A stretch of 63,774 nt of DNA, filler included, from Syncephalis fuscata S228 (GCA_025786725.1; 5 parts of 5 records of this genome joined end to end with filler, not necessarily neighbours in it), one strand, 5' to 3'. Shown: positions 1 to 63,774, counted from the whole stretch's first letter. Program-made: numbers and translations. The notes: generated by a model from the letters alone, not told the origin.

Positions 1-2
1 TT

Positions 3-1175
3 CTGGCTAACCGCATGCCTCTTGCATCCAGCTTCTTTATCAATTACCTGTTGCTTCAGAGTTTGTCGGGCGCAGCCAAGGAGTTGCTTATGGTTGTCCC
101 ATTTGTCCTCAAGTGGATCAAACGGCGTGCTTTAGTTAAGACGCCTCGTCATATTTGGGAGCTGAAGGCAATGCCATCAATATCTTGGGGCCAAACAGTT
201 CCACAGCACACGCTTGTATTTGTCATTGGTATGACTTACTCTGTTATTGCACCACTTGTGCTTCCATTCGCTCTGCTCTACTTTGTCTTTTACTATATCG
301 TCTATCGTTACCAGTTCCTTTACATTCTTGATCAGCCATCACACGCAGAATTGGGCGGACGTGCCTTTACCATTACCGTGTCCCATATCTTTGTCGGTCT
401 ATACATTTCTGAACTTACAATGCTGGGGATTTTCATTTTGAACAAAAATGTTGCTCAGCTTGTATTGATGTTTTTCCCGATTGTTGCTACAATCATTGTT
501 AATCTGTATATCGAACATGCCTTCCGCGATCTTTTGACATATGTACCTGTGGAGACATTGCTTAAGGCCGACCGTGGCGGCAGTATGCCTATTGCAAAAG
601 TTGCTACTGCTGCAACGACTCCAGTCGCTACTGAGTTCAAACACCCAGCACTCAAGTTCTCCTCGACCCATTTGAGCGATGGTACCTGTCTTGAAGAAGG
701 TAGAGACAGCCAAAACAACGACGAGCCGACTACTGCATTGCTAGGACAGAACGATGGCTCAGGACTCGTTAAAGTTAGCCGTGAAACTTATTTGCATCCT
801 GCGCTTAGTCGTCCATGTCCTGTTATCTGGCTGCCCAACGACAAAAAGGGCCATGCATTGAATGAACAAAATGAGTTATTAAATATGGGCATTATTGCCA
901 GTGTGGACGGTGCTATTGTGCGCGATAGTGGCAAGGTCGGTCTTGTTATCGATGATGTGCCATTGGCCGATGAAGATAAAGCAATTGAGAAGTTAAAACG
1001 TCGTGTTCCATCCATGAAAAAGGATTTTGCAGATTTTGGCAACCATCCTGGACAAAGCAGCCATCAAGAATCTCACACCGAAACAACGACAACTCGACGA
1101 ACAGAGCGTGGGTCTAATGGCGAGCAGATTATTATCGAAGAAACCGTCACCACAACGACTGGCTCGAACCATTAA
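3..1175 (+). CDS. CSC1/OSCA/TMEM63 (DUF221, RSN1/PHM7-type) calcium-permeable channel, 5'-truncated C-terminal part
   Basis: Translation contains LANRMPLASSFFINYLLLQ, 'IGMTYSVIAPLVLPFALLYF..YRYQFLYI', 'GGRAF..VSHIFVGLYISEL', and the PHM7_ext-type 'YLHPAL..PVIWLPND' tail. Confidence 0.92.
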   Translation: MANRMPLASSFFINYLLLQSLSGAAKELLMVVPFVLKWIKRRALVKTPRHIWELKAMPSISWGQTVPQHTLVFVIGMTYSVIAPLVLPFALLYFVFYYIVYRYQFLYILDQPSHAELGGRAFTITVSHIFVGLYISELTMLGIFILNKNVAQLVLMFFPIVATIIVNLYIEHAFRDLLTYVPVETLLKADRGGSMPIAKVATAATTPVATEFKHPALKFSSTHLSDGTCLEEGRDSQNNDEPTTALLGQNDGSGLVKVSRETYLHPALSRPCPVIWLPNDKKGHALNEQNELLNMGIIASVDGAIVRDSGKVGLVIDDVPLADEDKAIEKLKRRVPSMKKDFADFGNHPGQSSHQESHTETTTTRRTERGSNGEQIIIEETVTTTTGSNH

Positions 1176-1420
1176 TTATTTAGTATTTTCTAGTTAATAA
1201 ATGATAATTATTACAGCATAGTTAAACAGATTGAAATATGTTATATTCCAATTGAATACCTTAAAATTCATAATATCTAGCGAAAGTAGAGTAATATGAC
1301 TACAGATAATGTCCTATAATGATGCTTTATTTTTAATGATATAGCGTTTATTTTTTTATTCAATTTCATTATATTTATTATACTGGTGAACACGTTCTAT
1401 GATAATGGCTATTGGTGTTG

Positions 1421-2200
1421 AATGACTTTTATTTTTAATGTATTCATTGCTTCACTTGTTGTTCTATGATGTACCAACATGTTGGATAGATTAACTTTTA
1501 TTATTCGCGCTTTGCTTGTTAATTTATTTAAATGCGCGTTTCATAAGTATTGGCTGACGTCCACAACTGATAATCTACGCCATTACACTTTTCCCTCCCT
1601 CTCTTTACACTTGATAATATTTATTCAATAATACACATTTAAACTCTATCCATTACCAAAAGTTTACTAAACGACTTGCTTGTTATGAATCGCTATTGTT
1701 TACTGTACGCCATTACCAGTTCGCCAACTGCTTTCTTTTTGCCTTTACTCTCTTCTGTCCTTTGGACAATCTTAAGTATCAGTACTTCCTAAACACCAGT
1801 GTTTGTAGTGCAGCAATTAGCATTAGTTATAACGTACCTGGCTCTGTAGACTGTAGTCATTGGTGTCAGGAATAAGGTACGTGCTCTTTATTGCACTGCC
1901 TATTTTAAACTGATACTGTGACTAGCACTAATGTTTGTGACTAGTCTTTAACTGCACAGTCTTTGGTATGTTTATCAAGCTACATTTAAAGCATTACTAC
2001 TTTTCTGAAGCTTCAAATAGATATTAATGTATTTTATTGAACAAAGTATTATTTACAAATAACGATGATACCATATAAATAGGCATAGACGTTTTATTAA
2101 TCAGTTGTTTGACAATAGTACAGACAGCTAGCAATACACCGTTAATTCGTATGTTGGTATTGCCACGTAATAAAGTTTTACTTTTCTCGGCTCAAACTAT
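1421..2200 (+). repeat. Inverted repeat IR1, left arm (~780 bp)
   Basis: Reverse complement of 9542-10322. Mismatches were seen only near the edges (~1425, ~2152, ~2196). Confidence 0.95.
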
Positions 2201-2665
2201 ATATAGTTGCTCCGCAGACAAATATGGGTGTGAAATTCAACATTGTTACCAAGAAGCAGTTCTGGCATTGTACTAATGTTATATCCATTAACTCTGATAA
2301 TTCTAACGCGTATGCCTATTATTAATAAACAAATTAATTTATATACACATTTAATAAATACCTATAGACTGTAACTATGTACAATGTTCATGGTAAATAA
2401 CGGTAACCGCCTTCATACATTGCTTCAACTAACTGGATCTTCAGTGGGATATACCATTATAAATAATAACCGGTATTTGGAAACATTATCTCAAAAAGTA
2501 GGCATACTCCTATTGCTACCTCCGGCAAAGGAGATTTACTACTAACAACGAATGGGCGAGGATCACATGGAACTTGACTAAAGACCGGTTTTTGACCTAT
2601 AAAATAAATGCTGCATAGCGCAAAGCAGAATGACAGTTTATTCCTTCTTACTATCATTTCTAATT

Positions 2666-3055
2666 ATGGCTCATAGCTATTTCTTATATAGGCCAGCAAC
2701 CTATCTATGTCTATTGCTTATGCTCGGTCTATTATCATCTACCAGCGCTTATCCAACATCAAACACTCACAACATCGAGAACCCATCGACCGAGTTTAGA
2801 TATTTTGATATCCAATCTAATCATTACGATTATACTCGTGTACTCAGCGCATCGCATACGAGAGGAGAATCCGATGAAGGGGGGGATTCAGAAAAAACAA
2901 AGCAAAGCAATAATACAGCTGTAAAACATCAATATGTCAAAAGATCGCGTGAACTAAAACCGGAAGGAGGACGGAGAGTCGAAGAAAGTTCATTTAGAAA
3001 TGGTAAAGATCGAGATACACGACCACCGGGTGGTTCAAGTGGACTTAGAGCCTAG
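2666..3055 (+). CDS. Small secreted protein / peptide precursor (~129 aa)
   Basis: N-terminal signal peptide (…LCLLLMLGLLSSTSA|YP), hydrophilic body, dibasic VKR site before a 37-aa C-terminal segment, TATAAAA at ~2599. The in-frame upstream ATG at 2630 is an alternative start. Confidence 0.6.
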   Translation: MAHSYFLYRPATYLCLLLMLGLLSSTSAYPTSNTHNIENPSTEFRYFDIQSNHYDYTRVLSASHTRGESDEGGDSEKTKQSNNTAVKHQYVKRSRELKPEGGRRVEESSFRNGKDRDTRPPGGSSGLRA

Positions 3056-3211
3056 TTAAAGTATACAAAAAAATAACCAAATATTTTTGATTCAAATCCA
3101 GTAAATTAAAAATATACATTACTTGTTTGAAAGTAAATACCATAGCTATAATCAAATATATTTTAATTCGTTAAATAATTAATAAAATCTACTTAGTAGT
3201 AAAATATTAGT

Positions 3212-5490
3212 TTAGCACAATTGGTGTTCTAAATCTGATGAAGGATTCGATGTAACTGAAACTGAAGGTTGCATATCAAGTGCGACTGTTTCGTCAATCG
3301 TAGCATCTACCGTTGGATGGGGGTGCTTGAAGTGTTGTGGTAGATTATATCCGTGTGTTGGCATGCTGGCCATAGCCGATACTATGGGTGTCATAGGATA
3401 TACAGGATGATAGTACGTGGGCTGGGTTGTATTTGTTGTAGTGTTTGTCGTATTAGCAACGGCCATGGCAGTTGGCGGATAATGATTAAAATTCATGTGC
3501 ATTGGCATATAATAGGACGGTACAGGCAGTGAATGGGGATGGACTGGTATATAGGCTGGATGTTGCATTGGTGATATAGGAAACTGAGACATCATTGGCG
3601 CGGATAAGTGTGCCATAGTAGCAGGTGGCTGTAATGAGTTAGGATAGTGTGCATAGAATACAGATGTGTTAATATCGGATGATGTTGCTGAATCGGTTGG
3701 TGCCATCGAAGGAGCACTCCAATGGCCATTTAAACGTATCGCCTCTATGGCATTAACTAACTGCTCTTCGCTTGAACGGGTAGATGGCTCGACGATAGGC
3801 CATGCTGTTCCATCATTCGACAAAACAGGCGATTGCTCTGCGTACTGATGAGACAATGGGCTGTTAGCATAGTTAATTTGTAGTGCATTATACGCAAATG
3901 ACATATGAATACGTGCTGCATCGGATAGATGCTCATTTCGGCCTATTCGCCAATTCGCTCTGTTTGCCTCGTTGACATAATACGGTATCCGTGTATCGGC
4001 TGTATTTAAAGACAAGATTGTAGCATCATTTTGAGATATTGTACCATTGGTGGTTGGTAAATGTTTTACAAATGCATACCGGTCGTATCGCACATGCAAC
4101 AAATTGCCATCTAGAACATAGCCATTGAACAATTCAATGGCCATTCTAGCCTCTTCGGGTGACGCAAATAGTACCGTGCCAAACCGGCGGCTTTGTCCAT
4201 TAGGCAATGATAAAATATTAGCTCGTATGACTTGGCCAGCTTGGGAGAATAGCTGTTTTAATTCCTGCCACCGATAAATGATGGGTAGGTTATTTACGTA
4301 AATTTGTGGCTCGTGAAATTGATTTGATCTCTCAGGCATCATAACTGTTGTATTTGCTGTTGTAGTAAATGGTAGTCCCATTTTTTTGGTAGGACGACCA
4401 CCGCTTCTTCGTTGACGACGATGCGGCAAAGGTATGACAGGAACACCCTCAGGTGGCGCATAGTCAATAAAATTTACATCCTCTCTTATTTTTATTTGTT
4501 GCCCATTCCATTCATAGTTGTGAAACATTTCTAGTGTTCAAGTTATTAGTAATACAGCAGCTTGTTAGCCAACACGTACCAATGGCATTTTTGGCATCAC
4601 GACGAGAGGCAAATAGTACAACACCACTATGCCGTGGGTTCTGTTTTGTTTTAGCAGCAATATCCGTTCTTAATACTGTGCCTATTACATTGTAACAATT
4701 AATCGTCAGTATCAATTGCTTATTCAATTAATTACCTGCTTGGAAAAATATATCTTTTAAGTCTTGCCAACGCACCCAGTCTGGAAGCTAGTTATTACTA
4801 TTTAGCTTAAATCCATTAACTCAGCGCCACAGCGTCTTACATTGTCCACATAGAACTGTCGCTTGATTGGGATGGTTTCATCGCCAATCTTTACAACATT
4901 CTCCACCAGCTCGTTAATATGGTTCAATTTACTCTAATAAATTATTATTTACATCTTAACCTGAAATACTATCATTGACACTTACCCGGCTAACTTGAAT
5001 TCTCTGCCCTTTCCACAAATAATTGTGAAATGTATCTATACAAGCAATTACTATCGCTAACGTCGTACTTGGTCAACTACTAACCAACAGCAGCCTGAGC
5101 ATCTTGCTCGCTTGCATAAATCACAACGCCGTGTGCATGTGACTTTCCCGTTTGGTCACGCATCACTTCTACTCGCAGGATGTGACCTGTTCCACCAAAC
5201 AGCTCCTATTGGTCATGTCATTATTTTGGATAAAGCGATAGGTATGTGCACAATACCTTGACATCTTGCCACGCCACTTTAGTAGCAACCATGACCAGTA
5301 TTAGTATACAACGTTACAAAAATTCTTCTGTCAACATCCAATATCCAGTATTTAATATCTATCGCCTACCTGTCAAAGGTAACTAATTATTGATCGCTTC
5401 GTACACACGCCAATAAAACATGTTGCGCCAGACTAAATAGCAACTTACATGGTTTACAAACACTTGCTGCTCCAGTGTATCTTTGGTCAT
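3212..5490 (-). CDS. Gbp2/Hrb1-like (hnRNP-M-type) multi-RRM RNA-binding protein with P/H/M-rich tail, multi-exon
   Basis: Three RRM repeats with the 'WQDLKDIF..AG.V.R.DI' signature (VAWQDVK, VRWQDLKDIF, YRWQELKQLFSQAG) and RNP1-like G.V.FAS. ATG at 5490 (MTKDTLEQQVFVN). Many ~50-60-bp introns. Confidence 0.8.
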
Positions 5491-6064
5491 ATTCGCCTAG
5501 AGTATACGATGCTAACAACTTAAAGGCCAAGCGAAAAGAAGCAAAAGAGAAAAGACAAAGAATATAAAGGTAAAGGCACTAGTAGTTAGGAAAAATGCAA
5601 ATGCAGTTCAAAAGTATTTAGTAGTCGCTAGTAATAAAAGTAACAATAGTCGAGCAGTGAAGGCGGGAGCCGCCAAGCATTTAAATGAGAAAGAATTTTG
5701 GTCAATGTACATGAACAAACGGTTGACAACATGTTTCTTGCCATTGTTATTATTATTGCTATTGTTATTATTGTTATCATTGCTATTGTTGTTATTAATA
5801 ATATTAATATTTATTGTTATAAATATGACTGTTCTTATTATAATTTTATTATTAATACACTTGATTGTTATTATAATTGTGACAAAGGGCCTTGAAAATC
5901 AAGGCTTTAATTATCCGATCCATCTAAATATGTATTTTACTAGATTCAGTTACAATACACCATACACACAATAATTAATGATAGATTACCCCAAAGTTCT
6001 AGTTTTATTCTTCACTTGTAGGTAATTCTCATCATTCTACAGCTTTACTTCTTGGCTATTAAGC

Positions 6065-9000
6065 ATGTCTGACCCACCAGAAGTGCTCCTAGAGCAGGAG
6101 ACGCTCGATGAGATGATCACAAAGAATCCGACGACTATAGCTGAAAGACGAACGGCTGTTGAATCGCTATTAGCCGCGGTTTCTGACGACGCGCACTCCA
6201 CGCCACCCAGCTCCTATTCATCTGTCGGGTCACCTATGTTTTCTGAGGGCATTCCCTCCATGTCGAATGGAACACATGTACGCGGCCGTGATGAAGCCCA
6301 TAGTGATGACGACGACGAAGAGGAAGAAGAGAAAGGTGAAAAGTGTGACGACGGGGAAAATAGCGCGCCACTTGTTGATAGAGGTCGGCGTGTAGAAACT
6401 GTAGACGTACTGGCGACAAATAATGCAAACCATCAGACAGTGCAGCAACAAAACGCTTCATCAACCTTAGTAGCAGGTAAAAGCACTGCTACTACTGCAC
6501 CATCTTTACCTACAAATGGAACAGATACTACGACCAATACTGTTTCGAATGAAGAGACTAGCACAACAGATACTACTATCGCCAATCATAATCATCCTAA
6601 TAATAATACTATTGATGGTGCTGATACGCCTAAAAGTTCATCAATTTCGCTCACAGCGCCATTTTCATCAATTTTTGGAAGTAGTACGCGTACTTTGCCT
6701 ATTTCTCCACTGGCCCAACCACCAGCCAATGCTAGTCAATCAGATACGACACAGAATGGCGTGAATAATCAGCATCAGCAACAACAGCAATTGTATACAC
6801 CTGGATACCATCCAGCTGAATTAGTACATATGTCAATCTATGCTCCAAATCTCATTATATCTGAAGATAATACAAGTAATAATAATGAACATGGCAACGA
6901 GGATATATCTGAATTGGACAAAGAAGAACAACAAGAACGACAGCAGGTTATTTATTGTTATGACCGTGTTGATTTACTACCAGGCTCAACATTTAATGAT
7001 GGTAATAGTAGAAATGCAACATCACCTGTAGAAGGCTATAGTTTAGCTGATAAACAACAAAGACAATTATGGAATATGCGATTACGTAAAATTGGTCTTG
7101 CTCGTGCATTAGCCGAGTTTTGTGGGTAAGTTTGATGTATTATCAATAATCCATGTTGTATATAACTGTGTTGATCTATAGATCATTTACAGACCAGCCA
7201 TTTATAGATAATGTACATACACAGCGACATCGTTGGTCAGTAATTGAACTAGAACCTGGCTATTGGATACTAGCTGTAAGTAGAAATGAATAATTTAATT
7301 ATTACTGTTACTAAATAGTTTATTATTAATATAGGAAATTGCTCTTGGTCGTTATGTTCGACCATTACGTGATGATAAACATAAGTTTGAGGTTGAATAT
7401 TCGGAATCTTCGGTTGATGATGCTTGTGTTCGTGAAATACTTTTAAATGGCTATCAATCGTTTAAGGTAGATTATAAGTGTTTAATTCATTAACTTAATT
7501 TATTAATTTATTATTATTATTGTTGTTGTTATTATTATTCAGCTGCACTATGGTCTAATTAATAATATATTGACACAACAAGGCCGTATTTCATTGAATC
7601 GACAGCTAATTACTCATTTTGATGCAGCAATTACTGAATGGAACTTTGATCGTCGAGATATTTACGCAGCCTTGAATGGTAATATCCATACTGGTAATAA
7701 TAGCTAGTTGATTGATATTTTATTAGGTATTGACTATGCACCTATGTCAAGAACATCGCGGCTATCAGTTGATCAGCTGCTGGTTGATATACGTACTAGA
7801 TTGGATCAAGTCAACCACACTATGTTATTATGGCGAGATACATTGGTGTCATCGGATATCAATGATATACAAGATACACGTACATTATGGCACTATTTAG
7901 TTGATAAATATGTACCGACTAAGGAGTTAAATGATACTAAAGCAGGCTATAGACGTGGTCGAAAGATGGCTAAGAAGATACCTGTAACTGAACAAGCTTA
8001 CAGTAATGGAAATGAGGTACTAAATAACAATAATAATAATAGCAATAATATATATATCAATTAAACAATATTAATAATACTAATTTATTTTATAAAGTCA
8101 ACGAATAGTTTATATTCATTTTGGCAATCTAGTAATTTTCTCAAAACAATTACTCCTTCCTTTTGGACACGTAATGTTACTGGTGAACCGACAATTGATG
8201 CTATAGCTTCAGCAACAATCAATGATTTTGACAAAGAATTAAATGGGTCCAACGAGCGTGATAATGCAGATAGTCACGAAGATGATGACGACGATGAAGG
8301 AACATCGAGTGCCGTAACAAGCCCCGCACTGAGTCGTGAGGCCAGTGAAGGTGGTGTTAGTAGTGATCGAGCGGGATCAACTTTACTACTATCATCTAAT
8401 GCTGCTTCGAATTCTCTACCATCTATAACAACGATAACCAATGGAGTCACTTTACTGGGCCAGTTTCTTACCGGTCCACTCAAACTGAAGGAGACAAAGA
8501 GGGTGACAGAGTCAGAGACAGATGGCGTAAAAGAACAGGATGAGTCATTAGATAGTAATGGCTTGCAAGATGCGCCGCCAATTGTTTATATTGGATCACC
8601 TGCAGAAGCACATCATCTTATTATTTATCAGGTAAATTAGCTTTTATTTATTAGTATATAATCATTAATGATGTATTGTAAATTAATAGTATCCACCGGA
8701 ATTACTACTTGTTATGCTTATTCCAGTAGCTCAAGCACCACAACTGACGGCGATTGAGTTCTACCGTACTCTACGCGATCATATGGCAGCGCTAGTTGAA
8801 GCCGTCCATTACCGTATGGCACACGAACGACGTGGCGTTGAGCGAGTTTAGTAAGTAGCTAAATAGACCATATAAGTATATCAATCTAATACGTGTTTGC
8901 TATTGGTTTACAGTGCTGATCGAGTTAAAAATTATCGATTTGCCTATCTTGACCGACAATCGTTGGCGTTCCGATCAACGTTGTCAGCACGCCGTATACG

Positions 9001-9352
9001 CGGTGACGTACGCGAGTGCCTTTTAAGGATGCATGAGACGTTTGAGCGGTAATTATCAAATATTATTATAGGTTTACAACTAATTTTCTATATTGGGTAC
9101 ACTTTATAGTGATGAAAATATTCGCGAGCTATGTGATCGATTATCTATTAGTAGTCGTTGGATATTAGCACGTCGGGACGCTCGACGAGAAGTCTATTTT
9201 ATTGTTGATCGCAAAGATGCTACACTTGTTCATGTAGAAGGTAAGAGGCAATAGTATAAGCTAGAAAGTAAAGTAATACTGTTTTATTTTATTTAGAGGA
9301 ATTTCGTCGATTATCGGCAGTTGATCTTGGTCAGATTGTTATGGATCGTTAA
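6065..9352 (+). CDS. CCZ1: Vacuolar fusion protein Ccz1-like (Mon1-Ccz1 GEF subunit), multi-exon, long low-complexity N-terminus
   Basis: Longin-1 motifs 'VIYCY..RLRKIGLARALAEFC' and 'VHTQRHRWSVIELEPGYWILA'. C-terminal 'WILARRDARREVYFIVDRKDATLVHVEEEFRRL'. Stop at 9350-9352. Confidence 0.8.
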
Positions 9353-9541
9353 TATGTTGATATTAGATGTCACGTAGTAATGTATATGTTTTTGTCTCTT
9401 TCTATGTGTACGTGTATCTGATGTACTTTATGTTTTATTATTATTTAAACAAACTCTAATACTATGAATATGAGCAACAATATTAATATTTTGTATTTGA
9501 ATATATACACCAAGGTAGTTTTCAGAGTTTTGACTAAACAG

Positions 9542-10322
9542 ATAGCTTGAGCCGAGAAAAGTAAAACTTTATTACGTGGCAATACCAACGTACGAATTAA
9601 CGGTGTATTGCTAGCTGTCTGTACTATTGTCAAACAACTGATTAATAAAACGTCTATGCCTATTTATATGGTATCATCGTTATTTGTAAATAATACTTTG
9701 TTCAATAAAATACATTAATATCTATTTGAAGCTTCAGAAAAGTAGTAATGCTTTAAATGTAGCTTGATAAACATACCAAAGACTGTGCAGTTAAAGACTA
9801 GTCACAAACATTAGTGCTAGTCACAGTATCAGTTTAAAATAGGCAGTGCAATAAAGAGCACGTACCTTATTCCTGACACCAATGACTACAGTCTACAGAG
9901 CCAGGTACGTTATAACTAATGCTAATTGCTGCACTACAAACACTGGTGTTTAGGAAGTACTGATACTTAAGATTGTCCAAAGGACAGAAGAGAGTAAAGG
10001 CAAAAAGAAAGCAGTTGGCGAACTGGTAATGGCGTACAGTAAACAATAGCGATTCATAACAAGCAAGTCGTTTAGTAAACTTTTGGTAATGGATAGAGTT
10101 TAAATGTGTATTATTGAATAAATATTATCAAGTGTAAAGAGAGGGAGGGAAAAGTGTAATGGCGTAGATTATCAGTTGTGGACGTCAGCCAATACTTATG
10201 AAACGCGCATTTAAATAAATTAACAAGCAAAGCGCGAATAATAAAAGTTAATCTATCCAACATGTTGGTACATCATAGAACAACAAGTGAAGCAATGAAT
10301 ACATTAAAAATAAAAGCCATTT
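9542..10322 (-). repeat. Inverted repeat IR1, right arm
   Basis: Reverse complement of 1421-2200. Confidence 0.95.
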
Positions 10323-10387
10323 TAATGATTAAAACATAGTCATTCATATATTACATAGAATCGTGTAGTAAATAGTCTATTAGTTAA

Positions 10388-13300
10388 TTAAAGTGGTCGT
10401 GTAGTTGAAGGCAAGACAGGTAGTGTCGGTACATCAACTCGATGAATAGCAATATATTGACGGCGACCCTTTTTACGCAGCTCTGCATCTTTACACGTCA
10501 CTGGAATACCAAGTGCTTGCATACGACGGCATTCTTGTTCGGCTCGACCCGCCTCGTCTTGCGGTATCCAAATGACGGGCGGTTGGCGTCGAAAGCGCGG
10601 TCGTGTGTATTGTTCACGTAGCGCGTCTTCTCCATCGTCGCTTTCCCAATGATGTCCCTCGGGATGGTATTGGTACTCGTCATCGTCCTCACCATCATCT
10701 TCTATCTCCATAGCAGATGAGTCATGGCGAGGACGGCGATGATGACGTGCATGGCGATGTCGCGGTGTTTGTTGATCGCCGGCCATACCCGATGGATCCA
10801 GAAACAGATTGGCATCTCTCTGACTTGGTGATTGTGCGTCCATAGGTGATAGCATCGCTGATCGTGGTGCTTTCCCGGGTATCCTAATGGTTAATGAATT
10901 TCGACGACTTCTACTGTGCGTTGGTGTTCCTTCTGCGTAATTGCCACTACGGCGCATCTCCATGCTCTGTTGTAATGCACGTTGTCGTTGCGGTGTCTCA
11001 GCTCCATTCGCATGGGAACGTATTGTGGTCCGTTGCTCTTCATTTCGTCCTGGCACCATAACAACATAAGATTGAGTAGCTGTTGTGGCTTGTTGGCCAG
11101 CTGCAGTACTGCTACTTGGTGCTAGGACATTAGATTCAGCTGTTAATGTTTCTGAAGTCTCTGGACGAGTAACAGTTGTTGTTTCGACTAGAATAGCGCC
11201 AGCATGAGGGAATAAACCATAGTTTGACATAGATGTTGTGTCTGTTGGTTCTCCTAATTGAGGTGATGTCGATGATGATGTTCTTGATGATCCTGATGTA
11301 TTTTTACGTCGATTCTGCGTATCGTGCAGCACTTCTAATCGAGCTGTAATCTCTGCTACAGTATCTTCTGTCGATTGTATTCTTGGTATTGACAACGTGT
11401 CATTATCGTTATCATTCAACAATAGCTGTTGCTGCTCTTCTTCTTCCGATACCATCGCGTTTTTCATCATTACTTCATCCATATTGTCCCATTCGCCCAT
11501 TTCTCCTTCAACGATCATTTCAATTTCGGCTGCTTCTTCTCGTGTACGTGCTTGCTGTTCTGCTCTTGATTGATTCCAGCTAGTATTCATTGAGGATTCT
11601 AATTCGCCCAGTTCATAGTCCATTTCATTCAACCGCTCTTTGTGCAAACGGTGTTTTGTCAGTTTGTTTGCTTCTGCCGCTGTCGACATAATTTGCTTTC
11701 CTGTCGCTTTGGTTGACGGTTTTTCTGTTGCCATTTCTAAAGATGAATGCTGACTTGGATGATGAAGTTTGCTGCCATTTTCGGAAAATACATTAATCAA
11801 ATCATGTACTTCCATGCTTGTAGTATGATCCATTGCACTAACAATACCAAGATTAATGCCTGGAATAGCGCCTTGTTCGGTAGAGCTTGGGCCCATATCC
11901 ATAATACCATCTCGTCCGTTGAATACGTCACTAAGCTGGCTTTGTTGGCCTACATTAAATGAATTGCTGCCGACATCGCCGTCGTAGCCTGACCGATCGC
12001 GTTCTGGTGATCGTAATCCGCGTAATTCTTGGTCCTCAACGTCGGCCAATAATTCCAAAGGAATGTACTCGATAAGCCCGGCCGTGCCCATACCAAATCC
12101 TTTATTCATGTAGACGTGGGCCATAATCGTAAAGGCCACCAATAGACCTTGCATTACGCTGAGCGCCACTTGCTCGCGTAAAATCATAATACCCATTAGT
12201 GTTAACTGTTGGATATAGATGCCAGCAAAAATATGCGAAATTGCTTTGGGAAAGGCACGTGCTGCCGAGCCACGATGGGAAGCGTAGACGTAGAGAAATT
12301 GATATCGGAATACAACATGGTGCAGTGTAAAGTATATAACAACAAATGGTAGAATAAGTGGTGCAATTGTTGAATAAACATAGCCTATACAATCAATTGC
12401 AATTAGTTATCATTAATAAATTTGCTTTTTGTTTACTTACCAGTACAAAAAATAAACGCAGCATTTGGATAAATACGACCCCATTCCATCTCAGGCAGTC
12501 GTCGTCGCTGTAGAACTTTACGCGGCGTGTCGAATTTAGTAAATGGTCGGCGTGACCATCGTACAAATAGTGTTGGGATTCTTAATAGCTCTTTAGCTGA
12601 TCCAAATAAAGCTAGTAGTAATACATAATTAATAAAAAAGGTGGATGAATTTGGCATGGCCCGCGCAAGAATAGTCAAAGTCAACGTGGGCTCATTAAGA
12701 ATCGATGATAACGCGGTAAAAATACCCGTGGCAAATGTGCCCACCAATAAAATATTAACTATCTGTAGTAAATGGAGTTAGTAGTGCTATGGTTACTTAT
12801 CTAAATCATTACCTGGAAAAGGAAATAACGCTGCATTAATGTAAGATAAACTCGCGAATAAAGTGGTATACCCTCGAAAATCGATAAGACTGTATATTAT
12901 TATTGATATTGTTATCATTAGTCGTAAATAATAATAAATTAATTACTTACAATAAAGAATGTACGGCACAAAAGCCATTAAAAAAAAGATAATTACTTGC
13001 GGTACAATGCCTTCAATAAAACCCAATATTGGCTTGGGCAGATTTAGAAGCGGTTTAAGAAAGGGTAGAACACCCGAAAGCGACGACAATGTTGCAACAG
13101 AACTAGTTAACGTAACTAAACACCAGATTTGTTAGTCTACTTTTCTATTCATGTTATTAATAGCACTTTAATTACCTAAAGCGGCCCAAAAAAGCGTAAG
13201 AAAAAAGCTGGCCGAGAAACTAATGCCCTTGCGTATCCATCGCTCCCATCTTAGTACGCGTAGGTTTCTCCATAAAACATCCTCGGCTCTTACGCCAACA

Positions 13301-15002
13301 AATCGCGGCCATCCTCTTAGTGGGGTGCCAAATCCAACGGCCTGTGCCGCTAATTGCGCACCTAGCTGAGTGCGGAAGCGTATAAACGCTGTTGATGCAA
13401 TATGGTAGCGTGTAGTTTGATTATTGGCCTTGGTGCGTACTTTTTCTAGCTCTCGTTCTTGCTTACAAAGTGCAAGTGCAAGATTTAAAATTAAATCACG
13501 CGATGGATCCAATGGCTCACCAGCCTCCATATTCATGATAGCACTATTACGCTGATCTACTGGAATATCATCACTAACATCGCCAGATTCGGGAGAAGCA
13601 TAATGATTGGGCTTATCACTTATTTTAACCATCGTTTCCTCTAGCTTTTCTAGTACTTGTGATTTTATATCATCGGTAGGTATAGCTGCATCAAATTTGG
13701 ATTTATCAATCATTTCTATATCTTGATTCGATTGTTGCTGTTTTCCTTTTGGCTGATTGTCAGTATTGCCGTTAACCTGGTCTTCATTGGTCTCTGATGG
13801 CTGTGACGGCTGTACTGGTGTTGATCGATGCCGACCAAATGGCCAAAACGACTGTTTTACTTGTGGCCGAACACCGCTAGTCACGTAATGACAAATGGCC
13901 GCCTCTAGTTGTTGATGAATTTTATCTCGACGTGTTTTCGCCAGACCGACCTGTATCGATCGACGTACTGTCAATACCGAGCGTAAGCCGCCAGGTACTT
14001 TACTGTAAATATGGCGCAATTGACGCTCCTGGTCAAATCGAATTTTAGCCGGCAGGCCTGTAATAAGCATAGTAGTGGCCTCAGGTCGTTTCCGATAGCC
14101 CGATGATGTAAGATAGGCATGACGAAGTCGAATATACACATTTAGTTCTCGCACCATATAGAACATGGCAATGCCTAATATTGGTCATGAGTTATGTAAT
14201 AGGCAATTATATTGTACTTACAAACAAATAGATATGAGCAGACGACATGGCCCCAAAAGCGCCGCGGATTAGTTACATTGCCTACTGTCCACTCCTGTAC
14301 ACCATCAAGATCTCCTTGATCAATGATATTTAACGGCATCATAATAGGAAGACCAATAATGCAATAAATGATAAATAAACGGCGAGATAGACGAAGAAAC
14401 CGCAAAAACATATAGGCATCAAGTCCTGCATTGCGTAGCAGCTCACGGTCTGGTGTTCTAATTGTTACGATAACCCAGTGATAAAATTGACCAGTAATTG
14501 AGCGTGGTGCCTGAACGTATTTAGCAATCATACGTGGTGCGTAGTAATAAACGTTCCATGGCCGGACTAGCGAGAATACGAGGTAGAGAAAAACGCCAAC
14601 AATAACATTTACCGTCAACGAGGAGGTAAAAGCGGCTGTTGAGCTGCTAACAGCAAATTGCTGCTCTGCTGGGAACCAGCCAGGAATATCTTTGTTTCGC
14701 TTGCTTAGCTTAGCAGGTACATTTGATGTGCCTTGCTGTATCACAAGTTCATTGCTATCGCGTGGAAGTGATTTTAAAAATAATAAATTTGATTTGATCG
14801 ATGAAGACAACACGGACGTATTATCTGGCTGCTGCACCAGTGCCACATTGTTATCGACATCGGTAGCATAGGCAAATTGAATAGACAGTAGACTGACAAT
14901 GGCGATTATTTTCATCAGATGAAATATCATCGACGGCCGTATAGCTGAAATACCGTCGACCATGGTATCTGGCCGGCTATTCCATCGTCGTAACGAAAAC
15001 AT
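10388..15002 (-). CDS. CSC1/OSCA/TMEM63 (DUF221) channel paralogue with long disordered C-terminal insert, multi-exon
   Basis: Motifs 'YYAPR', 'AGLDAYMFLRFLR', 'FWGHVVCSYLF', 'STAFIRFRTQLGAQLAAQ', 'EDVLWRNL', 'MPNSSTFFINYVLL', 'PVIWIPQD'. The exons correspond to ORFs 14175-15002, 13168-14166, 12433-12747 and 10388-12196. Confidence 0.92.
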
Positions 15003-15903
15003 ATATTGAGCCGCTACCGATAGAGTCGCCGTATTAGTTGTGTATATAGCTTAGATAGTAAAAACTAAGACGGTACTAGCGCAAAATACCAAATACATGA
15101 AATAGTGTGTGCAAAAAGTACTAGACCGTTGGTTTTGTTTTTCGCTTCTTAGGATTAGTTATCTGAAACTGCTACCATAAACGAGTCAAACAATACAAAA
15201 CCAGTATTACAATAAATATAGAACAAAAAATAGCACTGAAAAACACGTCTTTCCTTCTATCCAAACGAAGAAACACTAATAAGCAGAAAAAGTAAGACTG
15301 TACTGGAAAGACGTTTTGAAGGTATTGTTACGAAGAAGAGTTATGCGAGTATTTGTTCACAGGAACGTACAAACGGGAACGGAAAAATGCACACCCGTGA
15401 ACTTTTAAAGACCCAAATAGTCAACTGTTATAAAATTGCAATAAGATAATCAACCACCATTAAAGTAAAGTGTAGACTATTGTTTGTTGTCGGTGTATAT
15501 TGAATAAAAACGGCTTTTTACAAAGCTTACAGGTATTTGAGATAAAAAACGATAGGCTTTGAGGAGAATGGGTATGTTATGTTTGATACAATCTTCACCA
15601 GAGACATGACCCAATATGGATACAACGTGTCTGGTCCGATCTTCTTGGCTTTACTTTGCTACTAAACTATTGATACCAAAATGTAGCTAATTATGGTACG
15701 TTAGTATTTGCAAATACATTTTAATTAATAAAATAAATGAACTGTATGTCATAACATGGCAAAACAGACTAAATAAATAAATAACATCATATCTCTATAC
15801 TCTTATCTTCATATGCCACAACTTTTATAAAGCCGTAGATGACGCTATTTAAAAAAGGCGTTTCAATTTTATTTAAGTATAACAATTGATGGAAAACTAA
15901 AAA

Positions 15904-17335
15904 CTAAGAAATCTTAATAACACTTTCTGCTATGTAGCCACCATGATCTGGTGAGTGTGAGCCCATTCTCGCAATCTCTATAGTGGGGCATTCAAAAGTG
16001 CCCACTTGGCAAGACTCATAAACTTGTAGCATTTCGGTAGCGCGAAACGGAATACGATTTGAATATTTCTTGTTGGCAGCTTCGCTCTTTTCTGTAGCGC
16101 TTGATCGTGTTGCTGTAGTTTTGCCACGATGAGTCGTGTTGATGATAGTCAGATGTAGCTAAAACACAGTAAATAAATTATATAATTGATTATTATTATT
16201 ATTATGCTACCTTTAATGGTCGATCGGCTTCAAGCAATAGCCCAGCCTGATTAAATCGCTTCCTTAACAGTGCTAATACCATGTTAAAACATTAACAATA
16301 CTCTGAGTTTGCTAAATCTTTATACTGACCACTTATTTTATCTAATCTATCGCCGGAGGAATCTTTGGCTTCTACATACATGACATGTGCATTATCTGTA
16401 GTAAGTTCGATCAATAAATAGCAATAATAGTCATAATTGTAAACACTTACCAGGAGTGCCCTTCATTAACTTTAAGCCACTTATCTCCACCATTAATGGC
16501 TGATTATTTAATATCGCATCTATTTCTGCCGATAATTCCTGTAAAGTACTAATTGCCTGGTCAATTTTTTCTTTACTATCAAGTAAAAGAATGCCTAGTG
16601 TAAGGTGCAGGCGTTCTGGCTTGACAAAGATCGATTCATCGATGCCGTTATCGTTATCGTCAAGATCATCGCTAATTTGCTCGGTAGCCACTTGAATAAG
16701 ATCTTGTTGGAGCTTCGCAATCTTTTGCTGGAATAGCTTACCATGAAATGGCAAAGAAATAAAATGAGATGGACGTTGGTAAGGAGTTATCTTGATAATG
16801 ATGGCTGGTTAGCTGTATGTCAACACAAAAGTTTTTTACCTTCTGTATAATCGCCTTCTGTGCCTTTTGAATGGCTTGTTCTGTGCCTCGTATCGCTAAA
16901 TTGATATCAACAAGTTAGTCCCAAAAATAAATCCAATTTACTGCATTTTCGTACAAATATTTCTTGAAATACCGGATCTTGGAATTGTGATATTGACACG
17001 ATACTCTTGTTCCAACCGACGGATCGTCTCTCCTCGACGGCCGATAATAGAGCCAATAGAAGCCTCGGGCACGGGTACATGAATTTCTGCCTGTTGGCCA
17101 CGCTCCAGTTGTATAGCTGTATTTGTAGCAAATGAACTATTCTGCCTATGCTCTATTAACCATTAGTTGCTTTTAGTACTATATTGAATGTCGAGTATTT
17201 ATGACCATAAAGCAATAGCAAGCAAGACTTACCGACGCCGTTCAAAGTTACAGTATGTAGGCGGTAATTGCGACCATTCAAGTTGCGCAAGGTAATACCT
17301 TGCATGCCTAGCCCTTGCTTGGAATTAGAACTCAT
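15904..17335 (-). CDS. ASCC1: Activating signal cointegrator 1 complex subunit 1-like (KH domain + AKAP7-type 2H phosphoesterase), multi-exon
   Basis: KH GxxG loop 'IGSIIGRRGETIRRLE', then 'PSHFISLP', and two HxT motifs ('RLHLTLG', 'LHLTIINT'). Confidence 0.8.
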
Positions 17336-17825
17336 TATTATACTGCCAATTCTCCGTTGACAAAAGTAAAAAACCATGCAGTATTGTAAGCGAATAGTAT
17401 ACTTGAAATGATTAAGGTGGAATTTGCACTCTTTACTTGTTCCCACCATTTCTCTATTTCAACGCAATAAAACCAGTGTCTCATTTTTCTAGAAATAAAA
17501 GATATGATGCTCAGCTTCACTTCAACCCGCCCCCAAAAGCCATGCTTATTGCACCATATAATATGGCAAGTGAGATTTAGACGTGCAAACATTCTTGTTA
17601 CACTTATTGTTTTATTGATGATATTATTATATAGCTACATTTGCTTTTATATGATTGCTTTTATTCTTTCTTTTATTCCACCTCTTAAACAAGTCTCTTA
17701 TTTATATTTCAATTTATTCATAGTCTTTATGTCCAATGTCATTTAATTTATGGCTTGTATATATTACATTATTTATTAATTAAATAAATATAGTATTTCT
17801 TTTCAAGCATTAAACAATTTACTAG

Positions 17826-18270
17826 TCATTTAATGTGATTTAATGGCCAAATAACTACACTTAACAATATTTACGCATTTAAATCAAACTTTATTTCTAT
17901 TGAACATGAAACTAGGAGTAATTCACATCAGGGCCCAAAATACTCATTATCATAGATTTATTATCCAGTATACATATACACTCTATTTATTTATATCATT
18001 CTATAATATATTAGATACATTATATTGTTTATATGCTCCATTATACTTCACTCAGTCCACTCATTGTATTATATGCACTATAACTTTGACATCGTTTTAT
18101 ATGCTTTCTCGCCGTATATTCACCATTTTATATATCATTATATACTCGCTTAATCTTCCTCTATCCAAAGCTGTATTTATTTTTGTTCTAGCTTATTATT
18201 AAAAGTTTAGCTAATGTCGGTTATCTGCTCATGCATATATACTCGATAACTTAAACATTGCTAGTCTCAT
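17826..18270 (+). repeat. Dispersed AT-rich repeat family A copy
   Basis: Core TATTGAACATG…AATACTCATTATCATAGATTTATTATCCAGTA shared with copies at 27629-28225, 34180-34760, 55320-55600 and 59250-59640. Confidence 0.8.
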
Positions 18271-18554
18271 TCCATGTTGCATATTCATTATAACGTTTAT
18301 CATTTCATTATATATTGGCCATACGCTGTATATAACCGTTGTCGGTATGGTTCCAGTTCTTTTATTAATAAAAATTAACTCAGTGCACCTAGTTTGTTCA
18401 CTGAGTTATATTGATAGAACAAACAATATGAATAGGAACGAAGTTATGTTTTATTAAGATTATTTATAAATAAACGACAGCATGTCAATTAGTTATGATT
18501 TTACTGTTAATCAAGCAAAGTGATGAGTATACATAGTAATAACACATACTGTGA

Positions 18555-18700
18555 TGATATACATACTGAATAATAAATCTATGATGATGAGTATTTGATG
18601 ATTGATGTCACTCACCACCCAGCATCAAGTTCAATAGATTGGGTGTTATTAGAATAGTCATTTTAACCACAAATCATACTAAATGGCTAATAAATTAAAT
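18555..18700 (-). repeat. Dispersed repeat family A copy (inverted partner of 17826-18270)
   Basis: Reverse complement of the family A core. Confidence 0.75.
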
Positions 18701-19006
18701 TGTATAATAATGTTAAATGACACAGCATGTTATGCGATTAACATATTTAATAAATAAATAATGCGGCGTAATTGTATTGGATGCAATTGTAGTATATCAA
18801 TATTTCCAGAAATAAAAGCTGTTTTTATTTATTTAAGAAACAGCAACAACAATATATTATTATTATTTAATTATTAATTTTTGTTATCATTGTTAATAAC
18901 ATCCAACCATGTTTCGCGACGAATGCCACCAGAAGCTTCGGAACAAAGCAATGGAGTCACTCGTGCTTGCGTCCATGTCGACCAAACATGCTCAACTTTA
19001 CAAACA

Positions 19007-19106
19007 NNNNNNNNNNNNNNNNNNNNNNNNNNNNNNNNNNNNNNNNNNNNTTAATTAATTAANNNNNNNNNNNNNNNNNNNNNNNNNNNNNNNNNNNNNN
19101 NNNNNN
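19007..19106. other. Artificial contig linker (N44-TTAATTAATTAA-N44)
   Basis: Six-frame-stop linker. An identical construct occurs at the other three gaps. Confidence 0.98.
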
Positions 19107-19455
19107 GGTGGCAGAACGGTGGACTGTGGTGGCAGAACGGTGGACTGGTGGTGGCAGAACGGTGAAATGGTGGTGGCAGAACGGTGGAACTGATGGTGGC
19201 AGAACGCAAAATGGTGGTGGCAGAACGGTGAAATGGTGGTGGCAGAACGGTGGACTGATGGTGGCAGAACGGTGAAATGGTGGTGGCAGAACGGTGAAAT
19301 GGTGGTGGCAGAACGTGAAATGGTGGTGGCAGAACGGTGAAATGGTGGTGGCAGAACGGTGAAATGGTGGTGGCAGAACAGCGGTATTCCACCATCTCAC
19401 CGTTTTGCCAGTTCACCGTCCTGCCACTACCATTCTGCCATTCCGCCATTCTGCC
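19107..19455 (+). repeat. 22-bp minisatellite (GGTGAAATGGTGGTGGCAGAAC and variants) followed by degenerate inverted units
   Basis: About 12 tandem units at 19107-19380, then C-rich degenerate reverse units at ~19389-19455. Confidence 0.95.
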
Positions 19456-22400
19456 TTGACAGTCTCTGACTATCGACTATCAGTCTACATTTAAAGCATT
19501 TGCCGTTTCTTTGAAGCTACAGGTAAGCATTGTTATGTTTTATTAAATATGTATTATTGTGCGGACAAAGACGGTGTAGCACAAATAGCCATGTACGCTT
19601 TTATAATCGGCTGTTTACTATGGTAAGACAACTGGCGCTGCTATGTAATAAATACTTGCTTATTTTTACTTCAAACTACTTACCATTTAATCAACTGTTA
19701 TTTTTACATAGATATTTAGGTATGCAGTGTTAGTGTTGCTGTTTGCATTCATGCACTGTGTTTTGTTTTCAAATAATACTAGCTTTTAACAAGATCACAA
19801 GCTTCTTCCTTGCCGTGTTATAATATGGAATAATATAGATTCAAATGAATGGTCAAATAAAGTGTAAAATAATGGCAATAAAGGTATAGTATGCGTATTG
19901 CACAAGCAATCAAGTAAAATATACAAACAATACGGCGAGTAACAAATAAACGAGTTTTATCAATAAGACATGATGAGTATAGTTTAGAATAGAATCAATG
20001 GATAAAATAATAGTGAAGATATACATAGACGATTAGTAAGTACAATAAATTGAACCTATAGCAATAAAGCTAGCGGCAATAAAATACCTGCTGTAAATGG
20101 GTTGTGCTTATTATATGATCGATCGATATATGACTTAATAAATACAGAATAGTAATGATATGGGTGGATAGAAGGCATATGCATACTAAATACTAAATCT
20201 ATAATGACGAGTATTTTAATGGCTAATGCCATCCACCACACAGTTTCATGCCCAATAGATTGGATGTTGTTAAATTTAGCCATTTATCTTTCAAATCATA
20301 CTAGATCATCAGCAAATTGTTTAATATTATTATACTAGGCTTAACACAATTAAACCAATCAAACGAACCACTATTGCTATTATTAAAATGACCAGTGTGG
20401 GTGTAGCTTTATAGAATGTAACTATTTTTAGTATACTAGCAGTATAGTACAATTCAAATAATTGAATGGCATAACAAAGCTACTAGACACTATACTAATG
20501 TTGATTTATAGCATATTTATTTAGTTAAAGATGCTAAATGTTAAAGCGTTTATAAAAAAGTAGCTGTATTTGCTACTACCTATAATCAGGTTAGGCATGG
20601 CATTACAATGGGAATCAGCACTATGATATAAGCATCATGTCAAATAGTTGACCTCCATATACACACACATTCAACGATACAAGAAGGCAACAGCAATGGC
20701 AATGTCTATCAGCGAGTATAAGTACGACAACCACCGCTCGTTATAGTTGCAATGTTGGTGGTAATATTCAACTGACATCAGCGGCGATCAATGTCAATAC
20801 ACGCCAGCAAGCTGCACATATTAGCTACTGTATTAATAAGCAGTATAGTTAAGCAACATACAGCAACATACAGCAGCATACAGCAACATACAGCTGTTGA
20901 AACGCATGTTAGTACGCATGCAACACCAGCGATTGATTCTATGCTATAATTACAAAATAAATAGTAGCGTCATTATGGTTGATTGTAATCAAAATACGTG
21001 CCGACGGCCAATATATATTAAATATTGTTAATATTTAATGCTAATATTGCCATTTCTATTTGTGGTGCCTTTTCACGATTTTTCCAACATATGTCAGTTA
21101 TATGCGCCAATGCGTCAACGCCATGCGGTTATAGTAGATGCTATTACGTATTTCTAGCTGTATGATTGATAGAATCAAGAATTGGTAAAGTTAATTAATA
21201 AAGGCTATAATAGTCCTTTTTTTGTTATTTTGACAATAAAAGCCCACACAAATACTAATTAAAAAATGTATCGATTGCTTAATAGATAGCCAATTGCAAC
21301 TTGACAGTATCAATCCCTGTAGCCATAATTGACCGTTAACAATTGCGTCGATTTGCTAGTTATGTCGGCCAACCAACAGCGTCGGTGACATGATATAATT
21401 AATAAATATATTAATGATTGGTATTGCATATAGCTACAGTATGTGTGTAATAGCACAATAGCACGCAATGGTACACCGTCAGCCACACGTGCTGTGAACG
21501 GTATGCTAATCATGTACATTGGTTGTTTTATTAGCATTGGTGGTGGCGTGTATCAAGTATAACCGGCATCATTGGTAGATCATGTTATGCGGCATTGCCA
21601 CTGGCAACTATACAGATGCTATCAGTCATCCGTAATAGTACTGACAATGTTAATGGCTGTGAATGTGTTATACAGACAATGGCGATTTTGGCTACATACC
21701 GTATACAATTATGTAGTGGAGTGTATAACAATAACAGCCATTGGTATAGTATTGTCATTGGTGCGCACACCATACTGTTGCTGGTATACAAAAGCAAATC
21801 TTATGCATAGTCATCAGTTAGTAACAGTGCATATTATGCTGCCACTTGCTAAACGAGCAGACGTTAACTGTCCATGTTATTTGTAGATATGTTTCAAATT
21901 GGCAAGTACCAACACTAGGTTTACTACTTGTGTCGCCAATTACCCAGTAACAACTGGCATGACAATTCTCAATAGCCAGCATTAGTATACATGTTTATAT
22001 TGACGATCGGTAATCTTCAACAGTAATTTCAATTGTGGCATTTATTAAACACAGCTCACTACTGTCGTTGGCAATACAAATAGCAACTATTTTGCCAATT
22101 CCTAGTTGTTGCACTGCAATACATAGCATTGGTTTACAATGGTAGTAAGCTGTATAAATAGCGCTCACTAACTGTTAGTATCGGTAGCTATATCATGCCA
22201 ATGATGCACGCAGTATATTCAACACTAACTGTCGACCAGTAACCAGCAATACACAATAACAGATAGCACTAATGTAGCCATATGATTAACTGATACCCAT
22301 GTTACATGTCTATTAACCTATAGCCGGCTATGGAAATAATCAAATATCCATACTTTATCGGTGTTGACGCGCGATTACTAGCATATTGCTTAACAGAATA

Positions 22401-22666
22401 TTGCTATACTATTATATTGGCTATTGTTAATCAGTTGATACAGCTAATCAGCAGGTATCCGTAAATACTATGCAACCAGCTAGTCGGTAAACAACATGGA
22501 TTAATAGCGTTTGGCCAGCTATATATATATATTGAAAACATGCATGGTGCTTAGTTGTCCATTTGCTAATAGCGTTTGCTATTAATTTCTACTATTTAGA
22601 TAGATATTAACAATACGATCTTGTCAATAGAATAATGCTAATTTCTATAGTAATCATGAGCAATAT

Positions 22667-23744
22667 TACAATGTTGCCATTGCCAGCTAACTAATACAGC
22701 TGGCTATACGTTGATGGCAACAGTAATTTAATGTTTTCATGTTCACTACTGACCATTGACGGCTGCTTGATTGTTTATTAATGCTTATATATATATTATA
22801 CAATTATCCATGTTAGTAATGTAGCTGTTTATATGTTATAATTGATACATATTCATTATATAGCGCTCTGTAATAACGTTCATTGGCACTATTCCAGCGT
22901 CAAAACTATTAACTTTGTCATAACATCGTTGGAAACTTTAAATAGCTGTATTAGCTCAATATCGATCTGTACCAAAATAGTTGCCATGTACATGCACAAT
23001 AGTCTTTTTGTAATGCTCTATAGTCTGCAATACATTAATCGAATGATCTATGTCAAAGTATCACTATCATATCTATATGCTAAATATACTCATACATGTT
23101 TTGGTTATTGCCAAGGTATGGGCCAATTTCACTGTCGACTCGTTTATTGCACCGTTTAATCAATTTACCCATCACATCGGCTTTAATACTAAGAAGCCGT
23201 CCCAATCTTGTTGCCTTCTTTTGAATATGCTTAATTCAACGGAACATTTTACTTTGTTCTGTTTACTTACAAATCAACAACAGCTCATCAATACTACCAA
23301 TTCCCAGTTGTAGACTGCCAATAAGCAGTGCAAATCCATCAGATATATTGTCGAAATTACATAATCGATTACGCCAGGTAGAACAACAACATAAGCGATC
23401 AGCTACTGAATACAACGTAATATGCTGTGTGCATGTGACGCTAATCGATGATGAAATAAAATGATACCTTTACGCATCAATGCCACAAATACTGACATTG
23501 GTTCTAAATAATTAGCACTCTGTGTATTAGTATAGAATGAACGGAAACAGAATAGATCATAGCTACAAGGTAGCTAGCATTTCTTACGTGTATCCTCGAG
23601 CTTAATAGCATCAGTCGTCAATGGATGTATACGGAATATCTAGTATTCAATGTACTTTAATTCTGATTAATTGTCTATTCTATATCATTCATTAACAAAT
23701 GCACGTATTTCTGAATCAGTGGATGTTACTGCATCCACTTGGAA
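22667..23744 (-). pseudogene. Decayed CorA-family Mg2+ transporter (ALR1-like), left-arm copy
   Basis: Mirror copy of 29093-30170. Confidence 0.85.
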
Positions 23745-25281
23745 CAAAGCTTTGCGCAATAGATTGGCTGTCTAGTGTATATCCATTAATATTATGGCTT
23801 CATTTTTCGCAGAAGCAATGCAGCTTTTCAATAATGCTGTCGCCGCATATTTGAACTAATATCAACCGACATTGCTGAAGCAAAGCTGTTACACCGGTCA
23901 GCTGTACTTAATAGCGCTGAATCAAATTCAACATCCTCCAGTCATAAATCCAATTTTCAGCGCTTGTATACAAATTTAATTGAGCAGTGCCGCGTATTGT
24001 ATAGAAGTGGTCGCTGATCTAGCCGTTATTGGCATATTACGCCATAAATAAGCTGACAGTCTAAATTAACCACCAACAAAAGCTGTCGATTGAATAATCC
24101 TTGTAACTTCAAAATAAACAAAACACGGATTTACCAGAATATACGATATACAATACAGTTTAATGATTTGTAGCGGCGTGTAGCAATAGCTGACGGCGTA
24201 ATAAAAATCTCGACCCAATTAACAAGCGTGCTTATATACCACAAAAGGCTATGTAGCCGCTGCAACAACTGTAGCTTGCTATTTACAAATATTCAACAGC
24301 ATAGAAGAAGGCCATGCTGAATAGACTGAATGAAAGTAGACATGAACGACAAGCGGCAGATCTTACAACAAATAAAGCTACTAACAAGTGAACCACTGTA
24401 ACAAACTGCGCACGTTTATTAGAAAACAAAGCACTACGCAATAAGACGAGTAGACACGCTAAAGTGTATAGACAGGAAAGTAACTGCTGCAGTGTATATG
24501 GACCAATGAGAGATAAGAAAGGAATGAGCTGAGCTTTACAACCAATAGACCTAGCGCCAAATAAACAGCAGTTTTGAGTAGCGCATGGCTATCATATGAC
24601 AGAACGATACAGAATGAAACGAATATATAAAGTATGAATAGCAGTGGTATAGCTACTAAGCATATATGCATGAGTGAATGAGCGACATTAGTCGACATTT
24701 ATAAATAATAAAGCTAGAACAGAAATAAACATATTTTTGGATAGAGCAAGGCTATACGAGTATAGAGTGATGTATAGAATGATAAATGTACGGTAAGAAA
24801 GCATGTAAAACGACATCAAAGCTATAGTGTATATAGCGCAATGAATGGAGAGAGAAAAGTGTATTGGGACAAACAGATGATAGAATGTACCTAGTATGTT
24901 ATAAAATGGTATATAGAGGTGTGGGATATAAAAGAATGGTATACGTGAATAGAGGATATATGCATACTGGATAATGAATCTATAATGATGAGTATTTTGA
25001 TGATAGACGTCACTCACCGCCCATCATCATGTTCAATAGACTGGATGTTATTAAAAATAGTCATTTGACCACCAAGCAAACAACAAATGCGATGATGTGA
25101 TAATTAAATAAAACTCACCATTTGTCCCTATCTTTAGTAGAATAGATGTGTAGTCCAATTACGCAAATATTATTAAAAAATCATTTAACACAAATTATAA
25201 TAAATGGTCAATAAGTCGTTTAATGTTAATGCGATAGCTTTAATACAAACAAGACAGCTGAATAAGATAGCATTGCATTAA

Positions 25282-27029
25282 TTATTTTTGAAATATTTTA
25301 GACAGTTCTTTCTTTACCGCCTTGTTTGCATCGCTTAAACTTCCTGTAACAATGTTTGCTAAGCCTTGCAGATGTGTGTCCAATATCTTGTTGCCGATAA
25401 TTAGAATATGATCTTGGCCGTCGAACTGTTTAAGAATAAGCTTTATGAACACCAAGACTTTATCTTCTTTGCATTGGTTTGCAATGTTTTGCACATCTGA
25501 CATTTGAAGCTTGGCCTTTCGCCCATTATTGATTACAGCAGTTGCAATTGTTTGGAACAACTGCGATCCGATTTTTGCTTGTGTTAATCGAGAAATTTCA
25601 TAGTCCGCCAATGTCCAAATGGTAAAAGGGCGGCGAGTGACAGAATTGGTTGCCGCTGAGCTTGAGCGGCAAAGTGTGTATGTCGAAGGACAATGGAACT
25701 TCGACCGAACCTGGCGTAACTGTGACATGAAATCAAGATAATCAATGTGACAACATTTATTGCCCTTATTGAAAAGGCATATTGATTTTTCAATGCTTTT
25801 AGAGTCCAAATAAACCCGTGGATCTTTTAGACTAATGTCCTTTGTACTGGGCCCGAGCTGGATAATCTGTTGATTATTTCTTAATAGGACACTCGACGTC
25901 ACAAGAAGATTTGAAGAATGCGTTCCTATTAACAGTCTTTTTGAGTTGTTGTATGTGTCCACCACAACTTTAATTCCATTATAGCGAAGGTCGTCATCAT
26001 CTGGCACAGATGGTGAACGCCACGCTGTCTCATGATGTACATCGATGGTACATCTGCGGCCGTACGCCTCCACGCAGTTGATCAGTAGAATTTGCTTATC
26101 TTCAACAAGTATAGCATTGCTGAATAATTGCGCTGATACGTAGCGCATTTGTGGCCAAATATGCCAGTCTCTTTGTAATAGCTCGGCGATTTCATCGTTC
26201 ATTTCAATGATGTCACATTGTTTCAGTTTTTCACCAAACAGCCCATGTTGCAAGCAATGACGTAAACGGTTGTCAGCTGTCTTGCTACTATTAAGGCAGG
26301 CATTGTCTGCTGCTGAGGGTGTAATCAGTGGTGCAATAATTTCCCCTTTTGGCTGAGCAAAGAGAATCCGTGAGATTGCTTCAGAGACAGCCAGCACGTG
26401 AAACGTTGAACGCCCATCTCCAGTTGTGAGCGACAGAGGATGTAACTTGCTAGATTTTGCAACTAGTTTTGCCTTCTGTTGGCATTTTGGCGACGCTTGA
26501 AGCGCGTTGAATGCACTAAGAATTGCATCATCGTAGGAAAGCGATGCATCCGCCAGTGGTGTGCTATGAGTAGGAGTAGGAGTAGAATATAGCTCCTTTC
26601 CAATCTTCTGCTTTTTTTGGTGAACAGTGATACGTCGTCATCACTGTTTTTAAAGCTTGTCGCTTTTTTATCATCTTGATAAAGTCGTTTTGCTCCGACT
26701 TGAGCTTCCTTGTTTTCCATCTCGAAATAAGTAATATAAGCTTCGTGCTTTTTTAGATGCTTTTTGAATCCTTCCGTTGTAGCGCAACTGCCAGTGCAAT
26801 TTTTAAACGGACATCCAAAACGCCCATCTTGTTTAGTACAAACAAAAAGTAGTTCTGTCGTAGAAGATCGTTAAGTGGATTGATTTATTCAGCGTAAGCT
26901 ACATTACTTACCTTCACCTTTCCATACGTTTATTTGTGCCTTGTGTTCTTCAAAGTCGTGCTTCCTACGGCTGGCTAACGACGGAAAACCCTTTCCACAC
27001 GTTGGACAACGTGATTTATTCGCGGTCAT
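25282..27029 (-). CDS. Orphan protein with two N-terminal C2H2 zinc fingers (~563 aa if a 1-nt frameshift at 26612-26618 is corrected)
   Basis: ATG at 27029. ZF1 CPTC-x12-H-x4-H. Intron 26855-26911 (GTAAGT…CAG). ZF2 CPFKNC-x12-H-x3-H. One extra A in the A7 run joins this to the open frame that ends in ORF 25282-26397. Confidence 0.75.
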
Positions 27030-27423
27030 GATGTTTAGAAGAATAACTGTTTGATTAGTTTCTTTATTCACAAAAATACTAGTTTTATTCCAAAAATATA
27101 GTTTATGCACTAGCAAATGGCATTGCTTTTGTTTAAAATTCGACTTTATAAATGCGTCGAATTAGCAAATATTAAGCTTATAAAACCATAATTACTTTAA
27201 AATTTTTAGAGATTAATTGAAGATAAAGACAGCTTTAAAACCTCAAACATAATAAAGGGTACAGCATATTTACAGTTGGTGTTCTTTGACTTCTAAGCCG
27301 GTTAAGTGGGCAGAATAATTTGAATGTTTATAAAAAAAATGTTTTTTAATTAAATGATAATTGCAATTTAGTGTTAGATGACTACATTAATAGTATTCGC
27401 GCAACTGACCTACACACACGTTC

Positions 27424-27637
27424 TAGTGAACATGAAATTAAAAGTACCTGACGTCAGGGTCCAAAATACCGCCATCATAGATTTATTATTTAGTATGCAT
27501 ATATTTTTAATCTAATAATATCATTAAGATGTATCTTTACATCCTACTCTTAGTCAATGACAGGTTGAACACTTATATTTATTATGCATTTCAATCAGCT
27601 TCACTCAGTCCACTCAGTGCGCTATAGCTTTATTATA
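27424..27637 (+). repeat. ~215-bp direct repeat, copy 1
   Basis: Matches 33932-34144. The central ~95 bp are identical. Confidence 0.9.
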
Positions 27638-29092
27638 ATTTGTGTTAAATGACTTTTTAATAATAATCGCGTAACTGAACTAGACATCTATTCTATTGAA
27701 CATGGGACAAGTGGTGGGTTTTGTTTAATCATCACATCATCACATTTGTTGTTTGCTTGGTGGTCAAATGACTATTTTTAATAACATCCAGCCTATTGAA
27801 CATGATGATGGGCGGTGAGTGACGTCTATCATCAAAATACTCATCATTATAGATTCATTATCCAGTATGCATATATCCTCTATTCACGTATACCATTCTT
27901 TTATATCCCACACCTCTATATACCATTTTATAACATACTAGGTACATTCTATCATCTGTTTGTCCCAATACACTTTTCTCTCTCCATTCATTGCGCTATA
28001 TACACTATAGCTTTGATGTCGTTTTACATGCTTTCTTACCGTACATTTATCATTCTATACATCACTCTATACTCGTATAGCCTTGCTCTATCCAAAAATA
28101 TGTTTATTTCTGTTCTAGCTTTATTATTTATAAATGTCGACTAATGTCGCTCATTCACTCATGCATATATGCTTAGTAGCTATACCACTGCTATTCATAC
28201 TTTTTACTTTATATATTCGTTTCATTCTGTATCGTTCTGTCATATGATAGCCATGCGCTACTCAAAACTGCTGTTTATTTGGCGCTAGGTCTATTGGTTG
28301 TAAAGCTCAGCTCATTCCTTTCTTATCTCTCATTGGTCCATATACACTGCAGCAGTTACTTTCCTGTCTATACACTTTAGCGTGTCTACTCGTCTTATTG
28401 CGTAGTGCTTTGTTTTCTAATAAACGTGCGCAGTTTGTTACAGTGGTTCACTTGTTAGTAGCTTTATTTGTTGTAAGATCTGCCGCTTGTCGTTCATGTC
28501 TACTTTCATTCAGTCTATTCAGCATGGCCTTCTTCTATGCTGTTGAATATTTGTAAATAGCAAGCTACAGTTGTTGCAGCGGCTACATAGCCTTTTGTGG
28601 TATATAAGCACGCTTGTTAATTGGGTCGAGATTTTTATTACGCCGTCAGCTATTGCTACACGCCGCTACAAATCATTAAACTGTATTGTATATCGTATAT
28701 TCTGGTAAATCCGTGTTTTGTTTATTTTGAAGTTACAAGGATTATTCAATCGACAGCTTTTGTTGGTGGTTAATTTAGACTGTCAGCTTATTTATGGCGT
28801 AATATGCCAATAACGGCTAGATCAGCGACCACTTCTATACAATACGCGGCACTGCTCAATTAATTTGTATACAAGCGCTGAAAATTGGATTTATGACTGG
28901 AGGATGTTGAATTTGATTCAGCGCTATTAAGTACAGCTGACCGGTGTAACAGCTTTGCTTCAGCAATGTCGGTTGATATTAGTTCAAATATGCGGCGACA
29001 GCATTATTGAAAAGCTGCATTGCTTCTGCGAAAATGAAGCCATAATATTAATGGATATACACTAGACAGCCAATCTATTGCGCAAAGCTTTG

Positions 29093-30170
29093 TTCCAAGT
29101 GGATGCAGTAACATCCACTGATTCAGAAATACGTGCATTTGTTAATGAATGATATAGAATAGACAATTAATCAGAATTAAAGTACATTGAATACTAGATA
29201 TTCCGTATACATCCATTGACGACTGATGCTATTAAGCTCGAGGATACACGTAAGAAATGCTAGCTACCTTGTAGCTATGATCTATTCTGTTTCCGTTCAT
29301 TCTATACTAATACACAGAGTGCTAATTATTTAGAACCAATGTCAGTATTTGTGGCATTGATGCGTAAAGGTATCATTTTATTTCATCATCGATTAGCGTC
29401 ACATGCACACAGCATATTACGTTGTATTCAGTAGCTGATCGCTTATGTTGTTGTTCTACCTGGCGTAATCGATTATGTAATTTCGACAATATATCTGATG
29501 GATTTGCACTGCTTATTGGCAGTCTACAACTGGGAATTGGTAGTATTGATGAGCTGTTGTTGATTTGTAAGTAAACAGAACAAAGTAAAATGTTCCGTTG
29601 AATTAAGCATATTCAAAAGAAGGCAACAAGATTGGGACGGCTTCTTAGTATTAAAGCCGATGTGATGGGTAAATTGATTAAACGGTGCAATAAACGAGTC
29701 GACAGTGAAATTGGCCCATACCTTGGCAATAACCAAAACATGTATGAGTATATTTAGCATATAGATATGATAGTGATACTTTGACATAGATCATTCGATT
29801 AATGTATTGCAGACTATAGAGCATTACAAAAAGACTATTGTGCATGTACATGGCAACTATTTTGGTACAGATCGATATTGAGCTAATACAGCTATTTAAA
29901 GTTTCCAACGATGTTATGACAAAGTTAATAGTTTTGACGCTGGAATAGTGCCAATGAACGTTATTACAGAGCGCTATATAATGAATATGTATCAATTATA
30001 ACATATAAACAGCTACATTACTAACATGGATAATTGTATAATATATATATAAGCATTAATAAACAATCAAGCAGCCGTCAATGGTCAGTAGTGAACATGA
30101 AAACATTAAATTACTGTTGCCATCAACGTATAGCCAGCTGTATTAGTTAGCTGGCAATGGCAACATTGTA
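29093..30170 (+). pseudogene. Decayed CorA-family Mg2+ transporter (ALR1-like), right-arm copy, intron remnants retained
   Basis: Manual translation gives 'IFRIHPLTTDAIKLEDTRKKC*', 'CFRSF..NYLEPMSVFV..GIILFH', 'DNISDGFALLI', 'RLLSIKADV..LIKRC', 'EIGPYLG', 'HGNY', 'NDVMTKL', 'IVPMNVIT..MN'. These are collinear with fungal Alr1 motifs (FGIHPLTAEDI, LSGKADV, HxNYLAQ, VPLNVITGLFGMN). Multiple stops and frameshifts; the GMN motif is lost. Confidence 0.85.
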
Positions 30171-33100
30171 ATATTGCTCATGATTACTATAGAAATTAGC
30201 ATTATTCTATTGACAAGATCGTATTGTTAATATCTATCTAAATAGTAGAAATTAATAGCAAACGCTATTAGCAAATGGACAACTAAGCACCATGCATGTT
30301 TTCAATATATATATATAGCTGGCCAAACGCTATTAATCCATGTTGTTTACCGACTAGCTGGTTGCATAGTATTTACGGATACCTGCTGATTAGCTGTATC
30401 AACTGATTAACAATAGCCAATATAATAGTATAGCAATATTCTGTTAAGCAATATGCTAGTAATCGCGCGTCAACACCGATAAAGTATGGATATTTGATTA
30501 TTTCCATAGCCGGCTATAGGTTAATAGACATGTAACATGGGTATCAGTTAATCATATGGCTACATTAGTGCTATCTGTTATTGTGTATTGCTGGTTACTG
30601 GTCGACAGTTAGTGTTGAATATACTGCGTGCATCATTGGCATGATATAGCTACCGATACTAACAGTTAGTGAGCGCTATTTATACAGCTTACTACCATTG
30701 TAAACCAATGCTATGTATTGCAGTGCAACAACTAGGAATTGGCAAAATAGTTGCTATTTGTATTGCCAACGACAGTAGTGAGCTGTGTTTAATAAATGCC
30801 ACAATTGAAATTACTGTTGAAGATTACCGATCGTCAATATAAACATGTATACTAATGCTGGCTATTGAGAATTGTCATGCCAGTTGTTACTGGGTAATTG
30901 GCGACACAAGTAGTAAACCTAGTGTTGGTACTTGCCAATTTGAAACATATCTACAAATAACATGGACAGTTAACGTCTGCTCGTTTAGCAAGTGGCAGCA
31001 TAATATGCACTGTTACTAACTGATGACTATGCATAAGATTTGCTTTTGTATACCAGCAACAGTATGGTGTGCGCACCAATGGACAATACTATACCAATGG
31101 CTGTTATTGTTATACACTCCACTACATAATTGTATACGGTATGTAGCCAAAATCGCCATTGTCTGTATAACACATTCACAGCCATTAACATTGTCAGTAC
31201 TATTACGGATGACTGATAGCATCTGTATAGTTGCCAGTGGCAATGCCGCATAACATGATCTACCAATGATGCCGGTTATACTTGATACACGCCACCACCA
31301 ATGCTAATAAAACAACCAATGTACATGATTAGCATACCGTTCACAGCACGTGTGGCTGACGGTGTACCATTGCGTGCTATTGTGCTATTACACACATACT
31401 GTAGCTATATGCAATACCAATCATTAATATATTTATTAATTATATCATGTCACCGACGCTGTTGGTTGGCCGACATAACTAGCAAATCGACGGCAATTGT
31501 TAACGGTCAATTATGGCTACAGGGATTGATACTGTCAAGTTGCAATTGGCTATCTATTAAGCAATCGATACATTTTTTAATTAGTATTTGTGTGGGCTTT
31601 TATTGTCAAAATAACAAAAAAAGGACTATTATAGCCTTTATTAATTAACTTTACCAATTCTTGATTCTATCAATCATACAGCTAGAAATACGTAATAGCA
31701 TCTACTATAACCGCATGGCGTTGACGCATTGGCGCATATAACTGACATATGTTGGAAAAATCGTGAAAAGGCACCACAAATAGAAATGGCAATATTAGCA
31801 TTAAATATTAACAATATTTAATATATATTGGCCGTCGGCACGTATTTTGATTACAATCAACCATAATGACGCTACTATTTATTTTGTAATTATAGCATAG
31901 AATCAATCGCTGGTGTTGCATGCGTACTAACATGCGTTTCAACAGCTGTATGTTGCTGTATGCTGCTGTATGTTGCTGTATGTTGCTTAACTATACTGCT
32001 TATTAATACAGTAGCTAATATGTGCAGCTTGCTGGCGTGTATTGACATTGATCGCCGCTGATGTCAGTTGAATATTACCACCAACATTGCAACTATAACG
32101 AGCGGTGGTTGTCGTACTTATACTCGCTAATAGACATTGCCATTGCTGTTGCCTTCTTGTATCGTTGAATGTGTGTGTATATGGAGGTCAACTATTTGAC
32201 ATGATGCTTATATCATAGTGCTGATTCCCATTGTAATGCCATGCCTAACCTGATTATAGGTAGTAGCAAATACAGCTACTTTTTTATAAACGCTTTAACA
32301 TTTAGCATCCTTTAACTAAATAAATATGCTATAAATCAACATTAGTATAGTGTCTAGTAGCTTTGTTATGCCATTCAATTATTTGAATTGTACTATACTG
32401 CTAGTATACTAAAAATAGTTACATTCTATAAAGCTACACCCACACTGGTCATTTTAATAATAGCAATAGTGGTTCGTTTGATTGGTTTGATTGTGTTAAG
32501 CCTAGTATAATAATATTAAACAATTTGCTGATGATCTAGTATGATTTGAAAGATAAATGGCTAAATTTAACAACATCCAATCTATTGGGCATGAAACTGT
32601 GTGGTGGATGGCATTAGCCATTAAAATACTCGTCATTATAGATTTAGTATTTAGTATGCATATGCCTTCTATCCACCCATATCATTACTATTCTGTATTT
32701 ATTAAGTCATATATCGATCGATCATATAATAAGCACAACCCATTTACAGCAGGTATTTTATTGCCGCTAGCTTTATTGCTATAGGTTCAATTTATTGTAC
32801 TTACTTAATCGTCTATGTATATCTTCACTATTATTTTATCCATTGATTCTATTCTAAACTATACTCATCATGTCTTATTGATAAAACTCGTTTATTTGTT
32901 ACTCGCCGTATTGTTTGTATATTTTACTTGATTGCTTGTGCAATACGCATACTATACCTTTATTGCCATTATTTTACACTTTATTTGACCATTCATTTGA
33001 ATCTATATTATTCCATATTATAACACGGCAAGGAAGAAGGCTTGTGATCTTGTTAAAAGCTAGTATTATTTGAAAACAAAACACAGTGCATGAATGCAAA

Positions 33101-33386
33101 CAGCAACACTAACACTGCATACCTAAATATCTATGTAAAAATAACAGTTGATTAAATGGTAAGTAGTTTGAAGTAAAAATAAGCAAGTATTTATTACATA
33201 GCAGCGCCAGTTGTCTTACCATAGTAAACAGCCGATTATAAAAGCGTACATGGCTATTTGTGCTACACCGTCTTTGTCCGCACAATAATACATATTTAAT
33301 AAAACATAACAATGCTTACCTGTAGCTTCAAAGAAACGGCAAATGCTTTAAATGTAGACTGATAGTCGATAGTCAGAGACTGTCAA

Positions 33387-33861
33387 GGCAGAATGGCGGA
33401 ATGGCAGAATGGTAGTGGCAGGACGGTGAACTGGCAAAACGGTGAGATGGTGGAATACCGCTGTTCTGCCACCACCATTTCACCGTTCTGCCACCATCAG
33501 TCCACCGTTCTGCCACCACCATTTTAGCGTTCTGCCACCACCATTTCACCGTTCTGCCATCATCATTTCACCGTTCTGCCACCATCAGTCCACCGTTCTG
33601 CCACCACCATTTTAGCGTTCTGCCACCACCATTTCACCGTTCTGCCATCACCATTTCACCGTTCTACCACCACCATTTCACCGTTCTGCCACCATCAGTC
33701 CACCGTTCTGCCACCACCATTTTAGCGTTCTGCCACCACCATTTCACCGTTCTGCCACCACCATTTTAGCGTTCTGCCACCACCATTTCACCGTTCTGCC
33801 ATCACCATTTCACCGTTCTGCCACCACCATTTCACCATTTTGCCACCACCATTTTACCGTT
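33387..33861 (-). repeat. 22-bp minisatellite cap of the right arm (~18 C-rich units preceded by degenerate G-rich units)
   Basis: Units GTTCTGCCACCACCATTTCACC / …ATCAGTCCACC / …ATTTTAGC. Confidence 0.95.
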
Positions 33862-33931
33862 GAACAATTGAACGGTTGAACCGTCGGACTCACTTCCACC
33901 ACTTTTGACTCCACTCTCTTTTCATTCCTTT

Positions 33932-34144
33932 TAGTGAACATAAAATTAAAGTACCTGACATCTGGGTCCAAAATACCATCATCATAGATTTATTATCCAG
34001 TATGCATATATTTTTAATCCAACAATATCATTAAGATGTATCTTTACATCCTACTCTTAGTCAATGACAGGTTGAACACTTATATTTATTATGCATTTCA
34101 ATCAGCTTCACTCAGTCCGCTCAGTGCGTTATAGCTTTATTATA
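33932..34144 (+). repeat. ~215-bp direct repeat, copy 2
   Basis: Matches 27424-27637. Confidence 0.9.
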
Positions 34145-34179
34145 GTTATTTTTATTATTATTAACTGTTTATTACAATT

Positions 34180-34760
34180 ATTAACCATTTAATGTGATTT
34201 GTGTCAAACGGCTACTTTTGATATTCGCGCAACTGGCCTGCACATTTGTTCTATTGAACATGGGGACGGGTGGTGAGTTTTATTAACGATCAAATCATCA
34301 CATTTGGTGTGATTTGGTGGTTAAATGGCTATTTTGATTATTTACGCGTTTGAACTAAACATTCAACCTATTGAACATGGAGCTGGGTGGTGAGCGACAT
34401 CAAAGTTTAAAACACTTGTCATTATAGATTTATTATCCAGTATGCATATATCTCTATCTACCTACACCACTCCCTTTTATTCCGCACTTCTATGTATCAT
34501 TCTACGACATACTGGACACATTCTGTTCATTAAGCACACCAGCACACTCATTCCCTCCTTGCGTTATATGCACTATAGTTTGACATCGTTTTATATGTCA
34601 TTTTACACTCGCCCATCTATGCTCAATCCAAAACTGGTTTTATTTTTGTTCTAGCGTTATTATTAACAACTGTCGACTAATGTCGCTCATTGATCATGCA
34701 TATATGCTCAGTAGCTATACCACTGCTGTCCATACTTTTTACTTTGTATATTCGTTTTAT
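34180..34760 (+). repeat. Dispersed repeat family A copy
   Basis: Diverged homologue of 27640-28225 (shared TGTCGACTAATGTCGCTCATT, GTAGCTATACCACTGCT, CATACTTTTTACTTT). Confidence 0.8.
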
Positions 34761-36979
34761 TATCCAGTAAATACGCGCTAGCTATTACCGTTGTCTGTTT
34801 GGTTCTAGCACCATTATTAGAAAAGTTCACGCAAGTTGCTTATCTGCTCATGCATATATGCTCGATAGCTTTAACAAAGCTAGTTGTCTTTTAACTAGCA
34901 TAGCTGATAGCTGTTATGCTATTTTACCGTACAGTTACTATGCGCCATCAATAACTACTGTCAGCTTGACGCCAGCTTAATATTGACAAGTTTGACTCGT
35001 CCGCTTAGTCATTCCTTCTCAAGGCGCACTATAGCTTTAATGCTGCTACTCACACAATTACTTTTGGTATTTTATTTGCTCCATATTATTGTATGCTTAA
35101 TGGCTATGCTTTATTTGCAGAAGCTATACGTTCCTTGTTAGCTGTTTGTTGCAAAGTTTAGCTCTGAGCACTTCTTTTACTCTTTGCACACAAACGCGCA
35201 AGTAGAATAGCCTTCTTACACTGCTAGTGCTCTTTTTGCTGTTTTCCAGTGCTGATATGTTGCAATGGTATCGAACGGGCCAGCGATGAACTGGTATAAG
35301 CTATTATACCAAATAAAGCTTGTTATTACAAAATAGATATTCGCTATGGGTGTTATGTATACGAGCTTTAAAAGTGTCGTATAGCTTATTGCAGGGTAAT
35401 CATGTATTGCGCTATAGCTACTTGAGCACAAGGACAAAGTGTACGTATATTTACCATGTGGCCGTAGACAGTGCTGGCTACTCTATTCGACACAGTTAAA
35501 AGCAATAATAAACTTGGCCAAAAACAATTTGCTTTAAAGATTTTATTAGATGGATTGCATTAGTATTCAACATATAAGCCATTGGTATTTACTGTAGCTA
35601 CAAGCTTGAAACTGGTCCCATTTAGCTGCTTTGCGTGCCGCCTAAATGATCGGCATTGTTTGAAATAAAGCCATAACTGATATTGCCAAATAGACAGATT
35701 TACTTGCTATGCTACATGTAAAGTTTAGCATAGATCATTTTTACGCTTAGTCGGTTAAGCCGTGTAATCTAGATTTAATCCATCAGCTTATCGCGTTGTA
35801 AAGAGCTTACCAATATTAATGTTCAGACAATATAATGACAGCAATAAAGACTGTTTTGCAATAAGTGTACAAAAAAACACACGGTTTACTACATATTACA
35901 CTAATAGTTACATGTACTGAAGATTCTACTGGAATGGTTGTAGCTGCTTATACGGAAGACTAAGAGCAATTGCGTAGTACATTGGTCATAGACGGTTTTA
36001 GACGACTCATGTTTTATTACGACATTTTCCACAACTATCACAATACATAAGCTGGCTTTACCGCTCCTCCGAACCAACATTGCACCTTTATCTTCTCTTT
36101 CTACTCTTTACCACTCGATATACGCTACACTCATTCGCCCTTACTGCCATTTGTTGTCCAATATGCTTTGCACTTGCTAGCCGTCTAATGATTACAAGAT
36201 CACTGCTGGTTGCTGCTATATGTACTAAGGTCGGTAAACGGGCGTGGGAGGTGCGATGCAGTTGTGCCTTTTGGCTATGAAGCACTGGATATGCAGTGTT
36301 CTAGAAGCTATATATCACGCAGTGTGTACCCCAGCATGCTGTAGAAGGCGCTTGTCTGCACATAGTTGATTGGTCTTTTGTATAGTAACATTGGTACGCT
36401 TACCGTGTGTTTGTTTGCGAGGTTGCCTTGCTGAGTATCTGGCTGTTGAGGCGACATAAGGTTTGCGCTTGAAGATATCTGATATCTGATGGTGCAGAGC
36501 AAATGTTGTTTGGACAACCACTACTTATTGCGGTGTAGTCAAGCAGCAAACATCATTGGCACATGTGGCTCATCTCGTTTACTGACCCTCTTCAATAGAT
36601 ATAGATTTAAGCGATATTTAGATTTGGCAAGAACAGGGCCACAATATGCTGTACAGTCATCCGGTTTGTACTAGTCTATCATTATTTATGTATTTCTTTG
36701 TTTAAATAAATAAATGTAGCATTTCTTATTTATTAACATACTACTATTAGTTGCGTTCATATAAATACAGACATCTTCCCATTTAATAATAGTACTAGTT
36801 GTTTCTGCTATTGTTATTACACTGATAATAAACAACCTATTAAGCCATTGAATGTGCTTTGAAGGCAACGATTAAATTTGATGCATCCATGCAGTTGAGC
36901 TAGACAATTGCTCTGTTGAACATAATAACGAGTGGTGGTGAATCAAAGTTTAAAATATTTATTGGCATAGATGTATTAT

Positions 36980-37079
36980 NNNNNNNNNNNNNNNNNNNNN
37001 NNNNNNNNNNNNNNNNNNNNNNNTTAATTAATTAANNNNNNNNNNNNNNNNNNNNNNNNNNNNNNNNNNNNNNNNNNNN
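36980..37079. other. Artificial contig linker
   Basis: N44-TTAATTAATTAA-N44. Confidence 0.98.
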
Positions 37080-37916
37080 CAATGATGGTTAATATTCAAT
37101 ATATATGATATTAAATAAAGGAGGAAAGAAATTAATATTAGCTGATATATCCGGTGTTTAAGCCTGACATTCAGGCGAGTATCCATAAAATTAGAAGATG
37201 TTGTAGGATATACATTGTAATGGTGCTATTACTGTTGTATTTATTAATAAACTTGTTAAAAATTAAAGTATAACTATTTAGCAAATATACATGTGTTGGC
37301 CATTTATACAAAAAGCGGCAGTGCTTGTAAAATGCCTAGTACTTGAAGACAGATTAAAGCATGGTGGCACAATTGAAATAAAGAATATGCCATTAAAATT
37401 TGCAAATACAATTAAAGTGAGCCGAGACAACGTACAAGGAGGTGCAGCTTACACAATAGCTTGATAAGTGAATATAACAAATAGCATATGAAATAAAGTA
37501 ATTAGAAAAGAAAACGATGCAACAATACTAATTAGGTATCAAATAACGCATTATGTACTAATTAGATGGCATATTCAATAGCGTGTAAAAGATTGTTTTT
37601 TATTTTATATATTTAATAAAGCAATGGTAATAATTGTATTAAAGGACAGCAGTTAGATATAAAACTCTATTGTTACATTTTTAATTTTAAAAATCGCAAC
37701 TTAGATTATTAAGCAACACATTATCCTGGCGTTATTCTATACGTTAGTTTTTTATGCTTATTAACACTTACCTTAACGCTCATAATGCAATGTGTTGATC
37801 GGTTGTATTGATTCAATGATAAATTTATTACTTATTGGTCATTGATTACCACAGCTTAACTATAGTAAACTAAATAACTTGTATAACACCAAAATTTTGT
37901 TATTATTATTTATGAT

Positions 37917-39204
37917 TTTACGTATAATCAAGTAAATTGTCTGATATTTTGTACAGTTATGCATATGACATACAGGTAGCTATTGGCAAAGTATACCGTT
38001 ATTGTGTTGTGTGATGATGTAGTAATTGTAGTAATACGCTAATAAATGTACAAAAATAGCAGTTTTTAGTCATTCATGCCCTATATAATTAAAATACAAC
38101 AAAATGATTATTGGATTCGAGTTCTCCATGCTTAGTTATACCGATTGGTATGATTTATAGAACAATGATTTTGCACAAAATGTTAGTCAAAAATACAGTT
38201 TACGTATGTTTAATTTACTTAGTAAAACATTAATAATATTACGTATAACTTTACGTATAATCAAGTAAATTGTCTGATATTTTGTACAGTTATGCATATG
38301 ACATACAGGTAGCTATTGGCAAAGTATACCGCTATTGTGTTGTGTGATGATGTAGTAATTGTAGTAATACGCTAATAAATGTACAAAAATAGCAGTTTTT
38401 AGTCATTCATGCCCTATATAATTAAAATACAACAAAATAATAGCCAGATTCAAGTTCTCCATGCTTAGTTATACCGATTGGTATGATTTATAGAACAATG
38501 ATTTTGCACAAAATGTTAGTCAAAAATACAGTTTACGTATGTTTAATTTACTTAGTAAAACATTAATAATATTACGTATAACTTTACGTATAATCAAGTA
38601 AATTGTCTGATATTTTGTACAGTTATGCATATGACATACAGGTAGCTATTGGCAAAGTATACCGCTATTGTGTTGTGTGATGATGTAGTAATTGTAGTAA
38701 TACGCTAATAAATGTACAAAAATAGCAGTTTTTAGTCATTCATGCCCTATATAATTAAAATACAACAAAATAATAGCCAGATTCAAGTTCTCCATGCTTA
38801 GTTATACCGATTGGTATGATTTATAGAACAATGATTTTGCACAAAATGTTAGTCAAAAATACAGTTTACGTATGTTTAATTTACTTAGTAAAACATTAAT
38901 AATATTACGTATAACTTTACGTATAATCAAGTAAATTGTCTGATATTTTGTACAGTTATGCATATGACATACAGGTAGCTATTGGCAAAGTATACCGCTA
39001 TTGTGTTGTGTGATGATGTAGTAATTGTAGTAATACGCTAATAAATGTACAAAAATAGCAGTTTTTTATCATTCATGTCCTATATAATTAAAATACGGCA
39101 AAATGATTATTGGATTCGAGTTCTCTATGCTTAGTTATACTGACTAGTATGATTTATAGAACAATGATTTTTTGCAAAAAATGTTGGCCAAAAATGTAAT
39201 TTAT
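37917..39204 (+). repeat. 333-bp tandem repeat, ~4 forward units
   Basis: CGTATAATCAAGTAAATTG recurs at 37921, 38254, 38587 and 38920 (period 333). Confidence 0.97.
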
Positions 39205-39377
39205 GTAAGTATTTGTTAACAGAAAAACGATTAAAGGTGAAAAATGATATAAAGTAAACCTAAGCATTCACAGCAATAAAATAAGCACAACAGCAGCTTA
39301 ATATGCATAAACATTAATTTATGATGGCAATTTATGTCATATATATATAAGGTAAAGTTTTGTTAACAAATAATTAT

Positions 39378-40370
39378 ATAAATTACATTTTTGGCCAACA
39401 TTTTTTGCAAAAAATCATTGTTCTATAAATCATACCAATCGGTATAACTTAGCATGGAGAACTCGAATCCAATAATCATTTTGCCGTATTTTAATTATAT
39501 AGGGCATGAATGATAAAAAACTGCTATTTTTGTACATTTATTAGCGTATTACTACAATTACTACATCATCACACAACACAATAGCGGTATACTTTGCCAA
39601 TAGCTACCTGTATGTCATATGCATAACTGTACAAAATATCAGACAATTTAATTGATTATACGTAAAGTTATACGTAATATTATTAATGTTTTACTAAGTA
39701 AATTAAACATACGTAAACTGTATTTTTGACTAACATTTTGTGCAAAATCATTGTTCTATAAATCATACCAATCGGTATAACTAAGCATGGAGAACTTGAA
39801 TCTGGCTATTATTTTGTTGTATTTTAATTATATAGGGCATGAATGACTAAAAACTGCTATTTTTGTACATTTATTAGCGTATTACTACAATTACTACATC
39901 ATCACACAACACAATAGCGGTATACTTTGCCAATAGCCATCTATATGTCATATGCATAACTGTACAAAATATCAGACAATTTACTTGATTATACGTAAAG
40001 TTATACGTAATATTATTAATGTTTTACTAAGTAAATTAAACATACGTAAACTGTATTTTTGACTAACATTTTGTGCAAAATCATTGTTCTATAAATCATA
40101 CCAATCGGTATAACTAAGCATGGAGAACTTGAATCTGGCTATTATTTTGTTGTATTTTAATTATATAGGGCATGAATGACTAAAAACTGCTATTTTTGTA
40201 CATTTATTAGCGTATTACTACAATTACTACATCATCACACAACACAATAACGGTATACTTTGCCAATAGCTACCTATATGTCATACGCATACTTGTACAA
40301 AATATTAGACAATTTACTTGATTATACGTAAAGTTATACGTAATATTATCAACATTTTACTAATTAAGCA
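39378..40370 (-). repeat. 333-bp tandem repeat, ~3 inverted units
   Basis: Reverse complement of the same unit, separated from the forward block by a ~170-bp spacer. Confidence 0.97.
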
Positions 40371-40849
40371 TATTTATTATTTTAATTCACGTTTCATTGT
40401 CTTTTATCATATAATTGTATTAGAATTATATTTTAATAATCCTACATACTGCCATAGCATTGGCGCAATAATTTTACATTCAGATTTGTAAACTGGCGTT
40501 ATATTGACATTTTTATATACTGTGTGATTAGCCAAATCTGCTAAAATCACATTTAAACAAACAATAATAATACCTATAGTAAATATCAATGCTAATCAAT
40601 AACAACAAATAACTATTAAAAAGATATAGCCAGTAAACACGTTAGCGATAAAAATATAAACAACTATACTAATTAATACGCTGTATTATTAATAAAATAC
40701 TACAAATAATCTATACTTTAGTATTAAATATATTTACCATAAAATGATAGCTTTATTCTACATCATCAAAGCTAATTATCAGTTTCTAGCTTTTTTATTT
40801 CTACTTAACGCATGCAAGTTATTTAAACAAATAAAGTGGCAAAAAGATA

Positions 40850-40931
40850 CGTCAGCGACAGGATTTGAACCTGTGCGGGCAGAACCCATGTGATTTCGAG
40901 TCACACTCCTTAACCACTCGGACACACTGAC
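40850..40931 (-). tRNA. tRNA-Ser(CGA)
   Basis: GTCAGTG/CGCTGAC acceptor stem, TGTGA-CT-CGA-AA-TCACA anticodon arm, long variable arm, GGTTCAAATCC T-loop, downstream T5 Pol III terminator. Confidence 0.97.
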
Positions 40932-41732
40932 TTTAAAAAAGTTATAGCAAAATAATTATTTGTTCCAAAATTTAAATTATTAATTATTGCTAGCGGTATT
41001 TTTTAGTTAAAGTAGATTAATTACATCCCTTAGTAAATCTTGGTTATTGTGGTATAGCCTTAATAATAAAAATAGGTTATTTTTAGTTATGCCAAAACAA
41101 TTAATAGTGTTTATTTATTATTAATAAAATTTTGAATTTAATACACTTTTTACTAATCCACATATTACATTGATTAATTTTAAATAAACGCAATAACGTT
41201 ACAATAACCTGCTTATTTCAGCAGCTGTAGAGAAATAATCTAGTAAAAAAACTATTGATAAATATACTGCTGCTTAATGGCCTATTAATTAATCAACCAA
41301 GTATTATATCTATAATAAATAATATATTTGCATTCATATAATTCTGAACTATAGCATTATTTAATGGCCTTATGTACACATATTCCGTAGTATAGACTAC
41401 AATAAACACACTGTCATTTAATGCTAAATGCTTATTTGTAACTATAAGTATTATTTTACTTAACGTCTATATAGGTGCTGAGTCGATAAGTAACTAGTTA
41501 CACGGTTATTAATACTTTTATCTGGGTAATTTGGTGGCCAGATCATAACCTGATGATGACGCAGGATTGTGGCTTTATTCATCACCCGTCCATATAGCTA
41601 GCTTGCACATCGCTTATCCTTTTTCTTCATCGTTGCAATAATCGCCACGTCTGCCATACATCACAAGAGTCTGCTGACTATACTTTAAATATACTACACG
41701 ATCTGTCGGCGATCCGTCCAATTCGACCCAAG

Positions 41733-43167
<1,435 letters not shown>

Positions 43168-43656
43168 TGGGCATACTGTTTATGCATCACAGTTTTAGCT
43201 GTATCTAATGACTCGAATAAATTGAATACACGTTAAATGAATACATTATAATGTAAATGAACTATACAAATAATAATAATAGTAATATGGTAATAATAAA
43301 TTGGCTAATAACATTAATAAATTGGTAACAATAATAAACTGCTAGTTAATAGTAATAAAAATGTGTAATAACAATGGTATAATGTTTAATAATAATATGA
43401 TTATAATAAATCGTTAGTAATAAAGATGTGTAATAATAATATAATTATTATAGTAATACATTATTAATAATAAATTATAATATAATTAAATCGTTTGTGT
43501 GTCTACAAAGTAAGTTTATAATCCAATAGATGATATAATAATAATAATAAGAGAAAAAAACAAGAGTATGATCATTCAATGGCTCTAGGATGTATCAAAA
43601 GTAGTGGAGCTATAACCAAGTAATACTATCCAATAAACCGTTGAATTACCAATTTT

Positions 43657-45651
43657 TTAGTTTGTAAATAAGGTGGCCAGACCTGGTAATTGCGGTTTAA
43701 TATCCTCCATAGCTGTAGTGGCAATAGAAGATGATGAAGTGGTATGCATTAATGGACCAGGTGCTGAAATAGACCGATCAATAAGACCCACAGGCATAGG
43801 CATTTGCGATGTTGGTACAGCCATTGAATATATGGCTGTTGCATGATGATGGTGTTGTTGCTGATGATGATGATCTGGTAGTGACTGCTGTTCTTGTTGC
43901 TGTTGTTGTTGTTCCGGTGGTGTCATAAATGAATGTTGATGTGTTGGTGATTCTTTAGATCCTATTAGGCCGCATTGCTTACGAAGTATTATATTCTCTT
44001 CTCTTAGCATGGCATTTTCACGTTGAATTTCGCTTAACCAATCAACGGCACTTTCCAGAATTGCTCCCTTATTACGGCGTTGTCCATCAGCACCTCGGCC
44101 ACGATCTGGCAAAAGGGCAGCAAGAGAACGAATGGTACCGTTAATGTGGTCACGACGACGACGTTCTACGTGGTTATGGTTTTCACGACGGCGACGTAGC
44201 CGTTCTAGCGTAGCCATAGCATTGTTACCGTTGTTACTTGGTGCTGTAGGGATGGTAGTAGGCATAATTTTTAAAGTCGCTGGTGCCGAAAGAGAGCCAT
44301 AAATATTTGATGAGAATGACGTATTATGAGCAAAAGAGCCTGATGCGGATAGTTGTAAAGCAGTTGGATGAACCTGGCCACTGCTGGAAGCAGGTGTATT
44401 GGCAGCATTAGCATTCGTAGAAGATGACGTGGACATGATTGCATTTGGATGAACAAGCGAAAGGGCACCAGACTCAAGCGCTAATCCTTGTGGTCGTCTA
44501 TCAGTAAAACTGTTATGTCTCAAGTGGCCTTGTGGACGTGATGTCATCGGATATGGATGATGTGCTGAATGGTCCCATCGATGTTGATAACCATCATACT
44601 TATTGCTACGATGTGTTGGACTCACAGGAACGCTCATTAAACCGGATCGATAGGACGTTGGCGTTGCTGTTGCTGCTATTGCTGGTGTTACGGCTGTAGT
44701 AATACCGAGGCCTATAGCATTACTGTTATTCACAGACAATGGTCTATTCATGCTGGATGACATGTTATGTTCGTCATGTCTATCGTGCATGCTATGAAAG
44801 CTAGATGAATGCATAGGATGAAATGCTCTATGAATTGCTTCGTCAATACCGCTTTCATCTGTCGCTGTATCCGAGTCTGGACTACGACGACGTGGCGATG
44901 AACAACGAGTAACTGGCGCAGATGCCGAAATTAAGCTAATCGACTGGCCTGAAAGGACACGCGGCTGTGCATAGCCATTTGCATTCATAGCACCGCTGGC
45001 TAATGCCGCATTGGCAGCGGCAGTTAGTGAAGGCAATTGACCAGGTGCTGTACCGTAGGTCATTGGCGTAGCATGTTGATGACTGCCATCGTTGCCGGGA
45101 TATTTATTGGCAGTTGGCGATGGACGGCTACTAGGTGTTGCAGTGCCTGGTGTAACATTACCCAATGAAAGAGCCGTGATTGGTGGCAGTATAGATGGAT
45201 TTGGCTTTTCAGCTGCATTGGCTGGATTACATGATCCAGTAGCATTTGCATCATTATAATTGGGCACTGAATGCGCTGCGTAGTGATGGGCCATTTCTTG
45301 TCCAGATACATGCGGTTGTTTCTTATAAACACCACCATTAGCAACGGAAGGGGCATAATTGGATGCTGGCATATGGGCTGCTGGTGGCATTTGTAACATT
45401 GTGTTATCCCGATAATCTCCGTTACAGTTCAACATCGTGGTATTGGATCTGAAAGGTGTCAGTGATGGAGATACAGCGGCGCTGCCGGTCCCTGGCGTAA
45501 GTAGGCCACTACGATGCTCAGACGATGAAGGATAGGGTGGGTGAGGGAACGGCTCCATCGTATTTACCGCGTAGTCTACACTGCTATTGCCACTGGCAGA
45601 TGGCGATATAGGTAGCGGGTTTGGCAAAGTACAGGCTGTTTGTCGTGTCAT
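43657..45651 (-). CDS. bHLH(-zip) transcription factor, Cbf1/USF-like basic region
   Basis: 'RRENHNHVERRRRDHINGTIRSLAALLP…NKGAILESAVDWLSEIQRENAMLREEN' with H-E-R E-box residues. Intronless 664-aa ORF. Confidence 0.9.
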   Translation of the reverse strand: MTRQTACTLPNPLPISPSASGNSSVDYAVNTMEPFPHPPYPSSSEHRSGLLTPGTGSAAVSPSLTPFRSNTTMLNCNGDYRDNTMLQMPPAAHMPASNYAPSVANGGVYKKQPHVSGQEMAHHYAAHSVPNYNDANATGSCNPANAAEKPNPSILPPITALSLGNVTPGTATPSSRPSPTANKYPGNDGSHQHATPMTYGTAPGQLPSLTAAANAALASGAMNANGYAQPRVLSGQSISLISASAPVTRCSSPRRRSPDSDTATDESGIDEAIHRAFHPMHSSSFHSMHDRHDEHNMSSSMNRPLSVNNSNAIGLGITTAVTPAIAATATPTSYRSGLMSVPVSPTHRSNKYDGYQHRWDHSAHHPYPMTSRPQGHLRHNSFTDRRPQGLALESGALSLVHPNAIMSTSSSTNANAANTPASSSGQVHPTALQLSASGSFAHNTSFSSNIYGSLSAPATLKIMPTTIPTAPSNNGNNAMATLERLRRRRENHNHVERRRRDHINGTIRSLAALLPDRGRGADGQRRNKGAILESAVDWLSEIQRENAMLREENIILRKQCGLIGSKESPTHQHSFMTPPEQQQQQQEQQSLPDHHHQQQHHHHATAIYSMAVPTSQMPMPVGLIDRSISAPGPLMHTTSSSSIATTAMEDIKPQLPGLATLFTN

Positions 45652-48600
45652 TGTGTGTTAGACGTGTCTAAATAAGCCGAAAAGCAATGACTATCGTTAG
45701 TTTACTGTCAATAAATGGATCGTTAAAAATAACATAGATCAGCAAGCAAAATGGTTGGTAAGACCCCAGCACGTAGAGCTGCCCTGTATTTAGGCAACTG
45801 GACCTACCTTGAGTCAAGTTAAGGTAGAGAAATGCAAAACGTTGGTAATTGCTAGTTGAAAGTAGCAATTCAAAATAGAAAGTCAAAGGTTTATGCAAGT
45901 AAGCGAGTGTGCTAAATGATATTGCTATTATCGTAACAATGCGTGGCTATTGCTACTAGGTCGTTAACTAGTGTACGGGCGTGTCGAGGGAAGAGAAGAA
46001 AAAAGACAAGCAAGCGAAAGGCCAGTTCAATCAAGCGTGAATAGGCAGGCTGTCTTGCTTATATAAGACGTACACTACCACACAGTGAAGAAGTAAACGA
46101 CGACAGCGCAAGTAATTTTGAGTGTAAAAACCAGCGGCAGCAGTATTTTCTATGAAAGCGGAGCTAGTAGCACTAGTGTAAAAAAATCGTGTGATAAATG
46201 AAATCAGATGGCGGTGTGTGTAAATGTAGTGTTTTTGGATGTATTTTTTTGGGGGCGTGAAGCTGTTGTTTAAAAAGAAGATAAAAAGAGAAGCTTTTAC
46301 CATACAGTTGAAAAAAGAGTCAAAATAAACGAGTCAAACGATAGCAGTAATAATAGCGGCAGTAAAGCTACTAAGCGTGATAACAGGGGTAATAAACGAG
46401 AGCGAGCAAACGAATCAGTAAATGTGAATTAACAGGTTGTAGGAGTTAAATAGCACTGGTATGGGAATACATTACGAATATATGTATTTTTGTTAGAAAC
46501 AGTCATGGCTATCGGTATGGTTACCATTTGTGGAGCCAATGTTTCGCAGGCTGCTACTCAGCACAATGGAAGAAAAGAAGGAAGAAGAATAGGAAGGAGA
46601 GCGGGAAAACAGCAAATGATGGCACGCGACTAGGAGACGTGACCAATGCGTTCGTGCACACTGACACGTGGGACCTGTTCCAAAGCTGACGCGTACAGAG
46701 GTTGATAAACTTGGAAGGATTGACGAGGGAGATAAGAAAGGATACGTTGCATAATTGTTACCCTCTTTGTTACTATTCAAGGATTGAAGGGAAAGGATCT
46801 ATTCATAGTGTGTGCGTGGCTGTAACATTCGCCGACAGACCCGGTAAAGAGATGGCGGAGAATATCGATATTAATAAATAAAAACGGAAATACAACTAGC
46901 AATAGTGGATGATAAATGACACACGTGCTCAGTAAAAATCGTCATATGTTAAAATGATCGAGCCATACTATTAAGTAACGCACTTTGTATCGTTTGTATT
47001 ATTGCTCTACAAGTAATAGATGACAGCAATTAGATACATGCAGGCTATTCGTTGCCATACATAAAGATCCTTTGTCCGCACACGTACACACAAAACTCGA
47101 ACGGATGTTTAGAATCATATGCCGACCATCAGATACAACATTGCATAAAAACGATCCATTTCCCATTAAGGTACCTACCAGTTAACAATAGTGCCTACTA
47201 TGCAAGCGTAAATAGGCCTTGTATATATGGATATAGGAGGTAGATGCGAACTGAATGGATGTATTTGAGAGTAAAAGAGAAGGTGCGTGTGTGCGTGTGT
47301 GAATAGCGTTAAACGAATCAGTGCACCTAATTTGTTACGAATAAAAAGCTGCTGTTGGTTAATTCAAGTTATCGTAGAAAAGAACACTATAATAAACATG
47401 AGGTGCATCAAATTGAGCATTAATACATCGTCCAAAAACTTTGTCCACACGGTGTTGTACTTGTCCTACCTCTAACGAATTCGAGGCACAGGCCAACTGA
47501 ATAATTGTGCAAGATGAAACAATATACTGATGAACAGGGTAGTGGCAAAAAGAGCAGGCTGTATAAATTTAAAAGTCTGATACTATACTCATCCAGGCTA
47601 TAGCAAAAAAGTAGCTGTTTACAAGTGTCAAATGATATAGACAAAGCGTAGCAGCAGCGATAATAAACTTCAGTCAAATAAACGTGCACTATAATGGTGG
47701 CGGAGATGGTCCTAAAATGAAGTGTTTGCACTATCGCTGGAGCAAATAAATAGCAAAATAAAAGAGTGAAAATCACGCGCTGCTTTGACCATACCAATGT
47801 GGCGTATTATTATATCTGGTAATTTACTTACCAGTAGTGCTCTATAATTTAAATTTTCAGCTATTCTTCCTTCCTTTCCTTCCTTCCTGCCTATCTATGT
47901 GTTCGCTTTGATACATTACATGATTGCGTATGCATTGACCAAAAGTCCACAGAAAGACTAGCTACTTGCAGCGGTCAGATATCAGCAATAAAATAACTGT
48001 GCAGCCAACAAAGATAGAAGGTAGAATGTGTGTGTGATACACGCACGCGAGTGCATGTTCTTCCGCACGTTCTCTACTTGCCTATTTTCGACTATCGCCG
48101 CAGCCATCCAAGCTTTTCTTTTTGGTCAATAGAACATCTGTCGTTTCTCTTTATTGTAGTAGTAGTAGTAGTAGTAGTAAGCAATAGGCACCAAATAATT
48201 TCAAGATGTTTGTATCGCCAATACCTTCTTTCTCATTCTTTCTTCTTCTTGTCAGTGTGTGGTGTGTTTGTATCATGCTAATGGATACACAGGCCCGCAG
48301 TGACCAGAACGCACAGTACGATGCCTATTCTACTGCATCAAACCGTTTACCATTGGGATGCATCTCTGTTCGTTACTGCAATACACGAAAGCAATAATAA
48401 CAGATTGGGATGCAACACTCTCATATCCATGCATGTACATAGCGATGCGTCAAGTACAACGCTCGTGTCTATTTTGGGGATCACATGTTTGTTACTCTTA
48501 AAGGTAACTACGATACTAATAATAACTACAATAGCCATTGTTGTATTAAAAATAACCATAAATATTGACGACTCAATTAATCCATAATAAAAAGTCCACT

Positions 48601-49445
48601 ATGCTTAAAATGCATTATAACGAATAGCTAAATATAACACCTATTATTTATTTCCACGTCGTCTCATTTTGTGCATCGACTTTGCCTGCTTGAACGTTTA
48701 GATTGAGCATGGGCATGTGTGTGGAAACAAGGCGAATAATGTATGTAAGATGCAGTTACCACGACTACTATTGCTGCAAATAAGCTATTGACAAAAGTTG
48801 CACCCAGCTCGAATTCAATCGAATTAGGAGAGCGTAGGTCAGCTAAACTTGACAGACTCAACAGCTCGTGCTGCACATGCATGTACTGGTCTGCGTGACG
48901 GCTTTGCTATGGCAGTTCTTGCGTTTTGTTTAGTGTCGCGAAATGTCCACAAATAACCATCACGCCATCTTACAGTCGTTGTAAATACAGGCGTCATTTA
49001 ATCTATTGATTTGATGGCACGTTGTCGCCGACGATCCTTATTCACTGTCACATCTTGTCGCGTAATTATCCGTGAGACTGTACACGTACGCAGAAGTACC
49101 GACTTATTCATCACATTGCCAGCATGCATGAAAAACACGTGAGAAGTAGTGGATATTTTATTGGTAGAACGTGTTGCTTAACAATTGAGCCAATGAAGCA
49201 TAATGGCGCCACTATGCATTTGACAAGACATTCCTTAGGAAAAGAAAGATAATTGGGTCAATGGCATGCTATAGACTTGTTTTGTTTTAAAAATATAATA
49301 ATAGTAGTAATAATAGTAGTAATAATATATTGTTAATAATAGCAATAGCAATAATAATAAATATGCTAATAAGTACGTTTTACACAAAAACAACCAATCA
49401 TTGTAATAAGGAATGAATGTAACAAATAATCCGTAAAATGATATT

Positions 49446-52400
49446 CTAAGTTAAGCAGCGCTGTAGTAGATTATCGACACTAATTCGTACATCCATTTCA
49501 TTTCGGGGGAAACCATGTCTATCATCGTGCATATTGTTGTTATCGCTGTTTATCTTGGTCGTTGTAGTAGAACAAGTCGTGCGACCTATGCCGGCAGGTG
49601 AATAGAAATACTCGTGCTGACTACTATCCGAATCAAATATCACAGTAATGGGTAGATCATCTTCTGGGTCATCACCAGAAAGGGCCGGGACAGTCAATTT
49701 GTCGCGTAAAAGAGAGCCGCCTTCAAGCCAACGTTTAGGCGGTGTGCCACGACCACATACTTTGCGTACTTCGTCGTCGTCGTCATCGACAAAAGGTGCA
49801 CTTGGTGGCTCGAGTAATTCACCCGCGGCTATTGATGCCGCTTCTCGGTCGGCTATGGCAAGTTCCGTAGTTAACCGGTTCATTAAACGGGCAAGTCCAT
49901 CAGATTCATCCTGCGTTAACACATCGTCATCGTCGCCGTCACGACTACAGGGATGATGGTGATGAGCCGAATCCCTTACGGATTCATTATTAGCAACACG
50001 TCTATTTGCATGGCCTTTCCAAATCGGTAATTTAGAGGGTGGTTGCTTTTCTTCATTGGTCGTGGGTAGCTCGTTCGAAGCAATTGTATGTGCTAGTGGT
50101 GAAGAACGGCGCGGAGCCGTTTTCGATAATATTGCTAATCCTCGTTTGGCACGTTGCCGGTCGTGCAAACGTGGTACATTATCGTTTATAGATAATAGCA
50201 TGGCATTGCTTTCCGGCTGCTCTATCGAATGAAATAGTGTTGATGAAGGCTGTACACTTGCTGGCTGCCTTTTTTGATCAGCAACTAGTGTCCTCTTGGT
50301 TGATCGGCGGGGAATAAGACTACGTCGACGGCGTGTACCAGCTGCTTGGTGGCTATTCTCCATCGTCTGCGTAGCGTCACTAACCGCGGTCACAGCAATG
50401 AATGGAATCGGCTGATGTGTCCGATGTTGCATCTTGTTAGTAGAACATGTATCATTAACATTGCTTGTATTTACTTCTATCGTATTATCGCGATAGCAAA
50501 TCTTGCTTTGTGTTGCTTCGACTATTGGTGATACGGTCGTTAACTCATCCGATGGAGGGAATAAGCCATCGTTGTACTCTGCACAGTGCATCAGTTTCGA
50601 TATGACATCGGATGAGGTGGGCTCTGCCATCTTTGCGTGTTCCCTGCGTAATCGTGCTAAAATATCCAGCCATTCGCGTGGCTCGGTAGCTATTGAGTCG
50701 TAGATGCCGTGACACAGCGGTGATCTTTTCAAATTGGTTTGTCTTGTTCGTGCAACTTGTTCGCCACGTTCCCCATTTTGTTCTGGTGTATCTAAAGAAA
50801 TAATTGAACTATCCTCGCTTGTAATACTCATGCTATCTTCTGTGTCTGGTGTGTCAACGCTATGTGAACTTCCCAAGTGGCGGTTGAATGTGCTTTTAGT
50901 AAATTGATCTTTGGATGTTCTACACTTTAAGCGGCGCTTTAGTGAATTACTGCTGGCCTTTTTTATTCGACGTGCTTCACGTACAATATCTTCTAGCATT
51001 TTCTCAGCTACATCGACAGAAAAGCGTCGTTTCCAGCTATCTGTGTTTAATTTTGTTTGTTTGTTTGAAGCGAGCAAAGATGGCGCTGATATTTGGCAAG
51101 TGTCTTTAATCAATTGTGTAGCATTGTTTGCTGTATTCTGGGCGGGTCTTTCATTCATTTGCTTTTCAGCAATACTGCAAGAAAGAAGTGCGTTTAATGC
51201 ATCATCAAGTCGTGGTGGCGGTGGGCGCGGCGATGGCGTAATTGATGTGGTTAGAGGATAGCTAGTGCGGTAGCCATGTTCATTCCTGCTTGTAATGGAT
51301 TCAGGTAGTATTTGACTATAATCATTAAGTGGCAAGTCATTATTCTTTAATATTTAGTTAATACAATATGCTTTAATACATCTATTTTACAATTACAAAC
51401 ATGTAACTATACATACCATTCTGCTAAATATTGGTTGATTTAAGGAACAATTGTTTTCCATTAATAAGTCTATAGTAATTTTATACCATCAGCAATATTA
51501 CTAAACACCTAAGTTTGCACAAACCTGGATGGTCCTCATCAATTGTTGCAGTTGATCTTCGTATAATTGAAAAAGCTGACTTTGACGATCCCATACTACG
51601 ATTATCATTACTACGATCATTATTATTAGTATTAAAGGATGTACCAAATCGCCTGTTGGATTGGCTATTATTATGTGTGATCGACTTGATGTCTGCACAA
51701 ATACTGCCACGAGCATTGGCGTATTCTTGTTCGCGTTGCAATGATAGTAATTCATTTCCGTTTGGCTGGTTACTAATAGCCATAGACTGGTTTTGTCTAA
51801 TTGAGATGTCTAGAAGCGCGTTGGATTCATTCACATTTATAGATTGAATGTGTGATGAAATATTAGAATCACGCTGTTTTACCAACGACATATCAAGTGA
51901 TGCTGGGTGTACAACGGCAATAGGCATTGCTATTGATAGATAGCTACTGAAAATATTGCCAGAAAATGGTGTTATTAATTTAGTTACATATACAAATGAT
52001 ATACAACTTACTTTCGTGACAGATTAACTGCCACACGTAACAAGTGAATAACACTAAAATGAAGCGCATTTTGAACACTTTGAATACCTTCCTAAATAAT
52101 CGATTGCGTTAGTAATTACTGTATTATTAACAACATTGTTACTACTACTATAATTATTAGCATTACTTACAGGAATATCGATTTTTAGTGTAATAATCCT
52201 CCATCCATTTGCCGATGGCTCTTTTAAATCTTTCAATGCAGTCTTACCCCGATATAAAGATTCAACCAATTTTTTTGTCTGTTCGTGCACTGCTTTGCTT
52301 TTTTGCAAGTCATCTTTTTTGAATGTTTTTATCTTTTGTTGTAGTATTAAATTTATACCCGTAATCTAAACAACCATAAATAAGTAAAAGTATTTATACG

Positions 52401-53741
52401 TATTAAAATATTGCTAATATTGATTCCATTCTTATTGGTATAAGTATAACTCATTTACTTACACGTTTAATGTTATCAGCTTTTAGACAGACCTCAACGT
52501 AGCCAGTATTGCCGGCAACCCATACACTTCTATTGATCCGTACACGTAACTTTATTTCACAGTCTATTTTTTGACGCTCGACTATTTGCGTTGTATCAAC
52601 TGAACTAGCTGATTTTTTTGAACAAAACATTTTTGGATGACGTCGTTTAAGCACGCCGCGTTTTAATACACACGAACTCTCTTGAGTGCAAGCTGTTGAA
52701 AGAAGCTGCGATAGCTGGTATTGGTGATCTAACATCTCACACAAGGCAAATCACAAATTGCGATGACTGTTTGTTTTCGATGTCTATAAAGAACATCTAT
52801 CGCGCTAATAGTGTCCAAAATGTAAACTTAAGCAATTGTACTGTGTAATACACCATCACTTACGCTACAACTCGGTATTTCACTTTAGCTAGCCGAGATT
52901 TAAAAATACTAGGGAGATTGGTTGGTATTGCTAATTGCCAGGGTAACTTTGTGTTCCCAGGACGCGCTTGCCAGCACCCCTGAATGTCCGGACCGGTGGC
53001 TGCATCGACAGCTGCTGACGCGGGTATCTTTGGCAGATGCGATGCAGCCGTTTGAATATATACACGTGCATTGACTAGTGGATGCCGCTCAATACGGGCA
53101 CCGCCGATGCGTGTAATATCCTGAATGCGCTGCAATGCACCAAGTTTCTGTGACATGACTGCAGCGCCAACCAGCAGCAACTTAATAATAAAAGCCATTA
53201 ATTACACAATCCAATTACCTTGTTCGTAGCCTTGAAGTTCTACCCATATTTCGCCAAAACGAACGCCATGACGGCTCTTGCATTGTAATTCCAAATGGCC
53301 AGAGGCAAATCCACCAGAAACACACATCATACTATTCAAATGCATCGATAATTCGACGCGTGCATGTCGCATCACCATCCCTGTGGCCGGCATGGACGTC
53401 AATGCAGACACATGCGAGACATCTTCACCCTGATAGACAGGTAATTGAGTTATAGCCGGTATCAAATGATTTGGTACCAACGAGCTTGATCTTTTTTGGA
53501 CATCTTTTGTGCTAGATTGAGAATAGCCACTGGCTCTGTTTGGTTTGTCGACAGTTGTCCTTTCATACCGTTTGGAAGCAATGTTGTTGTCTGCAATAGC
53601 ATGGACATTGCTTTTTCGTGTCCAGTCGGATGATGCATATGGATTAAGAAAATGATTGGGCGCTATAGTGGGAATAGGTGCTTGGCCGTCATTAAACTGT
53701 ACTGGCCGTCGAAAAGCAATAGAATCAACTATTTGCGACAT
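49446..53741 (-). CDS. Arrestin-domain protein with long disordered C-terminus, multi-exon
   Basis: 'VSGGFASGHLEL..IWVELQGYE', 'LPWQLAIPTNLPSIF..VKYRV', 'RSVWVAGNTGYVEV', 'MPIAVVHPASLD'. ORFs are separated by short introns. Confidence 0.7.
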
Positions 53742-54468
53742 GATGCACCTGTATTACACCTCTATTGACTAATCTTCAAGGGGAAGTGTCGCTAGTATAT
53801 TGGAAAGCAGGAGACAGTTTAGCTTAATGATATAATCACAATTAACATTTGTTTCAAACCTTTGTTACAGCTAGCTGTATTTTTTGTACAACAGAGTCCT
53901 ATTTTGTAATGATCAGTGGGTGGGCTGGCGTGATTGGAGTGGATTCAAGTTGCTTGTTTTCTGGTTAGTTTAATGCAATTTACACAAGCGGCCTATACAC
54001 AGCTAATAGCATAGAAGAAGAGGAAAGATAAGGTGGCGATAGATGTTGGACAAATTCAACACAAATGAGCTATTATCAATGCTAAGAACGCACAATGGCT
54101 TGGTTTGTAACCGATATTAACATCTTGTCATGTGCATTGTATCGTTACTGCCTTGCCAACAATTTTGGCACAGGGATGTAAGCTAGGCATTTGTTTACCT
54201 GAGCGTAACTAGGTCCCCTTTATTTATACCATCCTGTAGTCAGGAAAAGTATAGTAAGCCATACAAAGATCCTATTAATTATCCATTTTACAAACCATCT
54301 ATTTATTTCCGATTGTTGTATCTGGCACATACAATATAAACAATGTAAGTCTATACGACAGCATAGTTTATGCCTTTTGAACAATATATCTCTATAAAGC
54401 TATTAGAAAATAAACTATATATATATGTATGTATTGGTAATAAATATATAACGCATGATACATTTATT

Positions 54469-54568
54469 NNNNNNNNNNNNNNNNNNNNNNNNNNNNNNNN
54501 NNNNNNNNNNNNTTAATTAATTAANNNNNNNNNNNNNNNNNNNNNNNNNNNNNNNNNNNNNNNNNNNN
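54469..54568. other. Artificial contig linker
   Basis: N44-TTAATTAATTAA-N44. Confidence 0.98.
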
Positions 54569-54589
54569 TAGCTAACCAATGTGCTATAG

Positions 54590-54909
54590 GCTGTGTCAAT
54601 TTATCATTTGCTTATGTTGAGGGCGAGTCGCTACTTATGGCGCTTAAGGATATTGCACTAAGTAGCGGTAGTGCATGCACATCTGCTTCACTTGAGCCAT
54701 CTTATGTGTTGCGTGCACTAGGTGCTGAAGAGGACATGGCACATAGCAGCATTCGGTTTGGTATTGGAAGATTTACAACCGAGGAAGAAGTAGACTTTGT
54801 AGTTGCGCGTGTTTGCCAGCATGTCAACCGTCTACGAGAAATGAGCCCATTGTGGGAGATGGTACAGGAAGGCATTGACCTTAAGAGTATCCAATGGTCT
54901 CAGCACTAG
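54590..54909 (+). CDS. NFS1: Mitochondrial cysteine desulfurase, last exon (5'-truncated)
   Basis: GCTAAC branch point + TAG acceptor, then '[44 protein letters not shown]…[12 protein letters not shown]…[22 protein letters not shown]'. Confidence 0.97.
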
Positions 54910-55319
54910 AATCAATTTGTTGTTATCATTTTAGTTGAAGTAATAGCAACATTAGTAGTATTAGCAGCAGTAGTAACAGCGACTTGAATCGCCCCCTATC
55001 GTTTGTTATTTTGAATAAACAAGTTATCATTTGCGTTTAATATAATTGTTTTGTGATGATAGTATAATTGGCCATTGTAAATATTTAAATAGAAATAATA
55101 TTTGATAATAGTAATAAAAAACTTTCTACAACTTTATTAAACAGACTTGAAGTAATATCTAAATAAAACATATACAAAATAGATAGTATTTTCCCTGTTG
55201 TGACATATATTAGGATGACCACAAGAGTGACATTAGAGTAAAGAGAGAAGGTGAAGTATATGACAGGCCAGTCATGCAAAATAATAATATGGATCAGTAA
55301 TAGTAACAAATGATTTTTT

Positions 55320-55600
55320 AATAACATTCACGTAATTGAACTACACATTCAATCTATTGAACATGGGACAAGCAGTGAGTTTTATTTAATCATTACATCA
55401 TCACACTTATTGCTTTTTGGTGATCAAATAACTATTTTTAATAACATCCAATCTATTGAACATAATGGTGGGCGGTGAATGACATCAATCATCGAATACT
55501 GATCAGCATAGATTTATTATCCAGTATGCATATATCTTCTATCTATCTATATCATTCCTATTCTATTCCATACTACCACATACCATTTATAGTATATTGA
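55320..55600 (+). repeat. Dispersed repeat family A copy
   Basis: Close to 27660-27900 (TATTGAACATGGGACAAG…GGGCGGTGA…ATAGATTTATTATCCAGTATGCATATATC). Confidence 0.85.
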
Positions 55601-55995
55601 CTGCATTTTGTTTGCTATAAGTTCCAAGTACAAATAGTTTGATCACTAAAGATAGAGAAATGAAATAAATTTTATAACCAATAAAGCTAATATTAAAATA
55701 AAACTAGCTATGAATAGCCCATAATCATTGTATTATAAATAATATATATTATAATGAATATGAAATAGGAAAAGCACAAATAACGGCAATGAGGTTGCAG
55801 TTAATATATTTGTGAATGAACAAACGAAATGAGTCAAGATTTATTAATAATAAAGCTAAAACAAAAATATAAACAGTTTTGGACGGAGAAAGGTTAGATG
55901 ATAATTAAATGATATAGAATAAAATGAATATACAATAGGAAGAGCGTAATAAGTGGTGTTGAGGTTATAGCGCATATAACGTAAGGAGGGGAATG

Positions 55996-56510
55996 AGCAT
56001 TTGTGCTAAGCATTATGTGTTAGCATTTGCGCTAAGCATTATGTGTTAGCATTTGCGCTAAGCATTATGTGTTAGCATTTGCGCTAAGCATTATGTGTTA
56101 GCATTTGCGCTAAGCATTATGTGTTAGCATTTGCGCTAAGCATTATGTGTTAGCATTTGCGCTAAGCATTATGTGTTAGCATTTGTGCTAAGCATTATGT
56201 GTTAGCATTTGTGCTAAACATTATGTGTTAGCATTTGCGCTAAGCATTATGTGTTAGCATTTGCGCTAAGCATTATGTGTTAGCATTTGCGCTAAGCATT
56301 ATGTGTTAGCATTTGCGCTAAGCATTATGTGTTAGCATTTGCGCTAAGCATTATGTGTTAGCATTTGCGCTAAGCATTATGTGTTAGCATTTGTGCTAAG
56401 CATTATGTTAGCATTTGTGCTAAGCATTATGTGTTAGCATTTGCGCTAAGCATTATGTGTTAGCATTTGTGCTAAGCATTATGTGTTAGCATTTGCGCTA
56501 AGTATTTGCA
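55996..56510 (+). repeat. 26-bp minisatellite, ~20 copies (AGCATTTGCGCTAAGCATTATGTGTT)
   Basis: Period 26 (55996, 56022, …). C/T variant and one 2-bp deletion. No unique spacers. Confidence 0.97.
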
Positions 56511-56829
56511 TTTTTAACAACATTCGCGTAAATAATTACATATCCGTTTTATTGAACATGAAACTAAATGCTGAATAGTAGCAATCATTAAAATATTCAT
56601 TATCATATATTTATTACTCAGTACGCATATATTATCACTACAATGCTATGTTATTGCTGTTTCCGCTGTTTCATTTTTAACTTTCTCCTTTATTTGAATA
56701 CTCATCAACCCGCCGCGTTTCTATTTTGCTTGAACTTGTGATTATCATGCATACTCATCATTCTGCCCGCCTAGCATCAAAGTCATAGTCGACTCGCATT
56801 AACTGATTTGTTTATTAGATAATTACACG

Positions 56830-57290
56830 GTACATATATGCATGGGCAAATTAATAAAATAATTTAAATTTTATTAATAATCAAACTAGTATTAAACGAA
56901 CAGTAGTTCCAATCAACGCATTGACGTTATATTATAAAATGACATAAAGTAGAATAAATATATGATAAACAAGTATAAAAATGCTATTGAAGCCATAGTG
57001 CATATAACGCAATAACTAGAATAAGTAAATTATACTGAGGTATATAAAAGGTATAATATGTTTAGTATAGAATAGAGTGGTATATAGTGATATAGGCATA
57101 TAATGGAATAATATAGATGAATAGAGTATATATGCATGCTAGATAATAAGTTTATAATGATGAGTATTTTGATTATTGAATAAAACTCATCACTTGCCCC
57201 ATGTTCAATAGATTGAATGTGCAGTTTAATTACACAAATACTGCTATATTTATTCATTTGTTCCCAAATTACATTAAATAGTTAATAAGA
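56830..57290 (-). repeat. Dispersed repeat family A copy
   Basis: Reverse complement core (…ATGATGAGTATTTTGAT…CCCATGTTCAATAGATTGAATGTG). Confidence 0.75.
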
Positions 57291-59249
57291 TGTTATAAAA
57301 TAGTTTTATAATAGCATACATAAAATATTTTAAGCACATTATGTATGCCGTTTAATTTAATGAATAACATGGCCCACACGCTTTTATATTATAACTAAAA
57401 GGAATATCACACAACACATGCTTATTAGTATAAATAATACAGCTAAATAAATAAATCACTGATATTGCTGCTAAATAGATAATATATTTGTAGTTGTACT
57501 AGCATGCTGACTTATGATTCAAAGAAGTGGCATTGTGACATTACATTGTCTACAGATGCTATAAAATATAACCAAAATATCTTTATTGTATTAATAAAGA
57601 TATGGGCCATGGTGAAAAAGAAAAGCTGTTTAAATTCCAGTTTACATATACATCTTTAGCATAAGTAAATAGAGTCAAAATAGTATCGAGTAGAACGCAT
57701 AATTTACGTTGGCTCAAGTTTCCAGCAGTGAGCATATTAGATTGCTGAACAGTTAGTAATATATTGATTCTTACAACCTGTGCATACTAGTACAGTATGC
57801 ATAATCGCAATTTTAGCAGACATTCGCCAATGTATGTTGTTCCGTATTAGTAAGTGTTCAGTAAAATACAGTGGTATTTACCTTTATAATGGTCACTACG
57901 TCGTCTTGTTGATAAAGTTAAACAAATACCTATAGCATTCAACGTCCACATGCAATCATAGCAAAACAACTGCACCAGGAATGGATTATTTGATGTATGT
58001 TGATGGCCTAAACTCTCACCCATCAGTGCTGGTCTATATGGTCTTCAGCTATCATAATCACGATGCGCTGTGGCTGCTGTTTTGTATTGCTTATAACACA
58101 AGCAATATTAGAAAACTACTCAGCCAAGCGACATACATGACTAGATAACAGAAACGAACAACAATAGCACTGCCATTTACCCATGTCTAGCTCATCTACA
58201 TACAAATAAGAAATCTAGAATGCAACAATAACTGCGCAATAGCACATTGGTACAACACTAAACAGCCAACACAGCTACATCACCATTCTAGACAGTTAAA
58301 GACATCAGATTAGATGGTACAAACAATGTAACATTTTAAACCAAAGTTGTGCCAATAAATGTACTTTAACCGTTAAAAACAATGATGCGCTATGATGGCT
58401 GTCTCATTGCCCACAAGCAAGGAGCGTTGATATACATAATGCCCGCCTGAGCTTATACATACAAACACTGCCACACAACACACAGTGGTCTATATCATAT
58501 ATTAAGTTGTTTCAAACACCGTGCTGTCCACCAGTTTACTAGAACCGGTTTGATTACTTCACTTGCTTTAAGCAAAATAACATATGCCAAGTAGTGGCAT
58601 ATTGTATGAGTTTCCAAAAAAATAGTTTACAGTGCACTATATAAATATTTGAGTTTTACTAAATATTACAATCTAGACATGCATAGAACATTATAATGCG
58701 CCTACTAATCAATTTGAAACTAAATATATAATGAGAAATGTAATTAAAATTGCGCATTTCAATGAGTATGTATATTGTATAATCACATGTGTTGTTAGTG
58801 TAAAAGCAAACATTCATCATTCTTTAATGAATCAAATCCATTAATTACAATAAGAAAAATGAAAGAAGCGAAATAGACTAGTTTAAAGAAAAAACGCTAT
58901 GTGATGACATGTAACATACGTTTCTATTTAGTAAAAAATTTCATTGCAAAATAGAAACCATCTGTTTAACTGAACATTGCGATGATTCAATAAAATTATA
59001 TACTAATCAAATGCTTAATTATATATTATTTATTCTATCAACTTTGCCAACTGCTAAACATCTTCTAAATAAGCTTTGTCAAAAACACGTTTATTATTTG
59101 CATATAGATGCTAATCAAACTACTTCTAGAAATAACTATTTATATTATTGCGTATGCGTGTACAGTACTTTTTTCAAATTAGTCGACGTCAGTGTCATTT
59201 ACGTAACTTTCAATATTGACAATCAGTAACTTAAAAGTTATTTACACAG

Positions 59250-59640
59250 TTAAACTACACATTCAATCGATTGAACATAATGGTAGGTGGTGAGTGACAT
59301 CAATCATCAAATACTCATCATTGTAGCTTTATCAGTCAGTATGTATATATTCAGTACACATTGATAATTTATTCACCTATATCATTCCCATTCTATTCTA
59401 TACATTATATTATTTCTATATTTCTATATACTTCACTCATTAGCTCATCAGGTTACACGCATTATAGCTTCAACATTACTTATACTCTTTCATTGTATAT
59501 TTGATTTTATTCTATATTATTTTATACTCGCATAATCCTCTTTTATCCAAAAACTATTTTTATTTTGTTTTAGCTATATTATTAAAAAAGTTTGTCTAAT
59601 TTCGCTCACCTGCTTATTAGGTAATATGTTCAATAGCTTT
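59250..59640 (+). repeat. Dispersed repeat family A copy
   Basis: ATTGAACATAATGGTAGGTGGTGAGTGACATCAATCATCAAATACTCATCAT core plus downstream TATCCAAAAACT…TTTTAGCT block. Confidence 0.8.
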
Positions 59641-60782
59641 AACTTAGTTAATCGTCAGTTCAGTTTGTATATTTAATAGTTAATATTTTTGCTTTTGTCA
59701 GTGTAAATCCACAAAGATACTAAGAAAAAACATTGTGAGAAATTATAGCTTATCGGCCAACAACAGTGTCAATGGTTTTTGCTATTAATAATATAAACAA
59801 GCAGCTGTTGTTAGTGTAGAATATAATAATGATGCATCAATAAATTCGTATAGACAATATTGATAATAGTTGTTATGTAATGTGCATTGCCAGTATTTTG
59901 ATCGCCACCAATAGTAGCACAGCACTGCTATCTATTGTGTGATTATAGTAATAGCATTAACCTTTGATATTATTTTACAATAACATATACACCAACATTT
60001 ATATGTTGCTACTAGCAATGACCGCTATACAAACGTAATTAATAATCCAGTGCTCCAAGTAGTTACTAGCGTGTATGACTGTACATCACTCATTATATAT
60101 ACACCGTTTTATCAGTGTATTATATTATAATTGGGCTGTATTAAGATGCTACTATGTATGTATTTGATATTTTATTATTTAAGCAAGCATATTTTTCTTC
60201 TTTGCAAATACGAACAAATTACAACACATATTCTTTGTGATTGTTAATACTATGTACTGATTTTGTCTACATTAAGCTGCTATCCTATGTATATATAAGC
60301 GGACACAGGAATATATACTTGACCCTATATATAGCATAGCCAGTGCTAATAATATATGAGATCGATAATGTAGCAAGATTTAGATAACGATGTTTCAAAC
60401 AATGATTTTTAAGCTATTGTGTGGATCACCTATTTATTATATGTGGCGCCATGCACACTGGCACCCAAAAAGGTAATTGCCCCGTGCTAAACGCAATAAA
60501 ACTTCTTTATCAAGGCAGAAGCCATTCCTTGTAGAATCGATAGCATGTGGACCAAATAACCATTTGAAACAACGGTTGGCCACTGTTATACAATGCCCGC
60601 ACATTCCTCCTTCTTCAACCTGGCAATGCTACACTGCATCGACAATATCATAATGATATAAAGCCAAAGTATTCGAGAAACAACGGACACCTTAACGATT
60701 TGTTCTTTTTTTGTTCCAAGCATCAGTGCCATCGCTATTTATTTATCTATTTCAACTGCTATTCAATGCAATTTAGCTAAAC

Positions 60783-61358
60783 ATGCAAGCAACACGCCTT
60801 TATACGTCACGGCTCGTTGTACTGCTATTGTTGTCATCATGTTTACCCAGCTGCACAGCAAATACACGGACCCATCCAGATCATACGTATGTCATTTATC
60901 TTGTAGTTGCAGCTGCACTTGTTCTATTACTATCAATTTTCTATTTTTGCATTTCATATCGACGACCACTTGATGCAGACATCGAGCATGGCGAGTCAAA
61001 GAAGGCTAAAAACCAACGAACAATCTACCGTCAAATCAAATCTGTGCCCGACGGTGTTCTTTCAAGATCAGATGGCGGGCGTGGCACAATTGCCATTGAT
61101 GTTCAATCATCTTGCGACGGCAATAGTCCTTACGAATGGACGGGACGTGCACATAGTAACTCACTATTGTCCTGCATCACCACACCAGAATCATTCTATG
61201 CACCGCCTATTAAGCAATGCAATGATGCAGCATCGCTCAGCCTGAGTCAAGTCAGTCCAACAAAATATTTGGGGGATATGCCATTATTTCATACTAAAAC
61301 AAGCCAAGAAGGTCTTCTTCAAGTGCCACCGCCAATAAAACAGAAATATAGCTCATAA
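60783..61358 (+). CDS. Small single-pass membrane protein, unknown function (191 aa)
   Basis: Signal peptide, ~10-aa ectodomain, TM helix (VIYLVVAAALVLLLSIFYFCISY) followed by RR. Coding-like GC in an AT-rich context. Confidence 0.65.
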   Translation: MQATRLYTSRLVVLLLLSSCLPSCTANTRTHPDHTYVIYLVVAAALVLLLSIFYFCISYRRPLDADIEHGESKKAKNQRTIYRQIKSVPDGVLSRSDGGRGTIAIDVQSSCDGNSPYEWTGRAHSNSLLSCITTPESFYAPPIKQCNDAASLSLSQVSPTKYLGDMPLFHTKTSQEGLLQVPPPIKQKYSS

Positions 61359-61826
61359 CCTGCCGGTCAGAGGTATGATACAAAGTATCAGTAATTCATA
61401 CTGCTATATTATGTCACATTCAACTTGAAAAGTAGTGTATCACTAAGTTTTGAATCTTTACACAGGCATTTGAAGATTGGCTTCAAAATCACATATCCAT
61501 TGGTTGTTTTATCAAAACAGTTGTTTTTCAGTAAAATAAACATTAAAACAAGATCAGCTTTGATAACAATTATACATTATTATTTACTAATATCTAACTA
61601 ACTATAATGTAGCAATGTCGGTTAATTAAAAATCACTATAAACAAATACTATGTTCATTATCCATTAGTTTTCTAATCTTATTAAACTTTTTCTATCTAT
61701 AAATTGATTTATTTAAATAAAAACTAATGCACATATTATATTGTAGCATCGTCTAATCATTACAAATAAATAAAAGTTCGATACATATGACTGTATCTAA
61801 TTTATTTATTTAAAGGTAAACGCACA

Positions 61827-61926
61827 NNNNNNNNNNNNNNNNNNNNNNNNNNNNNNNNNNNNNNNNNNNNTTAATTAATTAANNNNNNNNNNNNNNNNNN
61901 NNNNNNNNNNNNNNNNNNNNNNNNNN
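61827..61926. other. Artificial contig linker
   Basis: N44-TTAATTAATTAA-N44. Confidence 0.98.
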
Positions 61927-63774
61927 CCGCTAGCACACTAAAACCAAATATGCAATATCAATTCAGGAAATTGTTACTAACGTATTAACATTGTGTTTAT
62001 TGTTTTAGCATGTAGGTAGCGGCGCTAACACTAATCGCGATTTTAAATAAGTAAGTAATGTGATATAGCAGTTGTAGCAGTATCCATCATATAAAGCATG
62101 TGGTGGTATACCGCCACCAATAAACGGTGGTATACCATCACAACAATAGCAACAATAGCAACAATAGCAACTTCACAAGTACTTGATGTGACATCATCAA
62201 GATTAATTGATACTATTGCTATCAATTAACAGCAAGATTAAAAAAGGATATTGGATCAATTAATAATATATTATTTATTGGTAATATCCAAGTGATTAGT
62301 AATTGATATTACCAAACAATATCCGAGCAAAGCATTAAATAAAAGCACATAGCTATTAAATAAGTAGATGCAAAGGTTTATATTTTTGCATCTCAATCAA
62401 AAAATCAATACAATAAAGATTATACAATTAGTATATATTGCGCATACTAACTAATGATTAAACAATTTAACAATGCTTATAGTATGATCAGCAGATCAAA
62501 TGGCAATATTTAAAAGCATTTAATGTACTGAACATGATAATGGATGATGAATAAATAAAATATAAAATAGACATTAATGTATTATTATTATCCAGTAAGC
62601 ATATATCCAGTGTGCATATACTTAATATGCATACATCCATTATTTACATATATCATTGTATGATATCGTGTGTATAACATATTAATTGTAGGAAGCAATA
62701 TACACGACTCATTCATGTCAGTATGTTATAGTGCTTATAACATGCAATGATTTATATTAATTATTACCTCACATATATGATGTATTGCATCGGTAGATTG
62801 ACACTCACATATTGAAGAATAGAATTTAGCACTCATTACCATAAGTGTAACCGTAGATACAGCGAACTGTTGCGGTTACTACGAGTCACAATACAATAAT
62901 GTATATAAAAATAAAAATGAATATTGAAAGTGAACTAATTGTCTTTATTAATTGTTAATATTATGCGCGTTTTTATATTGTTTTAATTGATATATCGGAT
63001 ATCTAATTAAAACAATGCATGAGAAAATAAAAGAGAAGATAAAAGAGAAAATAAAAGATATTCACTTCGGCATGGGCCCTGTGCTATGATCGATGTATTG
63101 AAACACCGATCATAGTATCGGAAAAGGGAATAGTAATTTAGTGTGTGAGGGATTTTGTTACAATAAGAGTTATGTACGTTTACATACACAGATGTAGCAT
63201 TAACTAAACAATAACATTGAATTAAAATATATGTTCTAGAACATATATTGACAAACATATACTAATTGAATAATGGAACAAATAAAAATAGAATTATTTG
63301 AATAAATGAGTGATTGACTAATTGACCGAAAAATTGAATAACTAAATAAGCAACTAATTTACCGACTGAACAACTAAATGATCAACTAATTGAATAAAGA
63401 CGGTTGAAATGAACTTTAAGCCACCACATATTGACTTTAACAATGAATAACTCGATAAATAATAGCTCAAATGACATGAGAGTAGGTGACAATGAAACAG
63501 AATGAACAGGAGAATAAGAAACAACAATAAAACAGACAACGAATTTTTTATTTTTTTGAAAATAATTTTGACAATTATTTGACAAATATTTAGGGCTAAT
63601 GAAGATAGGGCTTGATGAAATAGGGCTAAAAGAAGAAAAAATAAGACAAATATGAAAAAAGAAGGAAAATGAACAAGAAGTTACAGAACAACTATACGAG
63701 CGATAGCGAGTTAGAAAACAACAAGAACAACGACAATAGAACAACGACAACAACAACAACAATAAGAGAAGAGA

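What the first reader, a model, noticed from the sequence alone, without database searches (positions are those of the whole stretch)
19107..33861. ~14.7-kb palindrome: 6-kb arms, minisatellite caps, one orphan zinc-finger gene in the loop
Seen: arms 19107-25204 and 27629-33861 are near-identical around a 2424-bp spacer that contains exactly one gene. There are true differences between arms: substitutions (~20710 vs ~32129; ~20351 vs ~32490), an 8-bp indel (~24630 vs ~28200), a different minisatellite unit order, and an abruptly more diverged innermost ~170 bp. I recognised no DDE transposase, tyrosine recombinase or polymerase. Known: foldback-type elements have very long TIRs with terminal tandem subrepeats, and some yeast centromeres (K. 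phaffii, C. tropicalis, S. pombe) are IR + central core. Inference: a candidate new giant foldback/cargo-carrying element or invertible locus, in which the central ZF protein could recognise the terminal 22-mers.
Basis: partly seen in the sequence, partly recalled or inferred. Interest (0 to 1): 0.85.

Follow-up and report, generated by a model that had tools for sequence, protein, structure and literature searches.

The report
Giant foldback transposon, glycosylase-like gene
The 14.7-kb palindrome is real and sits in the fungus-parasitic fungus Syncephalis fuscata; it is an oversized copy of an apparently undescribed family of foldback-type mobile elements of zygomycete fungi, whose only gene encodes a zinc-finger protein with a DNA-glycosylase-like fold instead of any known transposase.

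Summary
Two 6.1-kb arms differ by only 2 substitutions over 5.6 kb. They end outwards in inverted 22-mer arrays and enclose a 2.4-kb spacer with one gene. The piece is a complete 17,873-bp contig of Syncephalis fuscata (GCA_025786725.1).

The gene is not an orphan. It encodes two C2H2 fingers plus a conserved core, and belongs to a large family (357 clusters at E<=1e-30) in Mucorales, Umbelopsis, Mortierellomycota and Syncephalis.

In Mucor mucedo, Zychaea, Circinella, Parasitella and a second S. fuscata paralogue, the homologue again lies next to or inside inverted repeats that carry lineage-specific tandem subrepeats. M. mucedo has at least 8 copies on 8 contigs; three that I read stop being alike exactly at the repeat ends. 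One lineage is 89-95% identical across distant Mucorales, which suggests horizontal transfer.

The core models confidently (pLDDT 86.7) as an alkyladenine-DNA-glycosylase (AAG) fold, Z 9.0. No RNase-H/DDE, tyrosine-recombinase or HUH domain was found.

Best reading: a new foldback-type element family with expanded arms here.

A second contig joins the palindrome to a similar flank by its other end. That is either a true inversion or a still larger (>=22 kb) palindrome. This is unresolved, and the catalytic mechanism is untested.

The parts
19107..19379 (+). Left 22-mer tandem array (12.5 copies), cut by the contig end
   Evidence: TRF. Unit order is listed.
19380..25204 (.). Left arm of the inverted repeat (non-coding)
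   Evidence: No ORF above 115 aa and no Pfam hit in the mirror-image right arm.
24613..25214 (-). Module X, left copy: the gene-proximal part of the arm. It is shared at 70-77% with flank copy X' and with the second S. fuscata paralogue locus.
25205..27628 (.). Unique spacer (loop) of the palindrome
25282..27029 (-). Single gene: ATG at 27029, intron about 26856-26912, stop codon at 25282-25284. The protein is about 530 aa.
   Evidence: The C-terminus agrees with homologues. All family-invariant residues are present.
26943..27011 (-). C2H2 zinc finger 1 (residues 7-29)
   Evidence: Weak Pfam zf-C2H2 hit. Residues 1-78 of the model superpose on DNA-bound tandem fingers such as CTCF and WT1, Z about 4.
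26745..26813 (-). C2H2-like zinc finger 2 (residues 54-76)
   Evidence: Sequence pattern; aligned finger in homologues.
26612..26618 (-). Run of 7 A at which the reading frame shifts. DNA runs X2 and X3 show one more A, which restores a continuous frame.
   Evidence: (table 4, place 26611). Contig 46 reads through here (P0001).
25600..26214 (-). Conserved core (residues 233-437) with an alkyladenine DNA glycosylase (AAG/MPG)-like fold
   Evidence: Model pLDDT 86.7. VIA Z 8.0-9.0 to seven AAG entries, with the next unrelated hit at 4.9. Foldseek probability 0.97. Atlas TM 0.61 to a PF02245 cluster.
27421..28226 (+). Module X, right copy (includes 208 nt of the spacer upstream of the gene)
27629..33462 (.). 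Right arm of the inverted repeat
33463..33861 (-). Right 22-mer array (18.1 copies), inverted relative to the left array
33862..33905 (.). About two degenerate units of a 16-mer repeat. In contig 311 this repeat forms a 29-copy array at the same place. It shares a CCGTT...CATTT core with the 22-mer.
33929..34761 (+). X': a 74%-diverged direct copy of module X in the flank, a relic of an older family member

Best explanation
The locus is a real genomic palindrome built around a member of a previously undescribed family of foldback-type mobile elements of zygomycete fungi.

The family unit is one gene bracketed by inverted repeats that contain arrays of short, lineage-specific tandem subrepeats. 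The gene encodes two N-terminal C2H2 fingers, an AAG-glycosylase-fold core and a helical tail.

In this S. fuscata copy the ancestral inverted module (X, about 0.6-0.8 kb) has been extended outwards. The extension came from duplication, or is kept up by gene conversion. The arms are now at least 6.1 kb, almost identical, and carry inverted 22-mer arrays.

Proposed working, all inferred:
- The fingers bind the subrepeat arrays.
- The glycosylase-fold core, with its invariant E281/D290 and near-invariant Y283/H292/E294 cluster, makes base-excision or strand lesions there. These lesions start excision or recombination.
- The long inverted arms and arrays also act as substrates for homologous recombination, giving inversion, array length change and arm homogenisation.

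Shown: the structure, family membership, the association with inverted repeats, multicopy discrete ends in M. mucedo, and the fold.

Inferred: DNA binding to the arrays, catalysis, and mobility of this particular copy.
For: Structure:
- The structure is confirmed.
- The piece is a whole contig of S. fuscata GCA_025786725.1.

Family:
- 11 homologues in the word-indexed search.
- The profile search finds 2676, 1018 and 357 representative clusters at E<=1e-3, 1e-10 and 1e-30.
- Members come from Mucorales, Umbelopsis, Mortierellomycota and Syncephalis.

Association with inverted repeats and subrepeats:
- M. mucedo L004: repeats 9809-10873 / 12725-13952 with 13-18-mers.
- Zychaea L006: 8704-10095 / 12035-13415 at 98.6% with 12-mers.
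- Circinella L007: 9288-10785 / 12856-14302 with 13-21-mers.
- Parasitella L005: a 127-nt inverted repeat, with assembly gaps that abut the 12-mers.
- The second S. fuscata paralogue (30% identical) is followed by an X-like module and a 6.9-kb foldback without a gene, with 30-mer arrays.

Mobility:
- There is no shared synteny among the species.
- M. mucedo has 8 members at >=90% identity on 8 contigs.
- Three copies, in different gene neighbourhoods, stop being alike exactly at the repeat ends.
- One lineage is 89-95% identical in protein, and 96% in DNA over 2 kb, across Parasitella, Zychaea, Rhizopus and Apophysomyces.

Protein:
- The model has pLDDT 86.7.
- The AAG fold scores Z 8.0-9.0 over about 158 of 200 residues, with the next unrelated hit at 4.9. 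Foldseek and the ESM Atlas agree.
- No Pfam, NCBIfam or PDB-sequence match to any transposase.
- The window copy keeps every invariant residue.

Local dynamics:
- The inner array has 18 copies here and 44 in contig 46.
- A third arm copy sits in another context on contig 311.
Against: - No target-site duplication or empty site could be shown. The left end of this copy lies in an assembly break.
- In M. mucedo all three copies are flanked by TA on both sides. That could mean mobilisation in trans by a Tc1/mariner-type enzyme.
- Two homologues (Apophysomyces ossiformis, Hesseltinella) have no inverted repeat.
- The AAG resemblance is at fold level only. No sequence profile detects it, and Z 9 is only modestly above the tool's stated background of 7-8.
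- If the two contigs describe one locus, the inverted repeat continues beyond the 22-mers. The 22-mers would then not be the element's termini.
- In the Mucorales copies the arrays lie close to the gene. Here they are 5.5 kb away.
- Only one or two gene-bearing copies of this lineage are seen in the S. fuscata assembly, so current mobility here is unproven.
- Contigs from public reads were too fragmentary to bridge any junction.
Confidence: 0.58

Rival explanations
1. Passenger-gene model. The elements are non-autonomous long-repeat elements moved in trans by a conventional transposase, for example a Tc1/mariner-type enzyme. The zinc-finger/AAG-fold protein is cargo that helps the element. For example, it might excise modified or damaged bases from its own repeat arrays to escape silencing, as TET/JBP genes carried by fungal KDZ-type transposons are thought to do.
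For: - All three M. mucedo copies are bracketed by TA and begin CAG..., the classic Tc1/mariner signature (my knowledge).
- No known transposition chemistry uses an AAG fold.
- Transposon-borne base-modifying enzymes exist in fungi (PMC12730594, listed; abstract only read).
Against: - The 3.9-4.4-kb M. mucedo elements contain nothing but this gene.
- The gene stays coupled to inverted repeats with subrepeats in lineages only about 30% identical, each with different repeat units. Cargo riding on changing non-autonomous vehicles would not be expected to do this.
- The Zychaea copy shows no TA at its repeat ends.
Confidence: 0.2
2. Static-locus model. In S. fuscata the gene is a relic or domesticated family member lying in a recombination-prone, segmentally duplicated region, possibly subtelomeric because it sits at the end of a 150-kb contig. 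The 6-kb-plus arms are simply flanking DNA copied in inverted orientation and kept identical by gene conversion. The 22-mers are ordinary minisatellites with no role.
For: - There are three versions of the same flank and at least three arm copies in three contigs.
- Window and contig 46 differ by <=3 substitution events over the 2.4-kb spacer but by 10 over 2.5 kb of flank.
- The truncated array of contig 46 is 100% identical to the window's right array. This fits one locus whose inverted repeat runs on beyond the 22-mers.
- The arrays are 5.5 kb from the gene, unlike in the Mucorales copies.
Against: - The gene is intact with all invariant residues.
- The order gene, X, body, array recurs at the unrelated paralogue on contig 13.
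- The 16-mer and 22-mer arrays share a core and sit next to X modules, which argues that arrays belong to the family's architecture.
Confidence: 0.14
3. Centromere of the inverted-repeat-plus-core type, as in Komagataella phaffii or Candida tropicalis.
For: Gene-poor, AT-rich, near-identical inverted repeats around a short core.
Against: - The core holds an intact, conserved, intron-containing gene of a mobile family.
- The same architecture occurs at several places per genome in relatives.
- The locus is at a contig end and is duplicated in at least two further contigs.
- There are no CENP-A or kinetochore data.
Confidence: 0.03
4. Assembly artefact: a palindromic chimera from missed SMRTbell adapters or template switching, or a haplotype mis-join.
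For: - The left arm ends at the contig end.
- The arms are almost identical, and the one-base differences look like homopolymer consensus errors.
- String-graph assemblers tend to fold near-perfect palindromes, so part of the arm identity may come from pooled reads.
Against: - A 2.4-kb unique spacer and a 165-nt inner zone at 90% identity cannot arise from a fold-back read.
- Both arm/spacer junctions recur in diverged paralogous copies.
- An independent 150-kb contig contains the same two arms and spacer.
- Homologues in other genomes and assemblies show the same architecture.
Confidence: 0.04

Closest known systems
Drosophila Foldback (FB / FB-NOF) elements and related foldback transposons (Tetris, Tm1)
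   Same: - Very long inverted terminal repeats built partly of short tandem subrepeats.
- Gene-less foldback derivatives lie next to gene-bearing copies (Circinella L007 6467-9299; S. fuscata L012 11938-18854).
- Array length varies between copies.
- The repeats can drive inversions.
   Different: - The encoded protein has no MULE/Phantom-type DDE transposase. It has C2H2 fingers plus an AAG-glycosylase-like fold.
- The hosts are zygomycete fungi.
- The arms here reach at least 6.1 kb.
- The arrays sit 5.5 kb from the gene in this copy.
Galileo (P-element superfamily) of Drosophila
   Same: [quoted passage not shown] Structural dynamism, and inversions generated by ectopic recombination (PMC3573991 and PMC4168063, abstracts seen).
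   Different: Galileo encodes a THAP + RNase-H-fold P transposase and makes 7-bp target duplications. Neither feature is found here.
Human alkyladenine DNA glycosylase AAG/MPG (Pfam PF02245)
   Same: - Residues 233-437 superpose on almost the whole catalytic domain: chain residues 80-295, Z 8.0-9.0, rmsd 3.5-4.0, about 158 aligned.
- An invariant Glu-x-Tyr followed about 11 residues later by a conserved His resembles AAG's Glu125/Tyr127/His136. The AAG numbering is from memory and not verified here.
   Different: - No sequence-profile similarity, and 11-13% identity in the superposition.
- The domain is fused to zinc fingers and a helical tail.
- It is encoded by a multicopy mobile element rather than a housekeeping repair gene.
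- Activity is untested.
Inverted-repeat centromeres (K. phaffii, C. tropicalis) and flip-flop loci (2-micron plasmid, Ogataea/Komagataella MAT inversion)
   Same: Near-identical kilobase inverted repeats around a short unique core. Possible existence in two orientations.
   Different: - The core carries an intact gene of a mobile family.
- There is no site-specific recombinase.
- The orientation polymorphism is not demonstrated.
Fungal DNA transposons carrying base-modifying enzymes (KDZ/Plavaka-type elements with TET/JBP dioxygenase)
   Same: A transposon-borne enzyme of a DNA base-modification or repair fold in fungi (PMC12730594, abstract).
   Different: Those elements also encode a recognisable transposase. 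Here the glycosylase-fold protein is the only gene.

Membership tests
Foldback-type DNA elements | Long terminal inverted repeats containing short tandem subrepeats | tested here: met
   Window. Relatives.
Foldback-type DNA elements | Several dispersed copies with discrete, shared ends (mobility) | tested here: met
   Met for the M. mucedo lineage: 8 members on 8 contigs, and 3 copies whose likeness ends at the same terminal bases in different gene contexts. For the window's own lineage in S. fuscata it is inconclusive: there are 2-3 related contigs that may be one locus.
Foldback-type DNA elements | Target-site duplication | tested here: inconclusive
   TA lies on both sides of all 3 M. mucedo copies, but it cannot be separated from the repeat itself without an empty site. 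There is no duplication at the Zychaea repeat ends. The window copy lacks its left flank.
DDE/RNase-H transposase superfamilies (Tc1/mariner, hAT, MULE, P, PIF, and others) | Transposase with an RNase-H-like fold and a DDE/D triad | tested here: not met
   No Pfam or NCBIfam hit in 59 members. Fold searches return only zinc fingers, AAG and generic helical bundles. Residues 126-232 were not searched on their own.
Tyrosine-recombinase elements (Crypton, Starship) and HUH elements (Helitron) | Tyrosine-recombinase or HUH/helicase domain | tested here: not met
   No such Pfam family or fold match.
AAG/MPG DNA glycosylases (PF02245) | The fold of the catalytic domain | tested here: met
   Z 8.0-9.0 to seven AAG entries covering chain residues 80-295, with the next unrelated hit at 4.9. 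Foldseek probability 0.97. Atlas TM 0.61 to a PF02245 cluster.
AAG/MPG DNA glycosylases (PF02245) | Match to the family's sequence profile | tested here: not met
   PF02245 is not reported for any of 59 members at E<=10. No AAG chain appears in the profile search of PDB sequences.
AAG/MPG DNA glycosylases (PF02245) | Catalytic Glu and base-stacking Tyr/His in equivalent positions; glycosylase activity | not testable with these tools
   E281 and D290 are invariant, and Y283, H292 and E294 nearly so. No residue-level superposition is available. The AAG numbering is from memory.
Inverted-repeat centromeres | Gene-free central core, one per chromosome, CENP-A bound | tested here: not met
   The core holds an intact conserved gene. 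The structure is duplicated across contigs. CENP-A binding is not testable here.
Palindromic assembly chimera | Perfect fold-back with no unique spacer, and junctions unsupported elsewhere | tested here: not met
   There is a 2.4-kb spacer and inner ends at 90% identity. The junctions recur in paralogous copies and in a second contig.

The most novel reading that the evidence does not exclude
This family is a new class of eukaryotic DNA transposon whose own mobility enzyme is not a DDE, tyrosine, serine or HUH recombinase. It is instead a zinc-finger-targeted protein with a DNA-glycosylase fold. The protein would start excision, inversion or copying by base excision and strand breakage within arrays of its binding sites, much as glycosylase-dependent breaks arise in the tandem-repeat switch regions of immunoglobulin genes.
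Probability: 0.3. Interest if true: 0.95.

Novelty: new variant of a known kind. Interest (0 to 1): 0.78.

Why it matters
Every established class of eukaryotic DNA transposon is defined by a small set of enzymes: DDE/RNase-H, tyrosine recombinase, HUH, or protein-primed polymerase with integrase.

Here a widespread family has the anatomy of foldback elements. It is multicopy and seems to be horizontally transferred among early-diverging fungi. It carries none of those enzymes, and its only gene has a DNA-repair glycosylase fold fused to zinc fingers.

If that protein moves the element, it is a new transposition chemistry and a possible sequence-programmable DNA-lesion tool. If it is cargo, it is a new example of a transposon carrying a base-excision enzyme, possibly aimed at host silencing marks in lineages rich in adenine methylation.

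In either case the family explains a class of unassemblable palindromes and gaps in zygomycete genomes. It also gives a marker for horizontal transfer among Mucorales and their mycoparasites.

Tried and rejected
- Rfam and tRNA scans of the whole piece found nothing.
- Pfam on ten arm ORFs found nothing.
- Sequence-level searches for the core domain returned only zinc-finger hits: Pfam, NCBIfam and the PDB profile.
- The protein-language-model atlas search of residues 225-440 gave only scores of 0.84 or less, with nothing useful.
- The first structure model, from 11 sequences, was too poor (pLDDT 63.9). It was replaced by a 59-sequence model.
- Public reads: five runs from two studies hold parts of the spacer, but only as short Logan contigs. 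No contig bridges an arm/spacer junction, no spliced joint appears, and depth is not interpretable. The run guessed to be RNA covers only the gene body, with a 3' bias. One of its contigs crosses intron 1 unspliced. Transcription is therefore not shown.
- Looking up an arm ORF found only contig 46, which gives no copy number.
- A sensitive search for arm-like sequence in the flank beyond X' found none.
- A search for array motifs inside the arms or spacer found none.
- A relic of the gene on contig 311 was sought and not found.
- Literature searches found no description of this protein family or element, and nothing relevant on S. fuscata.
- The idea that the 22-mer is a telomere repeat was dropped. 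The repeat is also internal and inverted, and a related 16-mer replaces it in contig 311.
- My early reading, 'the palindrome is flipped between two contigs, hence invertible', was downgraded.
Searches and models used the deposited protein P0012 residues 1-531, or single exons by reference.
Full report
**1. What is there**

The piece 19107-36979 is one complete 17,873-bp contig of the Syncephalis fuscata assembly GCA_025786725.1. S. fuscata belongs to the Zoopagomycota and parasitises Mucorales. The deposited protein P0012 lies on a contig of exactly that length, and its sequence is the window's gene.

The inverted repeat is real. Region 27629-33737 pairs with 25204-19107 at 99.1% over 6113 nt. 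A 22-mer array of 12.5 copies runs into the left contig end. An inverted array of 18.1 copies lies at 33463-33861.

A base-by-base comparison of the arms gives, over 19400-25039:
- 2 substitutions (20351/32489 and 20710/32129);
- 7 one-base indels;
- one 7-bp indel (24628 versus 28204-28210).

The innermost 165 nt drop to about 90% identity, and similarity stops at 25204/27629.

The arms are AT-rich. They have no ORF above 115 aa, no Pfam hit, no tRNA and no Rfam family.

**2. The gene**

On the minus strand the reading frame runs from the ATG at 27029 to the stop codon at 25282-25284. It has one short GT...AG intron at about 26856-26912.

The frame shifts at a run of seven A (26612-26618). 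The depositor's model bridges this with a second 62-nt intron. Contig 46 reads straight through, and contigs of two DNA runs show one more A here. The shift is therefore probably a homopolymer consensus error.

The depositor's model also adds a 130-residue tail spliced from the left arm. Homologues end where the ORF ends, so that tail is spurious.

I used P0012 residues 1-531, or single exons by reference.

**3. Not an orphan**

A word-indexed search found homologues at 31-35% identity in Apophysomyces, Mucor, Parasitella, Zychaea, Rhizopus, Circinella, Hesseltinella and Modicella.

A profile search of 1.84 billion cluster representatives found 2676 hits at E<=1e-3, 1018 at E<=1e-10 and 357 at E<=1e-30. 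The weakest hits may be finger-only matches.

Named members add Umbelopsis, Phycomyces, Rhizomucor, Sporodiniella, Dissophora and Lobosporangium. They also include a second S. fuscata protein, P0054, which is only 30% identical to the window's protein.

**4.

I fetched the loci of seven homologues. Their gene neighbourhoods share no synteny. Five of them have the gene beside or between inverted repeats that carry short tandem subrepeats:

| Locus | Inverted repeat | Subrepeats |
|---|---|---|
| Mucor mucedo L004 | 9809-10873 / 12725-13952 | 13-18-mers |
| Zychaea L006 | 8704-10095 / 12035-13415, 98.6% | 12-mers |
| Circinella L007 | 9288-10785 / 12856-14302, 79% | 13-21-mers |
| Parasitella L005 | a 127-nt inverted repeat; scaffold gaps begin at the same 12-mers | 12-mers |
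| S. fuscata contig 13, L012 | a 246-nt pair around the gene, then a foldback (below) | 30-mers |

Circinella also has a gene-less 1.3-kb-arm foldback (6467-9299), capped by the same 21-mers, directly upstream of the gene-bearing copy.

At S. fuscata L012 the gene is followed by a module 75-77% identical to the window's inner arm, which I call module X. Next comes a 6.9-kb gene-less foldback (11938-15149 / 18854-15549) with 30-mer arrays at its centre.

Apophysomyces ossiformis and Hesseltinella show no inverted repeat.

The subrepeat unit is different in every lineage, and the finger region is the least conserved part of the protein. This fits co-evolving recognition but does not prove it.

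**5. Mobility**

- M. mucedo has eight members at >=90% identity on eight contigs.
- Three copies that I read sit among different housekeeping genes. Their likeness stops at the same terminal bases: TA, then CAGCGGCTCC... at one end and the mirror image at the other.
- One lineage is 89-95% identical in protein across Parasitella, Zychaea, Rhizopus arrhizus, R. delemar and Apophysomyces spp. It is 96% identical in DNA over 2 kb between Zychaea and Parasitella. Meanwhile two members within S. fuscata are only 30% identical to each other.
- Patchy, multi-lineage, near-identical copies across families are the signature of a horizontally moving element.

**6. The protein**

With a 59-sequence alignment AlphaFold gives pLDDT 86.7. 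The model reads as follows:
- Residues 1-78: two C2H2 fingers. These superpose weakly on DNA-bound CTCF and WT1 fingers.
- Residues 84-121: disordered.
- Residues 233-437: match the whole catalytic domain of human alkyladenine DNA glycosylase.
- Residues 438-531: a helical bundle.

Support for the glycosylase match:
- Seven AAG entries score Z 8.0-9.0, with rmsd 3.5-4.0 and about 158 of 200 residues aligned. The next unrelated hit scores 4.9.
- Formyltransferase C-terminal domains, which share that fold class, appear at Z about 4.
- Foldseek gives probability 0.97 at E = 0.013.
- The ESM Atlas's nearest model is a methylpurine-glycosylase cluster with TM 0.61.

E281 and D290 are invariant. Y283, R285, H292 and E294 are nearly so. 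From memory this resembles AAG's Glu125-x-Tyr127...His136, but I could not verify the superposition residue by residue.

No sequence profile links the family to PF02245 or to any transposase. No RNase-H-like, tyrosine-recombinase or HUH fold appeared. Residues 126-232 were not searched alone.

**7. The local neighbourhood, and a caution about inversion**

Two other contigs of the same assembly carry related sequence.

*Contig 46* (150 kb) begins with the same palindrome. Relative to a near-identical flank, the whole unit is the other way round, and the arm-specific variants travel with the spacer out to the arrays. I first read this as a flip. Two observations weaken that reading:
- The two contigs differ by at most 3 substitution events over the 2.4-kb spacer, but by 10 over 2.5 kb of flank.
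- The truncated array of contig 46 is 100% identical to the proximal part of the window's right array.

Both are expected if the two contigs are overlapping views of one locus. In that case the flank itself would be present on both sides in inverted orientation, giving a palindrome of at least 22 kb with arrays of 44 and 18 units.

Against that reading:
- The window's left array matches the 44-unit array of contig 46 at only 93%.
- One arm of contig 46 has variants shared with a third arm copy.

I cannot decide between one larger palindrome and two loci or isomers of opposite orientation.

*Contig 311* has the same flank. There a 29-copy 16-mer array replaces the 22-mers. It is followed by 824 nt of unrelated sequence and a third arm copy read from its inner end.

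About two degenerate 16-mer units survive in the window at 33862-33905, and the 16-mer and 22-mer share a CCGTT...CATTT core. The flank begins with X' (33929-34761), a 74%-diverged direct copy of module X. The region is therefore a nest of related elements of different ages.

**8. Interpretation**

The most economical reading is that the window holds a gene-bearing member of a foldback-type element family. Its inverted repeat has been extended far beyond the ancestral X module and is kept almost identical by recent duplication or gene conversion.

How the family moves is not shown. I favour the element's only protein as its own DNA-processing enzyme, with the fingers on the arrays and the glycosylase-fold core making the initiating lesion. 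My reasons are that nothing else is encoded, and that the gene-repeat coupling survives divergence to 30% identity.

The main rival is trans-mobilisation by a conventional transposase, with this protein as cargo. The TA...CAG ends in M. mucedo point that way.

A static duplicated locus, a centromere and an assembly artefact are progressively less likely, for the reasons given under each rival.

**9. Limits**

- There are no raw long reads. The public runs are held only as short contigs, and none bridges a junction.
- There is no whole-genome search of the fungal assemblies, no empty sites and no biochemistry.
- Literature searches of the held library found no description of this family. That does not prove none exists, for example in Repbase.

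Noticed in passing
window 24928-25041 and 27778-27891 (also 20154-20285, 32555-32686, 34358-34462): A short module of about 130 nt inside the arms has Logan word depth of 120-555, against about 5 for the spacer, in all four runs. It is therefore a high-copy dispersed repeat of the S. fuscata genome. It occurs twice per arm at about 75% identity.
   Followed up: partly
L002 (contig JAHLTZ010000311.1) 4323-4776: A 29-copy 16-mer array (unit TCAACGGCTCAAATGT) occupies the position that the 22-mer array holds in the window, next to the same flank. The two units share a core. It is followed by 824 nt that match nothing in the other contigs.
   Followed up: partly
L012 (S. fuscata contig 13) 11938-18854 and 6696-7007: A 6.9-kb gene-less foldback with 30-mer arrays at its centre lies directly 3' of a 30%-identical paralogue. 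In addition, a 313-nt piece of that paralogue's coding region (10840-11152) is duplicated in inverted orientation upstream at 6696-7007.
   Followed up: partly
L007 (Circinella minor) 6467-9299: A gene-less palindrome (1.3-kb arms, 200-nt centre, 99.6%) capped by the same 21-mer subrepeats lies next to the gene-bearing copy. It looks like a non-autonomous foldback derivative.
   Followed up: no
L005 / L006 and proteins P0004, P0005, P0021, P0026, P0032: One lineage of the family is 89-95% identical in protein across Parasitella, Zychaea, Rhizopus and Apophysomyces, and 96% identical in DNA over 2 kb between Zychaea and Parasitella. This suggests recent horizontal transfer among Mucorales. Parasitella is itself a fusion parasite of Mucorales.
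   Followed up: partly
L005 (Parasitella) 5000-8159 and 12907-14932: Scaffold gaps (runs of N) begin exactly at the 12-mer subrepeat arrays on both sides of the gene. The repeat finder reported these N runs as a 2046-nt 'perfect' inverted repeat, which is an artefact.
   Followed up: yes
window 24688-25017 and the deposited models P0012 and P0013: The depositor's gene model extends the protein by 130 residues through exons in the non-coding left arm. The same spurious 131-aa 'protein' is annotated on contig 311. The contig 46 copy of the gene is annotated as a 372-aa fragment because of several one-base frame shifts.
   Followed up: yes
window 25357-26926, run X1: In the run guessed to be RNA, contigs cover only the gene body, with higher depth toward the 3' end, and nothing in the upstream 600 nt. 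One contig crosses intron 1 unspliced. This hints at transcription but does not show it.
   Followed up: partly
L006 8404-8578 versus L005 15212-15387: DNA just outside the Zychaea inverted repeat is 95% identical to a segment beside the Parasitella copy. The transferred unit may therefore be larger than the repeat-bounded unit, or both may sit inside another shared element.
   Followed up: no
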